Position numbers and translations under genes: made by a program. From Candidatus Aminicenantes bacterium (GTDB lineage: Bacteria; Acidobacteriota; Aminicenantia; Aminicenantales; UBA4085), in assembly GCA_963729855.1 (NCBI GenBank), contig CAVSPT010000005.1, positions 439,661 to 503,660 of the forward strand: a stretch of DNA of 64,000 bases, in the 5' to 3' direction. Shown one piece after another: positions 1 to 64,000 of this stretch (position 1 is its first letter; each line of letters begins with the position of its first letter). A model generated the notes under the pieces. It had not been told where the DNA came from and searched no databases. It saw only the letters and a program-made list of their open reading frames with translations.

Positions 1-617
1 GCAGCGTCATCCTGCGCACGGCCAAGGACCCCAGGACCGCCGTCCAGCGCTACGCCCAGATGTACGGGATCTCGCTGGAGAACGGCCGGAGCGGCATCAT
101 CTACCATTCCTTCGGCATCATCGGGGCCAACTGCGACAGCTTCGCCAAGTCGGCCTTCTTCCACAAGCAGCTGGAATTCGTTCAGCCCGATCTGGTCATC
201 ATCTCCCTGGGCACGAACGACGGCTCGACCCCCTATTTTAAAAAAGAGGACTTCACGGCCAAGTACGACGCCCTCCTCCAAAAAATCCGGGAGATTTGCC
301 CGCATTCGGCCGTTCTGCTGACGACCGCGCCCGATTCGTATTTTCCCCGCCTGCGCCGGCGCACGGCCGGACCCAACTTCAACATGGCTTCCGAGCGGGA
401 GGCCGTCCTGGAGCTGGCCGCCCGAGGCCATTGCGCGGTCTGGGACCTTTATTCCATCATGGGCGGGGACGGTTCGATGAACATCTGGAGGGAAAGCGCC
501 CTGGCCAACCTGGACAACATCCACTTTACCAAGGAGGGCTATGAGCGACAGGGGCGCCTGCTCCTCGAGGCCCTGATGAAGGGATACGGATCCAATGCCG
601 CCCCTCGATCCCGCTAG
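1..617 (+). CDS. SGNH/GDSL-family hydrolase or acyltransferase (AlgJ/PatB-like), 5'-partial
   Basis: The reading frame is open from base 3 with no stop, so the gene starts upstream of the window. 'DLVIISLGTNDG' matches SGNH block III (GxND). Directly followed by an MBOAT gene. Confidence 0.75.
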   Translation, partial: SVILRTAKDPRTAVQRYAQMYGISLENGRSGIIYHSFGIIGANCDSFAKSAFFHKQLEFVQPDLVIISLGTNDGSTPYFKKEDFTAKYDALLQKIREICPHSAVLLTTAPDSYFPRLRRRTAGPNFNMASEREAVLELAARGHCAVWDLYSIMGGDGSMNIWRESALANLDNIHFTKEGYERQGRLLLEALMKGYGSNAAPRSR

Positions 618-2073
618 AATCCTGACCGTTTTCGTCTTCGATCCGAAGGACCCCCTGGGATTCGTCAGCGGAACGTTCCTGCTCCTGGCGCTCGTTTTGC
701 TGACGGTCTATCCCTTCGGCGCCCGCACCCGCCGGGGCCGGGTCCTGACGCTCCTCTTCTTCTCGCTGTTCTTCTACTACAAGACGGGCGGCGGATTCGT
801 CGCCCTTCTCGTCCTGTCGACGTTGATCGATTACGGCATCGGACGCGCGCTGGGGGCGGCCCGGACCAGGGGCGCGGGCCGGGCGCTCCTCTGGGGAGGG
901 ATCGCGGCCAACCTGGCCGTGCTGGCGGCCTTCAGATACGCGCACTGGACGCCGGGCGGCGCGGCGTCCCTGGCCGTCCCGGTGGGCATTTCGTATTACG
1001 TTTTCCAGAAAATCAGCTATCTCGCCGACGTCTATCGAAAGAAGTCGGAGCCGGTGAGGCGGGCGGACGAATTCCTGCTCTATGTGGTTTTTTTCCCCCG
1101 CGTCGCGGCCGGGCCGATCGTCCGGGCCGGCGAGTTCATGCCCCAGCTCGATCAGCCCTACAGGCCCGACCGCTTCGACGTCGGTGAGGCGGTCTTTCTC
1201 ATCCTGACGGGGTTGTTCAAGAAAGCCGTCATCGCCGATTTCATCGGCATCAGCTTCGTCGACCGCGTCTTCGCTTCGCCGGCCCTTTACTCCGGATTGG
1301 AGAACCTGCTGGCGGTCTATGGTTACGCCATCCAGATCTACTGCGACTTTTCCGGTTATACGGACATCGCCCTGGGGATCGGCCGCCTGCTGGGATTCCG
1401 CCTCCCGCCCAATTTCAAGTCGCCCTACAAGGCGGCGACGATCAGCGAGTTCTGGTCGCGCTGGCACATGACCCTTTCGCGCTGGCTGATGGACTACCTG
1501 TTCTGGCCCATCGCCCTGCGCCTGTCGGCGATCGTCAGGTCCGAGCGCTGGGCCGGGATCCGGACAGACCGGATCATTCCGGTGGCCGCGGCCATGGCCA
1601 CCTTCCTCGTCTGCGGCCTCTGGCACGGGATGGCCTGGGGTTTCATCGTCTGGGGAGCCCTCCACGGCGCGGCCGTATCGCTGGAGCGTCTATGGCGCCT
1701 GCCCCAAAAGGTCCAAAAGACCCCGAGGCGGCGGGCCATCGGACGCCTTCTCACTTTCCACTATGTCTGCCTGGGTTGGATCTTCTTCCGTTCCGGCCGC
1801 CTGGACACGGCCGGAGCGATCCTGGCCCAGATCTTCGGCCATTTCAAAGCCGGCCTGCTGTTCCAGCTCATCGGCGGCTATACGCTCGTCGTCGGCATGA
1901 TCATCCTGGGATTCAGCTTCCATTTCCTGCCGCGGGGGCTTAAATATTCGGTCAAGCGGCTGACCGTGGAGGCCTCCTGGCCGGTCCAGGCCTTCCTGCT
2001 GGCAGCCATGATCTGGCTGGTTTTTCAGTTCCGCGCCGCCGACATCCAGCCGTTCATCTACTTCCGCTTCTGA
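595..2073 (+). CDS. MBOAT-family membrane-bound O-acyltransferase (AlgI/DltB/PatA-like)
   Basis: ATG at 595. Multi-pass hydrophobic protein with an MBOAT core ('YYVFQKISYLADVYR', 'FFPRVAAGPIVRAGEF', conserved His region 'WHMTLSRWLMDY'). Overlaps the SGNH gene by 23 nt. Confidence 0.88.
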   Translation: MPPLDPARILTVFVFDPKDPLGFVSGTFLLLALVLLTVYPFGARTRRGRVLTLLFFSLFFYYKTGGGFVALLVLSTLIDYGIGRALGAARTRGAGRALLWGGIAANLAVLAAFRYAHWTPGGAASLAVPVGISYYVFQKISYLADVYRKKSEPVRRADEFLLYVVFFPRVAAGPIVRAGEFMPQLDQPYRPDRFDVGEAVFLILTGLFKKAVIADFIGISFVDRVFASPALYSGLENLLAVYGYAIQIYCDFSGYTDIALGIGRLLGFRLPPNFKSPYKAATISEFWSRWHMTLSRWLMDYLFWPIALRLSAIVRSERWAGIRTDRIIPVAAAMATFLVCGLWHGMAWGFIVWGALHGAAVSLERLWRLPQKVQKTPRRRAIGRLLTFHYVCLGWIFFRSGRLDTAGAILAQIFGHFKAGLLFQLIGGYTLVVGMIILGFSFHFLPRGLKYSVKRLTVEASWPVQAFLLAAMIWLVFQFRAADIQPFIYFRF

Positions 2074-2094
2074 ATCTTGCCGCTCTTTTGCGGT

Positions 2095-2123
2095 TTGACT
2101 CCGCTCCGGCCCGATGATATAAA
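2095..2123 (+). promoter_or_regulatory. Sigma70-like promoter candidate for mltD-like gene (TTGACT-17-TATAAA)
   Basis: Read directly: ttgact (2095-2100), 17-nt spacer, tataaa (2118-2123), ATG at 2133. Confidence 0.4.
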
Positions 2124-2132
2124 AACGGTTCA

Positions 2133-3587
2133 ATGACCTTTACCAAGATCCGGTCGATCGGGATCGTGAGTATTCTGGCCGTTCTCATCGGCTGCTCGCA
2201 CTCGGCCGGACCCAAGACCGAACCGCCTCCCGTTCGCGTCGAGGCGCCGTCCGCCCAGCCCTCCCCGGTCGAGACGAAGCCCCAGGATCAGCCCAAGACC
2301 ATCATTCCGGAGGAAGAAAAGAAAGCCGCCGCCGCCGCCGAAGCCGCGGAAAGGACCGCGCCCGTCAAGACCGAAGGCAGCGGGCCGGGCGCGCTCCTCG
2401 AGGAAGCGCTCACGGCCTACCAGGAGGCCAAGACCTGCCGCGAGAGCGGCGACCTGGACGGCGCGATCAAGGGCCTGGACGAGGCTTACAACCTGATGCT
2501 CAAGGCCAAGATCGCGGCCGACTCTCCTCTCCTGCAGGAAAGAAATGATCTGCGCATCCTGATCGCCCAGCGCATTCAAGAGATCTATGCCTGCCGGACG
2601 AATCCCGTGTCCAACGGCGGCAACGCCATCGCCCTGGTCGAGAACAAGTGGGTCCAGGATGAGATCAAGAGCTTCCAGACGACCGAACGGGCTTCGTTCC
2701 TGGAAGCCTACAAGCGTTCCGGGCTCTACCGGGGGATGATCGCCGCCGAATTCCGGAAGCTGGGCCTCCCCGAGGAGCTGTCCTGGCTGCCTGTGATCGA
2801 GAGCGGGTTCACCGCCCGGGCCCTCTCCCGGGCGCGGGCCCTGGGGATGTGGCAGTTCATCGCTTCGACCGGATACCGCTACGGCCTCAACCGCGACCGC
2901 TGGGTGGATGAGCGCATGGACCCGGAGAAGGCCACCCGGGCCGCGGGCAAGTTCCTCAGCGATCTGCATACGGCTTTCGGCGATTGGGCCACCGCCCTGG
3001 CCGCCTATAATTGCGGCGAATTCGCCGTCCAGAACGTCATCAACATCCAGCACATCAATTATCTGGACGATTTCTGGGACCTGTTCTCGCGGCTCCCCTT
3101 CGAGACGGCCCGTTTCGTGCCCCGCTTCATGGCCATCGTCCTCCTGGCCAGGAATCCCGGGAAATACGGCTTCACGCTTCCCGCGCCTTACGCGCCGCTC
3201 AAGTACGAGACGATCAAGTTCAACCGGCCCATCAAGCTGACGACGCTCTCGGCCGCCCTGGGCTTGGACGAAGCGGAACTGGCTTTCCTCAATCCCGAGC
3301 TTCGCTTCGATTCGACTCCCGACACCGAGTACGACCTCAAGGTCCCCTTGGGTCTGGGAGAGAAAGCCCTTCAAGCCGTGGACAACCTGCCCAAATACGT
3401 CCCCCCCGAGGTGAGCTACTCCTGGCACCTGATCAAACCGGGAGACACCCTCTGGGGCATCGCCCGCCAGTACGGAACGTCCGTCGACATACTCCTCAAG
3501 CTCAACGGCATGCAGAGCAATTCGCTGCTCATCCCCGGCCGGAAGCTCAAAGTCCCCGGCAAGGGCGGGATGCCCGGGGATTACTGA
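2133..3587 (+). CDS. mltD: Membrane-bound lytic murein transglycosylase D-like lipoprotein (SLT domain plus C-terminal LysM)
   Basis: Signal peptide with lipobox (LIGC). SLT catalytic region 'ESGFTARALSRARALGMWQF...AAYNCGE'. C-terminal LysM 'GDTLWGIARQYGTSVDILLKLNG'. Confidence 0.85.
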   Translation: MTFTKIRSIGIVSILAVLIGCSHSAGPKTEPPPVRVEAPSAQPSPVETKPQDQPKTIIPEEEKKAAAAAEAAERTAPVKTEGSGPGALLEEALTAYQEAKTCRESGDLDGAIKGLDEAYNLMLKAKIAADSPLLQERNDLRILIAQRIQEIYACRTNPVSNGGNAIALVENKWVQDEIKSFQTTERASFLEAYKRSGLYRGMIAAEFRKLGLPEELSWLPVIESGFTARALSRARALGMWQFIASTGYRYGLNRDRWVDERMDPEKATRAAGKFLSDLHTAFGDWATALAAYNCGEFAVQNVINIQHINYLDDFWDLFSRLPFETARFVPRFMAIVLLARNPGKYGFTLPAPYAPLKYETIKFNRPIKLTTLSAALGLDEAELAFLNPELRFDSTPDTEYDLKVPLGLGEKALQAVDNLPKYVPPEVSYSWHLIKPGDTLWGIARQYGTSVDILLKLNGMQSNSLLIPGRKLKVPGKGGMPGDY

Positions 3588-3627
3588 AGCTCCTGAGAAG
3601 GACGTTCATTGAACCCCGCCAAGGGGT

Positions 3628-4314
3628 CTAGGCGTACGGGCGGGCGCACAAATCAAGCGCCCGGCCGGTTTTTTTGCTATTCTTGCGGGCCTGCTGTTTC
3701 CAGCCCCAATTGCCCCCCATGAAATAGAGCCACTTCGGCATCAGCGGCTTGCCCATGAAGGCCGCGGCTTCGGGCGGAATGCTCCGTCCGTCCGCCAGCG
3801 CGGCCGCCGCCCGATCGAGCGCCCGCAGGACGTTGCCCAGCAGGCCCTTCGGTTTCTCCGGCATCGGCCGGCCGGCCGCGCCGCCCATCCCCATGGCCAA
3901 ACCGCCGGCCCATTCAAAACCGTTGAGATCGGCGAAGCGGCGCATGATATCGAGGGCCGGCCGATTCTGCCGGGTTTCCGGAAAGCCGCACTGGACCAGG
4001 GCGGCCAAGCGGGGCCGGGAGGCCCCGGATTTTTCTTTTCGCCCGGCGGCGATCCGATCGAGCGTCCGGATCACGGGCGCGGGCAGATGGTCCACGTACA
4101 AAGGGAAGGCGAAAATCAGAAGGTCCGCGGACAGGGCCGCGGCGATCAGGGCTTCGTCCTTTTCGGGCGCGTCGAGGGCGCCATAGATCGAGTGGATTTC
4201 GGCGTTCATGCCGCGGGACGAGAGCCCGTCTAAAAGGCGCCGGCCCAGCCCCCGCGAGGCGCTTTGATGTCCCCTGGGGCTTCCGACGAGCAGGACGGCT
4301 TTGGGGGCGGACAT
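3628..4314 (-). CDS. NAD(P)H-dependent FMN reductase / flavodoxin-fold oxidoreductase
   Basis: Real ATG at 4314 (the track's first codon is TTG at 4320). 'KAVLLVGSPRG...LLIFAFPLYVDHLPAPV' is typical of the NADPH-dependent FMN reductase family. Confidence 0.7.
   Translation of the reverse strand: MSAPKAVLLVGSPRGHQSASRGLGRRLLDGLSSRGMNAEIHSIYGALDAPEKDEALIAAALSADLLIFAFPLYVDHLPAPVIRTLDRIAAGRKEKSGASRPRLAALVQCGFPETRQNRPALDIMRRFADLNGFEWAGGLAMGMGGAAGRPMPEKPKGLLGNVLRALDRAAAALADGRSIPPEAAAFMGKPLMPKWLYFMGGNWGWKQQARKNSKKTGRALDLCARPYA
3641..3676 (+). terminator. Candidate intrinsic terminator after mltD-like gene
   Basis: cgggcgc-loop-gcgcccg stem followed by gccgg and a T7 tract. It overlaps the 3' end of the convergent flavodoxin-like ORF, so this is uncertain. 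Confidence 0.35.
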
Positions 4315-4316
4315 GG

Positions 4317-4880
4317 TCAATTCTCCTTCCCGGCCAGGAGCGGTTCGAGCCGACCCTCCCAGGGGGCGCTTTCATCGCCCGGGCGCAGGACAAACGAAAG
4401 GGCCCGGGCGTGCATGTTGATCGAATTGCGGTGAACCAGCTCGCCGAAGATCCGTTCGCTTTCTGCGTCCGCGGCGGGAAGGACCCCGATGGCGGCCAGC
4501 CGCGCCTCCGTCCCGTAGCGCATGGGATGATGGACCTCCGCGCCGATCTTCACGAAGAACGGCAGGAGAACAGGGATGCTCCGGTCGAGCGCCTTCTTGA
4601 GATGAAAGCCGTATCCCCCGTAGGTGATCGGCGTGATCCACAGCACGATATCGGCCTTGGCCAGATGGGGCAGGATGTTCGCCATCGCGTCATGCTGGAA
4701 GCACAGTCCCGGTGTCTTCGTCCAACAGGCGAAACAGCCGCGACAAGGCTTGATGTCCATTCCGGTCAAGTCGAATGCGGCGGCCGGGATTTTCCGTGCG
4801 GCCAGCCAAGCCTCGGCCCGGCCGGCGACGGCGCCGAATGGATCCGTCGGCCCGCCTCCGTTCAAAATCAGCGCGTTCAT
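4317..4880 (-). CDS. Iron-sulfur flavoprotein-like flavodoxin-family reductase
   Basis: ATG at 4880 with GGAGG 8 nt upstream. 'MNALILNGGG' flavodoxin_2 N-terminus. Cys motif 'CRGCFACW...C' is the Isf-type 4Fe-4S motif. 4-nt overlap with the TetR stop. Confidence 0.75.
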   Translation of the reverse strand: MNALILNGGGPTDPFGAVAGRAEAWLAARKIPAAAFDLTGMDIKPCRGCFACWTKTPGLCFQHDAMANILPHLAKADIVLWITPITYGGYGFHLKKALDRSIPVLLPFFVKIGAEVHHPMRYGTEARLAAIGVLPAADAESERIFGELVHRNSINMHARALSFVLRPGDESAPWEGRLEPLLAGKEN

Positions 4881-5569
4881 TTTTTCTCCTTCCGGCCGGG
4901 CGCGGAGCCGGCCTTCGGGGCCTTGGGGGCCCCCGCAGGGACGACGATCCCCTTCTCGCGTATGAGGCGGGCCCATTCCCTGTCGTTGGCGGCGCTCTCG
5001 CAGTCGGAGATCCCCGCGACCTCGGCGAACATCAGGATGTTGCCCATATCCTTGAGCGACCGGATGATCGTCTCCGTCTTCGGATCGGGGAGCTGGCCGT
5101 AGACGACGGCCGCGGCCAGGCCCAGCGTGAAGAACCAGATCGTCTCCAGGAGCCGCTCCAGCGAGGCATCCGGCATCAGCCGGAGGAGGGCGTCGTCCTT
5201 CATCCGGGCCAGGACGGAGCCATGGAAAGCCTCCAGAATGTCCTGGTTATGATGGCGGGAGAGGAAGAGGGCCTGGAAAAGGCGGCCCTCATCCCGGGCA
5301 AATTCGACGATCCCGACTCCGATGTTGAGAAAGGGGACGTCCGAATAAGGGCGCCGGGTCCGCTCGTCCATCAGGCCGCGGGCCGCTTCGAACACGGCCC
5401 GCGTCAAGCCGTCCATCGACCGGAAGGCCTTGTAGACCGGGGCGACCGAGGATTTCAAGCGGGCGGCGACGGCCCGGGCGGACAATCCGTCCAGCCCGCG
5501 GGCGCGGACCACGGCCACGGCCGCCTCCAAGACGACGTTTTTCTGAAACGCGATCGCTTTCGGTGCCAT
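4877..5569 (-). CDS. TetR/AcrR family transcriptional regulator
   Basis: N-terminal HTH 'LEAAVAVVRARGLDGLSARAVAARLKSSVAPVYKAF'. ATG at 5569 (track begins at TTG 5575). First gene of a three-gene operon with the two reductases. Confidence 0.85.
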   Translation of the reverse strand: MAPKAIAFQKNVVLEAAVAVVRARGLDGLSARAVAARLKSSVAPVYKAFRSMDGLTRAVFEAARGLMDERTRRPYSDVPFLNIGVGIVEFARDEGRLFQALFLSRHHNQDILEAFHGSVLARMKDDALLRLMPDASLERLLETIWFFTLGLAAAVVYGQLPDPKTETIIRSLKDMGNILMFAEVAGISDCESAANDREWARLIREKGIVVPAGAPKAPKAGSAPGRKEKK

Positions 5570-5595
5570 TTTCAATTCTCAATTACACCAGTTAT

Positions 5596-5609
5596 ATAAC
5601 TTATGTTAT
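5596..5609. promoter_or_regulatory. Perfect inverted repeat ATAAC-TTAT-GTTAT in the AT-rich region upstream of tetR (candidate operator)
   Basis: Seen directly in the roughly 60-bp AT-rich segment immediately 5' of the TetR start. Confidence 0.3.
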
Positions 5610-5848
5610 TTTTAAAGTCAAGCGTTTTTATCGGGCCAAGGGGAGCCGGCGGAATCCTGTTTCGTTTTGCCGGGCGTTCATCAATTTGAGGGCCGACGGC
5701 GATCCGGTTCGAAACCCGTGCGAGGACGAAGAGGGCGCGGTCCCGACTCGACGAGTCCGGAGCGGAGGTCGGTGTGCCGTTCTTCCGTCGCTCGGAAGAA
5801 CGATCGGTGTTTCGACCCGGTTCGCCGCGAGCCCTCCTCCGTCCGCCT

Positions 5849-6619
5849 CTATGTCCGGTGGGCCAGCATGGGCGACGCCTGGCTGGTCGGCATGACGATC
5901 ATTTCGGCGATGGTCACATGGGCAGGCCGGGAGGCGCAGTAAACGACCGCGTCGGCCACATCCTCCCCGCTGAGCGGAGTGATGCCCTTGTAGACGGCGG
6001 CCGCCCGGTCGCTTTCGCCGTGAAACCGGACCAGGCTGAACTCGGTCTCGACCATGCCGGGATCGACGGTGCTGACGCGGACCGGAGTCGTCACCAGGTC
6101 CATGCGCAGGCTGCGGGACAGGGCGTTGACGGCGAATTTCGTGGCACAATAGACGTTGCCGCCGGGATAGACGTCGTGTCCGGCGATCGAGCCGATGTTG
6201 ATGACGTGGCCCCTCCCCCGCCCGACCATGCCCGGCAGGACGGCCCGGCTGACATAAAGCAGGCCCTTGACGTTCGTGTCGATCATCTCCTCCCAGTCGC
6301 TGAGGAGGCCCTCGTGGAGCTTGTCCAGGCCCCGGCTCAGGCCGGCGTTGTTGACCAGGATGTCGATGGCCGCCCACTCCGCCGGCAGCCCGGCCACGGC
6401 CTTGGCCACGTCGGGCTGGCGGCGGACGTCGAGCTCGAAATGGCGGACGGGCACGCCGTACTCCTTCTTGATCTCGGCCGCCAAGGCGGCCAGGCGATCG
6501 CCGCGGCGAGCGGCCATGAGGATGCGGGAACCCTCGCGGGCGAAGGCCTTGGCGCAGGCCCGGCCGATGCCGGAGCTGGCCCCGGTGACGAAAACGATTC
6601 GATCGCGCAGGGACGGCAT
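5849..6619 (-). CDS. SDR-family NADP-dependent oxidoreductase (YdfG-like short-chain dehydrogenase)
   Basis: 'VFVTGASSGIG' Rossmann motif, 'NNAG', catalytic 'YCATK'. ATG at 6619. Confidence 0.9.
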   Translation of the reverse strand: MPSLRDRIVFVTGASSGIGRACAKAFAREGSRILMAARRGDRLAALAAEIKKEYGVPVRHFELDVRRQPDVAKAVAGLPAEWAAIDILVNNAGLSRGLDKLHEGLLSDWEEMIDTNVKGLLYVSRAVLPGMVGRGRGHVINIGSIAGHDVYPGGNVYCATKFAVNALSRSLRMDLVTTPVRVSTVDPGMVETEFSLVRFHGESDRAAAVYKGITPLSGEDVADAVVYCASRPAHVTIAEMIVMPTSQASPMLAHRT

Positions 6620-6774
6620 GATGACCTCCGGATGATGGGATTCGAACGAAAGAGCATGATGACATATTCGAGGCGTTATTGGAATGGACCGCGCTTTCCA
6701 CGGCGCCCCGAGTCTCTCCAAAGGAACGAAACGCCCCCTTGTCTAAGTTATAATAGAGGTCTATGGAGAAGCCC

Positions 6775-7593
6775 ATGAGACGAATCGCTGTGTTTTTTCT
6801 CGTTCTGTTGACCGTCTTCCTGACCAGCTGCGGTCCCATCGAGCTGGCCAGCCTCTGGAGAAAGACCGACGTGACCATCGACGGCCGGGCCGAAGATTGG
6901 CAGGGCGCCTTGTACTCCATCGAAGACAAGCCGGTCTTCGTCGGCGTGCGAAACGACGCGGACAACATCTTCATCTGCCTCCAGGTCGCCGATCCGCGGA
7001 CCTTGTCGCCGATCATGCGCAGCGGATTCGTCACCTGGTTCGATCCCTCGGGCGGAAACGGCCGCGTCCTGGGGATCAAATTCCCGATCGGCATGACGAT
7101 CGAGCCGGGCGAGGTCAATCCCGAGGGCCCGCGTGACCGCGGCGGGTCCGGGCTCCCCCCGGTCATGAACCGCGACCTGGTCGAAATCCTGGGGCCGGAA
7201 AAGGACTCCGTCCAGCGCCTGAAAAAGGACGAGCTCAAGGGAATCGAAGTGGCCCTGGAAAGCAGCAACGGCTTTTTCGTCTACGAGCTCAAGATCCCCA
7301 TGGTCAAAAGCCCGGACACCCCGTTCGCCGTCGGCGCCGCCCCCGGAAGGACGATCGGCATCACCTTCGAAACGCTCGCGGCGGACCGGAACAGGCCGGG
7401 AGGCGGCGGAGACATGGCGCCCGCCGGCGGCGGCATGGGAGGCTATGGCGGCCGCGGGGGCATGGGCGGAATGGGCGGCGGCTACGGCGGTCGGGGAGGC
7501 CGGGGCGGCCGGGGCGGCGGGGATTACGGCGGCAAGAATTCCGAGCCTCTCAAGCTGAAGCTCAAGGTCAGCCTGGCCAAACAGCCTTCCTGA
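6775..7593 (+). CDS. Lipoprotein with CBM9/DOMON-like N-domain and Gly/Tyr/Arg/Met-rich low-complexity C-terminal tail (paralog 1)
   Basis: Signal peptide with lipobox 'LTSC'. GGAG 6 nt upstream of ATG 6775 (alternative ATG at 6763). The tail 'GGMGGYGGRGGMGGMGGGYGGRGGRGGRGGGDYGG' ends in 'LKLKLKVSLAKQPS'. Confidence 0.7.
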   Translation: MRRIAVFFLVLLTVFLTSCGPIELASLWRKTDVTIDGRAEDWQGALYSIEDKPVFVGVRNDADNIFICLQVADPRTLSPIMRSGFVTWFDPSGGNGRVLGIKFPIGMTIEPGEVNPEGPRDRGGSGLPPVMNRDLVEILGPEKDSVQRLKKDELKGIEVALESSNGFFVYELKIPMVKSPDTPFAVGAAPGRTIGITFETLAADRNRPGGGGDMAPAGGGMGGYGGRGGMGGMGGGYGGRGGRGGRGGGDYGGKNSEPLKLKLKVSLAKQPS

Positions 7594-7619
7594 TCGGCCC
7601 GACGTCCTCCGGGAATGTC

Positions 7620-8402
7620 ATGAAGCGCGCGTTCGTCATCGTCTCGGCCGCAGTCCTGACGCTCCTGTCCGCCGCCTGCGGCCCGGTCGACATTCAGAGC
7701 CGCTGGCGGACGTCCGAGATCAAGATCGACGGCCGGGCGGACGACTGGGCGGGCTCCCTGCGACGGATCGAACGCTCGCCGGTCTCGGTCGGAGTCGCCA
7801 ACGACGATCGATATGTCTATATCTGCCTTCAGGTCGAGGATCCGCGGGTCGTCGCCCCGCTCCTGCGCCGGGGGCTTGTCGTCTGGTTCGATCCGGCCGG
7901 CGGTCAGGACCGCGTCCTGGGCCTGAAATTTCCGATCGGACTGCGCCGGGACGACGGCCGGGACCGGACCGACGCGACGGGCGGCCGCGCGGCCGGGCAC
8001 GGGCCGCGGATCGACCAGGAGGACGTCGAGATCCTCGGCCCGGGGCGGGACGAATCCGTGATGCTGAAGAAGGACGATCTTAAAGGCATCGAGCTGGCCC
8101 AGGAAAACGACAACGGCCTGTTCGTCTATGAGATCAAAATCCCGCTGGCCAAAAGCGGGGACGCCCCTTACGCGGTTGGGAGCACCCCCGGGCGGTCGCT
8201 GGGGGTCGGCTTCGAGCCGTCCGCCGACGCCCTCCGGCGCGGGATGCGGGGAATTTCCGGGGGCTATGGTCCCGGCTACGGCGGCCGCGGCGGAATGATG
8301 GGCCCCGGCGGCATGATGGGCCGGGGCATGGGCCGCGGCTACGACGGAGGCGGCGAGCTCAAGATCTGGATGAAGGTCGCCCTGGCTCAACCTGCCCGTT
8401 GA
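7620..8402 (+). CDS. Lipoprotein paralog 2 (about 50% identical to 6775..7593) with GGYG/RGG-like tail
   Basis: Signal peptide with lipobox 'LSAAC'. Shares the same 'IDGRA(E/D)DW...YICLQVEDPR...WFDPAGG...LGLKFPIG' core and the conserved C-terminal 'LKIWMKVALAQPAR'. Confidence 0.7.
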   Translation: MKRAFVIVSAAVLTLLSAACGPVDIQSRWRTSEIKIDGRADDWAGSLRRIERSPVSVGVANDDRYVYICLQVEDPRVVAPLLRRGLVVWFDPAGGQDRVLGLKFPIGLRRDDGRDRTDATGGRAAGHGPRIDQEDVEILGPGRDESVMLKKDDLKGIELAQENDNGLFVYEIKIPLAKSGDAPYAVGSTPGRSLGVGFEPSADALRRGMRGISGGYGPGYGGRGGMMGPGGMMGRGMGRGYDGGGELKIWMKVALAQPAR

Positions 8403-10815
8403 TTTCCGCGGGCGGTTTTTTCCTCCTCCGAAATTTCCGGACCAGCAGGACCAGCGTAAGAAGCGGCCCGTAGAAGGCCGTGGCCGCGGCGGCGAAGCCG
8501 ATGTTTCGGCCCTTGACGATCTCCATCCCCCAGCCGAACTGGTCCTCGCTGACCAGGTAGGTCCAAGTCGAGGAAGGCCCTTTCAATCGCTCCAGGTCGA
8601 GCGGCGAGACGTCCTCTTTACGGGCGAGCGCGGCCATCTCGGCGGCGACCGCCTCGCCGATCCGGCCTTCCAATTCCAGGAATTCGGCGGTCGCCGCTTT
8701 TCGGAATTCGTCGATCGGCGTTTTCCCGCCCAGGCTGACCAGATGAATGCTTTCCCGGGTGTCCTGGATCCAGGCCAAATGGTCGGACCAAAAGCGGTCC
8801 AGATAATGGAGGGTCGCCCTCCGCTCCCAATCCGCCAGGCGGCCGGCCCCGAAGCGCCTCACGGCCTCGGCAAAGAGCCCGGGTTCCCGTTCGGCGAAGA
8901 GGCCCGGCGGCGGGCCGCCGTCCGCGCCCGTCAAGATCTCGTCGCGCTTCGTTTGAATCAGTCCCCTCTGCAGCTCGATGAGCGATGAGTATTTATAGAG
9001 CGAGCGGCGGATGTCGAAGTTCTGGCCCTCGATGATCCGCTGGGCGTGCTCGATCTCGCGCTGGAGATGGCCGGCGGGAACGGCGTCCGCTCCCGGGCCC
9101 GGGCGGTGCCGGCGGAGAAGCATCCCGGTCAAACCGTAGCGCTCGAAAAGATCGTCCTCCAGGCTGATGAAAAAGCGCGTCGAGCCCGGATCGCCCTGGC
9201 GTCCGGCGCGCCCGCGCAGCTGCCGGTCGATGCGCAGACTCTCGTGCCGGTTGGTGCCGATTACATAGAGTCCGCCCAGGGACAAGGCCCGTTCCCGCTC
9301 GCCTTCGTCCGCTCCGCCCAGCTTGATGTCCGTGCCCCGCCCGGCCATGTTGGTGGAGATCGTGACCGCGCCGGGCCGCCCGGCCTCGGCGACGATTGCG
9401 GCTTCGAGCCCGTCGTTGCGGGCGTTCAGGATCTGAACGACGACGCCGGCGGCCCGCAGGTCCGCCGCCAGCTCCTCAGACTCCCTGACGCTGGCCGTAC
9501 CGACCAGGATGGGCCGCCCCCCGGCATGGACGCCGGTGATCTCCCGGAACAAAGCCCTGCGCTTGGCCGGACGGCTGGTGAAGACCTCGTCCGGAAGGTC
9601 GCGGCGCGCAGTGGGCCTATGCGGCGGGACGATCGTCGTTTCCAGGCCGTAGAATTCCTTGAATTCCTGGGCCGCCGAGCGGGCCGTGGCCGTCATGCCG
9701 CAGAGCTCCGGATAAAGGCAGAAGAAATGCTGCAGGGTGATCGAACCCAGGATGCGGCCCTCGGTCTTCCGGGTCAGCCCCTCCTTGGCCTCCACGGCGG
9801 CCTGCAGGCCGTCCGGCCAATGGCGCTTGTCCACGACCCGGCCGGTGAATTCGTCGACGATCTCGATCCGCCCGCGGCGGACGATATAGTCGATGTCGCG
9901 GCGCAGGAGGGCCTCGGCGTGCAGGGCGCAATACACCGCCTCGAGCAGGCCCAGGTTCTCCGCGGCGTAAAGATCGCGGACGCCGAGAAACTCTTCGGTC
10001 CTGTCCGCGCCGGCCTCGGTCAGGAAGACGTTGCGGTGTTCATCGTCGGTTTCGTAGTCGCGGGCCGGAGCCAGGTCCCCGGCCAGCGCGGCCATCCGGC
10101 GGGCGTCCCAAGCGGCGCGGTCCTCGGCCCCGGAAATGACCAGGGGGATGCGGGCCTCGTCGACGAGGATCGAATCGGCCTCGTCGACCAAGGCGAAATG
10201 GAAAGGACGGTGGACGAGCGAGGCGGGATCGTCGGCGATCCGGTCGCGCAAGAAATCGAAGCCCGCCTCCTTGGCCGTGGCATAGGTCACGTCGGCCCGA
10301 TAGGCCACGCGCTTTTCGGCCGGGGCCATTCCTTCCTGAACGCAGCCGACGCTGAGGCCGAGGCCCTCGAAAACCGGCCCCATCCAGCGGGCGTCTCGGC
10401 GGGCCAGGTAATCATTGAAGGTCAGGACGTGAGCGCCCCGGCCGGCCAGGGCGTGAAGGGAGGCCGGGAAGACGGCGGCCAGGGTTTTGCCCTCGCCGGT
10501 CGGCAATTCGGCGACGCGGCGGCGGGCCATGGCCAAGGCGGCGATCATCTGGACGTCGAAGGGATCGAGCCGCAGGGCCCGGCGGGCGGCCTCGCGGACC
10601 AGGGCGAAAACTTCGATCTCCCAATCGGGCGCGCGCGGTGAGGCGCCGTCCGCGCCGCGCATGTCCGCCCCGAGCGATCGGGCCCGTTCGCGGATTTCGG
10701 AGTCGGAGAGATCCGCCCGATCGCGCCGCTTGATCTCGTCGACCATGGCGGCGTATCCCCGAAGATCGTTTTCGACGGGGTTTCCCGTCGCCCGGCGAAA
10801 GAATTTAAAAGACAT
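8359..10815 (-). CDS. secA: SecA-family preprotein translocase ATPase paralog (SecA2-like, 818 aa) with C-terminal hydrophobic helix
   Basis: Walker A 'LPTGEGKTLAAV', DEAD-like 'ALVDEADSILVDEARIPLVISG', 'ISTNMAGRGTDIKLGG'. ATG at 10815 with GGAGG upstream. C-terminus 'IGFAAAATAFYGPLLTLVLLVRKFRRRKK' replaces the usual Zn-finger tail. 44-nt convergent overlap with 7620..8402. Confidence 0.85.
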   Translation of the reverse strand: MSFKFFRRATGNPVENDLRGYAAMVDEIKRRDRADLSDSEIRERARSLGADMRGADGASPRAPDWEIEVFALVREAARRALRLDPFDVQMIAALAMARRRVAELPTGEGKTLAAVFPASLHALAGRGAHVLTFNDYLARRDARWMGPVFEGLGLSVGCVQEGMAPAEKRVAYRADVTYATAKEAGFDFLRDRIADDPASLVHRPFHFALVDEADSILVDEARIPLVISGAEDRAAWDARRMAALAGDLAPARDYETDDEHRNVFLTEAGADRTEEFLGVRDLYAAENLGLLEAVYCALHAEALLRRDIDYIVRRGRIEIVDEFTGRVVDKRHWPDGLQAAVEAKEGLTRKTEGRILGSITLQHFFCLYPELCGMTATARSAAQEFKEFYGLETTIVPPHRPTARRDLPDEVFTSRPAKRRALFREITGVHAGGRPILVGTASVRESEELAADLRAAGVVVQILNARNDGLEAAIVAEAGRPGAVTISTNMAGRGTDIKLGGADEGERERALSLGGLYVIGTNRHESLRIDRQLRGRAGRQGDPGSTRFFISLEDDLFERYGLTGMLLRRHRPGPGADAVPAGHLQREIEHAQRIIEGQNFDIRRSLYKYSSLIELQRGLIQTKRDEILTGADGGPPPGLFAEREPGLFAEAVRRFGAGRLADWERRATLHYLDRFWSDHLAWIQDTRESIHLVSLGGKTPIDEFRKAATAEFLELEGRIGEAVAAEMAALARKEDVSPLDLERLKGPSSTWTYLVSEDQFGWGMEIVKGRNIGFAAAATAFYGPLLTLVLLVRKFRRRKKPPAEINGQVEPGRPSSRS

Positions 10816-11160
10816 GATGAAGACCTCCTGGCGGGAAGGAACGAGAGGGATCGGAAAGAGGAGGTCAGGTCCGAGGGGGGGCGCGGAGGGAATGCGCGCT
10901 GCAGGCGTAAAGCCCAGGCCGGGCGGATGGAGCGGCCATGGCTGTCCGTATCGGGCCGGCGCCGATGAGAAAAGACAGGGACAGCAACAGAGGCCCGATC
11001 AGCAGAGGGAAAAACACCGCCAGCGGGATGAAGGCCAGGACAAAGAAGCCCCAGCCCGCAAGCGCCGGCCGGCGAAATTCGAGGACCATCGGTCGTCCGT
11101 TCATGATCACGCGGCTCGAGGAGAAGATAGGTTCCCGGCCCGTTGAAGTCAACCCGCCGT

Positions 11161-12159
11161 CTACATTTTCCGGAAATCCGGCTCCGGGGCGGGCTTATTG
11201 CCGAGGATCTTGTCGATCCGGGCCAAAAGGGCTCCATCCAGGAGCCGGGCGGCATCCAGGGCTTTCATGTTTTCGACGACCTGTTCGGGTTTGGACGCGC
11301 CGGTCATGACGGTGCTGACGTGCTTGTTCTTCAGACACCAGGCGATGGCCAGCTGGGGCAGGGTGATCCTCAGCTCCCGGGCCAGGCTCGCCAGCTTCTT
11401 GATCTTGGCGATCTTCACCTGGGCCTCCGGGCCCTCGAACCGCTTGCGCAGCCACTGGTAATTGCGCAGGGCCAGCCGCGAACCGGCCGGAATGCCCTTG
11501 GCGTACTTGCCGGTCAGGAACCCGCTGTTGAGCGGACTCCAGACGGTCGCGCCCATCCCGAAATCACGGTACAGGCCGGCGTATTCCCGCTCGACCCGCT
11601 CCCGGACGAACATGTTGTACTGGGGCTGCTCCATGGCCGGAGGGATGAGATGCTCGCGGCGGGCGATGCCATGGGCCTCCCGGATCTGCTCGGCGCTCCA
11701 TTCGCTCGTCCCCCAATAGAACGCTTTGCCCTGGTTGACGACGTGGGTCATGGCCCGGACGGTCTCCTCGACGGGGGTCTCCTTGTCGGGGCGATGGCAG
11801 AAGAGAAGGTCGACATAGTCCATCTGCAGGCGGCGGAGCGAGGCGTCCGTACCCTCGACGATATGCTTGCGGGAGAGGCCGGTGTCGTTGGGGCCGTCCC
11901 CGCCCCAGAAGATCTTGGTCGAGACGACCAGGTCGGAGCGCTTCCACCCGAAATTCCGGAGGATGCCCCCCATCATGCTCTCGGCCCGGCCGGCGGCATA
12001 GACTTCGGCGGTGTCGAAGAAATTGACCCCGGCTTCATAGGCCGCCTTCAGGCAGGCCGCGCCGACTTCTTCGTCGATCTGGTCGCCGAACGTGATCCAA
12101 GTGCCGATGGACAGGGCCGAGACCTTGAGTCCGGATGATCCGAGATTCCTATATTCCAT
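11161..12159 (-). CDS. Aldo/keto reductase (Kv-beta/YajO-like subfamily)
   Basis: 'MEYRNLGSSGLKVSALSIGTW', AKR catalytic tetrad context, 'FDTAEVYA'. ATG at 12159 with GGAG upstream. The longer track ORF carries a spurious N-terminal extension. Confidence 0.9.
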   Translation of the reverse strand: MEYRNLGSSGLKVSALSIGTWITFGDQIDEEVGAACLKAAYEAGVNFFDTAEVYAAGRAESMMGGILRNFGWKRSDLVVSTKIFWGGDGPNDTGLSRKHIVEGTDASLRRLQMDYVDLLFCHRPDKETPVEETVRAMTHVVNQGKAFYWGTSEWSAEQIREAHGIARREHLIPPAMEQPQYNMFVRERVEREYAGLYRDFGMGATVWSPLNSGFLTGKYAKGIPAGSRLALRNYQWLRKRFEGPEAQVKIAKIKKLASLARELRITLPQLAIAWCLKNKHVSTVMTGASKPEQVVENMKALDAARLLDGALLARIDKILGNKPAPEPDFRKM

Positions 12160-12305
12160 GGTCCTTCTCCTCAGGGCGGCCGCCCGTCTACTGTATATGA
12201 AAAGCGCCGCGGGCGGTAGCCGGGAAGGAGCCGGGAATCCGCGTTCGAGGAAGACGGCCGGCGGCCGGGAGGGGGTCCGCCGCGGACGCCCAAAAATAGG
12301 CCGCG

Positions 12306-15300
12306 CTATCCGCAGATGACGCGGAACGGACAATCGTCGCAGGCGCGCTCGCGCCGCAGCGCGGGGTCGAAGGGGACGGCCGGATCGGCGATCTCCGCCA
12401 GGAGGCGGCCGATGATCTCTCCCATCAAGGCGACCCGGCGAAGCCGTTCGGCTTCGCGCTCCGCCCGGGCGGCCGCGATTTCGCCGGGACCGGATTTCGG
12501 GTCGGCGATCGTCCGATCCCAATCGCGAAACACTTGATCGCCCGTATAGGCCGAGTATTCGATCCGCGGGCTGAGACGATTCCGGCCCACCATGACGAAC
12601 GTCCCATGGATCCTCTCCGGAGCCGGGAATGGGGGAACGGGGCCCGATTCCCCGGCCGCGGCGGCCCCCGGCCCTTTCCCCAGTTCGGCCGACGTCAGGG
12701 CGCGCGACAGGATGAGGCCGTAGAGCGGCAGCTGGAGGCTCAGGACATATTTCGTCCAGGAGGCCCTGTCCTCGAGTTCCAGCTTGCGGAAATCGATGCC
12801 CAGGTAGGTCGTTTTGGCCGAGGTCTTGTAGTCGAGGACGTAATACTCGCCGCCGCGCATCTCCGTGCGGTCGATCTTCGCGGTCAGCTTGAAACCCCGA
12901 TAGTCGGCGCCGGTCCTCTTCTCCAGCCCCAGAATGCGAAGCTCCTTTCCCTCCTTCTCCAGGGCCTCGATGATCGGCACCTGATAATCGGTCAGGAACT
13001 CCTTCAAATGGCTCTTCATCTGGATCTTCATCAGATAAAGCGTGCCGCTCAAGCCGCCGCCGAAATCCCTCCGGAACCGGCGGTCGATGAGGGCCGCCAT
13101 CCGGGACAAACTCAGGTCCGCGGCCCGCACCACGCGCCCGGCGAACCGGACGAAATAGTCCTCCAGGATGGAGTGGACGAGCGTGCCGATGTCCTTCTTC
13201 TCCATCCCCTCGCCGACGTCCTCCTTCTCCCGCAGGCCCAGGACGTAGGTGTCATAGAATTGGAGCGGGCATTTGAGGTAGCTGTCGAGGGCCGTCGCCG
13301 AATACGTGAAGTTCCGCAGGAACCCGGCGACTTCGGCGCTCTTTTCCACCGCCGCGGGCCGGGCCGACCGGAGGGCCACTTCGTAGCGCACCGTTCGGAT
13401 GAATTTCCCGGCCCGCTTCTCCGCGCTCCGCTTCTGTTTCTCCCAGATGGCCTTTTCCACGAAGCGGCTGCGCTCTTTATCGTTGTTCTCGACAAAGATC
13501 ATCTGGACCCGCCGGGCCCCGCGGACGAGCGTGTCGAGATAATATTCCATGCGCCGCTCGTTGTCCCGGTAGGTCGGCAGGCCCATGGCCCGCCGCGCGG
13601 CGAAGGGCAGCAGCGAATCGGCCCGCTTGGAAGCCGGCAGGACGTCCTCGTTCATGTCCAGGATGAAGACGTCCTCGAAGGGCAGGCCGCGCGTCTCCCA
13701 GAAGCCCAGCACCTGCAGGCCGTGAAGCGGCGTTCCCTCGAAGGGCACCGTTCCGGCCGAAACGACCTTCCGGAAAAGGTTAAAGTAGCTTCCCGGATCG
13801 GCGAAGGCCGTGGCCCCCAGGAGCGACCGGCCGAGAGAGCCGAGCTGGGCCATGAAGGCTTCGGCGTAGGGGTGGAAGAAATAATGCCGGCGGGCGGCGC
13901 TGTTTTCATAGATGAAATCGAGAGCCGCGGCGAGCTTGGCCGCGAAATCGGCGACGTCGCGGATCGTCCGGAACGGGCGGATGAGCGCGGCGTGGATCGA
14001 CCGCAGCTGATCCATGAAGGCGGCCGCGTCGGGCGCGCCGTCGAGGCCCGTCGTCCGCTCCTGGACCGCCCGCCGGACGGCCGCATCGTTTTCCAGCTCC
14101 TCGAGCGCCCAGAAGGCCCTGGCGCGGCGGGCCGTCAGCTCCTCCTCGACGGCATGGAAGAGGATGCGGGTGAAATCGGCCCGCTCGTCGCGGCCGGCGA
14201 AATGGATGTTTTTCGTATAGGGATGCAGGACGAAGCGCAGATAATGCGGGGCGTAGACGCGGCCCTCCTCGTCCATCGACTGGACGAGCTCCAGCAGCTT
14301 GTCGAAGAAGCTGTAGATCGGCGTGCGGGACAGCGGATAGCCGAGAGAGATGTTGAACTCCTCGGCTTTCAGGGCGGACAGGGTCTGTTGGTGGAGGGGG
14401 AAAAGCGTTTCGGACGCCGGCAGAACGATGACCACGCGCTCATGGAGCCGGGCCCGGTCGGCCAGGAGCGGCGCCAGGACCCGGTTGAGAGCGAAGACCT
14501 GTCCGTGCGCGTCCGGGCTCTTGATGATTTCGATCTCCGTTGGCGGCGGCTCCGCGGCTCCGCCGCCCAGCCCCGCCTTCATGGCCCGGGCCCGCGTCTC
14601 CGGGTCATCGATCCCGAGCCGATCCAGCGTCCCTTCGATTCCCTTGCCTTCCAGGAGCAGGAGATCGAACTTCTCCCAATTCCGCATCGTCCGGATGAGC
14701 CGGGCCTCGGCCCCGGTCAGGGTGAAGAATCCGGCGAAAATGATCCGCTCGATATCTTCGAAAATCTCCGGCCCGACGGCTTCGGATACGGCCCGCAGCC
14801 GCGACGAGCAGGTGGAAAAGCCCCGGGCGGCCAAAATCCCATAAAACTCATCGTAGAAAACGGAGACGGACTGGAGGCGCTTCCGCGCGGCCTCGGGGAC
14901 GGACGTTTCGCCCCAGACATCGGCTTTCAGAAGCTCGTCCCGGGTCACGGCGGCGGCCTGCAGCTCCTCCAGGTCCCGAAAAAGCTTGGTCCCCAGAGGA
15001 AAGAATTGGTCGGCGGTCAGGAAATGCTCCCGGCCCAGCCGGCCGATCGAGCCGCGGTGGATCTCGAACAGGAGGGCCACGGCGTCGAGGGCGTCGATCG
15101 TCCGGTCCCTGCGCCCCATCCGTTCGCCGTAGACCTGGTCGATGAACGTCTCGATCGAACCGGTCCGCGGCGGGATAAAGCCGCTTTTTTCGCGCTCCGC
15201 AAGTGTCTTGCGCAGGTAATACGAGGGGCGGCGCTCGGGGAAAACGACCCACTGTCTGGAATAGTCCTTTCCCTCCGGATGGAGGCGCCCGGCCACGGCG

Positions 15301-15341
15301 GCGATCAGCCCCGCCCTGGGGGAAACGAATTCCAGGCTCAT
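12306..15341 (-). CDS. addB: AddB/RexB-like PD-(D/E)XK nuclease subunit of a two-subunit helicase-nuclease (no Walker A at N-terminus)
   Basis: C-terminal RecB-nuclease motif 'VLDYKTS'. Terminal Cys cluster 'CDDCPFRVIC' plus upstream 'YLKCP' (AddB-type Fe-S staple). Its ATG overlaps the addA stop as ATGA at 15338-15341. Confidence 0.8.
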   Translation of the reverse strand: MSLEFVSPRAGLIAAVAGRLHPEGKDYSRQWVVFPERRPSYYLRKTLAEREKSGFIPPRTGSIETFIDQVYGERMGRRDRTIDALDAVALLFEIHRGSIGRLGREHFLTADQFFPLGTKLFRDLEELQAAAVTRDELLKADVWGETSVPEAARKRLQSVSVFYDEFYGILAARGFSTCSSRLRAVSEAVGPEIFEDIERIIFAGFFTLTGAEARLIRTMRNWEKFDLLLLEGKGIEGTLDRLGIDDPETRARAMKAGLGGGAAEPPPTEIEIIKSPDAHGQVFALNRVLAPLLADRARLHERVVIVLPASETLFPLHQQTLSALKAEEFNISLGYPLSRTPIYSFFDKLLELVQSMDEEGRVYAPHYLRFVLHPYTKNIHFAGRDERADFTRILFHAVEEELTARRARAFWALEELENDAAVRRAVQERTTGLDGAPDAAAFMDQLRSIHAALIRPFRTIRDVADFAAKLAAALDFIYENSAARRHYFFHPYAEAFMAQLGSLGRSLLGATAFADPGSYFNLFRKVVSAGTVPFEGTPLHGLQVLGFWETRGLPFEDVFILDMNEDVLPASKRADSLLPFAARRAMGLPTYRDNERRMEYYLDTLVRGARRVQMIFVENNDKERSRFVEKAIWEKQKRSAEKRAGKFIRTVRYEVALRSARPAAVEKSAEVAGFLRNFTYSATALDSYLKCPLQFYDTYVLGLREKEDVGEGMEKKDIGTLVHSILEDYFVRFAGRVVRAADLSLSRMAALIDRRFRRDFGGGLSGTLYLMKIQMKSHLKEFLTDYQVPIIEALEKEGKELRILGLEKRTGADYRGFKLTAKIDRTEMRGGEYYVLDYKTSAKTTYLGIDFRKLELEDRASWTKYVLSLQLPLYGLILSRALTSAELGKGPGAAAAGESGPVPPFPAPERIHGTFVMVGRNRLSPRIEYSAYTGDQVFRDWDRTIADPKSGPGEIAAARAEREAERLRRVALMGEIIGRLLAEIADPAVPFDPALRRERACDDCPFRVICG

Positions 15342-18300
15342 TCCACCGTCTCCCATGTCCGGCGGTCCACGTAGGCCAGGATCCCGCGGACGGACCGCCG
15401 GGGGAAGACGTCCCGGGCGATCCGGATATATTCGCGCACTTGGGCCCGGTCGGATTCCTCGAGGCGGGAGCGGACGCCTTCGCGCGCGAAGCCGGCCCCG
15501 CCGGCCCCTTCAGCGCCGGTCTTGAAATCGATGATGGCGACGGCATCCGGATCGACCACGACGCGGTCCATCCGATAGGCCCGTCCCTCCGCATCGCAGA
15601 AGGTCAGCTCGCGCATTACCCGCCGATCGGGGCGGGGCTCGAAATATCGGGCGATCGGAGACCCGCTCAGATTGCGGGCCAAGGTCCGGGTGACTTCGGC
15701 ACACAGCCCGGCCTCCGGATCGGCCGGTCGGACGGCTTCCGCCGCCGAAGCCAAAGCCTCCTGCCATCCCCCCGTCACGAACTCCAGTCCGGCCAGAATG
15801 CGGTGGGCCAGCTCGCCGCGCCGGCGGTTCCGGTCATTGAGCGAGTCGCGGGAATTGGGGGGAAGTTCGAACGGTCCGGCGGGACGCATGGTCGGGGCCG
15901 GTTCGCTCTCGATTTTTTTCCTGCGGCTTCGGAGGGGAGGTTTTTCAGGGGCCGAGCGATAGACGATTGTTCCGCCGGAGCTCCCGGCCGGCGTCCCCCC
16001 CGCCTCCACCGGAAACGGGCCGGGTCCATCCAGCAGATTGAAGGGGAACTCGGAATTCTTCCCCTGGACCCCGACGATGTAGAGTTCGGCCTCGGCCCGG
16101 GTCAGGGCGACATAGAGCGTGTTCAGCCGGTTGACCTCGTCTTTGCGCTTGGCCGCCTCGTAGATGTCCTTGAGCCGGGAGTCGGCCTCGGCCAGGGCCT
16201 TGTTGATTTTGTAGACGCGGATCCCGCCCGCACCGCCGGGCTCTCCCGTTCCGGCCTCCGCCTCCCCGGCATCGAGATAAAAATCCGGAGCGATCCATTT
16301 TTCGCCGTAGAGCAGCAGGATGACCACGGGAAAGCCCAGGCCCTTAGCCTTGTGGATGGTCATGATCTTGATCGCCTCGATCTCCGAGGGGACGTCGATC
16401 GTCCAGCCCTCGCCGGCGGCGTCGCTCGTGAAATCCAGGAATTCCCGGAGATCGTTGTGGCCCCGACTTTCGAAATTTTTGATTGTTTCGAGGAACTTGA
16501 CCAGGGCCGCCTCCTCGCCGGGGAAGCTCCGGAAAAGGTCGAAGGCCCGGTAGATCGAGACGGCCAGGTCGTAGAGCGGATAAAAGCCGACGGCCTTGAA
16601 CAAGGGCTCGAAGAACCGACCCCAGGCGTCCTTGAATCGACGGCGAAAGGCCGTGTAGACCGGGGCGCCCGCGCGCCGGGCGCCGAAAAGGAAGCGGCGA
16701 AGATCCGCGGAGGCGATCCCGCCGCCGGAGGGTCCGGCGAAAACGTCGCCCAGCAGGAAGGCCGCGAAAGACAGATCATCGGGCGGGGAATCCAGAAAGC
16801 GCAGGAGGGCCAGGATCTCGCCGATGATCTTCCGCCCGCGGATGTCCAGGCTGCTGAAGGGGATGAAGGGGACCCCTTGACGGTCCGGATTCTTCGGGTC
16901 CGGCATCTCGTTCAGCCAAGCCGCCACGTCGACGACGGATTCGTTCTTGTAGGTCAGGACGGCGATGTCGGAATAGGCGCACCCGCGCCGGACGAGCCCG
17001 GCGATGAGGGACTGGATTTTCGCTTTTTCCGGCCGCTCGTCGGCGGCGGCCGGGTCCGCCGGCTCCCCGGATCCGCCGTTTTCATCCCGGCCGTCCTCCT
17101 CCGCCGCCTCGTTCCCGAAAAGGACATACTCGACGTATCCCGCGCCCTTGTTGTTCTCGACGACGTCCTGATGGAATTCGTTCAGCCCGCTCAGCTTCTC
17201 CGTCTCCGTGGACTCCGATTCGGTCTGGAAAACCTTTTTAACGAAATCGAGGATCTTCTCGCCGCTTCGGAAATTCTCCCTCAGCTCGCGGACCCGGATT
17301 TCGGCCGAGGCGAACCGCTCCCCGCCTTCCTCCAGCCTTTTCATGATCCGGTAATCGGCGTCCCGGAAGCCGTAGATCGCCTGCTTGGTGTCGCCGACGA
17401 CGAACAGGCTTCCGCCCTTGCTCAGCGACTCTTCGATGAGCGGACGAAGATTGGTCCATTGGATGGGCGAGGTGTCCTGAAACTCGTCGATCAGATAATG
17501 GTCGATGCGGTCGCCGAGCCGGAAATAGATGTCGGGAACGATCCCGGCGTCCATGTATCGGGCCAGCTGCTTGTTCATGTCCTCGATGAAGACGATCCCC
17601 TGCTGGCGCTTGACCCGGTCGAGCGTTCCGGCCAGCGCCCTGTAGGCCTTCAAATAGGGGGAAAAGAAATCCCGGGCGTAGAGTCCGCCGTATCCGCGGA
17701 CGGATTTTTCCAGCGCCCTCCAGCGGGCCTCGATACGGTCGTAGGCGTCCGCGCCGGCCCCCGCTTTTCCGCGGCCGGCCGGTTTCCTGACGGGCACGGT
17801 CTTGAAGCTGACCGCGGCCAGTCCGCTGAAGCGCTTCTCCCGGACGGCCGGGAGAACCCGGGAAAAATAGTGGCTGCGGGCGTTCTTCTCCAGCCCGCAG
17901 GCCTCGACCGCGCGTTCAAGCTCGTCCGTTTGGGCCGTGATCTTCTTGATGACCCGGGCATAGGCCTTGTCCAGCTTGTCGATGACCAGGTCCCCGCGCT
18001 GGGCGGCCAGGCGGCCGTAAAAGGAGGTCATCTTCTCCAGGATCGGCCCGGACGGGTCCCAGGCGTACGACGCGTCGGCCTCCTGATAGAGGGCCAAGCG
18101 GGCGAGGATGTCGCGGAAGATCGCCGCTTCGCCGGTCCTGTCCCGGATCGTGCGCAGATAGCGGTGGAAGGCGTAATCGATGAGCTCGGCGTGTTCGAGG
18201 ACGATCTCGAAATCGGGCGGAAAACCAAGGTCGACCGCCGAGGCCTTGAAGACCGTGGCCATGAAGCCGTCGATCGTCTCGACCTGGAAATCGGTGTATT

Positions 18301-18625
18301 CGGCCAGGATCCGCTCGACGGCCGCCTCCGCCCGCCGGGGCAGGATTTTCGCCCCGATGTCGATCTCCTCCCGGAGCTGGCCGATCCGCCTTTCGTCCCC
18401 GAACGAGGCGTCCTTGAGCCAGCCCAGTATCCGCTCCTTCATCTCCCGGGCGGCGTTCTTGGTGAAGGTGATGGCCAGGACGTTCCGCAGATTCGGGCCG
18501 GGAATCGTGCCCGGCCCGCCCGCCGGCTCGAGGACGAACTTCAGGAACCGCAACGACAGGGCGTGCGTCTTCCCCGATCCGGCGGAGGCTTTGAGGAGGA
18601 CGTTCTCGGGTTGAAGCCGGTTCAT
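15338..18625 (-). CDS. addA: AddA/RexA-like UvrD-family helicase with C-terminal nuclease domain
   Basis: Walker A 'ASAGSGKTHAL', 'VLAITFTKNAAREM', UvrD motifs. C-terminal 'IIDFKTG' nuclease motif. ATG at 18625. Confidence 0.85.
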   Translation of the reverse strand: MNRLQPENVLLKASAGSGKTHALSLRFLKFVLEPAGGPGTIPGPNLRNVLAITFTKNAAREMKERILGWLKDASFGDERRIGQLREEIDIGAKILPRRAEAAVERILAEYTDFQVETIDGFMATVFKASAVDLGFPPDFEIVLEHAELIDYAFHRYLRTIRDRTGEAAIFRDILARLALYQEADASYAWDPSGPILEKMTSFYGRLAAQRGDLVIDKLDKAYARVIKKITAQTDELERAVEACGLEKNARSHYFSRVLPAVREKRFSGLAAVSFKTVPVRKPAGRGKAGAGADAYDRIEARWRALEKSVRGYGGLYARDFFSPYLKAYRALAGTLDRVKRQQGIVFIEDMNKQLARYMDAGIVPDIYFRLGDRIDHYLIDEFQDTSPIQWTNLRPLIEESLSKGGSLFVVGDTKQAIYGFRDADYRIMKRLEEGGERFASAEIRVRELRENFRSGEKILDFVKKVFQTESESTETEKLSGLNEFHQDVVENNKGAGYVEYVLFGNEAAEEDGRDENGGSGEPADPAAADERPEKAKIQSLIAGLVRRGCAYSDIAVLTYKNESVVDVAAWLNEMPDPKNPDRQGVPFIPFSSLDIRGRKIIGEILALLRFLDSPPDDLSFAAFLLGDVFAGPSGGGIASADLRRFLFGARRAGAPVYTAFRRRFKDAWGRFFEPLFKAVGFYPLYDLAVSIYRAFDLFRSFPGEEAALVKFLETIKNFESRGHNDLREFLDFTSDAAGEGWTIDVPSEIEAIKIMTIHKAKGLGFPVVILLLYGEKWIAPDFYLDAGEAEAGTGEPGGAGGIRVYKINKALAEADSRLKDIYEAAKRKDEVNRLNTLYVALTRAEAELYIVGVQGKNSEFPFNLLDGPGPFPVEAGGTPAGSSGGTIVYRSAPEKPPLRSRRKKIESEPAPTMRPAGPFELPPNSRDSLNDRNRRRGELAHRILAGLEFVTGGWQEALASAAEAVRPADPEAGLCAEVTRTLARNLSGSPIARYFEPRPDRRVMRELTFCDAEGRAYRMDRVVVDPDAVAIIDFKTGAEGAGGAGFAREGVRSRLEESDRAQVREYIRIARDVFPRRSVRGILAYVDRRTWETVE

Positions 18626-18755
18626 GCCCTTCGAATCATAGCATGTTCAAGGAAGGGAAAAAATCCGGTCATTTACACCGCGCGAGGCGCTTTGGCATAA
18701 TAATCACCGATCCGTTTCCGGATCGAAGGTCTCCATCGGAGGGAAAGGAAAGACG

Positions 18756-19421
18756 ATGCCCGAACCGGAACCCGACCATCCCCTCAAAACGGTCCTCTCC
18801 ATCCTCATCGCCCTGGCCGCCACGACCGGCGCGCTGATCTCCTGGCACGCCTCGCGCGTCGGGAGCGACGCCTCCGGCGCCGACGGCCGGGCCATCGGCG
18901 CGGCCCTCGACGAGGCCGCGACCGAACTGAACATCGGTTTCGACGTCTTCGGCTTCCAAACCGCGGCCCGCCAATTCCAGCTCCACCGGGACAACGCCAA
19001 GGCCATCAAGGACGAAGCCTACCGCAATCCGGACGTCCCCGACCGCTGGCTGGACGAATGGCAGGGCGAGAGCGTGCGGGCCAAGGCCCGGGCCTCTCAG
19101 CTCAACCTCGATTTCCTGAAAACCGTCAATGGCCGTTTGACCTTTGACCCCGAGAAATACCAAGCGGTCGTCCGGGCCCAGGCTGAAAGCGAGAAGCCCC
19201 TCGACCCGGCGCCCTTCACGGCCCGGGCCGAGGCTAAAAGAAGCGAGGCCCTGCTCCTCATTTCGCTCAACGCCTTGTTCACGGCGGCCATCTTTTTCTT
19301 CACCTTCGGGCTTAAAACCGACCTGGGATTCAAGGGCCTCTGGACGGCCCTGGGGATCCTGTTGTATTTGGCCGGAACGGGGATCGCCGTTTGGCGGATC
19401 TTTTTCGCGGCGGCCTCATGA
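18756..19421 (+). CDS. Hypothetical membrane protein (N-terminal TM plus two C-terminal TMs)
   Basis: ATG at 18756 with a GGAGGGAAAGGAAAG ribosome-binding site. Hydrophobic segments. No recognisable catalytic motif. Confidence 0.55.
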   Translation: MPEPEPDHPLKTVLSILIALAATTGALISWHASRVGSDASGADGRAIGAALDEAATELNIGFDVFGFQTAARQFQLHRDNAKAIKDEAYRNPDVPDRWLDEWQGESVRAKARASQLNLDFLKTVNGRLTFDPEKYQAVVRAQAESEKPLDPAPFTARAEAKRSEALLLISLNALFTAAIFFFTFGLKTDLGFKGLWTALGILLYLAGTGIAVWRIFFAAAS

Positions 19422-21139
19422 AGACATCCTGGATCCACGACGATCACCATTTCAAAACGACGGTCACGCTCCTGCTGGCCGGCCTGACCTTCCTGACCAG
19501 CTTCATCGTCATCGTCAATGTCCGGGCCTCCGGCCGAGGGGCGGCGGCGACGCGCGACGGCCGCATGCTGGGGATCCGCTACCTGACCCACTTGGGACGA
19601 TCCTTGTGGGACGCGGCCGTCGAAAAAGACTTGGTCAACAGCTATCAGGAAGTCAGCGGCCTGCTGATGGAGGCCCAGGTCTACGAGAAAATGGCCGGCG
19701 GCGGAACGAACGCCGCTTATTACAAGATGATGCGGGAAAGCCTGGCCAAGACCCAGGCCCTGCTTCTGACCCAGGGCGAAGTCACCAAGCCAGCCTATTT
19801 CACTCCCGGCTACGGGCTTTTCAACTACTTCCAGTATATTCTGGACCACGTGACCGTCCCGGCCACGGAAATTTTCGAGCACCAGGAACAGAAGTGGGCG
19901 GAAGGCGCCTTCTGGACTTCAAAAGCCGATGCCTATTCGGCCGGGCTGGCCGTCATGGCCGTGGCCGCCTTCCTGTTGACCCTCTCGCTCGTGCTGACCG
20001 CCCATATCCGCTTCGTGATGGCCGGTGTCGGAGCGGCCCTGGTCACGGCCATCCTGGCCGTCTCGGCCTTTACGACGATGCAGCAATGGCACGGGCACAC
20101 CGACGAATCGATCGGGCTTTATGCCAAGGCATCCGGCAGCGCCCTGACCGCCCAGCTGGTCATCAACCTGAACGGGGATACCAAGCTCGCCTCGTCCTAT
20201 GCCCGGGCGGCCCGGACGGACATCGACAAAGTCCTGTCCGCCGACCCGGCTTATATGACGGCCGTTCTGCTCGGCGCGCGGGTCCATTCCGTGTTGGGTG
20301 AAGCCCAATATTTCGCGGGCGCGGCGGACGGGGGCCGGTCCGAGCTGGAGAAAGCGGCCGCCGATCTGGACCGGGCCATCGCCGGGGGGAAAACCGAGGG
20401 CTATACGTTCTGGTCCAAGGGGTACGTGAATTTTCTGCTGGGGCGGCAGGCGGCCGCGGCCGCGGCCATGAACCGGGCGCTGGCGCTCCTGCCCGACCAG
20501 AAATTTACGCTCGGTTTGGTCAAGGCCGTGGCCCTTCTCTATGCCGGGCAGATTCAAGAGGCCCGGGATCTCGTCGAGGAGGCCGTCGAATTCGCCCTGA
20601 AGAAGCCCCTCGGCGCGGATGCTATGAACGTCCGCACGATCATAAAAAACCTGGTCCGCTTCAACGAGCTCCATCCGGCCGAAGGCCTGCCGGATACGAT
20701 CACACGGTTGAAGGAAGCGGCGGTCTGCCTGGCCGTGCTGAACAAGGCCCGTCCGGCCGGAGTCAAATCCGAGATCTCTTCGCCCCGCTTCGTCGCCCTG
20801 GTCTATGACGGCGCCGGCGCCATCATCGACACGCCGGCAGCCGAGGAATACAAACGGGGCACGGGCCGGGCCCCCTTCCTCTTCGAGCTTAAGGGGATGG
20901 AAAAAGGCCAGTCCATCGTCCGCAAGGTCTACCGGCGCGCGCCCGGCCAGGTCTTCTGGATGGAAGACCTCTGGCTGGGACGGTCCGAGCACTGGGAGGG
21001 TCCCGCCGAGGCCCGCCTGATGGGATCGGTCGAAAACCAGATCCCGGAAGCGGGCGAGTTTCTCGCCAGCGGCGACTACCGCCTGGAGATCTATATCGAC
21101 GGAAATCTGAAAGCGGCGGGGACGTTCAAGGTTCTCTAG
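19418..21139 (+). CDS. Hypothetical multi-pass membrane protein with C-terminal helical-repeat (TPR-like) region
   Basis: ATGA overlap with the upstream gene stop (19418-19421). TM segments near residues 20-45 and 190-250. The Ala-rich helical repeats fit a TPR-like fold. Confidence 0.55.
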   Translation: MKTSWIHDDHHFKTTVTLLLAGLTFLTSFIVIVNVRASGRGAAATRDGRMLGIRYLTHLGRSLWDAAVEKDLVNSYQEVSGLLMEAQVYEKMAGGGTNAAYYKMMRESLAKTQALLLTQGEVTKPAYFTPGYGLFNYFQYILDHVTVPATEIFEHQEQKWAEGAFWTSKADAYSAGLAVMAVAAFLLTLSLVLTAHIRFVMAGVGAALVTAILAVSAFTTMQQWHGHTDESIGLYAKASGSALTAQLVINLNGDTKLASSYARAARTDIDKVLSADPAYMTAVLLGARVHSVLGEAQYFAGAADGGRSELEKAAADLDRAIAGGKTEGYTFWSKGYVNFLLGRQAAAAAAMNRALALLPDQKFTLGLVKAVALLYAGQIQEARDLVEEAVEFALKKPLGADAMNVRTIIKNLVRFNELHPAEGLPDTITRLKEAAVCLAVLNKARPAGVKSEISSPRFVALVYDGAGAIIDTPAAEEYKRGTGRAPFLFELKGMEKGQSIVRKVYRRAPGQVFWMEDLWLGRSEHWEGPAEARLMGSVENQIPEAGEFLASGDYRLEIYIDGNLKAAGTFKVL

Positions 21140-21626
21140 CCGGGACGTCGGTCTCCATCTTTTGGGCGAATTTTTCGATTTCGTCCGCGCGCAGCTTGGT
21201 CACACCGGCCGTGATTCCGGAGGCCTTTTTGACCATCGCTTTCTCCAGGAAATTCATCTTGTTGAAATCGAACTCTCCGCCGAAGAGCCCGGTGGCGGCG
21301 GCCTGGGCGATCAACTCGTCCGGGTAACTCTCCTTGAATTCCTTCTCGGCCTTCTCCCCTTCCTCCATGCAGCAGAGGAAAAGCCCCAGCTTCTTGGTCT
21401 TGAGCAGGCCGGCCCGGTGGTCGAGGTAGCGGCGGACGGATTTTTGGATATGCCCGGCGTGGATCGAGCCGCCGACGATCACGGCGTCATAGTTGCCCGG
21501 ATCGGGATTGTCGTCCTTTTTCAGGTCCACGGACATGACGCGCCCGTCCAGCCGGGCCGCCAGAAGGTCGACGCAGTTGCGGACGAAGCCGTGATTGGAG
21601 GCATAAACGATGAGCGTAGTTACCAT
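21126..21626 (-). CDS. Flavodoxin-domain protein (HemG-like)
   Basis: 'MVTTLIVYASNHG' flavodoxin N-terminus. ATG at 21626 with AAGGAG upstream. The track's extra N-terminal extension is rejected. Confidence 0.7.
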   Translation of the reverse strand: MVTTLIVYASNHGFVRNCVDLLAARLDGRVMSVDLKKDDNPDPGNYDAVIVGGSIHAGHIQKSVRRYLDHRAGLLKTKKLGLFLCCMEEGEKAEKEFKESYPDELIAQAAATGLFGGEFDFNKMNFLEKAMVKKASGITAGVTKLRADEIEKFAQKMETDVPAREP

Positions 21627-21842
21627 GGCAAACTCCTTGCGGCGGGCGAATAACCCGCCCGAAAAGGGCCTTATTGTACGACATCGGGGGACTTTTGTTA
21701 AGACATCGCGGCCGGGATTTTCTTGGCCGGGGAGGGAGAAATGACCGGCGGGAGGGACGGTCGGGGGTGCGCCGGAAAATCGTTTCGTGCTATATTGATC
21801 CCGAAAACCGAAGGCGGATCGGACCGGCAAGGAGGAGAGACG

Positions 21843-22499
21843 ATGAAAACGATCAAAAGACGCGCCTTCATCAGAACGGCGGCGTTCGCTTGTCCTTTCC
21901 TGGCCGCCGGCGGCGGGGCGCTTTTACGGGCCCAGCGGACACAGGAAGAGAAGGGGCTCACGGTCCTCAATGACAAATGCAACGGGTGCGGCGATTGCGT
22001 CTCGGTCTGTCCGGTGGAAGCCATCACCCTGAAGAACGAAAAGGCCGTGATCAACGTCGAAGAATGCATCGAATGCGATGCCTGCATCGACGAGTGCCCC
22101 CTGGAAGCGATCCTCTACAAGAAGGACCTCGAGGCCTACAAGAAAGACCATCCGGACCAACCCGATCCGGCCCGCAAAAACGAGCCCGCCAAGAAGGATG
22201 ACCGGCCGTCGCTTTTTAATCCCCAATTCGACAACGCCGGCGTATGGGTCATGACCGGAACGTTTGCCGATGGTTCGACGTCGTCCGAACCGATCCGCTT
22301 CGTCGGCACGGCGGCGTCCGGCGTCCTCAGGTCCGCGCAGTCGAATGAAGAGCAGGGCTCGTACAAGATCGAAGGGATTCAAGTCGAAATCCGGCTCCCC
22401 GACGGACAGATCGCCAAGGGCCGCGTCGTCTCGGGCGATCGCCTGGAAGGGACGCTTCCCGGCGGCCTGGGCCAATGGCGGGCGGAGAGGAAGCGGTAA
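21843..22499 (+). CDS. Tat-signal 2x[4Fe-4S] ferredoxin-domain protein with C-terminal extension of unknown function
   Basis: Twin-arginine motif 'KRRAFIRTAAFA'. 'CNGCGDCVSVCP' and 'CIECDACIDECP'. ATG at 21843 with GGAGAG upstream. Confidence 0.7.
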   Translation: MKTIKRRAFIRTAAFACPFLAAGGGALLRAQRTQEEKGLTVLNDKCNGCGDCVSVCPVEAITLKNEKAVINVEECIECDACIDECPLEAILYKKDLEAYKKDHPDQPDPARKNEPAKKDDRPSLFNPQFDNAGVWVMTGTFADGSTSSEPIRFVGTAASGVLRSAQSNEEQGSYKIEGIQVEIRLPDGQIAKGRVVSGDRLEGTLPGGLGQWRAERKR

Positions 22500-22564
22500 C
22501 GGGCGGAATGAAACGGCGGGTGCCGAATCCGCTATAAATCCGGCCATCCTATGCGGAGGGTCTC

Positions 22565-25099
22565 TTGCCGAAAAATGATCCAAAGACTCTGATTTTTCTG
22601 GCCATTTTTACTCTTGCCGCCGCCCCCGGCGCCGCCGAATGGCCGATGCTTAAACATTACGACCAGGCCCACATCGCCCGGATCGCCCTGCCCATCGGCG
22701 GCATCGGGACGGGAACGGTCGCCCTGGGCGGACGCGGCGACCTCCGGGATTGGGAGATCATGAACCGCCCGGCCAAGGGCTTCGCCCCCGGCGCCCCGTT
22801 TTTCGTCGTCTGGGTCAAGCCGGCCTCGGGCCCGGCCAAGATGCGGGCCCTCCAGGGACCGGTCGACCTCAATCAGTACGAAGGGCCGAGCGGCGTCAAG
22901 AACGCCACCAACCCCAACCTTCCCGCGTTCCGGGAAGCCTCGTTCGATGCCTCCTACCCCTTCGGCATCGTCAACCTGTCCGACCCGGCCATGCCCGTCC
23001 GGGTCCGCATCAAAGGCTGGAACCCTCTCATCCCCACGGACGCGGACGCCAGCGGCATTCCCATCGCCGTCCTGACCTACGAGATCGTCAACACCACCGA
23101 CCAGGACCTGACCGTCTCCGTCTGCGGAACCATCCAGAACTTCATCGGCCGCGACGGCGTCAAAGTCGTGCCTTCGAAAAACCGCAACTTCTTCCGCAAG
23201 GGGAAGACCGTCCAGGGCCTGTTCATGAAATCGGAAACGGCCCCCTCGGATGCCGAGACCTGGGGGACCATGGCCCTGACCGTTCCCCTGTCCGAGGACG
23301 TGACCTATCGCACATCCTGGCTCGAGGCGGGCTGGGGCACGTCCCTCCTCGATTTCTGGGATGACCTCCAGGATGACGGCCGTCTCTCCGAGCGCGAAGC
23401 CAAGAGCGACGAGCCCCGGGCCTCGCTGGCCGTCCAGGCCCGAATCCCGGCCCGCGGGGTCCGGGCCTTCCCCTTCTATATCACCTGGAGCTTCCCCAAC
23501 CGCGTGGCCTGGGCCTCCAAGCCCATGCGCAACTACTACGCCCTGGCCTATCCTCAGGCCTGGGACGCGGCGGACAAGACCGTCCCCCGCCTGCCCGCGC
23601 TTGAAGCCGAAACGGCGGCCTTCGTCGCCGCGTTTCTCGGCAGCGACCTGCCCGAGGCGGTCAGGGAAGCGGCGCTTTTCAACCTCAGCACGCTGCGCAC
23701 CCAGACCTGCTTCCGCACCGAGGACGGCAAGTTCTACGCCTGGGAGGGCTGCGGCGACAATGACGGCTGCTGCTGGGGCTCCTGCACCCATGTCTGGAAC
23801 TATGAGCAGTCGACGGCCTTCCTGTTCGGGGAGCTCAGCCGGTCCATGCGCGCCGTCGAATTCGGATCGCAGACGGAGGAGGACGGCCTGATGAGCTTCC
23901 GGGTCAAGCTCCCCCTGACCGAACCCCATTGGGGCAAGGCCGCGGCCGACGGCCAGATGGGCTGCATCATGAAGATGGACCGCGACTGGCAGCTTTCGGG
24001 CGACACGGCGTTCCTCCGGTCGCTCTGGCCGCGGGTCAGGAAGGCCCTGGAATTCTGCTGGATCCCCGGCGGCTGGGACGCCGACAAGGACGGGGTCATG
24101 GAAGGCTGCCAGCACAACACCATGGACGTCGAATACTACGGCCCGAACCCGCAGATGGGTCTCTGGTACCTGGGCGCCCTGCGGGCGGCCGAGGAGATGG
24201 CCCGCGGCGTGGGCGACACAGCCTTCGCCGGGACGTGCCGGGCGCTGTTCGACAAGGGCAGCCGCTGGGTCGATGAAAACCTCTTCAACGGGCGCTATTA
24301 CATCCACAAAGTCGTGCCGCCCAAGCGGAAGGAGGACATCGCCCCGCCGCTCCTCGTGGGGATGGGCGCGGCCGACGTCAGCCATCCCGATTACCAGCTG
24401 GCCAACGGCTGCCTGGTCGACCAGCTCGTCGGGCAGTTCATGGCCCATGTCTGCGGTCTGGGCTATTTGATCAAGCCGGAGAACGCCCGGACGACTCTGC
24501 AAAGCATCGTCCGCTACAATCGTCGGGATTCGATGCAGGACCACTTCAACTGCATGCGCACGTTCGCCCTGGGCGACGAAGCGGCCCTGCTCATGGCCAG
24601 CTACCCCGACGGGCGGCCGGCCAATCCCTTCCCCTATTTCACCGAAGTCATGACCGGGTTCGAATACACGGCGGCTATCGGCATGCTCTACGAGGGCCTG
24701 ACGGCCGAAGGCCTGCGCTCGATCGCCGACGTCCGGGCCCGCTACGACGGGCTGAAGCGCAACCCGTACGACGAAGCCGAATGCGGCCACCATTACGGCC
24801 GGGCCATGATCGCCTGGGCCGCGGCCCTGGCCCTGACGGGATTCCATTACTCGGGCGTGGCCCAATCGCTGGAATTCGCCCCGGTTGAGGGGCGTTTCTT
24901 CTGGTCCAACGGCCGGGCCTACGGAACGGCATTACTGAAAAAGACGGGCGGCCGGCTGACGGTGGCCGTGAGCGCTCTGAAGGGCGAGATCGCTTTCAAG
25001 AGCTTTAGCGCGGCGGGTTACGGAACGAGGTCGTTTGCCCGGCTTCAGACGGTCAAGCCGGGGACGGAGGCGACGTTCGACATGGAAGCGAAAAAATAG
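22565..25099 (+). CDS. GH116-family glycoside hydrolase (GBA2-like beta-glucosidase/glucosylceramidase), secreted
   Basis: GBA2 N-terminal domain signature 'IALPIGGIGTGTVALGGRGDLRDWEIMNRP'. Signal peptide. TTG start at 22565 with GGAGGG upstream. Confidence 0.8.
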   Translation: MPKNDPKTLIFLAIFTLAAAPGAAEWPMLKHYDQAHIARIALPIGGIGTGTVALGGRGDLRDWEIMNRPAKGFAPGAPFFVVWVKPASGPAKMRALQGPVDLNQYEGPSGVKNATNPNLPAFREASFDASYPFGIVNLSDPAMPVRVRIKGWNPLIPTDADASGIPIAVLTYEIVNTTDQDLTVSVCGTIQNFIGRDGVKVVPSKNRNFFRKGKTVQGLFMKSETAPSDAETWGTMALTVPLSEDVTYRTSWLEAGWGTSLLDFWDDLQDDGRLSEREAKSDEPRASLAVQARIPARGVRAFPFYITWSFPNRVAWASKPMRNYYALAYPQAWDAADKTVPRLPALEAETAAFVAAFLGSDLPEAVREAALFNLSTLRTQTCFRTEDGKFYAWEGCGDNDGCCWGSCTHVWNYEQSTAFLFGELSRSMRAVEFGSQTEEDGLMSFRVKLPLTEPHWGKAAADGQMGCIMKMDRDWQLSGDTAFLRSLWPRVRKALEFCWIPGGWDADKDGVMEGCQHNTMDVEYYGPNPQMGLWYLGALRAAEEMARGVGDTAFAGTCRALFDKGSRWVDENLFNGRYYIHKVVPPKRKEDIAPPLLVGMGAADVSHPDYQLANGCLVDQLVGQFMAHVCGLGYLIKPENARTTLQSIVRYNRRDSMQDHFNCMRTFALGDEAALLMASYPDGRPANPFPYFTEVMTGFEYTAAIGMLYEGLTAEGLRSIADVRARYDGLKRNPYDEAECGHHYGRAMIAWAAALALTGFHYSGVAQSLEFAPVEGRFFWSNGRAYGTALLKKTGGRLTVAVSALKGEIAFKSFSAAGYGTRSFARLQTVKPGTEATFDMEAKK

Positions 25100-25168
25100 C
25101 CCGGAGGCGCCCCCTCAACGCTCATGTTCGGGTCTCCGAAATGATAGAATGGAGGCAGGAGGCGCACC

Positions 25169-25645
25169 ATGCCCAAAGCTCTGGTTTGTTATTACAGCCG
25201 TTCCCATAACACCGAGAAGATGGCCGTCCGGATCGCCGAAGTCTTGAACCAAAAAGGCCTGCCGGCCGACTTGAAAAAAGCGGAGGACGTCCGGCCCGCA
25301 GAGCTCCTGACCTACGATTGTCTCGTCTTCGGCTCCCCGACGTATTACGGGACGATGGCCTGGCCGCTCAAGAAGCTCATCGACGAGAGCGTCAAGCACC
25401 ACGGCAAGCTCAAGGGCAAGGTCGGCGGCGCCTTCACCTCCTCCGGCAACCTGGCCGGAGGCAACGAGACGACGGTTCTGGACATCCTCAAGGCCCTGAT
25501 GATCCACGGCATGATCGTCCAGGGCGACCACCAAGGCGACCATTACGGCCCGGTGGCCGTAGGGCGGCCCGATGAACGCTCGCTCAAGAGCTGCGAAAAA
25601 TACGCCGCGCGGTTGGCCGTTCTGACCAAGAAATTGTTCGTCTGA
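25169..25645 (+). CDS. Flavodoxin-family protein (WrbA/NAD(P)H-quinone reductase-like)
   Basis: 'ALVCYYSRSHNTEKMA...LVFGSPTYYG' flavodoxin fold. GGAGG ribosome-binding site. Confidence 0.7.
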   Translation: MPKALVCYYSRSHNTEKMAVRIAEVLNQKGLPADLKKAEDVRPAELLTYDCLVFGSPTYYGTMAWPLKKLIDESVKHHGKLKGKVGGAFTSSGNLAGGNETTVLDILKALMIHGMIVQGDHQGDHYGPVAVGRPDERSLKSCEKYAARLAVLTKKLFV

Positions 25646-25662
25646 GCCCAGTCCGCTGATCC

Positions 25663-26718
25663 TCATTCCAGGTAATAGCCGACCGAGAAAAAGCTGACCC
25701 AATGGCGAAGGGAAAAGGGCGCCGTCGTGCCCATCCCCGTCTTCTTGAGAGGCAGGACGCCTTCGCTGTAGGTGTCCGAGAAGCGGATGAGCGAGCCGCG
25801 GATTTTTTTGTGAAGGGCTCGGTCGATGATTTTTTCGGCCGCCAGGAGGCCGAAGGGAACGGAATACTTGCCGCACCAGTACGTGTTGCGATAGTCGAGA
25901 TAGGTGGTCCCCCACAGCTCCTTGGTCAGGCTTTCGATCCCGGCCGCCTGCTGGGGACCCTCGAGATAGGTCTTGATCAGGCGGCGATCGACGGCCAGGG
26001 CCTGTTCCCAGGCCTTTTCGCCTTCGCCGTACGGCGAGTTCTTGAAATCCTGGCCGTAGTGATTGCCGTCCGAGGAGATGAGAAAGAAAATGTCCCGGCC
26101 GGCGGCCAGTCCTTTTTCCTTCATATACGCGGCGATCGCCTCGGCCAGCTTCCCGGAAATCTCGTCCATCCGGGCGAAGGGCATCGGGGCGACCATGATG
26201 GGCGTGATCTTGACCTCCGGATTGAAGTACTGAAGGAACGGCAGGAGAGCTTCGATCGAATGCTCGATCGTGTGGGCCTGGTTGTTCGTGATGAAGACGG
26301 ACGCGTCCAAGCGGCCTTTGAGAAACTCGCGCAGGCCGGAGATCGGGATGGGCTTGTTCAGCCCCGGCCAGAGCTTGAATTCGTCGAAGATGAGAACGCC
26401 GTTCAGGTTGGGAAAGACCGACCGGACGGTGCCGTGGGTCACTCCGAAGATGACGACTTCCTTGGCCCGCAGCATCTTGAACAGCGGATAGTAAAGGCGC
26501 CCGGCGTAGAGGTAATCGTCATGGGGCGAGATGGCCGCGACTAGGCCGTCGGACGAAAAGGTTTCCTTTTCGATCCCCTGAAGGTAGTCGACGAGCGTGC
26601 GCATGCCGGCCGGGTTCCAGCAAAACCCGACGTCGTCCTTGACCGGCCGGACATCCTGGCCGGAGGGGGCGGCGGAGGCCAGGACGATGGCCGCCAGAAT
26701 GATGAGACTTATTTTCAT
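25663..26718 (-). CDS. Memo1/LigB-superfamily protein (AmmeMemoRadiSam system protein B-like), with signal peptide
   Basis: 'AISPHDDYLYAG...VVIFGVTHG' resembles the Memo 'PHAGY...GPSH' core. N-terminal signal peptide. ATG at 26718 with GGAGGG upstream. Confidence 0.5.
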   Translation of the reverse strand: MKISLIILAAIVLASAAPSGQDVRPVKDDVGFCWNPAGMRTLVDYLQGIEKETFSSDGLVAAISPHDDYLYAGRLYYPLFKMLRAKEVVIFGVTHGTVRSVFPNLNGVLIFDEFKLWPGLNKPIPISGLREFLKGRLDASVFITNNQAHTIEHSIEALLPFLQYFNPEVKITPIMVAPMPFARMDEISGKLAEAIAAYMKEKGLAAGRDIFFLISSDGNHYGQDFKNSPYGEGEKAWEQALAVDRRLIKTYLEGPQQAAGIESLTKELWGTTYLDYRNTYWCGKYSVPFGLLAAEKIIDRALHKKIRGSLIRFSDTYSEGVLPLKKTGMGTTAPFSLRHWVSFFSVGYYLE

Positions 26719-26734
26719 GGTCGTCCCTCCCGCT

Positions 26735-28327
26735 TCAATAAATCCAGTTTTTGGGAGCATCCGGCGCTCTCTTGAAGATATGGTCGGCCATGGCCCCCGT
26801 CAATTCGTCGCTTGTGAACGGGCTCCAGCCGTGGCCGCCCCGGTCGCCGTAGCGGAACTCGCCCCCATACGGCGGGTTGACCGCCTTCTCCAGCGTTTCC
26901 TGAAGAAGATAGCAGGCTTCGTTGAGGTAGAAATTGTCCATGCGGCCGCAATAGACGTGGATCTTGCCGGCCAACTTCGGTCCTATCGCCGCCCAGTTCT
27001 TTTCCAGATAACGGCGGAGATCATACCGCTCCCCGGCCCAGGCCGCGACGGCCTTGTCGATCACTCCGCTGACCGGGTCCCAGAGGGGCCGGGGATAGCC
27101 GTCCTCGGCCACGGGCGCGAACACGGCATTCCAGACGGCCCATTGTCCGCCCGATCGATAGCGGTCGCCGACGGCCTCCTCGTAAAGGCATTCCTGGTCC
27201 ATGGTGGTGGACAGGTTGCCGTGGGTGTCCCGCTCCGCTCCCCGCGGGACCCGCGTCCACTCGTGGTCGATGGAATAGGCGTTGGCGTCCTCGTAGAGAT
27301 TGACGATCTGGTATTTGCGGAAATCGACGGGATCGGGGAAAAACGACCACGTCCCGCCGAACACGTCGGGATAGAAAACCTGGTCGGCCAGCGAAATCCA
27401 GCCGCCGGTCGAGCCGCCCGTGAGGAGGCGGGCCCATGGTCGGGGGATCGCCCGGAACGTCTTCTCGAGGTGCGGGATCAGCTCGGTCACGATGGCGTCG
27501 CCATAGGGCCCGACGTTGGCCGAATTGACTCCGTAGGCATCGTCATAGTACGGGCAGGCTTGTTCGACGGTCACCTGGATGAAGCGCGGCCTTTCGTCCG
27601 CGTTCCAGATTTTGAAAGCGGCGTTGCCGGGGTCTTCGCTGAACCGCCCGACGTTGCCGCGCGGAAAATGGCCCTGGTCGTAAAGGACGGGGTAGCGGAC
27701 ATCCGGATGCTCATCGTAACCCTTCGGCAACAGGACGTTGGCCCCGATCTCCATGGGCCGGCCCCAGAACGCGCTCAGCAGGCGGCTCCGGATCCGGATG
27801 TGTTTGAGATGGGCGGTGTCCTTGTAAGGCGGAAGGGGCGGCAGGATATGGTTCAAGACGAGCGCCGGAGACGGCGGCAGGCCCGCCCCGATGCGCACCT
27901 TGACCGGGTCGCTGTAGAGGTTGCCGGGTGAGCGGCGCCAGTTCTGGCCCTCGCCCTGGTCCATGTGCAGCTGTACCGTTTTGCCGTCCGCCCGTTTGAA
28001 CGTCGTATAGACATTGAGCCAGGCTTGGACGAAATAATCGCCCTCGGGAATTTCGCTCAGCCGCCGGATGGGATAGCCGAAGGCCGCATCGTCGATCGCG
28101 GCCGGGGCGGCCGGCCGGAGGCCGTCCACGTTGAGGCCGAAGACGGGCGTTCCGTTCATGCCCGGGTTGAAACGTTCCGTCCGCGAGAGCAGGAGCAACA
28201 AGCGGCCGGAGACGGGTTCGGCCCGGACGGCCGGGTCCAGCGACACGGTCAACCGGACGGGTGCGGCGGCAGGGGCGGCGGAGATCAAAAAAAACAAGGC
28301 GAGCAGAGGCAGAATTCGGATCTTCAT
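26735..28327 (-). CDS. Secreted alpha/beta-hydrolase esterase (esterase D / enterochelin-esterase-like fold)
   Basis: 'LLTGGSTGGW' GxSxG nucleophile elbow. Signal peptide 'MKIRILPLLALFFLISAAPAAA'. Confidence 0.65.
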   Translation of the reverse strand: MKIRILPLLALFFLISAAPAAAPVRLTVSLDPAVRAEPVSGRLLLLLSRTERFNPGMNGTPVFGLNVDGLRPAAPAAIDDAAFGYPIRRLSEIPEGDYFVQAWLNVYTTFKRADGKTVQLHMDQGEGQNWRRSPGNLYSDPVKVRIGAGLPPSPALVLNHILPPLPPYKDTAHLKHIRIRSRLLSAFWGRPMEIGANVLLPKGYDEHPDVRYPVLYDQGHFPRGNVGRFSEDPGNAAFKIWNADERPRFIQVTVEQACPYYDDAYGVNSANVGPYGDAIVTELIPHLEKTFRAIPRPWARLLTGGSTGGWISLADQVFYPDVFGGTWSFFPDPVDFRKYQIVNLYEDANAYSIDHEWTRVPRGAERDTHGNLSTTMDQECLYEEAVGDRYRSGGQWAVWNAVFAPVAEDGYPRPLWDPVSGVIDKAVAAWAGERYDLRRYLEKNWAAIGPKLAGKIHVYCGRMDNFYLNEACYLLQETLEKAVNPPYGGEFRYGDRGGHGWSPFTSDELTGAMADHIFKRAPDAPKNWIY

Positions 28328-28416
28328 CGTTCGACGGGGGCTCATCATGCCCGAAAGCATACTTCGGTTGAGCGTTCGGCGTCAAAAGTCTACAATGAAT
28401 CGACAAGGAGAACGCC

Positions 28417-29118
28417 ATGGACCGACGAAAATTCGTCAAGACGCTGGCCGGCGCCCCGCCGATCCCCGGCGGGGAAACGGACCCGCCGTCCGGGCTTCAA
28501 GCCATCACACTCCTGCCGCCGGAAAGGGACGGCGGCCGGTCCGTGTTGGCTTCCCTTTGGGAAAGACGGACGCAACGGGAGATCGGCCCGGAACCGCTCC
28601 CGCCGCAAGTGCTCTCCAACCTGCTGTGGGCGGCGTTCGGCGTGAATCGCCGGGAAGGTGGTCTGGGGGGCAAGCCCGGTCGGACGGCCGCCTCGGCCAG
28701 CAATTCGCAGGAAATCGACCTCTACGTGGCCCTGCCGGAGGGCGTCTATTCATATGAGGCGGGCCCGCATCGGCTGGCGCCGGTCGCGGCCGGAGATTTC
28801 CGGTCAAGATCATGGTGGGCCAGCGCGGAAACGGCCCCGGTCAATATCTTTTTCATTGCCGACCTCGCCCGGTACGTCAAGGAAGGGCAGCCCGATCCCC
28901 ATATCGACGATCCGGAAGTCCAGAAATCCTACTTCTACCTGGCCGCGGGCTCGATCGCGGAGAACATCTACCTCTTCGCCGCTTCGCTGGATTTGGCCGC
29001 CTGGCTCCACAATTGTGACAGGACCCACACGCCCGCGGATTTCAAGCTTCGGCCTGAACAGCGGGTGCTCTTCGCCCAAACGGTCGGGTATCCCCGTCGC
29101 GGAAAACGGGCCGGTTGA
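28417..29118 (+). CDS. Tat-signal nitroreductase-superfamily (SagB/ThcOx-like) dehydrogenase
   Basis: 'RRKFVKTLAG' twin-arginine motif, nitroreductase-like core. AAGGAG ribosome-binding site. Confidence 0.6.
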   Translation: MDRRKFVKTLAGAPPIPGGETDPPSGLQAITLLPPERDGGRSVLASLWERRTQREIGPEPLPPQVLSNLLWAAFGVNRREGGLGGKPGRTAASASNSQEIDLYVALPEGVYSYEAGPHRLAPVAAGDFRSRSWWASAETAPVNIFFIADLARYVKEGQPDPHIDDPEVQKSYFYLAAGSIAENIYLFAASLDLAAWLHNCDRTHTPADFKLRPEQRVLFAQTVGYPRRGKRAG

Positions 29119-29242
29119 CGGATTTTCACGGCGCACATCCATCCTCCCCTGTCTAAGGTCGCAGCGCACGGACGTTGTCGGGGGAATGCCGATATTTTGT
29201 CAAGACTCCGTGTCTTCCGCCGACGAACGGATTCCTCCCGAT

Positions 29243-29271
29243 TTGTCAAAAAGCGGACTTTCGATTATAAA
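29243..29271 (+). promoter_or_regulatory. Sigma70-like promoter candidate (TTGTCA-17-TATAAA) for 29287 gene
   Basis: Read directly in the 170-bp intergenic region. Confidence 0.4.
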
Positions 29272-29286
29272 AGTGGCGGAGAAAGA

Positions 29287-32010
29287 AACATGACCTCGAC
29301 CTCCCGCCGCCTGCCCGCCCGCTTTTCGCCGGCCGCCGCCTCACTCGTCGTTCTGATCGGCGCCTCGGTTTTTCTCTGGCCCGCCCAAAAAGCCGCCGAC
29401 CGCCCGGCCGCTCCCGTCGTTTCGGCCGAGTCCGGACGCCTGCCCAGCGGACAGATCGTGACGCCCGCCGGGCGGCAGGTCGAGCTTCCCGAGCTGAGGC
29501 CGCACGTCCTGGCCATGAGCCCGGACGGCCGGCTGCTGGTCACTTCGGGCCGCTCGCACGAGATCGTCTCCATCGACCCCGTCGAGGGGCGCATTCTCCA
29601 GCGCATCGCCCTCCCGCCGGAGCCGCCCGAAGCGGCCGAGCCGGAAGCCTCCTCGGACAACATCCTCAAACCCGACGAAAAGGGCGAGCTCAGCTACACT
29701 GGCCTGGCCTTCTCTCCCGACGGCCGCCGCCTCTACCTCAGCAACGTCAACGGCAGCATCAAGGTTTTCGGCGTCGCTCCCGACGGGAGGATCACCGGAA
29801 AATTCTCGTTCCTGCTGCCGCCGGCCAACGCGCCGCGCCGGAAAGAGGAGATTCCTTCGGGCATCGCCGTCTCTCCCGACGGCGCCAAGCTCTACATCGT
29901 CCTCAATCTCTCCGGGCGGCTGGGCGAATTCTCCGCCGCCGACGGCCGCCTTCGGCGGACGATCGATGTCGGCTTCGCCCCCTACGACGTCGTCCTCGCC
30001 GGCAGCCGGGCGTTCGTCAGCAACTGGGGCGGCCGCCGGCCCCGGCGCGGCGACGCGACCGGCCCGGCCGGCCGCGGCACATTGGTCAAGGTGGACCCCA
30101 AAACCGGCATCGCCGACAGCGGCTCGGTCAGCGTCATCGACCTCGACTCCTGGCGGCCCGTTTCCGAACACCCGGTCCAATTGCACTCCTCGGCCCTGGC
30201 CGTCTCGCCCGACCGCCGCTACGTCGTCTGCGCCAACGCCGCCAGCGACACGCTCAGCGTCATCGACGTGCGCGGCGACGCGGTGATCGAGACGATCTCG
30301 GCCAAGGCCGGCCCGGCCGACCTCTTCGGCGCCTCGCCCTCGGCCGTGGCCTTCGACCCGCAGGGCCGCTATCTCTATGTCGCCAACGGCACCCAGAACG
30401 CCGTGGCGGTCATCCGCTTCGATCCGGACCATAAAAAAAGCTGCTTCCTCGGCCTCATCCCGACGGGGTGGTGGCCCGGAGCGATCCTCTACGACGCTCG
30501 GCGCGGCCAGCTCTGCGTGGCCAACATCAAGGGCCTGGCCCGGGAGAAGCGCCTGGACAAGCGCACCGGCGCGCCCGGCTTCAACACCCACCTCTACCTC
30601 GGGTCGCTTTCGCTCATCCCCGTTCCCTCCGAGGCCGACCTTCCGGCCATGACCCGGACGGTCTGGACGAATTTCTTCCGGGAGCGCGTTGCCGAGTCCC
30701 TGCTTCCGCCCCGGCCGGGGCGGCCGGCCCGGGCCGTTCCCGAGAGGATCGGGGAGCCCAGCCTGATCAAGCACGTCGTTTACATCATCAAGGAGAACCG
30801 GTCCTACGACCAGGTCCTGGGCGACGTCCGGGAAGGCGACGGCGATCCGGCCCTGACCCTCTTCGGCGAGGCCGTCACGCCCAACCAGCACAAGCTGGTC
30901 CGGGAATTCGTCCTCCTCGACAACACCTACTGCAACGGCATCCTCAGCGCCGACGGCCACCAATGGTCGACCACGGCCTTCGCCACGGACTACATGGAAA
31001 AATCCTTCGGCGGCTGGCCGCGCAGCTACCCCGACGGCATGGGCCCCGACGAGGTCGACGCCCTGGCCTACGCCCCGACCGGATTTCTCTGGGACAACGC
31101 CCTACGCCGCGGCAAGACGCTCCGCGACTACGGCGAGTTCACCATGGCCGACGTCCGCTGGGCCGATCGCCGGCGCAAGGACGAGATCGGCTGGCTGGAC
31201 GGCTGGCGGGAATACAATCAGCCCAGGGGCGAGATCCTGATCGGCAGCGTCCCGGCCGTCGAGACTTTGCGCCCCTACATCGCCGAGAAGACCGTCGGCT
31301 GGTCGATGGAGATCCCCGACCAATTCCGGGCCGGCTATTTCATAAAGGAATTGAAGGAGTTCGAGAAAACGGGGAATTTCCCCGACCTGGTGATCATCTG
31401 CCTGCCCAACGACCACACCACGGGGACCAAGGAGGGCACGCCCAAGCCGGCCTCCCACGCCGCCGACAACGACCTGGCCTTCGGACGGATCGTCGAGGCC
31501 GTCAGCCGGAGCCGCTTCTGGAAGGATACGGCCGTCTTCGCCATCGAGGACGACCCGCAGGACGGCTGGGACCATGTCAGCGGCTTCCGAACCACGGCCT
31601 ACCTCGCCTCCCCCTACGCCAAGCGCGGCCGGACGGTCAGCGCCTTCTACAACACCGTCAGCCTGCTTCGGACGATCGAGCAGATCCTGGGCCTGCCGCC
31701 GATGAACCAGTTCGACGCCTCCGCGTCGCCCATGACCGAGGCCTTCACCGACCAGCCGGATTTCACCCCGTTCCAGGCCGTTCCCAACCGGATCCCCTTG
31801 GACGCGATGAATCCCCCGCCGGCCTCGATCAGGGACCCGCTGCTGCGCCGGCAGGCACGGATATCGGCGAGCCTGGACTTCCGCCATGTCGACGCCTGCC
31901 CCGAGGATGTCCTGAACCGCATCCTCTGGCACGCGGTCAAGGGGCCGGGCGTTCCCTATCCGGAATGGGCCGTCCGTCCGCATCCGGACGCCGGGGACCA
32001 TGACGATTAA
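29287..32010 (+). CDS. Secreted beta-propeller (YVTN/lactonase-like repeats) fused to phosphoesterase-family domain (phospholipase C/AcpA-like)
   Basis: N-terminal repeats 'SPDGRRLYLSN', 'SPDGAKLYIV', 'SPDRRYVVCAN', 'DPQGRYLYVANG'. C-terminal Pfam-phosphoesterase hallmark 'VVYIIKENRSYDQVLG'. Signal peptide. Confidence 0.75.
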   Translation, partial: NMTSTSRRLPARFSPAAASLVVLIGASVFLWPAQKAADRPAAPVVSAESGRLPSGQIVTPAGRQVELPELRPHVLAMSPDGRLLVTSGRSHEIVSIDPVEGRILQRIALPPEPPEAAEPEASSDNILKPDEKGELSYTGLAFSPDGRRLYLSNVNGSIKVFGVAPDGRITGKFSFLLPPANAPRRKEEIPSGIAVSPDGAKLYIVLNLSGRLGEFSAADGRLRRTIDVGFAPYDVVLAGSRAFVSNWGGRRPRRGDATGPAGRGTLVKVDPKTGIADSGSVSVIDLDSWRPVSEHPVQLHSSALAVSPDRRYVVCANAASDTLSVIDVRGDAVIETISAKAGPADLFGASPSAVAFDPQGRYLYVANGTQNAVAVIRFDPDHKKSCFLGLIPTGWWPGAILYDARRGQLCVANIKGLAREKRLDKRTGAPGFNTHLYLGSLSLIPVPSEADLPAMTRTVWTNFFRERVAESLLPPRPGRPARAVPERIGEPSLIKHVVYIIKENRSYDQVLGDVREGDGDPALTLFGEAVTPNQHKLVREFVLLDNTYCNGILSADGHQWSTTAFATDYMEKSFGGWPRSYPDGMGPDEVDALAYAPTGFLWDNALRRGKTLRDYGEFTMADVRWADRRRKDEIGWLDGWREYNQPRGEILIGSVPAVETLRPYIAEKTVGWSMEIPDQFRAGYFIKELKEFEKTGNFPDLVIICLPNDHTTGTKEGTPKPASHAADNDLAFGRIVEAVSRSRFWKDTAVFAIEDDPQDGWDHVSGFRTTAYLASPYAKRGRTVSAFYNTVSLLRTIEQILGLPPMNQFDASASPMTEAFTDQPDFTPFQAVPNRIPLDAMNPPPASIRDPLLRRQARISASLDFRHVDACPEDVLNRILWHAVKGPGVPYPEWAVRPHPDAGDHDD

Positions 32011-33247
32011 ACCGCCCGTCCGGCGCTTCACCGCGCGCGAGGTCCTCAAGTACGTCGGACCGGGGCTCCTCGTCACCATCGGCTTCATCGATCCCGGCAA
32101 TTGGGCCGCCAACATCGCCGCCGGGTCGATTTACGGCTACAAGCTCCTCTGGGTCCTGACCCTGGCCACGGTTTTCCTGGTCGTCCTGCAGCACAACGCC
32201 GCCCACCTCGGCATCGCCACAGGGCTGTGCCTGTCCGAGGCCGTGACGGCCTATTTCCCGAGGACCGGAGGCCGGGTCATCCTCGGCACGGCCGTGGCCG
32301 CCGCCGTCTGCACGGCCCTGGCCGAGATCCTCGGCGCCGCGATCGCCCTGCAGATGCTGTTCCAGATCCCGCTCAAGATCGGCGCTTGTCTGACCTCGGT
32401 CTTCGTCCTGGTGATGCTGGCCACAAACTCCTACCGCTACCTGGAGCGCTGGCTGGTCGGCTTCGTCTCGCTCATCGGTCTGGCTTTCCTCTATGAGCTG
32501 TTCCTCCCCCGAGTGCCCTGGGGGCAGGCCGCGCCCGGCTGGGTCATCCCCGCCTTTCCGGCCGGGGCCATGCCCATCATCATGAGCATCCTGGGGGCGG
32601 TCGTCATGCCCCACAACCTCTTCCTTCACTCCGAAATCATCCAGAGCCGGGAATGGAACCGGGCCGACGAGAAGACGATCCGCCACCAGCTCAAGTTCGA
32701 GCTGTTCGACACGCTCTTTTCCATGGGCATCGGCTGGGTCATCAACAGCGCCATGGTCATCGTCGCCGCGGCGACCTTCTTCTCGCGGAAGATCGCCGTC
32801 AGCGACCTGGCCCAGGCCCGGGCCATGCTCGAGCCCCTGCTGGGCCGGAGCGCCCAATTGGTCTTCGCCCTGGCCCTGCTGTTCGCCGGGCTGGCCTCGG
32901 GAGTGACGGCCGGAATGAGCGGCGGGACGATCATGTCCGGGATCTTCGGGCGTCCCTACGATCTCAAGGAAAGCGTTTCACGGGCCGGCGTCGCCGTCAC
33001 CATCCTGGGCGGACTGGCCTTCATCTTCGTCCTGACGGACACCTTCAAGGGCCTTCTGCTGTCCCAGATGCTGTTGAGCATCCAGCTGCCGATCACGATT
33101 TTCACCATGATCGTCCTGACCTCGTCGAAAAAGGTCATGGGCCCCTTCGTCAATTCGAAAGGCGACCGGACCGTCCTCGGCCTGATCGGAACGGTCGTCG
33201 CGGGACTGAACGTCGTCCTGCTCTTGACCCTTTTGGGAATCCTCTGA
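32000..33247 (+). CDS. mntH: Nramp-family divalent metal (Mn2+/Fe2+) transporter
   Basis: 'GPGLLVTIGFIDPGNWAANIAAG' Nramp signature, 11-12 TM helices. Overlaps the upstream gene by 11 nt. Confidence 0.9.
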   Translation: MTIKPPVRRFTAREVLKYVGPGLLVTIGFIDPGNWAANIAAGSIYGYKLLWVLTLATVFLVVLQHNAAHLGIATGLCLSEAVTAYFPRTGGRVILGTAVAAAVCTALAEILGAAIALQMLFQIPLKIGACLTSVFVLVMLATNSYRYLERWLVGFVSLIGLAFLYELFLPRVPWGQAAPGWVIPAFPAGAMPIIMSILGAVVMPHNLFLHSEIIQSREWNRADEKTIRHQLKFELFDTLFSMGIGWVINSAMVIVAAATFFSRKIAVSDLAQARAMLEPLLGRSAQLVFALALLFAGLASGVTAGMSGGTIMSGIFGRPYDLKESVSRAGVAVTILGGLAFIFVLTDTFKGLLLSQMLLSIQLPITIFTMIVLTSSKKVMGPFVNSKGDRTVLGLIGTVVAGLNVVLLLTLLGIL

Positions 33248-33251
33248 GGTC

Positions 33252-34526
33252 CTATCGCTTTTCGTAGGATTCCAATACGGCCTGGTAGACCATGGCCTTG
33301 AACTTGGCCTGTAAATCGATCGTCCCGGCCGGCAGCAGCTGGGTCATCAGCACGCAGACCATCTTTTCCGCCGGATCGACCCAACCCATCGTGTAATAAG
33401 CGCCGCCCCAGCCGAACGCCCCCACCGTCCCCGGCTGGCCGTTCCGCCCCAGCCGGTCCGTGACCCAGAAGCCCAGTCCGAAGGCCTGGTTCTTGTAGAG
33501 CGCCCCGGCATGGTCGGCGAGCATCAGCTCGACGGTCTTGGGGCTGAGGAGCCGCGCGCCCTGGAGCTCGCCTCCGTTGAGCAGCATCTGCAGAAATCGG
33601 GCGTAATCCTCGGCCGTGGACAGCAGGCCGGCGCCGCCGGAACAGCAGAGGCGCGGGCCCTTGACGTAGAAATTGTCCTTGGCGTCCTCGATGAGCTTGA
33701 GGCCGCCCTCCTCCGCGGCCCCGTAGACGGGCGTGAACCGGCCGAGCTTGGATTCGGGCAGGAAGAAACAGGTGTCGGCCATGCCCAGCGGCCCGGTGAT
33801 CCGGCCGGCCACGAAATCGGCCAGGCTCAGACCGGAGGCGACTTCGACGACGGCGCCGAGGATGTCGGTGTTATATCCATAGACGAATTTCTCTCCGGGC
33901 TGGACATCCAAGGGCAGGGTCGCCAGCTTCCGGACGACGTCGCCGATGGGGACGCTCTTGTCCGCCAGAAACCATCCGCTCAGCCCGGCCGCTTTATATT
34001 CGCCCGCCGCCGGCCCTTCCCCATAGGAGATGCCCGCCGTGTGGGTCAGCAGGTCGCGCAGGGTGATCGGCCGCTTGAGGGGAACAAGCGAATAGCCCTC
34101 GGCGTCTTTTTCCTCGGACTGCACGGCGACCCTGGCCTTGGCGAACTCCGGGAAGTATTTGGAGACGGGATCGTCGATGAGGAGCTTGCCCTCCTCCTGA
34201 AGAATCATGATCGCCGTCGACGTCACGGCCTTGGACTGGGAGGCGATGCGGAAGATGGCGTTGACGGGCATGGCCGTCCTCCGGACGGGATCGAGCTCGC
34301 CCAAAGCCTTCTTATAGGCGACGCGGCCGTCGCGCAGGATCATCGCCACCATTCCGACGGTCTGGCCTTTGTCTATGGATTCCTGCATGACGCGGGTCAG
34401 GCGCTCCAGGCGCTCGGCGGACAGGCCGGCATCGCCGGGCTTGACGGTCGGCAGCTGGGCGGCGGAGAGAAACAAGGCGGCGCAAAGAACGAGCGCAGGG
34501 GTCGTGTAGATTTTTTGGAGAGTCAT
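33252..34526 (-). CDS. Beta-lactamase-family serine hydrolase (class C-like / esterase), secreted
   Basis: 'FRIASQSKAVT' SxxK motif, signal peptide, AAGGAG ribosome-binding site. Confidence 0.75.
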   Translation of the reverse strand: MTLQKIYTTPALVLCAALFLSAAQLPTVKPGDAGLSAERLERLTRVMQESIDKGQTVGMVAMILRDGRVAYKKALGELDPVRRTAMPVNAIFRIASQSKAVTSTAIMILQEEGKLLIDDPVSKYFPEFAKARVAVQSEEKDAEGYSLVPLKRPITLRDLLTHTAGISYGEGPAAGEYKAAGLSGWFLADKSVPIGDVVRKLATLPLDVQPGEKFVYGYNTDILGAVVEVASGLSLADFVAGRITGPLGMADTCFFLPESKLGRFTPVYGAAEEGGLKLIEDAKDNFYVKGPRLCCSGGAGLLSTAEDYARFLQMLLNGGELQGARLLSPKTVELMLADHAGALYKNQAFGLGFWVTDRLGRNGQPGTVGAFGWGGAYYTMGWVDPAEKMVCVLMTQLLPAGTIDLQAKFKAMVYQAVLESYEKR

Positions 34527-34705
34527 GGGAGCTCCTTGAAAGGGATGCCGTCTGACCCTGCTTTTATATCAGAATCCGAATGGAATTTCTTCCTCCTCGA
34601 TGGAAAAGCCGATATAATCGGGTCGGCCCGTCCCGCCCGGCCCGGGAGCGCAACGCTTCCGGCGCCGGCCCGATGGAGTCTCAATCGGCGTCCGGGAGAT
34701 CGTCC

Positions 34706-37000
34706 ATGCCGCGCAAATTGTTTTCCGTCCTCGCCCTCCTTCAAATCCTGGCCTGCGCCGTCCTCGCCGGCCAAACGCCGTCGCCGATCCCGCTCGACAA
34801 GGGCTGGAAATTTCGGCCCGGCGACGATCCGGCCTATGCCAAGCCGGGATTCGACGATTCGAAATGGGTCTCCCTCAAGGTCGATCAGGTCTGGGAGGAG
34901 CAGGGCTATGAAAAGCTCGACGGTTTCGCCTGGTACCGTCTGAGGATCGTGATCCCCTCTCAACTCAAGAATTCCGCGGCGCTTAAAGACGGACTCCGGA
35001 TCTGTCTGGGCAAGATCAACAATTTCGATCAATCCTACCTCAACGGCAGGATCTTCGGCATCAACGGCGCGGCCGTTCCGGGCTCGACGCCGGTCGACAA
35101 CGCCTATACCAAAGCCGATCCGGCCCTGTGGAACGTGGAACGGGTTTATGTCCTGCCGATCGATGACCCGCGCATCCGTTGGGACGCGGAGAACGTCCTG
35201 GCCGTCCGCGTTTTTGACGAAGGCGGCCAGGGCGGAATGTGGTCGGGCGGGCAGAACGCCCGCCCGGTCGAAATATCCGATGACCTGGTCGGAGACCAGG
35301 CCGGGCGTCCGTTCCTTATCCGGGACGGGACGGTGACGAAATCATATTCCCTCAAGAATCTGTCCGGCTCACGCACGCTCAAAGGCATCCTCACCGTCCG
35401 GGCCGTCGGCACGCTGACCAAGGCCGAGATTTCGAAGACAACCGAGGCCGTCTCGCTCCCCCCCAACGCCTCGCGGGACTTCAAATGGACCATCACCGGC
35501 CTGGATCAAGCCGCGCTCATCCGCTATGAATTCGCCTTCGACGGCTTCGCCGAAAAATGGGCCTCTATGGAGGAAAGCCCGTATGTGCTCACGCCTCGGC
35601 CGCCGGCCGAGCCCCGCATCAACGGGCCCCTCGTCTACGGCGCCCGGCCCGGGCATCCGTTCCTCTACGCCATTCCGGCGACGGGGGCGCGTCCCATGAC
35701 CTATGGGGCCTCGGGGCTGCCCGCGGGCCTGTCTCTCGATCCGTCGAGCGGGATCATCACCGGCCGGGCCGGGACTAAGGGCGAGTATTCCGTCGTCTTG
35801 AGCGCCAAAAACGTCCGAGGCCGCACCGAGCGGACGCTCAAGATCGTTATCGGCGAAACGATCGCCCTGACCCCGCCCATGGGCTGGAACTCCTGGAACT
35901 GCTGGGGCCTGAGCGTGGACGAGGAGAAGGTCGTCGCCAGCGGCAAGGTGTTCAAGGACAAGGGCCTGCTCGACCACGGCTGGTCCTACATCAATATCGA
36001 CGACGGCTGGGAGATCAAGGGCGACTCCCCCGCGGCCAAGCGCAACGCCCAGGGCGACATCATCACCAGCGACAAGTTCACGGACATGAAGCGGCTGGGC
36101 GACCGGATTCATGCCCTCGGCCTCAAGTTCGGCATCTACAGCTCGCCCGGCCCCCTGACCTGCGGCGGCTACACGGCGACGTACGGATACGAGGCCAACG
36201 ACGCCCGGTCCTACGGCGCCTGGGGCGTCGATTATCTCAAGTACGACTGGTGCTCCTACGACACGATCTCCAAAGGCCAGACCCGGGAGGAATTGCAGAA
36301 GCCCTATCTTGTCATGCGCCGGGAATTGGACAAGACCGGCCGGGACATCGTCTTCAGCCTCTGCCAGTACGGCATGGGCAAGGTCTGGGAATGGGGGGCG
36401 GGCGTGGGCGGAAACCTGTGGCGGACGACGGACGACATCACCGACACCTGGGACAGCCTGCGCGGCATCGGCTTCTCGCAGATCGAGAACGCCCCGTTCG
36501 CCGGCCCGGGGCATTGGAACGACCCGGACATGCTGGTCGTGGGCTGGGTCGGCTGGGGGCCGAGCCTCCATCCCTCGCACCTCACGCCCGACGAGCAATA
36601 CACTCACATCAGCTTGTGGAGCCTGCTCTCGGCCCCCCTTCTCATCGGCTGCGATCTGACCCGGCTCGACGATTTCACCCTCAATCTCCTGACCAACGAC
36701 GAGGTCCTGGCCCTGGACCAGGATCCCTTGGGCCGGGCGGCCGTGCCGAAAGTGAAGGCCGGGGACATCCAGGTCTGGGTCAAGGAGCTCCACGACGGGA
36801 GCCGGGCCGTCGGGCTCTTCAACCTGGGAGCGGATTCCGCCGCTTACAATCTGAGCCTTAGAAGCTTGGGTTTGGAAGACCGGACCGCGGTCCGCGATCT
36901 CTGGCGGCAGAAGGATCTGGGATCGGCCGAGGCCGGGATGGTCGCCTGCCGGATCCCGGCCCATGGCGTCGTCCTTCTCAAGCTGAGCCGGACGCGCTGA
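34706..37000 (+). CDS. GH27 alpha-galactosidase with N-terminal beta-sandwich and putative Ig-like domain, secreted
   Basis: 'LTPPMGWNSWNCWG' GH27 N-terminal signature. 'DYLKYDWC' nucleophile region. 'GASGLPAGLSLDPSSGIITG' putative-Ig domain. ATG at 34706 after GGGAG. Confidence 0.85.
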   Translation: MPRKLFSVLALLQILACAVLAGQTPSPIPLDKGWKFRPGDDPAYAKPGFDDSKWVSLKVDQVWEEQGYEKLDGFAWYRLRIVIPSQLKNSAALKDGLRICLGKINNFDQSYLNGRIFGINGAAVPGSTPVDNAYTKADPALWNVERVYVLPIDDPRIRWDAENVLAVRVFDEGGQGGMWSGGQNARPVEISDDLVGDQAGRPFLIRDGTVTKSYSLKNLSGSRTLKGILTVRAVGTLTKAEISKTTEAVSLPPNASRDFKWTITGLDQAALIRYEFAFDGFAEKWASMEESPYVLTPRPPAEPRINGPLVYGARPGHPFLYAIPATGARPMTYGASGLPAGLSLDPSSGIITGRAGTKGEYSVVLSAKNVRGRTERTLKIVIGETIALTPPMGWNSWNCWGLSVDEEKVVASGKVFKDKGLLDHGWSYINIDDGWEIKGDSPAAKRNAQGDIITSDKFTDMKRLGDRIHALGLKFGIYSSPGPLTCGGYTATYGYEANDARSYGAWGVDYLKYDWCSYDTISKGQTREELQKPYLVMRRELDKTGRDIVFSLCQYGMGKVWEWGAGVGGNLWRTTDDITDTWDSLRGIGFSQIENAPFAGPGHWNDPDMLVVGWVGWGPSLHPSHLTPDEQYTHISLWSLLSAPLLIGCDLTRLDDFTLNLLTNDEVLALDQDPLGRAAVPKVKAGDIQVWVKELHDGSRAVGLFNLGADSAAYNLSLRSLGLEDRTAVRDLWRQKDLGSAEAGMVACRIPAHGVVLLKLSRTR

Positions 37001-37030
37001 TCATTCCGCTTCGCCGGCCGGCCGGCGGGC

Positions 37031-38470
37031 TTAGAAGCCGAGGGCGGACCGCGCGGCAAAATTCGAGAGCAGGGACGGCAGCACGCCCAGGACGAGACAG
37101 ACCAGGGCGGACACCGCCAGGACGAAACCCACCGGGAGCGACGACTCGAGCGTCGCCTTGCCCGCGGGGTCCTCCATGAACATGGCCCGGCCGATGCGGA
37201 AATAATAAAACAGGGAGATGACGGAATTGACGGCCCCGGCCACGGCCAAGACGATCAGCCCCTTGTCGATGGCGGCCAGAAAAAGGAAATACTTGCCCAT
37301 GAATCCCGCCGTCGGCGGGATGCCGGCCAGCGAGAGCAGGACGATGACGATGCCCGCCGCGGCCGCCGGCGACTTGCGGGCCAGGCCGCGCAGGCCGTCG
37401 ACGTCTTCGCCGAACCCCTTCCCCCGGCGGACGAGCAGGATCAGGCCGAAGGCGGCGGCGTTCATGAAGACATAGACGAAGACGTAGAAGAGGACCGCGG
37501 CCCGGGCCTGTTCGCCCCAGGCGGCCAGGCCGATGACGATGTACCCGGAATGGGCGATCGAGGAATAGGCCATCATCCGCTTCAGATTCTTCTGGGTCAA
37601 AGCGGCCAGGTTGCCCCAGAACATGGTCAGGATGGCCAAATAAACAAAAAGGACGCTCCACTGGGCCTGGAAGCCGGCGAAGATCCCGGACATGGCCCGG
37701 ATGAGGACGGCGAAAACGGCGGCCTTGGGGGCCGTCGACAGAAACATGGACATGGGCGTCGGGGCGCCCTCATAGACGTCCGGGGCCCACATATGGAAGG
37801 GGACCATGGCCGCCTTAAAGAACAAGCCGGAGAAGAAGAGGACCATCCCGGTCAGGACAAAATGGGAATCGGCCGCGGCCAGACCGCGGGCGATGGCCGC
37901 ATAATTCGTCTCGCCGGTCAGGCCGAAGATCAGGGCCATGCCCAGCAGCATCAGGCCCGAGCTCAGCGTCCCGAGGAAGAAGTATTTGATGCCGGCCTCG
38001 GAAGAGCGGCGGTCCTTTTTGAACAGTCCGGCCAGGATGTACGACGTGACGGCGAAAAGCTCGAAGGCGACGTAGGTCGAGATCAAATCGACGGTCGAGG
38101 CCGAGACCGTCATGCCGATCATGGCCAGCGGAAGGAGGATGTAGATCTCGCCCGGCTCATAGCGCTCGACGCCGAAGAAGCGGAAGGACAGGACGACCGT
38201 CAGCCCTCCGGCCGCCAGGACGGCCAGCTTGACGAAGACGGCGAAGGGATCGACGAGCAGGCTTCCGGCGTAGAAGGCCCCTCCGCTCAAGGGCGCCCGG
38301 AGAAGCGCCGCCCCGGCCGCCGCCATCCCGGCCAGCGAAACCCAGCCGGCCGCCCGGGGACCGCGGCGTCCGCCGAAGAGGTGGACGAACAGGGCCGCCG
38401 CCGCCGCGGCCAGCAAGACGATCTCCGGGGCCAGAGGCTTGAGCCCGGAAGCGAACGCCGACATATCCAT
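37031..38470 (-). CDS. nuoN: NADH-quinone oxidoreductase subunit N
   Basis: Polytopic antiporter-like subunit. Final gene of the operon. ATG at 38470 overlaps the nuoM stop. Confidence 0.9.
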   Translation of the reverse strand: MDMSAFASGLKPLAPEIVLLAAAAAALFVHLFGGRRGPRAAGWVSLAGMAAAGAALLRAPLSGGAFYAGSLLVDPFAVFVKLAVLAAGGLTVVLSFRFFGVERYEPGEIYILLPLAMIGMTVSASTVDLISTYVAFELFAVTSYILAGLFKKDRRSSEAGIKYFFLGTLSSGLMLLGMALIFGLTGETNYAAIARGLAAADSHFVLTGMVLFFSGLFFKAAMVPFHMWAPDVYEGAPTPMSMFLSTAPKAAVFAVLIRAMSGIFAGFQAQWSVLFVYLAILTMFWGNLAALTQKNLKRMMAYSSIAHSGYIVIGLAAWGEQARAAVLFYVFVYVFMNAAAFGLILLVRRGKGFGEDVDGLRGLARKSPAAAAGIVIVLLSLAGIPPTAGFMGKYFLFLAAIDKGLIVLAVAGAVNSVISLFYYFRIGRAMFMEDPAGKATLESSLPVGFVLAVSALVCLVLGVLPSLLSNFAARSALGF

Positions 38471-40056
38471 CAACGGGCCTCGCCTTTGGCGGCCGGCCGC
38501 GGAGCGGCCCCCGCCGCGCCCGCCAACGGCTTATATTCAGGGACGGGGGCGGAGATCTCTTTTTCATAGAAGCCCGGATTGACGATGCGGATGACCTTCT
38601 CGACCGGTTTGTCCAGGACGTCGAGGATCGGTTTGGGGAAGATGCCGATGCCGAAGGCCAGAAAGACGAGGGGCAGGAAAAGGGCAAGCTCCCTCAAGCT
38701 GAGGTCCTTGAGGGACTCATTGGCCGGGTTCTGGAGCCTGCCGAACATGACCCGCTGGTAGAGCCACAGCATGTACCCGGCGCCGAGGATGATGCCGGTC
38801 GCGGCGACCGCCATCCAGACCGCGTTCACCGGGAAGACCCCCATCAGGATCATGAATTCGCCGATGAAGCCGTTCAGGCCGGGCAGGCCGATCGAAGACA
38901 TGGTCATGATCAGGAAGACCGCCGCGTAGACGGGCATCCGCGATGACAGGCCCCCGAACTCGGAGATCAGGCGGGTATGGCGCCTCTCGTAGAGGACGCC
39001 GACGATGAGAAAGAGGGCGCCGGTGGAGACGCCGTGGTTGATCATCTGCAGGACGGCCCCCTTGACGGCCAGGGGCGTCAGGGCGAACAGTCCGAGCATG
39101 ACGAACCCCATGTGCGACACCGAGGAGTAGGCGATCAGCCTCTTCATGTCCTTCTGCATGAGCGAAACGAGCGCGCCGTAGACGATGGAAATGAGGGCCA
39201 GGACGGCCACCAGCGGCACGAAGCGGCGGGCCGCTTCCGGGAAGAGCGGCAGGGAGAAGCGGACGAAGCCGTAGGTCCCCATCTTCAGCAGGACGCCGGC
39301 CAGGATGACGGAGCCGGCCGTGGGCGCCTCGACATGGGCGTCGGGAAGCCAGGTGTGGAAAGGAAACATCGGGACCTTGATGGCGAAGCCGAGAAAAAAG
39401 GCCAGGAAGACCCAAGCCTGCAGGGCGGCCGGCAGGATCGACCCCGTGGCCAGCATGGCCGTCCAATCGAAGGTGCGGTAGCGGGAGTAAAGGACCAGGA
39501 TGCCGACCAGCATCATGACCGAGCCGAAGAGCGTGTATAAAAAGAACTTGATGGCGGCATAGAGCCGGCGTTCGCCGCCGTAGATGCCGATCAGGAAATA
39601 CATCGGAACGAGGACGATCTCCCAGAAGACGTAGAACAGGATGAGGTCGAGCGAGACGAAGACCCCGATCATTCCGACTTCGAGAAGAAGCAGGAAGACG
39701 TAATATTCCTTCATCCTCGCCTTGACCGCGTTCCACGAGCTGAGGATGGCGATGAAGCTCAGGAGCGACGTCAGCAGGACGAGGAGAAGGGAAATCCCGT
39801 CGATTCCCATCAGGTATTGGACGCGCACAGATTTGATCCAGGGGGCCCGCTCGACGAACTGCATCTCGCCGGAACCGGCCTGGAAGCCCGTCAGCAGATA
39901 AAGCGTGGCCAGGAATTCCAGTCCGGCGACGGTGTTGGCCGCCAGCTTGACCGCCTTCTCTTTCCGCCCAGGCAGAACGAGAATGAGGATGAGCCCGGCC
40001 AGCGGGAAGAAGGTGATGAAGCTGAGAATCGGAATGCCGAAAATGGTCATGTTCAT
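38470..40056 (-). CDS. nuoM: NADH-quinone oxidoreductase subunit M
   Basis: NuoM/ND4 signatures 'FYVFWE', 'MYFLIG'. Start ATG at 40056 or 40050. Confidence 0.9.
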   Translation of the reverse strand: MNMTIFGIPILSFITFFPLAGLILILVLPGRKEKAVKLAANTVAGLEFLATLYLLTGFQAGSGEMQFVERAPWIKSVRVQYLMGIDGISLLLVLLTSLLSFIAILSSWNAVKARMKEYYVFLLLLEVGMIGVFVSLDLILFYVFWEIVLVPMYFLIGIYGGERRLYAAIKFFLYTLFGSVMMLVGILVLYSRYRTFDWTAMLATGSILPAALQAWVFLAFFLGFAIKVPMFPFHTWLPDAHVEAPTAGSVILAGVLLKMGTYGFVRFSLPLFPEAARRFVPLVAVLALISIVYGALVSLMQKDMKRLIAYSSVSHMGFVMLGLFALTPLAVKGAVLQMINHGVSTGALFLIVGVLYERRHTRLISEFGGLSSRMPVYAAVFLIMTMSSIGLPGLNGFIGEFMILMGVFPVNAVWMAVAATGIILGAGYMLWLYQRVMFGRLQNPANESLKDLSLRELALFLPLVFLAFGIGIFPKPILDVLDKPVEKVIRIVNPGFYEKEISAPVPEYKPLAGAAGAAPRPAAKGEAR

Positions 40057-40060
40057 GATC

Positions 40061-42058
40061 CTAGAAAATCGCCACGACCAGCGCCAGGATGACGGCGATG
40101 CCGAACACCAAGGCCATGGCATAGTTGTAGACATACCCGGTCTGGAGCCGCTTCAGGACCCGCGAAAACGTCCGGCCGGCGGCGCCGACTCCGTTGACCG
40201 CGCCGTCCACGACCCCGCCGTCGAAGCGAATGGAGACGTTGGAGATCATCCGGGTCAGGAAGGCGGCCCCGTTGACGATCCCGTCGATGATATGGGCGTC
40301 GATCCAGCCGCCGGCCCGGCCCAGGGCCATGGCCCCGGCGATGAAGACGCCGTCGTAGAGCTCATCGACGTAATATTTGCGGGTCAAGATCCGATAGGCC
40401 AGCTTCAGCCTGGCGGCCAGGCGGCGGGCCGGTTCCCCCTCCCGCTTGACGTAGATCCACCAAGCCAGGCCGATGCCTCCGGCCGCGACCGCGGCCGATA
40501 CGGCCATCAGGATGTATTCCGTCCTGGCGGCCAGCGGAAATTCGCGCGTTCCGGTGCTGGCTTCGAGGAAGCGGCCGAACCAATTTCCCCCGCCCAACGC
40601 GGCCGGCAGGCCGATGTAACCGCCCACGATGGACAGCCCGGCCAGGACGATGAGCGGCCGGATCATCACCGGCGGCGACTCATGGAGGTGATGCACCGCT
40701 TCGGACTCGATCCGCTCCCGGCCGTGGAACGTCAGAAAAACGAGGCGGAACATGTAAAACGCGGTCAATGCCGCGCCCAGCAGGCCGAGGGCGTAGACGA
40801 GGCGGTGGCCGGACACCCAAGCCGCGGCCAGGATCTCGTCCTTGGAGAAGAATCCGGCCAGCCCCGGGATTCCGGCGATGGCCAGCGCCCCGGCCAGGAA
40901 GACCCTGTAGGTCTTGGGGATATGCGCCCTCAAGCCCCCCATTTTGCGCATGTCCTGCTCGCCGGACAGGGCATGGATGACGCTGCCCGCGGCCAGGAAG
41001 AGGAGGCTCTTGAAGAAGGCGTGGGTCATGAGGTGGAAGACGCCGGCCGAATAGGCGCCGACGCCCAGGCCAAGGAACATATAGCCGATCTGGCTGATGG
41101 TCGAGTAGGCCAGGACCCTTTTAATGTCGTTCTGGACGAGGCCCATGCTGGCCGCATAGACCGCGGTGAACGCGCCGACCAGGGCCACGACCGTCAGGGC
41201 CGTGCCGGAGAAGGAGAAGAGCGCGTGCATGCGGGCGACCATGTAGACGCCGGCCGTGACCATCGTCGCGGCATGGATGAGGGCCGAGACCGGAGTCGGG
41301 CCCTCCATAGCGTCGGGCAGCCAGGTGTAGAGCGGGATCTGGGCCGACTTGCCCGTTGCGCCCAGGAACAGAAAGAGGGCGGCGGCGGTGGCCAGGCCCT
41401 TGCTCAGCGCCCCGCCCTCGACCAGGGCGGTGATCTTGGCCGTGTCGATCGTGCCCAAGGCGGCGACGAGCAGTCCGGCGCCCAGGAGGAACCCGAAATC
41501 GCCGACCCGGTTGGTGATGAAAGCCTTCTTGCCGGCATTCACCGCGGAGTCCTTGGTGAACCAGAAGCCGATCAGCAGATAGGAGCACAGCCCCACGCCT
41601 TCCCAGCCGATGAAGATCACGGCCAAGTTGGCGCCCAGCACCAGGATGAGCATGGCGAACGTGAACAGGTTGAGGTAGGCGAAGAACCGGGCGTAGCTCT
41701 TCTCGTGGGCCATGTAGCCGATGGAGTAGATGTGGATGAGCAGGCCGACGCCGGTGACGACCAGGGTCATCACGGCGGTCAGGGAATCGTAGCGGAAGGC
41801 CAGGTCGATGGAGAACGAAGCGGCCTTCCCTCCGAAAAGGGGCACCAGGCCGGACGGGATCCAGGTGAAGAGCTTTTCGACCAGGACGGCCTCGGGCCGG
41901 CCCAGAAGTCCGATGAAGGAAGCGGCCGCGGCGGCGAAGCTCAGGCCGGCCATGCCGACGGCGATGCCGTGGATCGTCCGCCTGGAAAAATATTTCACGC
42001 CCAGCAGGCCGTTGAGGAGCACCCCAACGAGCGGAAAAACGGGAATCAGCGCGAACAT
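40061..42058 (-). CDS. nuoL: NADH-quinone oxidoreductase subunit L
   Basis: NuoL/ND5 'GWEGVGLCSYLLIGFW', about 16 TM helices. Confidence 0.9.
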   Translation of the reverse strand: MFALIPVFPLVGVLLNGLLGVKYFSRRTIHGIAVGMAGLSFAAAAASFIGLLGRPEAVLVEKLFTWIPSGLVPLFGGKAASFSIDLAFRYDSLTAVMTLVVTGVGLLIHIYSIGYMAHEKSYARFFAYLNLFTFAMLILVLGANLAVIFIGWEGVGLCSYLLIGFWFTKDSAVNAGKKAFITNRVGDFGFLLGAGLLVAALGTIDTAKITALVEGGALSKGLATAAALFLFLGATGKSAQIPLYTWLPDAMEGPTPVSALIHAATMVTAGVYMVARMHALFSFSGTALTVVALVGAFTAVYAASMGLVQNDIKRVLAYSTISQIGYMFLGLGVGAYSAGVFHLMTHAFFKSLLFLAAGSVIHALSGEQDMRKMGGLRAHIPKTYRVFLAGALAIAGIPGLAGFFSKDEILAAAWVSGHRLVYALGLLGAALTAFYMFRLVFLTFHGRERIESEAVHHLHESPPVMIRPLIVLAGLSIVGGYIGLPAALGGGNWFGRFLEASTGTREFPLAARTEYILMAVSAAVAAGGIGLAWWIYVKREGEPARRLAARLKLAYRILTRKYYVDELYDGVFIAGAMALGRAGGWIDAHIIDGIVNGAAFLTRMISNVSIRFDGGVVDGAVNGVGAAGRTFSRVLKRLQTGYVYNYAMALVFGIAVILALVVAIF

Positions 42059-42061
42059 GGA

Positions 42062-42364
42062 TCAGCCTTTCAAGTCGTTGAGCTCGTCGATGTCGTAGCT
42101 GCGTTTATTGCGGAAATAGGCCAGGACCAGGGCGAAGCCGACGGCGGCCTCGGCCACGGCCATGATGACGACGAAGAGGGCGAAGATCTGTCCCTTGGGC
42201 GAATGAAGGTGCCGGCCCAGGCCGGCCAGGATGACGTTGACCCCGTTGAGCAGGAGCTCGAGCGACATCAGCATGATGACCAGGTTCTTGCGGAAGAGGA
42301 CGCCGAACAGGCCGAGGAAGAAGAGGATCAGGCCCAGACCGATGACGGCGTTAATCGGGATCAT
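42062..42364 (-). CDS. nuoK: NADH-quinone oxidoreductase subunit K
   Basis: 100-aa, 3-TM ND4L-like protein 'LMSLELLLNGVNV'. Confidence 0.9.
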   Translation of the reverse strand: MIPINAVIGLGLILFFLGLFGVLFRKNLVIMLMSLELLLNGVNVILAGLGRHLHSPKGQIFALFVVIMAVAEAAVGFALVLAYFRNKRSYDIDELNDLKG

Positions 42365-42857
42365 GGAGGAGCTTCCTTCGGGCGATGATGACGGCCCCGA
42401 TGAGCACGGCCAGGAGGAGGATCGAGGCCAGCTCGAAGGGGACGAGGTACGTGGAGAAGAGCATCTCGGACAGCGCCTTCAAATCGGCCGCCTGTTCGTG
42501 GCCGGCGGCCGGGACGTACCGGTATTTCAGGAGGACGGCGGCGATCTCGCCCAGCAGGAGGGCGGGAACGGCGAAGATGAAGATCTTGGGGAAGAGCTTG
42601 CGCCGCTCCCTGACGACCTCGTCGAGATTGACGATGATGATGACGAAAATATAGAGGACGACGATGCCGCCGCCGTAGACCAGGATCTGGATGGCGCCGA
42701 GGTATTCGGCTTCCAGGGTGAAAAAGACCCCGGCCACGGACAAGACGGTGAAGGCCAGGTAAAGGACGCTGTGCATGGCGCTCTTCTGCAGGATGACCAG
42801 GAGGGCCGAGACCACGGCCAGGGCGGCGAAGAAAGCGAAAATGGCCAGACTGATCAT
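42351..42857 (-). CDS. nuoJ: NADH-quinone oxidoreductase subunit J
   Basis: ATG at 42857. ND6-like hydrophobic protein. Confidence 0.8.
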   Translation of the reverse strand: MISLAIFAFFAALAVVSALLVILQKSAMHSVLYLAFTVLSVAGVFFTLEAEYLGAIQILVYGGGIVVLYIFVIIIVNLDEVVRERRKLFPKIFIFAVPALLLGEIAAVLLKYRYVPAAGHEQAADLKALSEMLFSTYLVPFELASILLLAVLIGAVIIARRKLLHDPD

Positions 42858-43330
42858 GGGCGGCAGCCTCCGCACAGGTGCTGATGGAGATCCTCGCCTT
42901 GAACGTACATGGCGGGCAGGTCGAAATGGAGAGCGGCCTTGTCGACCGCCGTCATGCGGAACTCCCGGGAAAACCGGATGGCCGCGGTCGGACAGACTTC
43001 GACGCACAGGCCGCAGAAGGTGCAGCGCTCCAGGGTCCAGTCGAATTTCGTCGGGCGCATGGTCCTGGCTCCCTCGGCCTTCAGGCCTTCGATGTCGAAG
43101 CAGCCCGTCGGGCAGATCCGCTGGCAGGCCTTGCAGGCCACGCACAGCGGCCCGCCCTGTTCGTCGCGATAGAGGCGGAGCAGGCCGCGGAAACGGGCCC
43201 CCGGCTCCCGGACCTGCTCCGGGTACTGGACGGTGACCTTGCGGCTGAAATAATGGCGCAGGGTGACGGACAGGCCGAGGAGCATGTCGGTCAGGAAGAA
43301 TTTCCTGAGGAAACGGCCGATCGATCTCAT
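42854..43330 (-). CDS. nuoI: NADH-quinone oxidoreductase subunit I (2x[4Fe-4S])
   Basis: 'CVACKACQRICP' and 'CTFCGLCVEVCP'. ATG at 43330. Confidence 0.9.
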   Translation of the reverse strand: MRSIGRFLRKFFLTDMLLGLSVTLRHYFSRKVTVQYPEQVREPGARFRGLLRLYRDEQGGPLCVACKACQRICPTGCFDIEGLKAEGARTMRPTKFDWTLERCTFCGLCVEVCPTAAIRFSREFRMTAVDKAALHFDLPAMYVQGEDLHQHLCGGCRP

Positions 43331-44355
43331 AGCACGGACCCCACCAGGGCGACCACGAGGAGGTTGACGAGCGACAGGGGAATGAGCCATTTCCAGACCA
43401 GCTGGATGAGCGAATCGAAGCGGTAGCGCGGGAACGTGCCCCGGATCCAGACGTAGCAATAGAGAAAGAACATGATCTTGATCAGGTACCAGACGAAGCC
43501 GGGGAGAAGATGGAGAACCCGCAGGGCCCGGACGTTGGGAAACGGCGGGAGCCAGCCGCCGAAGAAGAGGACGACCACGAGCGAGGAGACCAGGACCATG
43601 TGGGCATATTCGGCCACGTAGAAGTAGGCGAATTTAAAGCCCGAATATTCGGTGTGGTAGCCGGCCACCAGCTCGGATTCGGCCTCCGGCAGGTCGAAGG
43701 GGGCGCGGTTGGTCTCGGCGATGGCCGAGATCCAGAAGACGACGAAGGAAACGGGCAGGAGGAAGCCGTACCAGACGTGCGACGATTCCTGGCGGCGGAC
43801 GATCTCGACCAGGTCCATGGAGCGGGAAACGAAGGCGACGGAAAGGACGGTCAGTCCGACCGGGATCTCGTAGCTCAGGATCTGGATGACCGAGCGCAGG
43901 GCGCCCATCAGGGGATATTTGGAGTTGGAGGCCCAGCCGCCGAAGATGACGCCGAAAACCGAGATGGAGGACAGACCCAGGATGAGGAGCAGGCCGACCG
44001 GGCTCTCGGCCACCCAGAGCTTGAGCTCGTAAGTCCCGATGCGGATCGGTTCGCCGAGGGGCAGGAAGCAGAAGGACAGAAGGGTCGAAAACATCACCAG
44101 GACGGGAGCGATGTTGAAGAGGAACGTGTCGGCCCGGCTCTGGATGATGTCTTCCTTGAAGAACAGCTTGACCGCGTCGGCGAAGGGCTGGAGGATGCCC
44201 TGCCAGCCGACCCGGTTGGGACCGATGCGGCCCTGGATCCAGGCCACGACCCGGCGCTCCAGCCAGATCATGACGATGACCATGACCATGGGGTAGACGA
44301 TGATGGCCAGGATCTTGACCACGGGGATGAGGAAATCGGCGACGAAGGGCGTCAT
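43327..44355 (-). CDS. nuoH: NADH-quinone oxidoreductase subunit H
   Basis: ND1-like 'GPNRVGWQGILQPFADAVKLF'. ATGA overlap with the nuoD stop. Confidence 0.9.
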   Translation of the reverse strand: MTPFVADFLIPVVKILAIIVYPMVMVIVMIWLERRVVAWIQGRIGPNRVGWQGILQPFADAVKLFFKEDIIQSRADTFLFNIAPVLVMFSTLLSFCFLPLGEPIRIGTYELKLWVAESPVGLLLILGLSSISVFGVIFGGWASNSKYPLMGALRSVIQILSYEIPVGLTVLSVAFVSRSMDLVEIVRRQESSHVWYGFLLPVSFVVFWISAIAETNRAPFDLPEAESELVAGYHTEYSGFKFAYFYVAEYAHMVLVSSLVVVLFFGGWLPPFPNVRALRVLHLLPGFVWYLIKIMFFLYCYVWIRGTFPRYRFDSLIQLVWKWLIPLSLVNLLVVALVGSVL

Positions 44356-45446
44356 TTGTCGATTTCCCCCAGGACGATGTCCAGCGAGCCGAGGATGGCC
44401 ACAACGTCGGCGAAGAGGCTGCCCTTGCACATCAGCTCCAGCGACTGGAGATTGATGAACGAGGGCGATTTCATCTTGACCCGTTCGGGCTTGTCCGTGC
44501 CGTTGGAGCGGATGAAGAAACCCAGCTCGCCCTTGGGCGCCTCGATGGAGTGGAAGATCTCGCCGGGGGCGATCTTGAAGACGCGCGGCACCTTGGCCCG
44601 GAACTCCCCGTCCGGCAGGCGGTCCAGGGCCTGGCGGACGATGGACAGGCTCTGCCCGATCTCGGCCAGGCGGACGCGATAACGGTCATAGAGGTCGCCG
44701 TTCTTGCCCAAGGGCACGCTGAATTCGAAATCCCCGTACGAGCTGTAGGGGTGGCGTTTGCGGACATCCCAATCGACGCCGGACGCGCGCAGGGCCGGCC
44801 CGGTCAGCCCGTAGGCCACGGCGTCGGCCGCCGAGATGGTCCCTATCCCGACCGTGCGCTGGAGCCAGATGCGGTTCTCGTTGAGGAGGCGCTCGATGTC
44901 CTTCAGCACGGCCGGCAGGCCGGCCATGATTTTGCGGATGCGGGCGACAGGACCGGGGGTCAGGTCGTAGGGCACGCCGCCCAGCCGCAGGGCGTGGACG
45001 GTCAGGCGGCCTCCGGCGTAGTCCTCGAAGAAATCGAGGATGTTCTCCCGGGCCTCGAACCCGTAAAGCAGGACGGTCATGGCCCCGATGTCATTGGCCA
45101 TGAAACCGACCCAGGCCAGGTGCGATGCCAGGCGCTGGAGCTCGGTCAGGATGACCCGGATGTATTGGCCGCGCTTGGGCACCTCGACGCCGGCCAGCTT
45201 CTCCGCGGCCAGGGCGAAGGCCAGATTGTTGGAGACCGAAGCGAGGTAGTCAAGGCGGTCGGTAAGCGGGACGATCTGATGATAGGTCTGGCTTTCCCAG
45301 AGCTTTTCCATGCCCCGGTGCAGGTAGCCGACGATGGGCTCGATGCCCCGGACGACCTCGTTGTCGACCCGCAGCTTGAGGCGGAGCACTCCGTGGGTGG
45401 AGGGGTGCTGCGGCCCCATGTTGAGCTCGATCTCTTTAAAGGCCAC
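44352..45446 (-). CDS. nuoD: NADH-quinone oxidoreductase subunit D (49-kDa subunit)
   Basis: 'ELNMGPQHPSTHGVLRL'. GTG start at 45446 (alternative ATG at 45419). Confidence 0.9.
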   Translation of the reverse strand: MAFKEIELNMGPQHPSTHGVLRLKLRVDNEVVRGIEPIVGYLHRGMEKLWESQTYHQIVPLTDRLDYLASVSNNLAFALAAEKLAGVEVPKRGQYIRVILTELQRLASHLAWVGFMANDIGAMTVLLYGFEARENILDFFEDYAGGRLTVHALRLGGVPYDLTPGPVARIRKIMAGLPAVLKDIERLLNENRIWLQRTVGIGTISAADAVAYGLTGPALRASGVDWDVRKRHPYSSYGDFEFSVPLGKNGDLYDRYRVRLAEIGQSLSIVRQALDRLPDGEFRAKVPRVFKIAPGEIFHSIEAPKGELGFFIRSNGTDKPERVKMKSPSFINLQSLELMCKGSLFADVVAILGSLDIVLGEIDK

Positions 45447-45945
45447 GCTTCGTCCCGTGGAGCGGAAAATCTTTGCGAAGGGGATATCCCTCGAAATCGT
45501 CGGGCAGATAAATCCGCTTCAGGTCGGGATGGCCGGCGAAGCGGATCCCGAACATGTCGTAGGCCTCGCGCTCGGCCCAATCCGCCGACTTATAGATCGG
45601 CTGGGCGGAGTCGATCTCCTCGCCTTCGGCCGCGTCGACGGACAGGCGGACGCGCAGTCCGGCCGGGAACCCGTAGAGCTGGTAGAGAACCTCGAAGCGC
45701 GGTCCCGCCGGACCGGGCTCGGCGGAACCCTTTTTCAGCCGGTCCAGGGCGATGATGTCCAGGAGGGCGTTGAAACCCTGCTCCTCTTTAAGAAAGGCCA
45801 ATGCTGCGCGCAGGCCGGACAGGCGCAGCTTGACGATCAATCCGTCCGCGGCCAAGGACGTCTCCAAAACGGCGGCGCCCAGCCGCCCGCGCAGGGCGTC
45901 GGCGACGTCCTGGAGACGGCGATCGTTATCCTGCGCGGCGGGCAT
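45436..45945 (-). CDS. nuoC: NADH-quinone oxidoreductase subunit C (30-kDa subunit)
   Basis: '[42 protein letters not shown]'. Confidence 0.9.
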
Positions 45946-46429
45946 GGGGTTTGAGGATTTCCCGGGTCGGATGCATATGGGCGATCTGGTCCTGTAAAGT
46001 CATCAAGCCGTGAAGAAGGCCCTGCGGCGTGGGGGGGCAGCCGGCGACGAAGACGTCCACCGGGATGACCTTGTCCACGCCCTGCAGAACGGAGTACGTC
46101 GGAAAGGGACCGCCTCCTATGGCGCAGTTGCCCATGGCCACGACCCACTTCGGGTCGGGCATCTGTTCCCAAAGGCGGCGGACGACCGGGGCCATCTTGT
46201 TGGTCACCGTGCCGGCGACGATGAACAGGTCGGCCTGGCGCGGAGAGGCCCGGAAGAGCTCCATGCCGAAGCGGCTGATATCGTAGCGGGCCGCGGCCGT
46301 GGCGATCATCTCGATGGCGCAGCAGGCCAGGCCGGAGCCGAAGGGCCAAAGCGAATTCTTCATGGCCCAGGTGATGAACCGGTCGGCCTTGGCCAGCAGA
46401 AAGGGTTCTTTGAGGCCCGGGTCAGTCAT
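45926..46429 (-). CDS. nuoB: NADH-quinone oxidoreductase subunit B (PSST/N2 cluster)
   Basis: 'GLACCAIEM', '[10 protein letters not shown]', 'GCPP'. ATG at 46429 after GGAGG. Confidence 0.9.
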
Positions 46430-46793
46430 CGTTCCTCCGGAATTCGAGCGCGCCCGCCTTCCATGCGTAGACGTACCCGAGAAGCAGGATGGCGATGAAG
46501 ATGGCCGCTTCAACCACGCCGAACAGCTTCAGCCTGTCGTGGACGATGGCCCAGGGGAAGAGAAAGAACGTTTCGACCTCGAAGACGATGAAGGCCAGCG
46601 TAAGCAGGTAAAAGCGAATGGAATAGGATTCGCGGGCTGTCGGCGTGGCCGGGTCCACGCCGCACTCATAGGGAACATGCTTGTCGCCGACGTTGCTCCT
46701 CCGGTAGCGGATGAGAGAGATGCCCAGCAGAAGGCCGACGGAAAAAATCACCGAAATGACAAAAAAAAGAAAAAAATACCAATCGTTCTGCAT
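46422..46793 (-). CDS. nuoA: NADH-quinone oxidoreductase subunit A
   Basis: ND3-like 'YECGVDP', '[12 protein letters not shown]'. ATG at 46793. Confidence 0.9.
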
Positions 46794-46852
46794 GTTCGTG
46801 CGCGCAATTATACACGAATGGTCTTTCAAAATAAACGGAGAAAAGCCCGCCC

Positions 46853-47878
46853 TCATACCCCGGCCATGGCGCCGTGTGAGGACTGGAAAGCCCGCCAGCG
46901 CTTGATGCGCAGGACGGCGCGGAGGCACGAAAACAGGCAGGCGGCGGCGATGATGCCCAGGATCAAGGCCAGGCTCCAGTCCCTTATGGCGGCGAGCTTG
47001 GCCGGCCCGGCCGCCCCTCCGGTCATGGCCGCCCAGGAGGCGCGGATTCCCTCGGCATGCGCGCCGAGGGTCTGAACGATCATGATCAGCACCGCCGCGT
47101 CGATCACCGCCCGCGCGCCGACGCGCAGCCGAGTGAGATTCGGACGGATCAGATTGATCAGGGCCAGGACCGCGCCGGCGGCGATGAGGACGGCGATGGG
47201 GACGAAATAGCGCGACTGGAAATCAAGCCAGAGCGCCGAGGAGGGAAGATCCTTGAGGGCGCCGTCAAGGGACAGGACGATCGGGAAGTGGAACCTTCCC
47301 AGCCACCAGCCCAGGACGAGCAGGCTGGCGACGAGATCGGCGATGGAGGAGCTCCGGGGAGCCCTGATCATATCGCGGACGGCCGGCAGGCGGCGGGGAT
47401 TCCAATCCCCGCGGCCGGCGGATTGGCGCTGGAAGCGCTCCCCGACGGCGAATCCGAGGGTGATCATGGCGAACAGGGTCAGGGCCGTCGTCCAGAGATG
47501 TCCCAGCCCCTGGAACAGCAGGGCCCCGGAGTGGGCGGCCCGGTACGAAGGGACGAAGATCATGAGCCCGGCCCAAATCAGAAACCAGGGAACCAAATAG
47601 ATCCCGGCGGCCACTTTGAGGACGAATTCATAGATGGGATAAAGCTGGGGCCCGATGAGGTGCCGCTGGGGAAGGAAGCGTCCGGCCACGGTGAAGGGGC
47701 TCCCCCGCCGTTTGAGCAGGGCGGAGAGATCCTCCTCGTTTAAAACCCGGCCAAGCTCCTTCCCGCGCTCCTCGATCTGCAGGCGGATGTCTTCGGCAAG
47801 CTCGGCGATGACGTCGATTTTCTGGTCCTTGGGCAGCCAGAAACGGACGGCGTTCAGATAGCGTTCAACGAGATCCAT
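46853..47878 (-). CDS. PadR-associated membrane protein (HAAS/DUF1700-like putative sensor)
   Basis: N-terminal 'MDLVERYLNAVRFWLPKDQKIDVIAELAEDIRLQIEE' helix typical of PadR-partner proteins, followed by several TM helices. Overlaps padR by 14 nt. Confidence 0.6.
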   Translation of the reverse strand: MDLVERYLNAVRFWLPKDQKIDVIAELAEDIRLQIEERGKELGRVLNEEDLSALLKRRGSPFTVAGRFLPQRHLIGPQLYPIYEFVLKVAAGIYLVPWFLIWAGLMIFVPSYRAAHSGALLFQGLGHLWTTALTLFAMITLGFAVGERFQRQSAGRGDWNPRRLPAVRDMIRAPRSSSIADLVASLLVLGWWLGRFHFPIVLSLDGALKDLPSSALWLDFQSRYFVPIAVLIAAGAVLALINLIRPNLTRLRVGARAVIDAAVLIMIVQTLGAHAEGIRASWAAMTGGAAGPAKLAAIRDWSLALILGIIAAACLFSCLRAVLRIKRWRAFQSSHGAMAGV

Positions 47879-48212
47879 GGCGCGTCTCCTTCATGATATC
47901 GTTCAGGGAAGCCGTGATCGTCTCCCACTCCGCGGACAATTGCCTGAAGATCCGCTGTCCTTCGGCGGACAGGCGATAGAAGCGCTTGGGCCTCTTGTCC
48001 TCGTCCCGCCATTCGCTGACCAGCAGCCCCTGGCTTTCCAGCCGCCGCAGGAGCGGATACAGCGTCCCTTCATCGACGACCATTCCCATTTCGGCCAGGG
48101 CCTTGCGCAGGGTGTAGCCGTACTGTTCACTCCGAAGCTCGGCCAGGACCGCCAGCGGGACGCACCCGCGGCGAAGCTCGAGGCGTAGGTTTTCGAACTG
48201 ATCGTTGGTCAT
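47865..48212 (-). CDS. PadR-family transcriptional regulator
   Basis: Winged HTH 'CVPLAVLAELRSEQYGYTLRKALAEMGMVVDEGTLYPLLRRLESQGLL'. Confidence 0.85.
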   Translation of the reverse strand: MTNDQFENLRLELRRGCVPLAVLAELRSEQYGYTLRKALAEMGMVVDEGTLYPLLRRLESQGLLVSEWRDEDKRPKRFYRLSAEGQRIFRQLSAEWETITASLNDIMKETRHGSR

Positions 48213-48230
48213 GGCGGCGGCCTTTCCTTT

Positions 48231-48276
48231 TATACAGTGTCACGTATAGTGTATGTTACACAGTATAGACTGTCAA
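48231..48276. repeat. Cluster of short direct/inverted repeats (TATACAGTGT ... GTATAGTGTAT ... ACACAGTATAGACTGTC) immediately upstream of padR
   Basis: Read directly. AT-rich. Candidate PadR operator and boundary of the low-GC island. Confidence 0.35.
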
Positions 48277-48368
48277 GTCTTTTTTTCGATCCCCATCATC
48301 TCGAATAGCCGGGCGCGCGTTCGCTCCTGCGCTGCGAGAAATACGCCGAGCGGCAGCAAAAAAACCAT

Positions 48369-48396
48369 TTGACAATATCGCGCACTGTGTTATATT
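48369..48396 (+). promoter_or_regulatory. Strong sigma70-like promoter (TTGACA-16-TATATT) for gdhA
   Basis: Read directly. Followed by a roughly 190-nt leader before ATG 48590. Confidence 0.5.
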
Positions 48397-48523
48397 TTCG
48401 AGAAAATTGTGAATGGCTTTGTTAAGTTATACAGATGAAGCGAGAAGATTTCTCTCCGGGGAGAAATGACCGAGGGGCCGGAACCTAAAAAGTGGCGGGG
48501 ATGAAAGAAAGCAGGGCCCCTGA

Positions 48524-49942
<1,419 letters not shown>

Positions 49943-49970
49943 TTCATCAAGCGCGATCCCGTCGCAAAAA

Positions 49971-50002
49971 GGGTGCCCGTCGCGAGACGGGCACCCTTTT
50001 TC
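49971..50002 (+). terminator. Rho-independent terminator after gdhA
   Basis: gggtgcccgtc-gcga-gacgggcaccc perfect 11-bp stem followed by tttttc. An upstream A-run makes it potentially bidirectional. Confidence 0.75.
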
Positions 50003-50106
50003 ATTTCAGAATCGGTCTTCGCTTCATCATTGAGAAAGCACGCCGCTTCATACTCCGACGGCCGGCTCGGTCGGATGGCCGGCAGGCCCTGACCCGGTTC
50101 AGGCCC

Positions 50107-50136
50107 TTGACCACGGGCCGGAGCGGGAGCTAATAT
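50107..50136 (+). promoter_or_regulatory. Sigma70-like promoter candidate (TTGACC-18-TAATAT) for comDE-like genes
   Basis: Read directly. Confidence 0.3.
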
Positions 50137-50222
50137 TCTATTCTAAGATGACAGCGATGCCGAGGTTAAGGGCCGGTTCCTCATAGAGGGCAGAAAACCA
50201 AATTCATAGAGGCCGTTGGGTG

Positions 50223-50762
50223 ATGATTAGCGCCAGATCGGTTTTGGACGAACTGAAGGCTTGCCATGTGACGTTCTGTGTCGGTTTGGCGGAAACGGCA
50301 TTGGCCGCTCTGGCCGCCCTTCTCGAGAACGATCAGTCGGTGCGGTTCGTTCCCGTGACCCGGGAAGGGGAAGCATTTGCTCTGGCTTCCGGATTGTGGA
50401 TCGGCGGACAGAACGCGGTCATCTTGGTGCAAAATACAGGATTGCTGGAGAGCGGAGATGCGCTCCGCGGAACGGCTCAACGCATGCGGGTCCCGGTCCT
50501 TTGCCTGATCGCGTATCGCGGCCACTCGCATTTGCTCGGGCAAAAAAAGCATAACGGGTCTGAGCCGCGGAATCCCGACGAGTTCAGCCGTCCCGACTTG
50601 GATTCGGCGGCTCTCGTCACGGAGCCCACATTGAATGCCTGGGGCATTCCCTTTGAATTCCTGGACTCCGATGCCGATCTCCCGAAAATATCACGAGCTT
50701 TCGACCGCGCCCAAAGGGAATCTCGGCCGGTCGCCCTCCTGGTCACGAACACGATGGTTTAA
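50223..50762 (+). CDS. Sulfopyruvate/phosphonopyruvate decarboxylase alpha-subunit-like (TPP enzyme N-terminal pyrimidine-binding half)
   Basis: About 180 aa: 'HVTFCVGLAETALAALAALLENDQSVRFVPVTREGEAFALASGLWIGGQNAVILVQNTG' fits a TPP enzyme N-terminal domain. Partnered immediately with the beta half. Confidence 0.65.
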   Translation: MISARSVLDELKACHVTFCVGLAETALAALAALLENDQSVRFVPVTREGEAFALASGLWIGGQNAVILVQNTGLLESGDALRGTAQRMRVPVLCLIAYRGHSHLLGQKKHNGSEPRNPDEFSRPDLDSAALVTEPTLNAWGIPFEFLDSDADLPKISRAFDRAQRESRPVALLVTNTMV

Positions 50763-50780
50763 TGATTCCTGGCGGAGACG

Positions 50781-51371
50781 ATGCTAACCAAGGAACAGCT
50801 GCTTAAGCCCCTGGCCCAGCTCCGAAGCACGGCCGTTGTCGTGACCTGCATGAGCGTAACGCGCCCCTGGGGACGCTATTCGTCGAGCGAGCTGGATTTT
50901 GCCTCGGCTGACAGCGCCATGGGTCATACGGCCGATCTGGCTCTGGGGATCGCTCTGGCCCAGCCGCAGCGCAAGGTCATCTGCTTAAATGGCGATGGAA
51001 GCATGTTGATGACCTTGGGAACGCTGGCCACGGTCGTCGCCGCGCGAGCCACGAACTTCGCCCTCTTCATCGTCCAGAATGATTCTTACGAGCTGACCGG
51101 ACATCAGCCGATTCCGGCGGCGGGGCGCATTGATTTTGCCCGGCTGGCGCGAGGCGCGGGTTTCGAACACGTCTATGATTTTGAAAATGCGGATGATTAT
51201 GAAAGGCGATTGCCGGCCGTTCTTGCGGAGGAAGGACCGGTGTTTGCGGCGGTTCGAGTCGAAAAAGGCGCGGAAGGCCCCATCAGCCGAAGCGCAAAGG
51301 AACCGTCTCGGTACCTTCAAGTCTCGCTCGCTGAATCAGCCCATCGTCTCAGGAAGATGTTGATATCGTAG
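50781..51371 (+). CDS. Sulfopyruvate/phosphonopyruvate decarboxylase beta-subunit-like (TPP-binding C-terminal half)
   Basis: 'ICLNGDGSMLM' GDG-x24-N thiamine-diphosphate motif. GGAG ribosome-binding site. Gene starts 19 nt after the alpha stop. Confidence 0.65.
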   Translation: MLTKEQLLKPLAQLRSTAVVVTCMSVTRPWGRYSSSELDFASADSAMGHTADLALGIALAQPQRKVICLNGDGSMLMTLGTLATVVAARATNFALFIVQNDSYELTGHQPIPAAGRIDFARLARGAGFEHVYDFENADDYERRLPAVLAEEGPVFAAVRVEKGAEGPISRSAKEPSRYLQVSLAESAHRLRKMLIS

Positions 51372-51509
51372 CCAAGCCGGCGGACCGCCCCCGCTCATCG
51401 CGCCGCCCGCCGTATGAGGTTCAAATCCTGCGGCCGAAATTATCGAAAACGATCGAAAGCCGAAAAGACCAGATCAATCATCGGGCCCAGGTCAAATCCC
51501 GGCTCCAAG

Positions 51510-51539
51510 TTGACGGATTTTTGGATTTTCCCATATAAT
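51510..51539 (+). promoter_or_regulatory. Sigma70-like promoter (TTGACG-18-TATAAT) upstream of the Cys-rich response regulator
   Basis: Read directly. Perfect -10 hexamer. Confidence 0.5.
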
Positions 51540-51660
51540 GGACAGCCGGAATGAAGATCTACTGAATACGGTGGGGCATTCCGGGGGGATTTCTTATGTT
51601 GCGCGGAGAGAGCATATTCGATAAACAAAGGAAAGCAGGGAGATCGACGTCCATTCCATA

Positions 51661-52371
51661 ATGCCGTCGGAGCCAATCATCATGGAGAAAAAGATAGGAT
51701 CCTTTATCCAGGTCTATTGTCCGGAAATCATGGACATGATCAACCCGGGAGAATGGACGGATTGCCCTTATTATCGAGGCCAGAAGCTCGACATGTCGAA
51801 TACCGAGGAGGCGTTGAAGCAGATCTTCCGCTGCCATGTCCAATGCGACTGCAAGATTCAATATCAGTATTACGAGGAGGGGAAGCTGGTGAAGAAGGTT
51901 CTCGATTCCGTGGAGGACCAGGAAAGCCTCCGCCGGATCCTTCTTCTGGTGAGCAAACCGACCGAGAAGCCGAATAAAAAAACGAAAATCCTGATCGTTG
52001 ACGACGACGCGGATTTCCTCGAAATGCACTCCGTTGTCCTGAAAAACAAGGGATACGAAGTCATCACGGCCCCGAGTGCAAAAAAATGCGAGCAGGCCCT
52101 GGAGAAAGGCCGGCCCGACCTCGTGATCCTGGACGTCATGATGGAGCAGTTCGACGCCGGATTTGAACTGAGCAAGAAGATCAAGAAGAAGTATGACGGC
52201 CTGCCGGTGATGCTCCTCACGTCCATCGGGCAACAAACAGGGCTGGACTTCTCCTCCAACGCCGAGGTCTTAAGAACGACCGGCGCCGACGCTCTTCTCG
52301 ACAAGCCGGTCAGTCCCGAGGTGTTCATCGCCGAAATTGAGAGGTTGACCGCGCCCATGAAGAAGCGGTAA
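51661..52371 (+). CDS. Response regulator with N-terminal Cys-rich domain and C-terminal receiver (REC) domain
   Basis: C-terminal 'KILIVDDDADFLEMH...DLVILDVMM...KPV' REC with phospho-acceptor Asp. N-terminal about 90 aa with C20, C35, C58, H59, C62, C64 ('YCPE','DCPYY','RCHVQCDC'). Alternative ATG at 51682 has the better ribosome-binding site. Confidence 0.7.
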   Translation: MPSEPIIMEKKIGSFIQVYCPEIMDMINPGEWTDCPYYRGQKLDMSNTEEALKQIFRCHVQCDCKIQYQYYEEGKLVKKVLDSVEDQESLRRILLLVSKPTEKPNKKTKILIVDDDADFLEMHSVVLKNKGYEVITAPSAKKCEQALEKGRPDLVILDVMMEQFDAGFELSKKIKKKYDGLPVMLLTSIGQQTGLDFSSNAEVLRTTGADALLDKPVSPEVFIAEIERLTAPMKKR

Positions 52372-52387
52372 GAGACCCGCGGCTTCC

Positions 52388-54475
52388 ATGGACATCCTCA
52401 GCATCTCCAACGCCAAGTGCCGCAAGTGCTACCGGTGCGTACGGGAGTGCCCGACCAATGCCCTGAAAATCGACCAGGGGGTGGTCAAGAGAATCTGGAG
52501 CCGCTGCATTCTCTGCGGGCTCTGCTACCGGCACTGCCCCCACGCGGCCGTGAACGCCCATACCGGAATCAAGCGCGTCCTCGATCTGCTCGAGTCGGGG
52601 CAGAAAGTCGTCGCCTGCCTGGACCCCACTTTTCCGGCGGTCTTGGACAGGGGCACGCCGGGCCAGCTTGTGACCGCGTTGAAAAAACTCGGTTTTCACG
52701 AAGTCTGGGAGGCCGCGGTCGGGGGCGACTTGGTGGCCGAACCCTACCGTTCCTGGCTCGCCCAAAATAGGGAATCTAGCTGGATTTCTTCATTCTGCCC
52801 GTCGCTCGTCTTTTACATTCAAAAATTCGCCCCCTCTCTGAGCAGCCAGCTCGTGCCGATCGTTTCTCCGATGATTGCCTGCGGCCGAGCGGTTAAACAG
52901 CTCTTGGGTGCCGACACGAAAGTGGTTTTTATCGGTCCGTGCATCTCTCGAATCTGGGAGCGCATGGACCGGAGCGGAAGGGAAGCCATCGATTATGTAT
53001 TGGTCTATCGGGACATCACCAACACTCTCAGGGCGAGAGGAATCGACCGCGAAGAACAAGAACCGTCAGAATTTGACGGGCCCCGGAGCAGCCTGGGAAG
53101 GGTCCTGAGCTTTTCGGGGGGGATGAGCAAGTGCGCCGGGTTCGAGCAGGACCTCCTGAATCTGGACTATGTGGTTGAGGCCGGAGCCCCAGAAGCCATG
53201 CGGGCCTTGAAGCAGCTCCAGGAAGGAAAGATCCGCGCGCGGTTTCTCGACTTGCTGTTGTGCCGTGGCTGCATCAACGGTCCCGTAACGGACATGCAAA
53301 TCTCGGGTCCCAGTCGAAAGCAGATTGTCGTGGATTTCATTAAAGCCCAGGATCTGGTCGAGCCGGCGAAAAAAAAGGAAGGCCTCGGGGAGCCCTCTCA
53401 TTTGAATCTCACACGGAGCTTTCGACCCCATGATGCGTCCCTGCCGGATCCCACGGACGCGGAGGTCGAGGCCGTTCTGGCTCAACTCGGGAAATCCTAC
53501 CCCGACCAAAACCTGGACTGCGGGGCCTGCGGCTACAGCTCCTGCCGGGAGAAGGCCAAGGCCATCGTCCTGGGATTGGCTGAGATGGAAATGTGCCACC
53601 ATTTTCTTTTGGAACGCCTCCAGAGCCTCTATTCGCAGCTGGAAAAGTCTCACCGCCAGCTCAAGAGCTCCCATGAGCAATTGGAGGGGGCCCAACGGCA
53701 GTTGATCCAGACGGAGAAAATGGCCTCCCTCGGACAGTTGGCGGCGGGCGTGGCCCATGAGCTGAACAACCCCATCGGCACGATCATGATGTTCAGCCGG
53801 ATGATCCAGAAGGAAATGGCCCAGGATCAAAAATGGCAGAAGGATATCACCATCGTCGTCCAGGAAGCGGACCGGGCGGCTAAGATCATCAAGGACCTGC
53901 TGAGCTTCGCCAGGGAAACGAAGGTCAAGCCAGGGCAGGTGAGCATCAATCCGGTCATCCAAGAAACCCTATCGCTTCTTGTCAAGCAATCTCTCTTTCA
54001 CAATATCGAAGTGGTTGTCCTCTTGGACCCGACGCTGCCGACGACGTTTGCCGATCCGGACCTCCTGAAGCAGGTATTTTTCAACATCATCCTGAACGGC
54101 GCCCAGGCTATGGAAGGGAAAGGGACGTTGACCATCCAAACTCAGAACATCGATAACGGCAGGACCATCGAAATCCGGATCCAAGACACCGGCAAGGGAA
54201 TCCCCGAGAAACACATCCCCAAGCTCTTCGACCCGTTCTTCACGACCAAGGAGAAGGGAACGGGGCTGGGCCTGGCCCTTGTTTACAGCATCGTTTCCAA
54301 ACACAAGGGATCGATCGCCGTAGAAAGCGAGCTGGAGAAAGGCGCCACGTTCCTCATCCGGCTGCCCATCCTGAGCCAGGAAGACTGGCTGAAGCGTGAA
54401 GGCCAGGTCGAAGACTTAGGGACCGGGCTCGAAGGAAAATACAATGAAAGCCCAAGCAAAGATCTTATTGGTTGA
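52388..54475 (+). CDS. Histidine kinase with N-terminal [FeFe]-hydrogenase-like (HydS-type sensory) domain: 2x[4Fe-4S] ferredoxin + H-domain-like + Cx2Cx4Cx16C + HisKA + HATPase_c
   Basis: 'CRKCYRCVRECP', 'CILCGLCYRHCP'. H-cluster motif analogues 'SSFCPS' (TSCCP), 'GPCISRIWE' (MPCxxKxxE), 'LLLCRGCINGP' (MACxGGCxxG). 'CGACGYSSC-x16-C'. H-box 'AHELNNPIG'. HATPase 'DTGKGIPEKH...GTGLGLALV'. Confidence 0.8.
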   Translation: MDILSISNAKCRKCYRCVRECPTNALKIDQGVVKRIWSRCILCGLCYRHCPHAAVNAHTGIKRVLDLLESGQKVVACLDPTFPAVLDRGTPGQLVTALKKLGFHEVWEAAVGGDLVAEPYRSWLAQNRESSWISSFCPSLVFYIQKFAPSLSSQLVPIVSPMIACGRAVKQLLGADTKVVFIGPCISRIWERMDRSGREAIDYVLVYRDITNTLRARGIDREEQEPSEFDGPRSSLGRVLSFSGGMSKCAGFEQDLLNLDYVVEAGAPEAMRALKQLQEGKIRARFLDLLLCRGCINGPVTDMQISGPSRKQIVVDFIKAQDLVEPAKKKEGLGEPSHLNLTRSFRPHDASLPDPTDAEVEAVLAQLGKSYPDQNLDCGACGYSSCREKAKAIVLGLAEMEMCHHFLLERLQSLYSQLEKSHRQLKSSHEQLEGAQRQLIQTEKMASLGQLAAGVAHELNNPIGTIMMFSRMIQKEMAQDQKWQKDITIVVQEADRAAKIIKDLLSFARETKVKPGQVSINPVIQETLSLLVKQSLFHNIEVVVLLDPTLPTTFADPDLLKQVFFNIILNGAQAMEGKGTLTIQTQNIDNGRTIEIRIQDTGKGIPEKHIPKLFDPFFTTKEKGTGLGLALVYSIVSKHKGSIAVESELEKGATFLIRLPILSQEDWLKREGQVEDLGTGLEGKYNESPSKDLIG

Positions 54476-54845
54476 TGACGACCCCGATTTTCTGGAGATG
54501 CACAAGGCCGTTCTCCAGAGCCGGGGCTATGAGGTTTTCACCGCCGCGAGCGCCCAGGAAGGCCTGGGACGCGTCCGGGCGGAGATGCCGGACCTGATCA
54601 TCCTGGACCTCATGATGGAGAAGCATGACGCGGGATTTTCCTTCAGCAAGGCGGTCAAGACCGACCCGCTGTTCAGGACGATCCCCATCCTCATGGTGAC
54701 GTCGGTGGCCGAGGCCACCGGCTATCGCTTTTCGCTCGAGGAAGACGGGTATTGGATGAAAACGGACGATTTCCTGAATAAGCCCGTTCCGCCTGAAGTC
54801 CTCCTGGAAGCCGTCGATAAACTCCTGCAGAAGAAAAAAGAATGA
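54444..54845 (+). CDS. Stand-alone receiver-domain response regulator (CheY-like)
   Basis: 'ILLVDDDPDFLEMH...DLIILDLMM...KPV'. Overlaps the kinase stop. Confidence 0.8.
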   Translation: MKAQAKILLVDDDPDFLEMHKAVLQSRGYEVFTAASAQEGLGRVRAEMPDLIILDLMMEKHDAGFSFSKAVKTDPLFRTIPILMVTSVAEATGYRFSLEEDGYWMKTDDFLNKPVPPEVLLEAVDKLLQKKKE

Positions 54846-54846
54846 A

Positions 54847-56325
54847 ATGAATACACAAGGCCGAATTCTCGTCGTCGACGATGAAATGGGAATCCGCGAA
54901 GGCTGCCGGCGCGTCCTGGCGGAGGAAGGGTACGACATCGACCTGGCCGGAGACGGAAATGCCGGCCTGCAGAGGGCCCGGGAGAAATCCTATGACCTCG
55001 TCCTGGTCGACCTCATGATGCCGGGCATCGGCGGGCTGGACATGATCAATAAGATCCACGAGATCGATCCCGAGATCATCATGGTCGTGATCACGGGATT
55101 TGCCACCATCGAAACGGCGGTCGAGGCGACGAAGAGGGGGGCCTACGATTACCTTCCGAAACCCTTCACTCCGGAAACGCTGGCCGTCCTGGTCAAGAGG
55201 GGGCTCGAGAAGCGGGAGCTCCGATTGGAGGCCCAGAGGCTTCAGCAGGAACGGGAGCAGAGGCTCCTGGAGCTGGCCGGTGAAAAGAGCCGCCTCCGGA
55301 GCATCATCGGCTGCATGGCCGACGGCGTTCTGGTCACGAACCTCGAGGGTCACCTGGTCCTCTGGAACGCCTCCGCCGTGAACATGCTGAAACTCCGGGG
55401 AACGGACGAACCCGGGAAACCTCCGGGCCATTACATCAAGAATCAGCCTTTGATCGAATCCCTGGCAAAAATCATGAACTCGAAGGACGAAAGTGTCTCG
55501 ATGATCAGCCAGGAGATCCCCTCGGATGACGCGAAATCGGTCCTGATGGCCCAGATGGCCCCCGTCCGGGACGACCAGGGGAAGCTTCTCGGAGCCGTGA
55601 CGGTCCTGAGGGACATCACGAAGCTCAAGGAGATCGATAAGATCAAATCCCAGTTCGTCTCCATGGTGGCGCATGAGCTTCGCTCGCCCTTGGCGGCCAT
55701 CGAAGGCTGGCTGGGCCTCCTGCTGTCCGGCGAAGTCGAAGGGGACAAAGAACAAAAACGACAATGGCTGCGGCGGGCGAAAGAGCGGGCCCACTCTCTC
55801 CTGGCTCTCGTCCAGGACTTGCTGGAGATCAACAAGATCGAGGCCGGGAAGGTCGCCCTGAAGATGGAGTCCCTCCAGATGACCGACATCCTGGGCAAGA
55901 TCATCGACTTTCTCAAGCCCGAAGCGGACAAGAAAAATGTCTCCATCCAAATGAGATCTCCCGCGCCGATTCCGCTCCTCCGGGCCGACGTTCAGGACAT
56001 GGAAAAGCTCTTCACCAACCTGATCAGCAATGCCATCAAATACAACGTCGAGAAGGGTTCGATCACGATCGAAACGTCTTTGGATGCGAACTACGTCGGG
56101 ATTCACGTCCACGATACCGGGATCGGCATATCCCGGGACGACCTTCCGCGGATTTTCGACGATTTCTTCCGGGCCGAAAACAGCAAAACGGCTAAGATCA
56201 GCGGAACAGGACTGGGGTTGACGATCGCCAAGAAAATCGTGGACTCCCACTTCGGGCATATCGAAGTGAAGAGCGAGCCGGATAAGGGAAGCACCTTCTC
56301 CGTCTACCTGCCTTACCGGACATGA
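54847..56325 (+). CDS. Hybrid sensor: N-terminal receiver + PAS + HisKA + HATPase_c histidine kinase
   Basis: 'ILVVDDEMGIREG...DLVLVDLMMPG', PAS-like 'IGCMADGVLVTNLEGHLVLWN', 'VAHELRSPLAAI', 'GTGLGLTIAKKIV'. Confidence 0.8.
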   Translation: MNTQGRILVVDDEMGIREGCRRVLAEEGYDIDLAGDGNAGLQRAREKSYDLVLVDLMMPGIGGLDMINKIHEIDPEIIMVVITGFATIETAVEATKRGAYDYLPKPFTPETLAVLVKRGLEKRELRLEAQRLQQEREQRLLELAGEKSRLRSIIGCMADGVLVTNLEGHLVLWNASAVNMLKLRGTDEPGKPPGHYIKNQPLIESLAKIMNSKDESVSMISQEIPSDDAKSVLMAQMAPVRDDQGKLLGAVTVLRDITKLKEIDKIKSQFVSMVAHELRSPLAAIEGWLGLLLSGEVEGDKEQKRQWLRRAKERAHSLLALVQDLLEINKIEAGKVALKMESLQMTDILGKIIDFLKPEADKKNVSIQMRSPAPIPLLRADVQDMEKLFTNLISNAIKYNVEKGSITIETSLDANYVGIHVHDTGIGISRDDLPRIFDDFFRAENSKTAKISGTGLGLTIAKKIVDSHFGHIEVKSEPDKGSTFSVYLPYRT

Positions 56326-56347
56326 AAGAAGAGCAAAGAGAGCCGAG

Positions 56348-58612
56348 ATGAGTCTAAGCCGAACGCATCAACCCAACGAAATCCTCAGGAAGGAGCAGCT
56401 GGCTCCGGCGATCACGCTGTTCGAAGTCTATGCTCCGCTCGTCGCCCGAACCGTCCGGGCCGGCCAGTTTGTCGTCGTTCGGGCCGACGACTATGCGGAA
56501 CGGATTCCGCTCACGGTCGCCGACCGCAGCCTCGAAAACCAATCCATCACCCTGATCGTCCAAGTCGTCGGCCTCTCGACCAGGAAGATGGACACGCTCA
56601 AAGCCGGGGATGCGTTCCTCGACGTCGTCGGGCCCCTGGGGCAGCCGACGGAGATCAAGAAGGCCGGGACCGTGGTCTGTATCGGGGGAGGCGTCGGCGT
56701 CGCGCCCGTCTATCCCATCACCAAAGCTTTCAGAGCGGCGGGAAGCCGCATTCTGGCCATCATCGGCGCTAAGAACAAAGAGATGATCATCCTGGAAAAC
56801 GAGATGCGGGCCGTGAGCGACGAGCTTTACATCACGACGGACGACGGCACGGCCGGCCGCCGGGGGTTCGTCTCGGACGAACTCCAAAGGCTGATCACGG
56901 ACAAAGTGCCGATCGACCTGGTCATCGCCATCGGGCCCGGGATCATGATGAAAGTCATATCCGACATCACCAGGAAACACGGGATCCCGACGATCATCAG
57001 CCTGAACTCGCTGATGGTGGACGGGACCGGCATGTGCGGCAGCTGCCGGATCACCGTGGGGAACGAGACGAAGTTTGTCTGTGTCGACGGGCCCGAGTTC
57101 GACGCCCACCAGGTGGATTTCCAGGAGCTCCTCAAGAGGTCGGAAATGTACAAGCGAGAGGAGCACCGGGCCATGTGGGATCATGCCTGCCGGCTCCTGG
57201 CCGCCGAGAAGGCGCTCGGCAAGGCCAAACGTCGGGAGCCCATGCCCAAACAGGACCCCAAGCTCCGGGTTCAAAATTTCAACGAGGTCGCCCTGGGCTA
57301 CACCAAGGAGCAGGCCATTCGTGAAGCCTCGCGGTGCTTGAGTTGTAAAAAGTCGCCCTGCGTGGCCGGATGCCCGGTCGACATCGATATCCCGGGCTTC
57401 ATCGAACTCGTCCGGAAGGGCGACCTCATCGCGGCCAGTCATAAGATCAAAGAGAAGAACAGCCTCCCCGCCATCTGCGGACGGGTCTGCCCCCAGGAAG
57501 AGCAATGCGAGGTCGCCTGCGTCCTGTCCAAAAAAGGGCAGCCCATCGCCATCGGTCGGCTGGAACGGTACGTGGCCGATTATGAATTCCAGCAGGGGGA
57601 CGTCCGGATGCCGAAAAATCTGAGCCCGACGGGGAAAAAGGTCGCCGTCATCGGGGCCGGGCCGGCCGGTTTGTCGGCGGCCAGCGAACTTGCCAAAATG
57701 GGGCACAGCGTCATCGTCTTCGAGGCCCTCCACAAGCCGGGCGGCGTTCTCGTTTACGGGATTCCCGAGTTCCGTCTTCCCAAGTGGATCGTCCAGCGCG
57801 AATGCGAATACATCGGCAGGCTGGGGGCCGAAATCCGGGTGAGCCAGGTCGCCGGAAAATCCTTCACCATCGACGACCTTTTGAGCAACGGCTATGATGC
57901 CGTCTTCATCGGGACCGGGGCGGGCCTGCCGTACTTCATGAAAATCCCCGGGGAGAACCTGAACGGGGTGTACTCGGCCAACGAGTTCCTGTCCCGGGTG
58001 AACCTCATGAAGGCCTATCTTTTCCCGGAATTCCAGACCCCCGTCCATTATGGGCAGAAGATCGCCGTCGTGGGAGGCGGGAACGTGGCCATGGATTCCG
58101 CCCGGACCTCGCTCCGCTTGGGAGCCGAAAAAGTCTACCTGATCTACCGCCGGGCGAGAGAACAAATGCCGGCCCGCGAGGAGGAGATCGAGAACGCTTT
58201 CGAGGAAGGCGTCGAACCGCGCCTGCTGACCAATCCCATTCGGATCCTGGGAAACGAAAAAGGCTGGGTGAAGGGGATCGAATGCATCCAGATGGAGCTC
58301 GGAGAAGCGGATGGATCAGGCCGGAGACGGCCAATTCCCAAAAAGGGCTCTGAGCACATTATTGATGTCGACATGGTGATCATGGCCATCGGCCAGGGCC
58401 CCAATCCCCTCTTGACGTCGACGACCGCCGGCTTGGCGCTGACAAAGACGGGGAACATCATTGCCGACGAAACGACGGGCAAGACCTCGAAGAAAGGAGT
58501 GTTCGCCGGCGGCGACATCGTCACCGGCGCGGCCACGGTCATCCTGGCCATGGGGGCGGGCAAAAAGGCGGCCCAATCGATCGACGTCTATTTAAGGACT
58601 GGAGAGTGGTGA
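56348..58612 (+). CDS. Fused NfnA-NfnB-like flavoprotein: PyrK/SudB-like FAD + [2Fe-2S] domain fused to GltD/SudA-like 2x[4Fe-4S] FAD/NAD(P)H oxidoreductase
   Basis: N-terminal half 'GGGVGVAPV', 'CGSCRI...C.DGPEF'. C-terminal half 'CLSCKKSPCVAGCP', 'CGRVCPQEEQCEVAC', 'VAVIGAGPAGLSAA', 'GVFAGGDIVTG'. Confidence 0.8.
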   Translation: MSLSRTHQPNEILRKEQLAPAITLFEVYAPLVARTVRAGQFVVVRADDYAERIPLTVADRSLENQSITLIVQVVGLSTRKMDTLKAGDAFLDVVGPLGQPTEIKKAGTVVCIGGGVGVAPVYPITKAFRAAGSRILAIIGAKNKEMIILENEMRAVSDELYITTDDGTAGRRGFVSDELQRLITDKVPIDLVIAIGPGIMMKVISDITRKHGIPTIISLNSLMVDGTGMCGSCRITVGNETKFVCVDGPEFDAHQVDFQELLKRSEMYKREEHRAMWDHACRLLAAEKALGKAKRREPMPKQDPKLRVQNFNEVALGYTKEQAIREASRCLSCKKSPCVAGCPVDIDIPGFIELVRKGDLIAASHKIKEKNSLPAICGRVCPQEEQCEVACVLSKKGQPIAIGRLERYVADYEFQQGDVRMPKNLSPTGKKVAVIGAGPAGLSAASELAKMGHSVIVFEALHKPGGVLVYGIPEFRLPKWIVQRECEYIGRLGAEIRVSQVAGKSFTIDDLLSNGYDAVFIGTGAGLPYFMKIPGENLNGVYSANEFLSRVNLMKAYLFPEFQTPVHYGQKIAVVGGGNVAMDSARTSLRLGAEKVYLIYRRAREQMPAREEEIENAFEEGVEPRLLTNPIRILGNEKGWVKGIECIQMELGEADGSGRRRPIPKKGSEHIIDVDMVIMAIGQGPNPLLTSTTAGLALTKTGNIIADETTGKTSKKGVFAGGDIVTGAATVILAMGAGKKAAQSIDVYLRTGEW

Positions 58613-58944
58613 GCCCCCTGTTGGCACAACGTCGTCTCCGTCAACCGCCCGGCGTCTGGCTTTCAGCCGCCAGAGCAAACTGTTCAAAGACGCGCGCCCG
58701 GGATGTCTAAAGCGACTTCAATCGGCTGAGCCGGGGCCTGCGCCGGCTCATGGCCGGCAGCCGCAAATTCGGCCTGTCCTCCATCACCCGCGACGACATC
58801 AGCGGCCTCCCCTGCGTCCTCGACGTCGACAAGGACGAGGTGGAAAAGATCCCCAAGGGCCGAGGACGCGGGATCCGACCGACGGAAAAGGGTGCTTTTC
58901 GGGCGCCGCGGGGGCTTGTGGTAAAATAGTTACAAGGACCGACG

Positions 58945-59886
58945 ATGTTCTCAAGACCGCGGCTTGCCGTTGCCGTCCTTCTCTTGGGCCTGGCCGTCGC
59001 CGCGCGCCCGGCCGCGGCCCAGGAAAAAAGCGGGGAACTCACCCACCAGATCTCCGTGCGCGCGATCTCCCTCGCCGTCACCGTCCAGGACAGGTCCGGG
59101 CGGTACGTCAACGACCTGGGCCGGGAGGATTTCACGGTCCTCGAGAACGGCCAGAAGAAGGAGATCACCTATTTCAAATACGATTTCGAGGCCCCCCTGA
59201 GCCTGGCCGTCCTCCTCGACGTCAGCGGAAGCATGGCCCTCCAGGACAAGCTCAAGGACTGCCGGGAGGCTCTGAAGGCTTTGATCACCGGACGTCTCGG
59301 TCCGCGCGACGAGGTCGCGCTCCTCATCTTCGCCGACGGGCAGGTCGAGGTCGCGGCGCCGTTCTCGACCGATAAGACCCGCTTCCTGGCCGTTTTGGAC
59401 AGGACCGAGGCCTTCGGGCAGACGGCCCTGAACGACGCCGTGACCGCATCGTCGGAATTCGCCAACCGGGGGCATAACGAGAAGAGGACCCTCCTCCTGC
59501 TGACGGACGGAATCGAGAACGACAGCCGGACGACCCCGGACCAGGCCCTCCAGATCGCCCGGCGCGTGGACGTCCCCATCTACACGGTCGGATATAAAAT
59601 CCCCCTGAGCGAACGGCTCCTCCTGGAGCATAAGCGGCGCGCGGGGACGACGCCGGCCGGAATCATCGACGATTTGCAGAAGTTCTCCCGGACCACGGGC
59701 GGGAAAGCGTTCCTCTCGAATTCCCCGCCGGAGCTGAAGGGGGCGCTGGACGAGATCCGGCGCGAGGTGAGCCACCAATACCTTTTGGGGTATACTTCCT
59801 ATAAGGATCCGGGGGGCGAGTATAGAGAAATCAGCGTCCTGACCTCCAACAAGGGATATCGAGTCAGGACGCGCCAAGGATATTGA
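58945..59886 (+). CDS. Secreted von Willebrand factor A (VWA) domain protein
   Basis: MIDAS 'LLDVSGSM', signal peptide, AAGGA ribosome-binding site. Confidence 0.75.
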   Translation: MFSRPRLAVAVLLLGLAVAARPAAAQEKSGELTHQISVRAISLAVTVQDRSGRYVNDLGREDFTVLENGQKKEITYFKYDFEAPLSLAVLLDVSGSMALQDKLKDCREALKALITGRLGPRDEVALLIFADGQVEVAAPFSTDKTRFLAVLDRTEAFGQTALNDAVTASSEFANRGHNEKRTLLLLTDGIENDSRTTPDQALQIARRVDVPIYTVGYKIPLSERLLLEHKRRAGTTPAGIIDDLQKFSRTTGGKAFLSNSPPELKGALDEIRREVSHQYLLGYTSYKDPGGEYREISVLTSNKGYRVRTRQGY

Positions 59887-59907
59887 GGGAACTCAAAGGA
59901 GGTCCAC

Positions 59908-60543
59908 ATGAGGAACAGCAGGAGAGCGGCTCTGGTCCTGGCCGTCGCCCTGGTCGGCCTGGTCCTGGCCCCGGCCTGCGCGACCAAGACGATGGTCAAC
60001 GAGCAGATCGCCGGCCTGGACAAGAAGGTCGAGGGCGTGGAGACGTCGGTCGAGGAAAACCAGAAAAGGCTCAAGGAGCACGACGAACGGCTGGCCACCA
60101 TCGGTTCGCTGATCAGCCAGCAAGAGGCCCAATTCAAGGCCGTCGACGGGAAGATCGAAGACGTCCGGAAAGTCGCCCAGGGCAAGCTCCTCTACCAGGA
60201 GACGATCCGGAACAAGGACGCCCATTTCAAGTTCGACAGCTACGAACTGAGCCCGGAGATCAAGTCCGCCCTGGACGCCTTTGTCGAAAAGCTCATCGCC
60301 GAAAACAAAGGAGTCTACCTCGAGATCCAGGGCCACACCGACTCGGTCGGGCCGGAGGAATGGAACCTGATCCTGGGGAACAAACGGGCCGGGGCGGTCC
60401 TCGAATACCTCTACAAGCAGCACCACATCCCGCTCCACCGCATGCAGGTCATCAGTTTCGGGAGCGCCAATCCGGTGGGCGACAACAAGACGGCCGAGGG
60501 ACGGGCCCAGAACCGGAGAGTGGAGGTCCTCGTTTACGAATGA
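59908..60543 (+). CDS. OmpA-family lipoprotein (coiled-coil N-terminal region plus OmpA-like peptidoglycan-binding domain)
   Basis: Lipobox 'LAPAC'. OmpA C-terminal 'IQGHTDSVGPEEWNLILGNKRAGAV...RRVEVLVYE'. AAAGGAGG ribosome-binding site. Confidence 0.8.
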   Translation: MRNSRRAALVLAVALVGLVLAPACATKTMVNEQIAGLDKKVEGVETSVEENQKRLKEHDERLATIGSLISQQEAQFKAVDGKIEDVRKVAQGKLLYQETIRNKDAHFKFDSYELSPEIKSALDAFVEKLIAENKGVYLEIQGHTDSVGPEEWNLILGNKRAGAVLEYLYKQHHIPLHRMQVISFGSANPVGDNKTAEGRAQNRRVEVLVYE

Positions 60544-60610
60544 CCTGAGATTTTGAAGCTTGGAGGGGGGCCTGTCCGGAGGGGGGCGATCCCCCTGCTC
60601 CCGTGCGCCG

Positions 60611-63394
60611 TCAAGTTTCTACGCCGCACCTCTTGCCGGGGTCGGACAGGAAGCCCAGGCCGATCTCGCTGTCGGCATCGATAACGACGCACATCTCACA
60701 GCCGCCGCAGGCCGCGGGCACGTCGATGACCCTCAGGACGCCGGCCAAGTGCTCGTACTCGGGCAGGAGGCCGGGCAAAGAGTTCGGGGACTGGAGGAAG
60801 AAATCCCGGGCGAAAATAATCCCCTCCTCGTCCGGGTAGAGGGCCAGGTAATAGATCCGGGACTCGACCAGGTCCTGGAAGAAATGCGTCCCGAAGGACA
60901 GGTCGGGGACGTAATTGCCGACCTTGCGGGCGATCTCGATCAGCATGGCCGAGTTGTTGATGTCCGAATAGGTGACGTTGACGCCCAGCTTGATGTCCCC
61001 CCGGCTCCCCCACCGGCCCGGGCCCATGAGGACGAAGGAGCGGCGGGGCAGCATGGCGTTGAGCCGGCTGACCGCTTCTCCGATGGCGACCATGTCGCCG
61101 TGCGAGGCCACGGCCGCGTATTCGTCGGGGTCGATATAGACGATGGTCTTGATCCCCCCGACCCGGGCATTGGTCAGGAATTTGTTGGCCGAGAAGAGCT
61201 TGCGTTTTTCCGGGATCCAGCTGGGGACGACGACCGGCACTTCATCGCCCAGGCGGCTCTGGGGGCGGCACTGGAGGATGTGGAGCATGGTCCCGTCATG
61301 GGCGAACTCGACGTCCATGGGGATGCCGAAAGCCTCCTGCAGGACGCGCATGATCTCGCGCATCTGCTTGAGGAAGGGGGTATTTTCGATCAGCCCGGCG
61401 AAGTTGACGACCAGGACGTCGCGGTCAAGCCGGCTCATGGCCCGGCTGGCTTTACGAACCGTGCTCCCGTCGTAGACGGAGAAGAGGCGGTCCCAAAGAG
61501 GAAATCCCTCCCCGACGTCCTGCAGGATGTCCTCGATCGGGTGGGTTTCGAAACGGCGGGTCTCGATGTTGATGACGTCGATGCTCTTCTGGGAGTAATG
61601 GAGGATCTGCTCGGGGGTGGCATTGACGCGGATTCCCGGCTGGCCGGGGCTGACGAGCATGGGATAGTCGTTGCTCAGGCGGTCGACGGCCCGCGTGCCC
61701 AGGCCGGTCACCAGGCGCAGGACGCCGTCCTCGCGCTTGATGCGAGGCGACCAGCGGAATTCGTTGTTTCCGAAGGCCACCCCGGCGAAGGCCGGAAAGA
61801 AATACTTCCCCACCCTTTTCCCGACGACGCGCTGAATGAGGACGCCCATCTCTTCGTAATAGTCGAGCAGGCCGCGTTCGGACCGGTACTGGATGGCGTC
61901 GGGGTTGAAAATGGAGGCGTAGACCTCGGCCACGGCGTCGCCCAGGGCGGCCAGCCGCTCCTCCTTGGTCCCGACATTGGCCAGGAAAAGGCTGCGGTAC
62001 TTCCCGGAAAAGGCCGAGCCGCGGCTGTCCTCGAGCAGGCTCGAGGAGCGGACGATGAGCGGCCCCTCGCCGGCGTCCTCCAGGATGAGCTTGAGCTGGA
62101 CCATCATCTCCGGGGAGAAGAAGGACTGCTTGCAGACCTGTTCGAGATAGGGGTAGTTGTGGCGGATCTCCTCGATGGGCGAGAATTTGAAGCTCTGCAA
62201 ATCCTCGAGGAAATTGTAATGGATAAAGTCCATCAGCCCGTCCGAAGTGACGAACCAGGATTCGGGCACACGGAACTCCCCGATGACCGGATCACCCAAC
62301 GCTTTCTTCCTCAGGATATGCTCGCCCAGGATCATGCCCGCCGACTTCCCCCCCAGCCGGCCGGTTCCCTGGCCGGGGCCCGTGACCCGGGAAAGGACGC
62401 GGTGGAAATCGTGGACAGTCATGTGATCGCGGGCAATGCGGATGAACTGGAGCCGGTCGCTGAGGAAACGGCGGATCAGAGCGATACGGGCCTGAAGATC
62501 GTCCGATTGGGACAGGGCCTGTTCGTCCTCGCGCGTCGAGCGGCAGAAACGGTTGACGATCTCCTTGATCTCGAGCAGGCTGATCTCCCGTTTCTCCATG
62601 GCCACCATGAAGAAATTGAGCTTGTCCTGGCGGGCCCACTGCTTGATCAAGGCGGTCAGGTCGCGGTCGGTCAAGGCCAGGGAGGCGATCCAAAGGGCCT
62701 CCTCAAAGACCTTCTCCAGTGAAGCCACGCTATGCTTGGGCAAAGGCTGGTTTTCGTCACGGCCGGCCGTCAGGTCGCCGCCGTATAATTCCGGGGAGAA
62801 GTGATAGAGAAGGCCCTGCACGCCCGGCACGCCCTGCCAGTGCAGGTGGTTCATAAGCCGCCGCAGGATGCGCTTATAGAGCAGGGGGTCGGTTTCGCGA
62901 AGCAGGTCAAGAATGACCTCCCAATCGGCCTTTCGTTTGCCCGGGGCCTCGACACGGACGTTGGAGCCGTAAGCCGGAGGGACGCCTTCCCAATCCTCGA
63001 TGAGCCGCCCCAGTCGGTTGGCGATGAGCTCAATGAGCTTCTTCTCCTCGAGCGTAAAGGGGTCCTCGCGCCGGGGCGAAGCGTTCTCGAAATAGCAGAC
63101 TTCCAGAGTGCCGACCGTGACGCCGCGCGTCCGCAGCGGAACGCGCTGGATCCATTTGGTCTCGACGAACCCGGGGGAGAAAAAAACGGCCTGGCGATAC
63201 TTGATCCGGGCCCGGCACAGGTCCGGATACTGCCAGCCCGAGGGAATGGTATCGACGATTTTCTGGAGGATTTTCTCCGAGGACAGCCCCGGGGTCCCGA
63301 GGAGGGCGACGATCGCCTGAAGGCACTCCAGTTCCTTGACCCGCTCGCGCAACGCGCCTCCCGGAAATTCGGCCTGCGTCCGGTCTTGGCTCAT
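60611..63394 (-). CDS. Large protein with central PEP/pyruvate-binding (PPDK_N / PEP-synthase N-terminal-like) domain, no recognisable phospho-His swivel motif
   Basis: 'LIVRSSSLLEDSRGSAFSGKYRSLFLANV' matches the PPDK_N core. I could not find a GG(R/K)TSHAAI-type motif. ATG at 63394 after GGGAGG. Confidence 0.6.
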   Translation of the reverse strand: MSQDRTQAEFPGGALRERVKELECLQAIVALLGTPGLSSEKILQKIVDTIPSGWQYPDLCRARIKYRQAVFFSPGFVETKWIQRVPLRTRGVTVGTLEVCYFENASPRREDPFTLEEKKLIELIANRLGRLIEDWEGVPPAYGSNVRVEAPGKRKADWEVILDLLRETDPLLYKRILRRLMNHLHWQGVPGVQGLLYHFSPELYGGDLTAGRDENQPLPKHSVASLEKVFEEALWIASLALTDRDLTALIKQWARQDKLNFFMVAMEKREISLLEIKEIVNRFCRSTREDEQALSQSDDLQARIALIRRFLSDRLQFIRIARDHMTVHDFHRVLSRVTGPGQGTGRLGGKSAGMILGEHILRKKALGDPVIGEFRVPESWFVTSDGLMDFIHYNFLEDLQSFKFSPIEEIRHNYPYLEQVCKQSFFSPEMMVQLKLILEDAGEGPLIVRSSSLLEDSRGSAFSGKYRSLFLANVGTKEERLAALGDAVAEVYASIFNPDAIQYRSERGLLDYYEEMGVLIQRVVGKRVGKYFFPAFAGVAFGNNEFRWSPRIKREDGVLRLVTGLGTRAVDRLSNDYPMLVSPGQPGIRVNATPEQILHYSQKSIDVINIETRRFETHPIEDILQDVGEGFPLWDRLFSVYDGSTVRKASRAMSRLDRDVLVVNFAGLIENTPFLKQMREIMRVLQEAFGIPMDVEFAHDGTMLHILQCRPQSRLGDEVPVVVPSWIPEKRKLFSANKFLTNARVGGIKTIVYIDPDEYAAVASHGDMVAIGEAVSRLNAMLPRRSFVLMGPGRWGSRGDIKLGVNVTYSDINNSAMLIEIARKVGNYVPDLSFGTHFFQDLVESRIYYLALYPDEEGIIFARDFFLQSPNSLPGLLPEYEHLAGVLRVIDVPAACGGCEMCVVIDADSEIGLGFLSDPGKRCGVET

Positions 63395-63518
63395 GCCCGC
63401 CTCCCTGGGATCAAGGGACTCGTCTCAAAGGACTCTCACGACGAAAGCGGCACCCCGGGCCAAGCCTGGGGCCCCGGCCGCCGACAGGGCTATCCTATCA
63501 TGAACGCGGGGTGAAGGG

Positions 63519-63548
63519 AAAAAACCCGCCCCACTCCGCCGATGCGGG
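63519..63548 (-). terminator. Candidate intrinsic terminator after the 3'-terminal GDH gene
   Basis: On the minus strand a short GC stem (cccgc/gcggg) is followed by a U6 tract. Weak stem. Confidence 0.3.
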
Positions 63549-63589
63549 GTAGGGCAGGACAAAAAAAGTTCTACCGGGGACGGACGGAC

Positions 63590-64000
<411 letters not shown>

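Follow-up and report, generated by a model that had tools for sequence, protein, structure and literature searches.

Does a single gene in Candidatus Aminicenantes bacterium encode both halves of Nfn, the electron-bifurcating enzyme with which anaerobes keep NADH, NADPH and ferredoxin in balance, and if so, is the fusion genuine? In the window, the 64,000-nucleotide stretch of DNA that was analysed, the ORF list and translation gave an uninterrupted reading frame of 754 aa on the plus strand (56348-58612), with an ATG start and a TGA stop (Table 1). The comparisons described below supported a predicted product that carries both halves of an electron-bifurcating Nfn, in the order NfnA then NfnB, as one polypeptide. 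On the opposite strand, a 603-aa ORF (56354-58165) had no Pfam match or family and was discarded as a shadow ORF of this 62% G+C gene.

Table 1. Positions, in window coordinates, of the fused nfn gene, its parts and motifs, and the neighbouring features.
Feature	Position	Strand	Evidence or description
Promoter-like TTGACG-18-TATAAT	51510..51539	+	Precedes the five-gene block; consensus match only (11/12; 3 sites found vs 2.1 expected)
Response regulator RR1	51661..52371	+	~105 N-terminal residues without assignment, then receiver domain
HydHK	52388..54475	+	Two [4Fe-4S], [FeFe]-hydrogenase H-domain, Cx2Cx4Cx16C, HisKA, HATPase_c
RR2, receiver-only response regulator	54444..54845	+	Start overlaps HydHK end by 32 nt
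Hybrid kinase	54847..56325	+	REC-PAS-HisKA-HATPase_c; stop 22 nt before nfn ATG
Fused nfn gene	56348..58612	+	Single ORF, 754 codons + TGA; NF009414 match; full-length homologues 750-759 aa
NfnA-like half, residues 1-273	56348..57166	+	FNR/PyrK-type FAD and NAD(H) domain, 2Fe-2S domain, start of C-terminal helix
a-FAD contact strand ERIPLT (ERxPxT), residues 51-56	56498..56515	+	Regex; kept in 59/59 homologues
[2Fe-2S] site DGTGMCGSCR-x10-CV, residues 225-246	57020..57085	+	Exact match to published NfnA motif
Junction, residues 274-293	57167..57226	+	End of NfnA tail helix joined to NfnB N-terminal arm
NfnB-like half, residues 294-754	57227..58609	+	Two-[4Fe-4S] helical domain, b-FAD domain, NADPH domain
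First [4Fe-4S] motif RCLSCKKSPCVAGCPV (RCx2Cx4Cx3CPV), residues 329-344	57332..57379	+	Regex; kept in 59/59 homologues
Second [4Fe-4S] motif GRVCPQEEQCEVAC-x11-GRLER (GRVCPQExQCx3C...Gx2ER), residues 378-407	57479..57568	+	Regex
b-FAD dinucleotide-binding motif GAGPAG, residues 436-441	57653..57670	+	Aligned with GSGPAG, GAGPAG of solved NfnB chains
NADPH site GGGNVAMD (576-583) and Arg pair in YRR (600-602)	58073..58153	+	Regex and alignment
Decayed PF01645 Glu_synthase-domain fragment, C-terminal 74 residues	58669..58860	+	tblastn, 51% identity, E 6e-14

The two halves were recognised by both domain and full-subunit comparisons. An earlier note on this DNA had assigned residues of roughly 1-280 to the small Nfn/Sud subunit and roughly 300-754 to the large GltD-like subunit, and both assignments held: T. 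maritima NfnA and P. furiosus NfnI-S matched residues 10-273, over 264 residues, and NfnB matched residues 294-754 (E 5e-184). The three profiles that the note had named were all found in Pfam searches near these ranges (DHODB_Fe-S_bind, residues 220-257, E 1.8e-14; Fer4_20, 307-416, E 5.9e-44; Pyr_redox_2, 430-738, E 4.4e-35), together with NAD_binding_1 at residues 112-205. With HMMER, the NfnA-like half matched 5jca_S (E 9e-93, 311-314 bits) and 4ylf_A (E 2e-78, 264-267 bits), the small-subunit E-values overall being about 1e-91 to 2e-77 and far beyond chance, and the NfnB-like half matched 4ylf_B (E 4.9e-184, 616.8 bits) and 5jca_L (E 2.2e-154, 518.8 bits). The NfnA-like half also scored above the cut-off of NF004862 (393 bits vs 220). 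Against NF009414 (PRK12778) the whole protein covered profile positions 2-750 of 752 and reached 1077.6 bits vs a cut-off of 1103; it has the architecture of that family, yet lies just outside the curated equivalog, 25 bits under the cut-off.

An AF2 model built on a 59-sequence alignment had a mean pLDDT of 67 and a pTM of 0.53. Its NfnA half was well predicted (pLDDT ~90; TM 0.86-0.87 to 5jca_S and 4ylf_A by Foldseek), and pLDDT fell below 50 in the Fe-S domain and junction (residues 289-420), so the model is usable for the NfnA half only and not for the packing of the halves. A Foldseek search with the model repeated the sequence result.

Next, we searched the protein by regular expression for the Nfn motifs defined in PMC6405883 and scored their conservation among 59 homologues. 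All were present, and they were kept in 57-59 of the 59. The [2Fe-2S] string quoted in the earlier note is present as quoted (C230-G-S-C233-R-I ... C245-V-D-G-P), and careful alignment, the check it had proposed, placed the 2Fe-2S and FAD motifs exactly on those of T. maritima NfnA and P. furiosus NfnI-S. The ligand positions Asp225, Cys230, Cys233 and Cys245 are invariant across the homologue alignment. Asp225 stands in the alignment where PyrK, the electron-transfer subunit of dihydroorotate dehydrogenase B, has its first Cys; PyrK itself was rejected as an identity, given Asp rather than Cys as first ligand and scores of 123-153 bits vs cut-offs of 219-314 for NF000796 to NF000799. The second [4Fe-4S] motif has an x11 spacing, as in P. 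furiosus NfnI-L; the spacing in T. maritima is x13. GAGPAG, GGGNVAMD and YRR align with 4ylf_B and 5jca_L, with YRR falling on 'ivyrrt' in T. maritima and 'ilyrrt' in P. furiosus; the Arg pair serves the 2'-phosphate in the NADPH site (PMC6405883). The NfnA half keeps GGGVGVAP, the form seen in NfnI and also in T. maritima NfnA. The specificity of this half for NAD(H) is not certain from sequence, because the NAD site is poorly conserved (PMC6405883).

Among known systems, modules and cofactor motifs are those of T. maritima NfnAB (4YLF/4YRY) and P. furiosus NfnI (NfnSL, formerly sulfide dehydrogenase SudBA; 5JCA/5JFC), with identities to the two, in Foldseek alignments of the model, of 61% and 54% (large subunits) and of 46% and 50% (small subunits). 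Those enzymes are two polypeptides, whereas the window protein is one, with about 20 residues between the aligned ends. Its domain order is that of 'Pattern B' (C. autoethanogenum CAETHG_RS07665, C. ljungdahlii, Bacteroidaceae, Prevotellaceae and Fusobacteriaceae; PMC6405883) and its size is close (754 aa vs a 2,274-bp gene, ~757 aa). The order is opposite in 'Pattern C' (NfnB then NfnA; NF009415/PRK12779), against which the protein scored 598.9 bits vs a cut-off of 1519, and it lacks the added ferritin-like domain of PRK12775 (839 bits vs 1895) as well as the NuoF-like and other modules of the Bfu-type NfnABC/StnABC complexes (9BOV, 9N5U, 8OH5). The GltD-like NfnB module is common to the window protein and to Pattern C, PRK12775 and NfnABC/StnABC.

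Domain order, integrity of all cofactor motifs and conservation as a single ORF are direct observations on the fused protein; its activity, bifurcation and physiological direction we infer by analogy with the solved two-subunit enzymes. By that analogy, the bifurcating FAD, which lies in the NfnB part, would receive a hydride from NADPH. The high-potential electron would then reach the second FAD, that of the NfnA part, by way of the Asp/Cys3 [2Fe-2S] cluster and go on to NAD+; the low-potential electron would reach ferredoxin by way of the two [4Fe-4S] clusters. This reaction would be reversible, with NADH and reduced ferredoxin yielding 2 NADPH in vivo, or the reverse.

We consider it probable, judging from sequence, that the 754-aa protein is a single-chain electron-bifurcating Nfn, and weighed this reading against two other functions. 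One is a ferredoxin:NADP+ oxidoreductase of NfnII/Xfn type, non-bifurcating, which would share fold and cofactors but work without NADH coupling, or with some other third substrate. P. furiosus NfnII (5VJ7) has the fold and clusters of the window protein (identity 51% and 38%), is itself a strong match (chain A 489.5 bits, chain B 190-193 bits) and has NAD-independent activity (PMC6405883), and bifurcation is not provable from sequence alone. Both halves nevertheless score lower against Xfn than against the bifurcating enzymes (large half, 490 vs 617 and 519 bits; small half, 193 vs 314 and 267 bits), and the NfnA nucleotide domain keeps GGGVG, the NfnI-type loop, where Xfn has GAYTG and several insertions, making this alternative unlikely.

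More improbable again is an NADPH-dependent glutamate synthase (a 'homotetrameric GltA'/GltD-like small chain) that would feed a glutamate-synthase catalytic protein. This is the function implied by JGI and NCBI names, and the TIGR01316 'gltA' model exceeds its cut-off (607.6 vs 471.75 bits), but it does so at residues 304-749, on the GltD-like half only; the N-terminal half is specifically NfnA-like, with an Asp-ligated cluster that GltD partners lack, and Pfam found no amidotransferase, FMN-synthase (PF01645) or GXGXG domain in the protein. Also in favour of this function are an NADP-specific glutamate dehydrogenase 6.4 kb upstream, a PF01645 Glu_synthase-domain gene directly downstream of nfn in a 96%-identical relative, and a PF01645 remnant at 58669-58860 in the window. 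However, the relative's PF01645 gene lies on the opposite strand, in a cluster with its own NuoE/NuoF-type electron-input module, all that is left of that gene in the window is a decayed 74-residue fragment containing a stop, whereas nfn is intact and conserved, and none of the window's large ORFs is long enough for a bacterial GltB.

We then asked how the halves are joined and whether the join is real. NfnA homology stops at residue 268 of 276 in T. maritima and 272 of 284 in P. furiosus, and NfnB homology begins at residues 3 and 6, respectively. The junction is therefore some 20 residues in which essentially natural termini are joined, and the fusion brings no new domain; it fixes the NfnA:NfnB stoichiometry at 1:1 through the NfnA C-terminal helix linked to the NfnB N-terminal arm. 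Within the junction W277, D278, C281 and R282 are invariant, and its length is equal in the seven Aminicenantes loci compared. Among six Aminicenantes relatives the junction had no indels and differences by codon position at residues 260-305 were 0.12, 0.12 and 0.37, a third-position excess, and the fused junction is, on this codon pattern, under purifying selection.

A lost stop codon or frameshift that joined adjacent nfnA and nfnB during sequencing or assembly would give the same picture, and the idea has some footing, in that the genes are separate at most related loci (56/80 in a tblastn sample of the best 80 of at least 594 relatives) and in the same frame at all 56 of these, such that one base change could fuse them. 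Yet 24 of the 80 loci carry a single ORF, which together with the third-position excess and the lack of indels at the junction argues against a frameshift artefact. The frameshift check called for in the earlier note likewise came out in favour of the fusion: the same 754-aa single ORF recurs in independent JGI, ENA, NCBI and Logan assemblies, two separate JGI samples carry a 96%-identical gene, and one clade has the single ORF at 17 genome loci, its junction conserved and free of indels. An artefact is accordingly exceedingly improbable. Programmed read-through and recent fission were considered for the same-frame split pairs and set aside. The bias is most likely a ranking artefact, because tblastn can read across a stop within a single frame, which gives same-frame pairs an advantage among the top 80; many of the split junctions, moreover, hold several stops and long spacers.

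Contrary to what the earlier note had implied, the fused gene is not novel but an ordinary addition to a type already described and common in databases. Knowledge of single-gene Nfn goes back to the C. ljungdahlii genome, for which it was noted; fused Nfn was documented by Buckel and Thauer 2018 (PMC5861303), and the review of Liang et al. 2019 named the single-gene form, with NfnA N-terminal and NfnB C-terminal, 'Pattern B' (PMC6405883). NCBIfam, too, has a curated model for this architecture (NF009414). More than 120 database clusters hold full-length proteins 75-96% identical to the fused Nfn, mostly labelled 'glutamate synthase', and besides Aminicenantes the form occurs in KSB1, Eisenbacteria, Planctomycetota/Brocadiia and others. 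Aminicenantes and their relatives are not among the Pattern B phyla of PMC6405883, and fused Nfn reaches well past the Firmicutes, Bacteroidetes and Fusobacteria of that review.

In a rough NJ tree of the 80-locus sample, in which the clostridial fused sequence was not placed, fused forms stood in at least five separate places and had unrelated linkers. Fused Nfn thus probably arose several times, as far as these sequences indicate, and the Aminicenantes clade may represent an independent fusion. The 2019 review described fused forms as uncharacterised (PMC6405883), and our literature searches yielded neither a purified nor a biochemically characterised fused form and, on the subject of Nfn in Aminicenantes, nothing beyond that review; any fused Nfn is for this reason a reasonable target for single-gene expression.

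Finally, we examined the genes around nfn. It is the last gene of a 7.1-kb block (RR1, HydHK, RR2, hybrid kinase, nfn) that is collinear at the nucleotide level with the 96%-identical relative from 51483 to 58627, and that is conserved across Aminicenantes MAGs while the flanks vary; in one KSB1 MAG it occurs without RR1. Pfam, NCBIfam and PDB sequence searches returned no output domain for the N-terminal 105 residues of RR1. The 22-nt gap between the hybrid kinase and nfn holds no terminator-like site, there is no convincing intrinsic terminator after nfn, and an Rfam scan of 48-60 kb gave no match. The PF01645 fragment just past nfn, with its internal stop and a 10-residue deletion, marks a rearrangement breakpoint; in two related loci (L081 and L082) an intact 499-aa PF01645 gene lies downstream of nfn. 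Upstream of the block, TPP genes at 50220-51371 were considered as a 2-oxoacid:ferredoxin oxidoreductase and rejected, their matches being to split sulfopyruvate/phosphonopyruvate-decarboxylase-type proteins, all below cut-offs.

HydHK shares its N-terminal two [4Fe-4S], H-domain and Cx2Cx4Cx16C with putative sensory [FeFe]-hydrogenases (TmHydS and TamHydS, group C/D) and with the HATPase_c-bearing group C1 of Hydrogenedentota (PMC8163306, PMC11406978). The four H-cluster Cys are kept, and the proton-relay Cys and both framing Met are replaced, changes typical of sensory hydrogenases (PMC8163306). Unlike those proteins, HydHK has its H-domain fused directly to HisKA/HATPase_c, without PAS, and it shares a block with nfn rather than lying beside a catalytic hydrogenase. 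The nfn gene is probably co-transcribed with the upstream phosphorelay, including the sensory-type [FeFe]-hydrogenase-like kinase, and the conserved block with varying flanks suggests H2- or redox-sensing control. More tentatively, the five genes may make up a conserved module that ends with the fused nfn and is inherited as a block in Aminicenantes (and lacks RR1 in the KSB1 MAG); this module would form a dedicated signalling circuit if HydHK senses H2 or the redox state of ferredoxin.

For the family as a whole, the 'glutamate synthase small chain' and 'homotetrameric' labels amount to a systematic mis-annotation, through which Nfn goes unseen when the metabolism of uncultivated anaerobes is reconstructed. 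If the proposed circuit exists, it would couple the partial pressure of H2 to the enzyme by which NADH, NADPH and ferredoxin are interconverted, and would provide a physiological partner for the 'group C1' sensory hydrogenases, which are linked to histidine kinases and have so far been without a function. The fused nfn itself matters little as a discovery; the one lead from which something new could be learned about how anaerobes regulate redox balancing is the conserved linkage of nfn to a hydrogenase-like sensor kinase.

The nfn gene formed a single ORF of 754 codons, with an ATG start and no internal stop. Its product contained four Pfam domains (see the table), and residues 10-274 matched the small subunit of P. 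furiosus NfnI (5jca_S; E 9e-93) and T. maritima NfnA (4ylf_A; E 2e-78), while residues 294-754 matched T. maritima NfnB (4ylf_B; E 4.9e-184) and the large subunit of P. furiosus NfnI (5jca_L; E 2.2e-154). Pfam and solved-chain matches thus bear out the earlier note, which had assigned an NfnA-like followed by an NfnB-like range and whose [2Fe-2S] string, 'CGSCRI...C.DGP', was correct as quoted. A long opposite-strand ORF (56354-58165) had no family match and was rejected as a shadow ORF of this G+C-rich gene.

Homology to NfnA stopped at residue 268/276 (T. maritima) or 272/284 (P. furiosus) and that to NfnB started at residue 3 or 6, respectively; given these end points, the junction of ~20 residues (274-293) is little beyond joined natural termini. 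We scanned loci of relatives, taking one genome per species and the best 80 of at least 594 relatives, with single or separate ORFs decided at each locus by a stop-to-stop check. A single ORF was found in 24/80 loci (L001-L017, L034, L039, L046, L054, L061, L066 and L075) and split nfnA and nfnB in the other 56. Within the clade of the window protein the junction sequence was kept (...REEHRAxWDHxCRL...AEKxLxKAxxRExMPKQDPK...), and its length was equal across the 7/7 Aminicenantes loci compared. Comparison with six Aminicenantes loci over codons 260-305 showed zero indels and differences of 0.12, 0.12 and 0.37 at positions 1, 2 and 3, the pattern left in sequence that is translated and under constraint, and a 96%-identical 754-aa gene was present in two separate JGI samples. 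The conserved junction, codon pattern and separate samples exclude, for practical purposes, a frameshift or assembly artefact; the frameshift check left one ORF, and the single polypeptide proposed from the sequence stands.

Four residues of the junction helix (W277, D278, C281 and R282) were invariant in 59 fused homologues, and many separate NfnA proteins end in a resembling HxC[RK][LI] motif; solved NfnA chains gave no alignment over residues 277-282. The split loci returned (within L018-L080) had nfnA and nfnB in the same frame in 56/56 cases, many one stop apart, which, among the best 80 of at least 594 relatives, is probably an artefact of tblastn ranking.

Fused Nfn is a known type. The two Nfn genes are fused in C. 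ljungdahlii (Buckel and Thauer 2018, PMC5861303), and Pattern B, in which NfnA is N-terminal and NfnB C-terminal, was defined in Firmicutes, Bacteroidetes and Fusobacteria, with a 2,274-bp C. autoethanogenum gene as an example and the properties of fused forms uncharacterised as of 2019 (Liang et al. 2019, PMC6405883). The searchable literature yielded no biochemical work on a fused Nfn after that review. Exactly this architecture is the subject of NCBIfam NF009414 (PRK12778, 752 positions), to which the window protein aligned over positions 2-750 with 1077.6 bits, just below the cut-off of 1103; it thus belongs to the Nfn family with Pattern B architecture yet lies formally just outside the equivalog. 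The interpretation is supported, and the protein adds one more example to an already described type, of low general interest.

Features of the nfn product, its gene block and surroundings (residues refer to the nfn product unless stated)
Feature	Position	Strand	Detail
Proton_antipo_M genes (two)	37031-40134	-	Nuo/Mrp-type membrane subunits
Glutamate dehydrogenase	48590-49942	+	NADP-specific; NF006929, 765 bits, above cut-off
Split TPP-dependent decarboxylase	50220-51371	+	sulfopyruvate/phosphonopyruvate-decarboxylase-like, below cut-offs
TTGACG-18-TATAAT	51510-51539		promoter-like; consensus evidence only
RR1	51661-52371		response regulator
RR1 residues 1-105	51661-51975
HydHK	52388-54475	+	[FeFe]-hydrogenase-like histidine kinase, 695 aa
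RR2	54444-54845		response regulator
HybHK	54847-56325		REC-PAS hybrid kinase
nfn	56348-58612	+	fused NfnA-NfnB
Junction helix	57176-57193		residues 277-282
PF01645 remnant	58669-58860	+	C-terminal 74 residues
NAD_binding_1	residues 112-205		Pfam
DHODB_Fe-S_bind	residues 220-257		Pfam
Fer4_20	residues 307-416		Pfam
Pyr_redox_2	residues 430-738		Pfam
a-FAD strand	residues 51-56		ERIPLT
[2Fe-2S] site	residues 225-246		DGTGMCGSCR-x10-CV
First [4Fe-4S] motif	residues 329-344		RCLSCKKSPCVAGCPV
Second [4Fe-4S] motif	residues 378-407		GRVCPQEEQCEVAC-x11-GRLER
GAGPAG	residues 436-441
GGGNVAMD	residues 576-583
Arg pair in YRR	residues 600-602
FAGGD	residues 719-723

All conserved Nfn motifs listed by Liang et al. 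(2019, PMC6405883) were present and were retained in 57-59 of 59 full-length homologues. Asp225 stands where PyrK has its first Cys, and the x11 spacing of the second [4Fe-4S] motif is the same in P. furiosus NfnI. By analogy with solved enzymes (PMC6405883), NADPH would reduce the bifurcating b-FAD, from which one electron would pass through the Asp/Cys3 [2Fe-2S] cluster and a-FAD to NAD+ and the other through two [4Fe-4S] clusters to ferredoxin, in a reaction expected to be reversible; fusion would fix the stoichiometry and add no new chemistry. An AF2 model (pLDDT 67, pTM 0.53) was good for the NfnA half alone (TM 0.86-0.87 to 5jca_S and 4ylf_A) and elsewhere too poor to confirm inter-domain packing.

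Two other readings of the product were weighed. That it is an Xfn-like, non-bifurcating enzyme is disfavoured by its sequence: the NfnA half scored 193 bits against Xfn/NfnII and 314 bits against the NfnI small subunit, and its GGGVGVAP nucleotide loop is common to NfnI and T. maritima NfnA, whereas Xfn/NfnII has GAYTG in its place. The database label would instead make it a glutamate synthase, a reading with which a TIGR01316 match to the GltD-like half and a PF01645 gene downstream of nfn in the closest relative (L081, 96% identical) agree. However, the product has no catalytic GltB domain, the PF01645 gene of the relative lies on the opposite strand and is accompanied by a NuoE/NuoF-type module of its own, and its counterpart in the window is a 74-residue fragment with a stop, while nfn is intact.

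This Glu_synthase-domain remnant, in 'intergenic' sequence 3' of nfn, is 51% identical, lacks 10 residues through a deletion and is interrupted by an internal stop. In L081, a cluster convergent with nfn and 3' of it (10533-18025, minus strand) encodes a Glu_synthase-domain protein, Fer2_4/Fer4, NuoF-like and NuoE-like proteins, HATPase_c, PHP and a second HydS-like hydrogenase, and resembles a module of the Bfu/HydABC style that carries a sensor of its own. L003 and more than 10 split loci likewise have NuoE/NuoF-like genes no farther than 10 kb from nfn(AB).

Four genes precede nfn, each overlapping the next or separated from it by no more than 22 nt. HydHK comprises 2x[4Fe-4S], an [FeFe]-hydrogenase H-domain and a Cx2Cx4Cx16C motif, the H-domain part being joined directly to a HisKA/HATPase_c transmitter without a PAS domain. 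Aligned with solved hydrogenases, it retained four H-cluster Cys, while the proton-relay Cys was replaced by Phe, the framing Met by Gly and Leu, and Lys by Arg; such changes are hallmarks of putative sensory hydrogenases (PMC8163306), and HydHK is a putative sensory-type [FeFe]-hydrogenase-like kinase. In Hydrogenedentota, 'group C1' proteins with a HATPase_c domain have been reported with no role assigned to them (PMC11406978). The ~105 N-terminal residues of RR1 had no match in Pfam, NCBIfam or PDB sequences and may be an unrecognised phosphorelay output domain; Eisenbacteria-like loci L013 and L016 showed ~50% identity over them.

The order RR1-HydHK-RR2-HybHK-nfn was kept in all Aminicenantes loci with enough upstream sequence (L001-L006, L008, L010, L081 and L082). 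A KSB1 MAG (L012) retained HydHK-RR2-HybHK-nfn with the complete HydHK architecture, and other clade members retained parts of the block. Nucleotide collinearity with L081 was confined to 51483-58627 (92.8% over 7,151 nt), exactly the block that begins at the promoter-like site and ends 15 nt beyond the nfn stop, and the sequences on either side are unrelated. The block thus behaves as a unit, and seems to have been inherited or moved as such. The PF01645 remnant begins 42 nt beyond the collinear end, a position that suggests a rearrangement scar, and upstream of the L081 block lie an rve transposase and a methyltransferase. Just upstream of the window block are glutamate dehydrogenase and decarboxylase genes, and G+C falls to 0.55 across 48-52 kb; L004 and L006 likewise have glutamate dehydrogenase upstream, and in L074, a Planctomycetales MAG, it lies immediately upstream of split nfnA. 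Farther away, AT skew was unusually high (+0.23) over 36-44 kb (36001-44000), and several large ORFs at 39.9-47.9 kb had no Pfam match.

A search of 5.8 billion proteins returned at least 120 clusters, nearly all of 750-759 aa and 75-96% identical over essentially their full length; the few named among the matches listed were Aminicenantes and Terriglobales MAGs, labelled 'glutamate synthase'. Searched exhaustively, the 50%-identity representatives yielded 5,977 matches at E<=1e-30, the best 150 of which included ~20 separate clusters of 718-790 aa matching from NfnA to NfnB at full length, plus longer variants. A rough NJ tree, built without support values, placed the window protein in a clade whose members, from Aminicenantes, KSB1, Eisenbacteria and unclassified MAGs, are all fused. 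The remaining fused forms (Planctomycetota/Brocadiia, Halanaerobium, Veillonella and one 'archaeon' MAG) were scattered among split ones, with unrelated linkers that were acidic, long or of a distinct conserved type. Tree and linkers fit several independent fusions or fissions, as already proposed in 2019 (PMC6405883).

The five-gene context is a moderately interesting lead, with two putative options: a phosphorelay regulating nfn, or Nfn serving the sensor. Among P0001-P0120, the matching database clusters, nearly all named homologues bear either the label 'glutamate synthase (NADPH/NADH) small chain' or the label 'glutamate synthase (NADPH), homotetrameric', and this systematic misannotation hides Nfn in MAG-based metabolic reconstructions.
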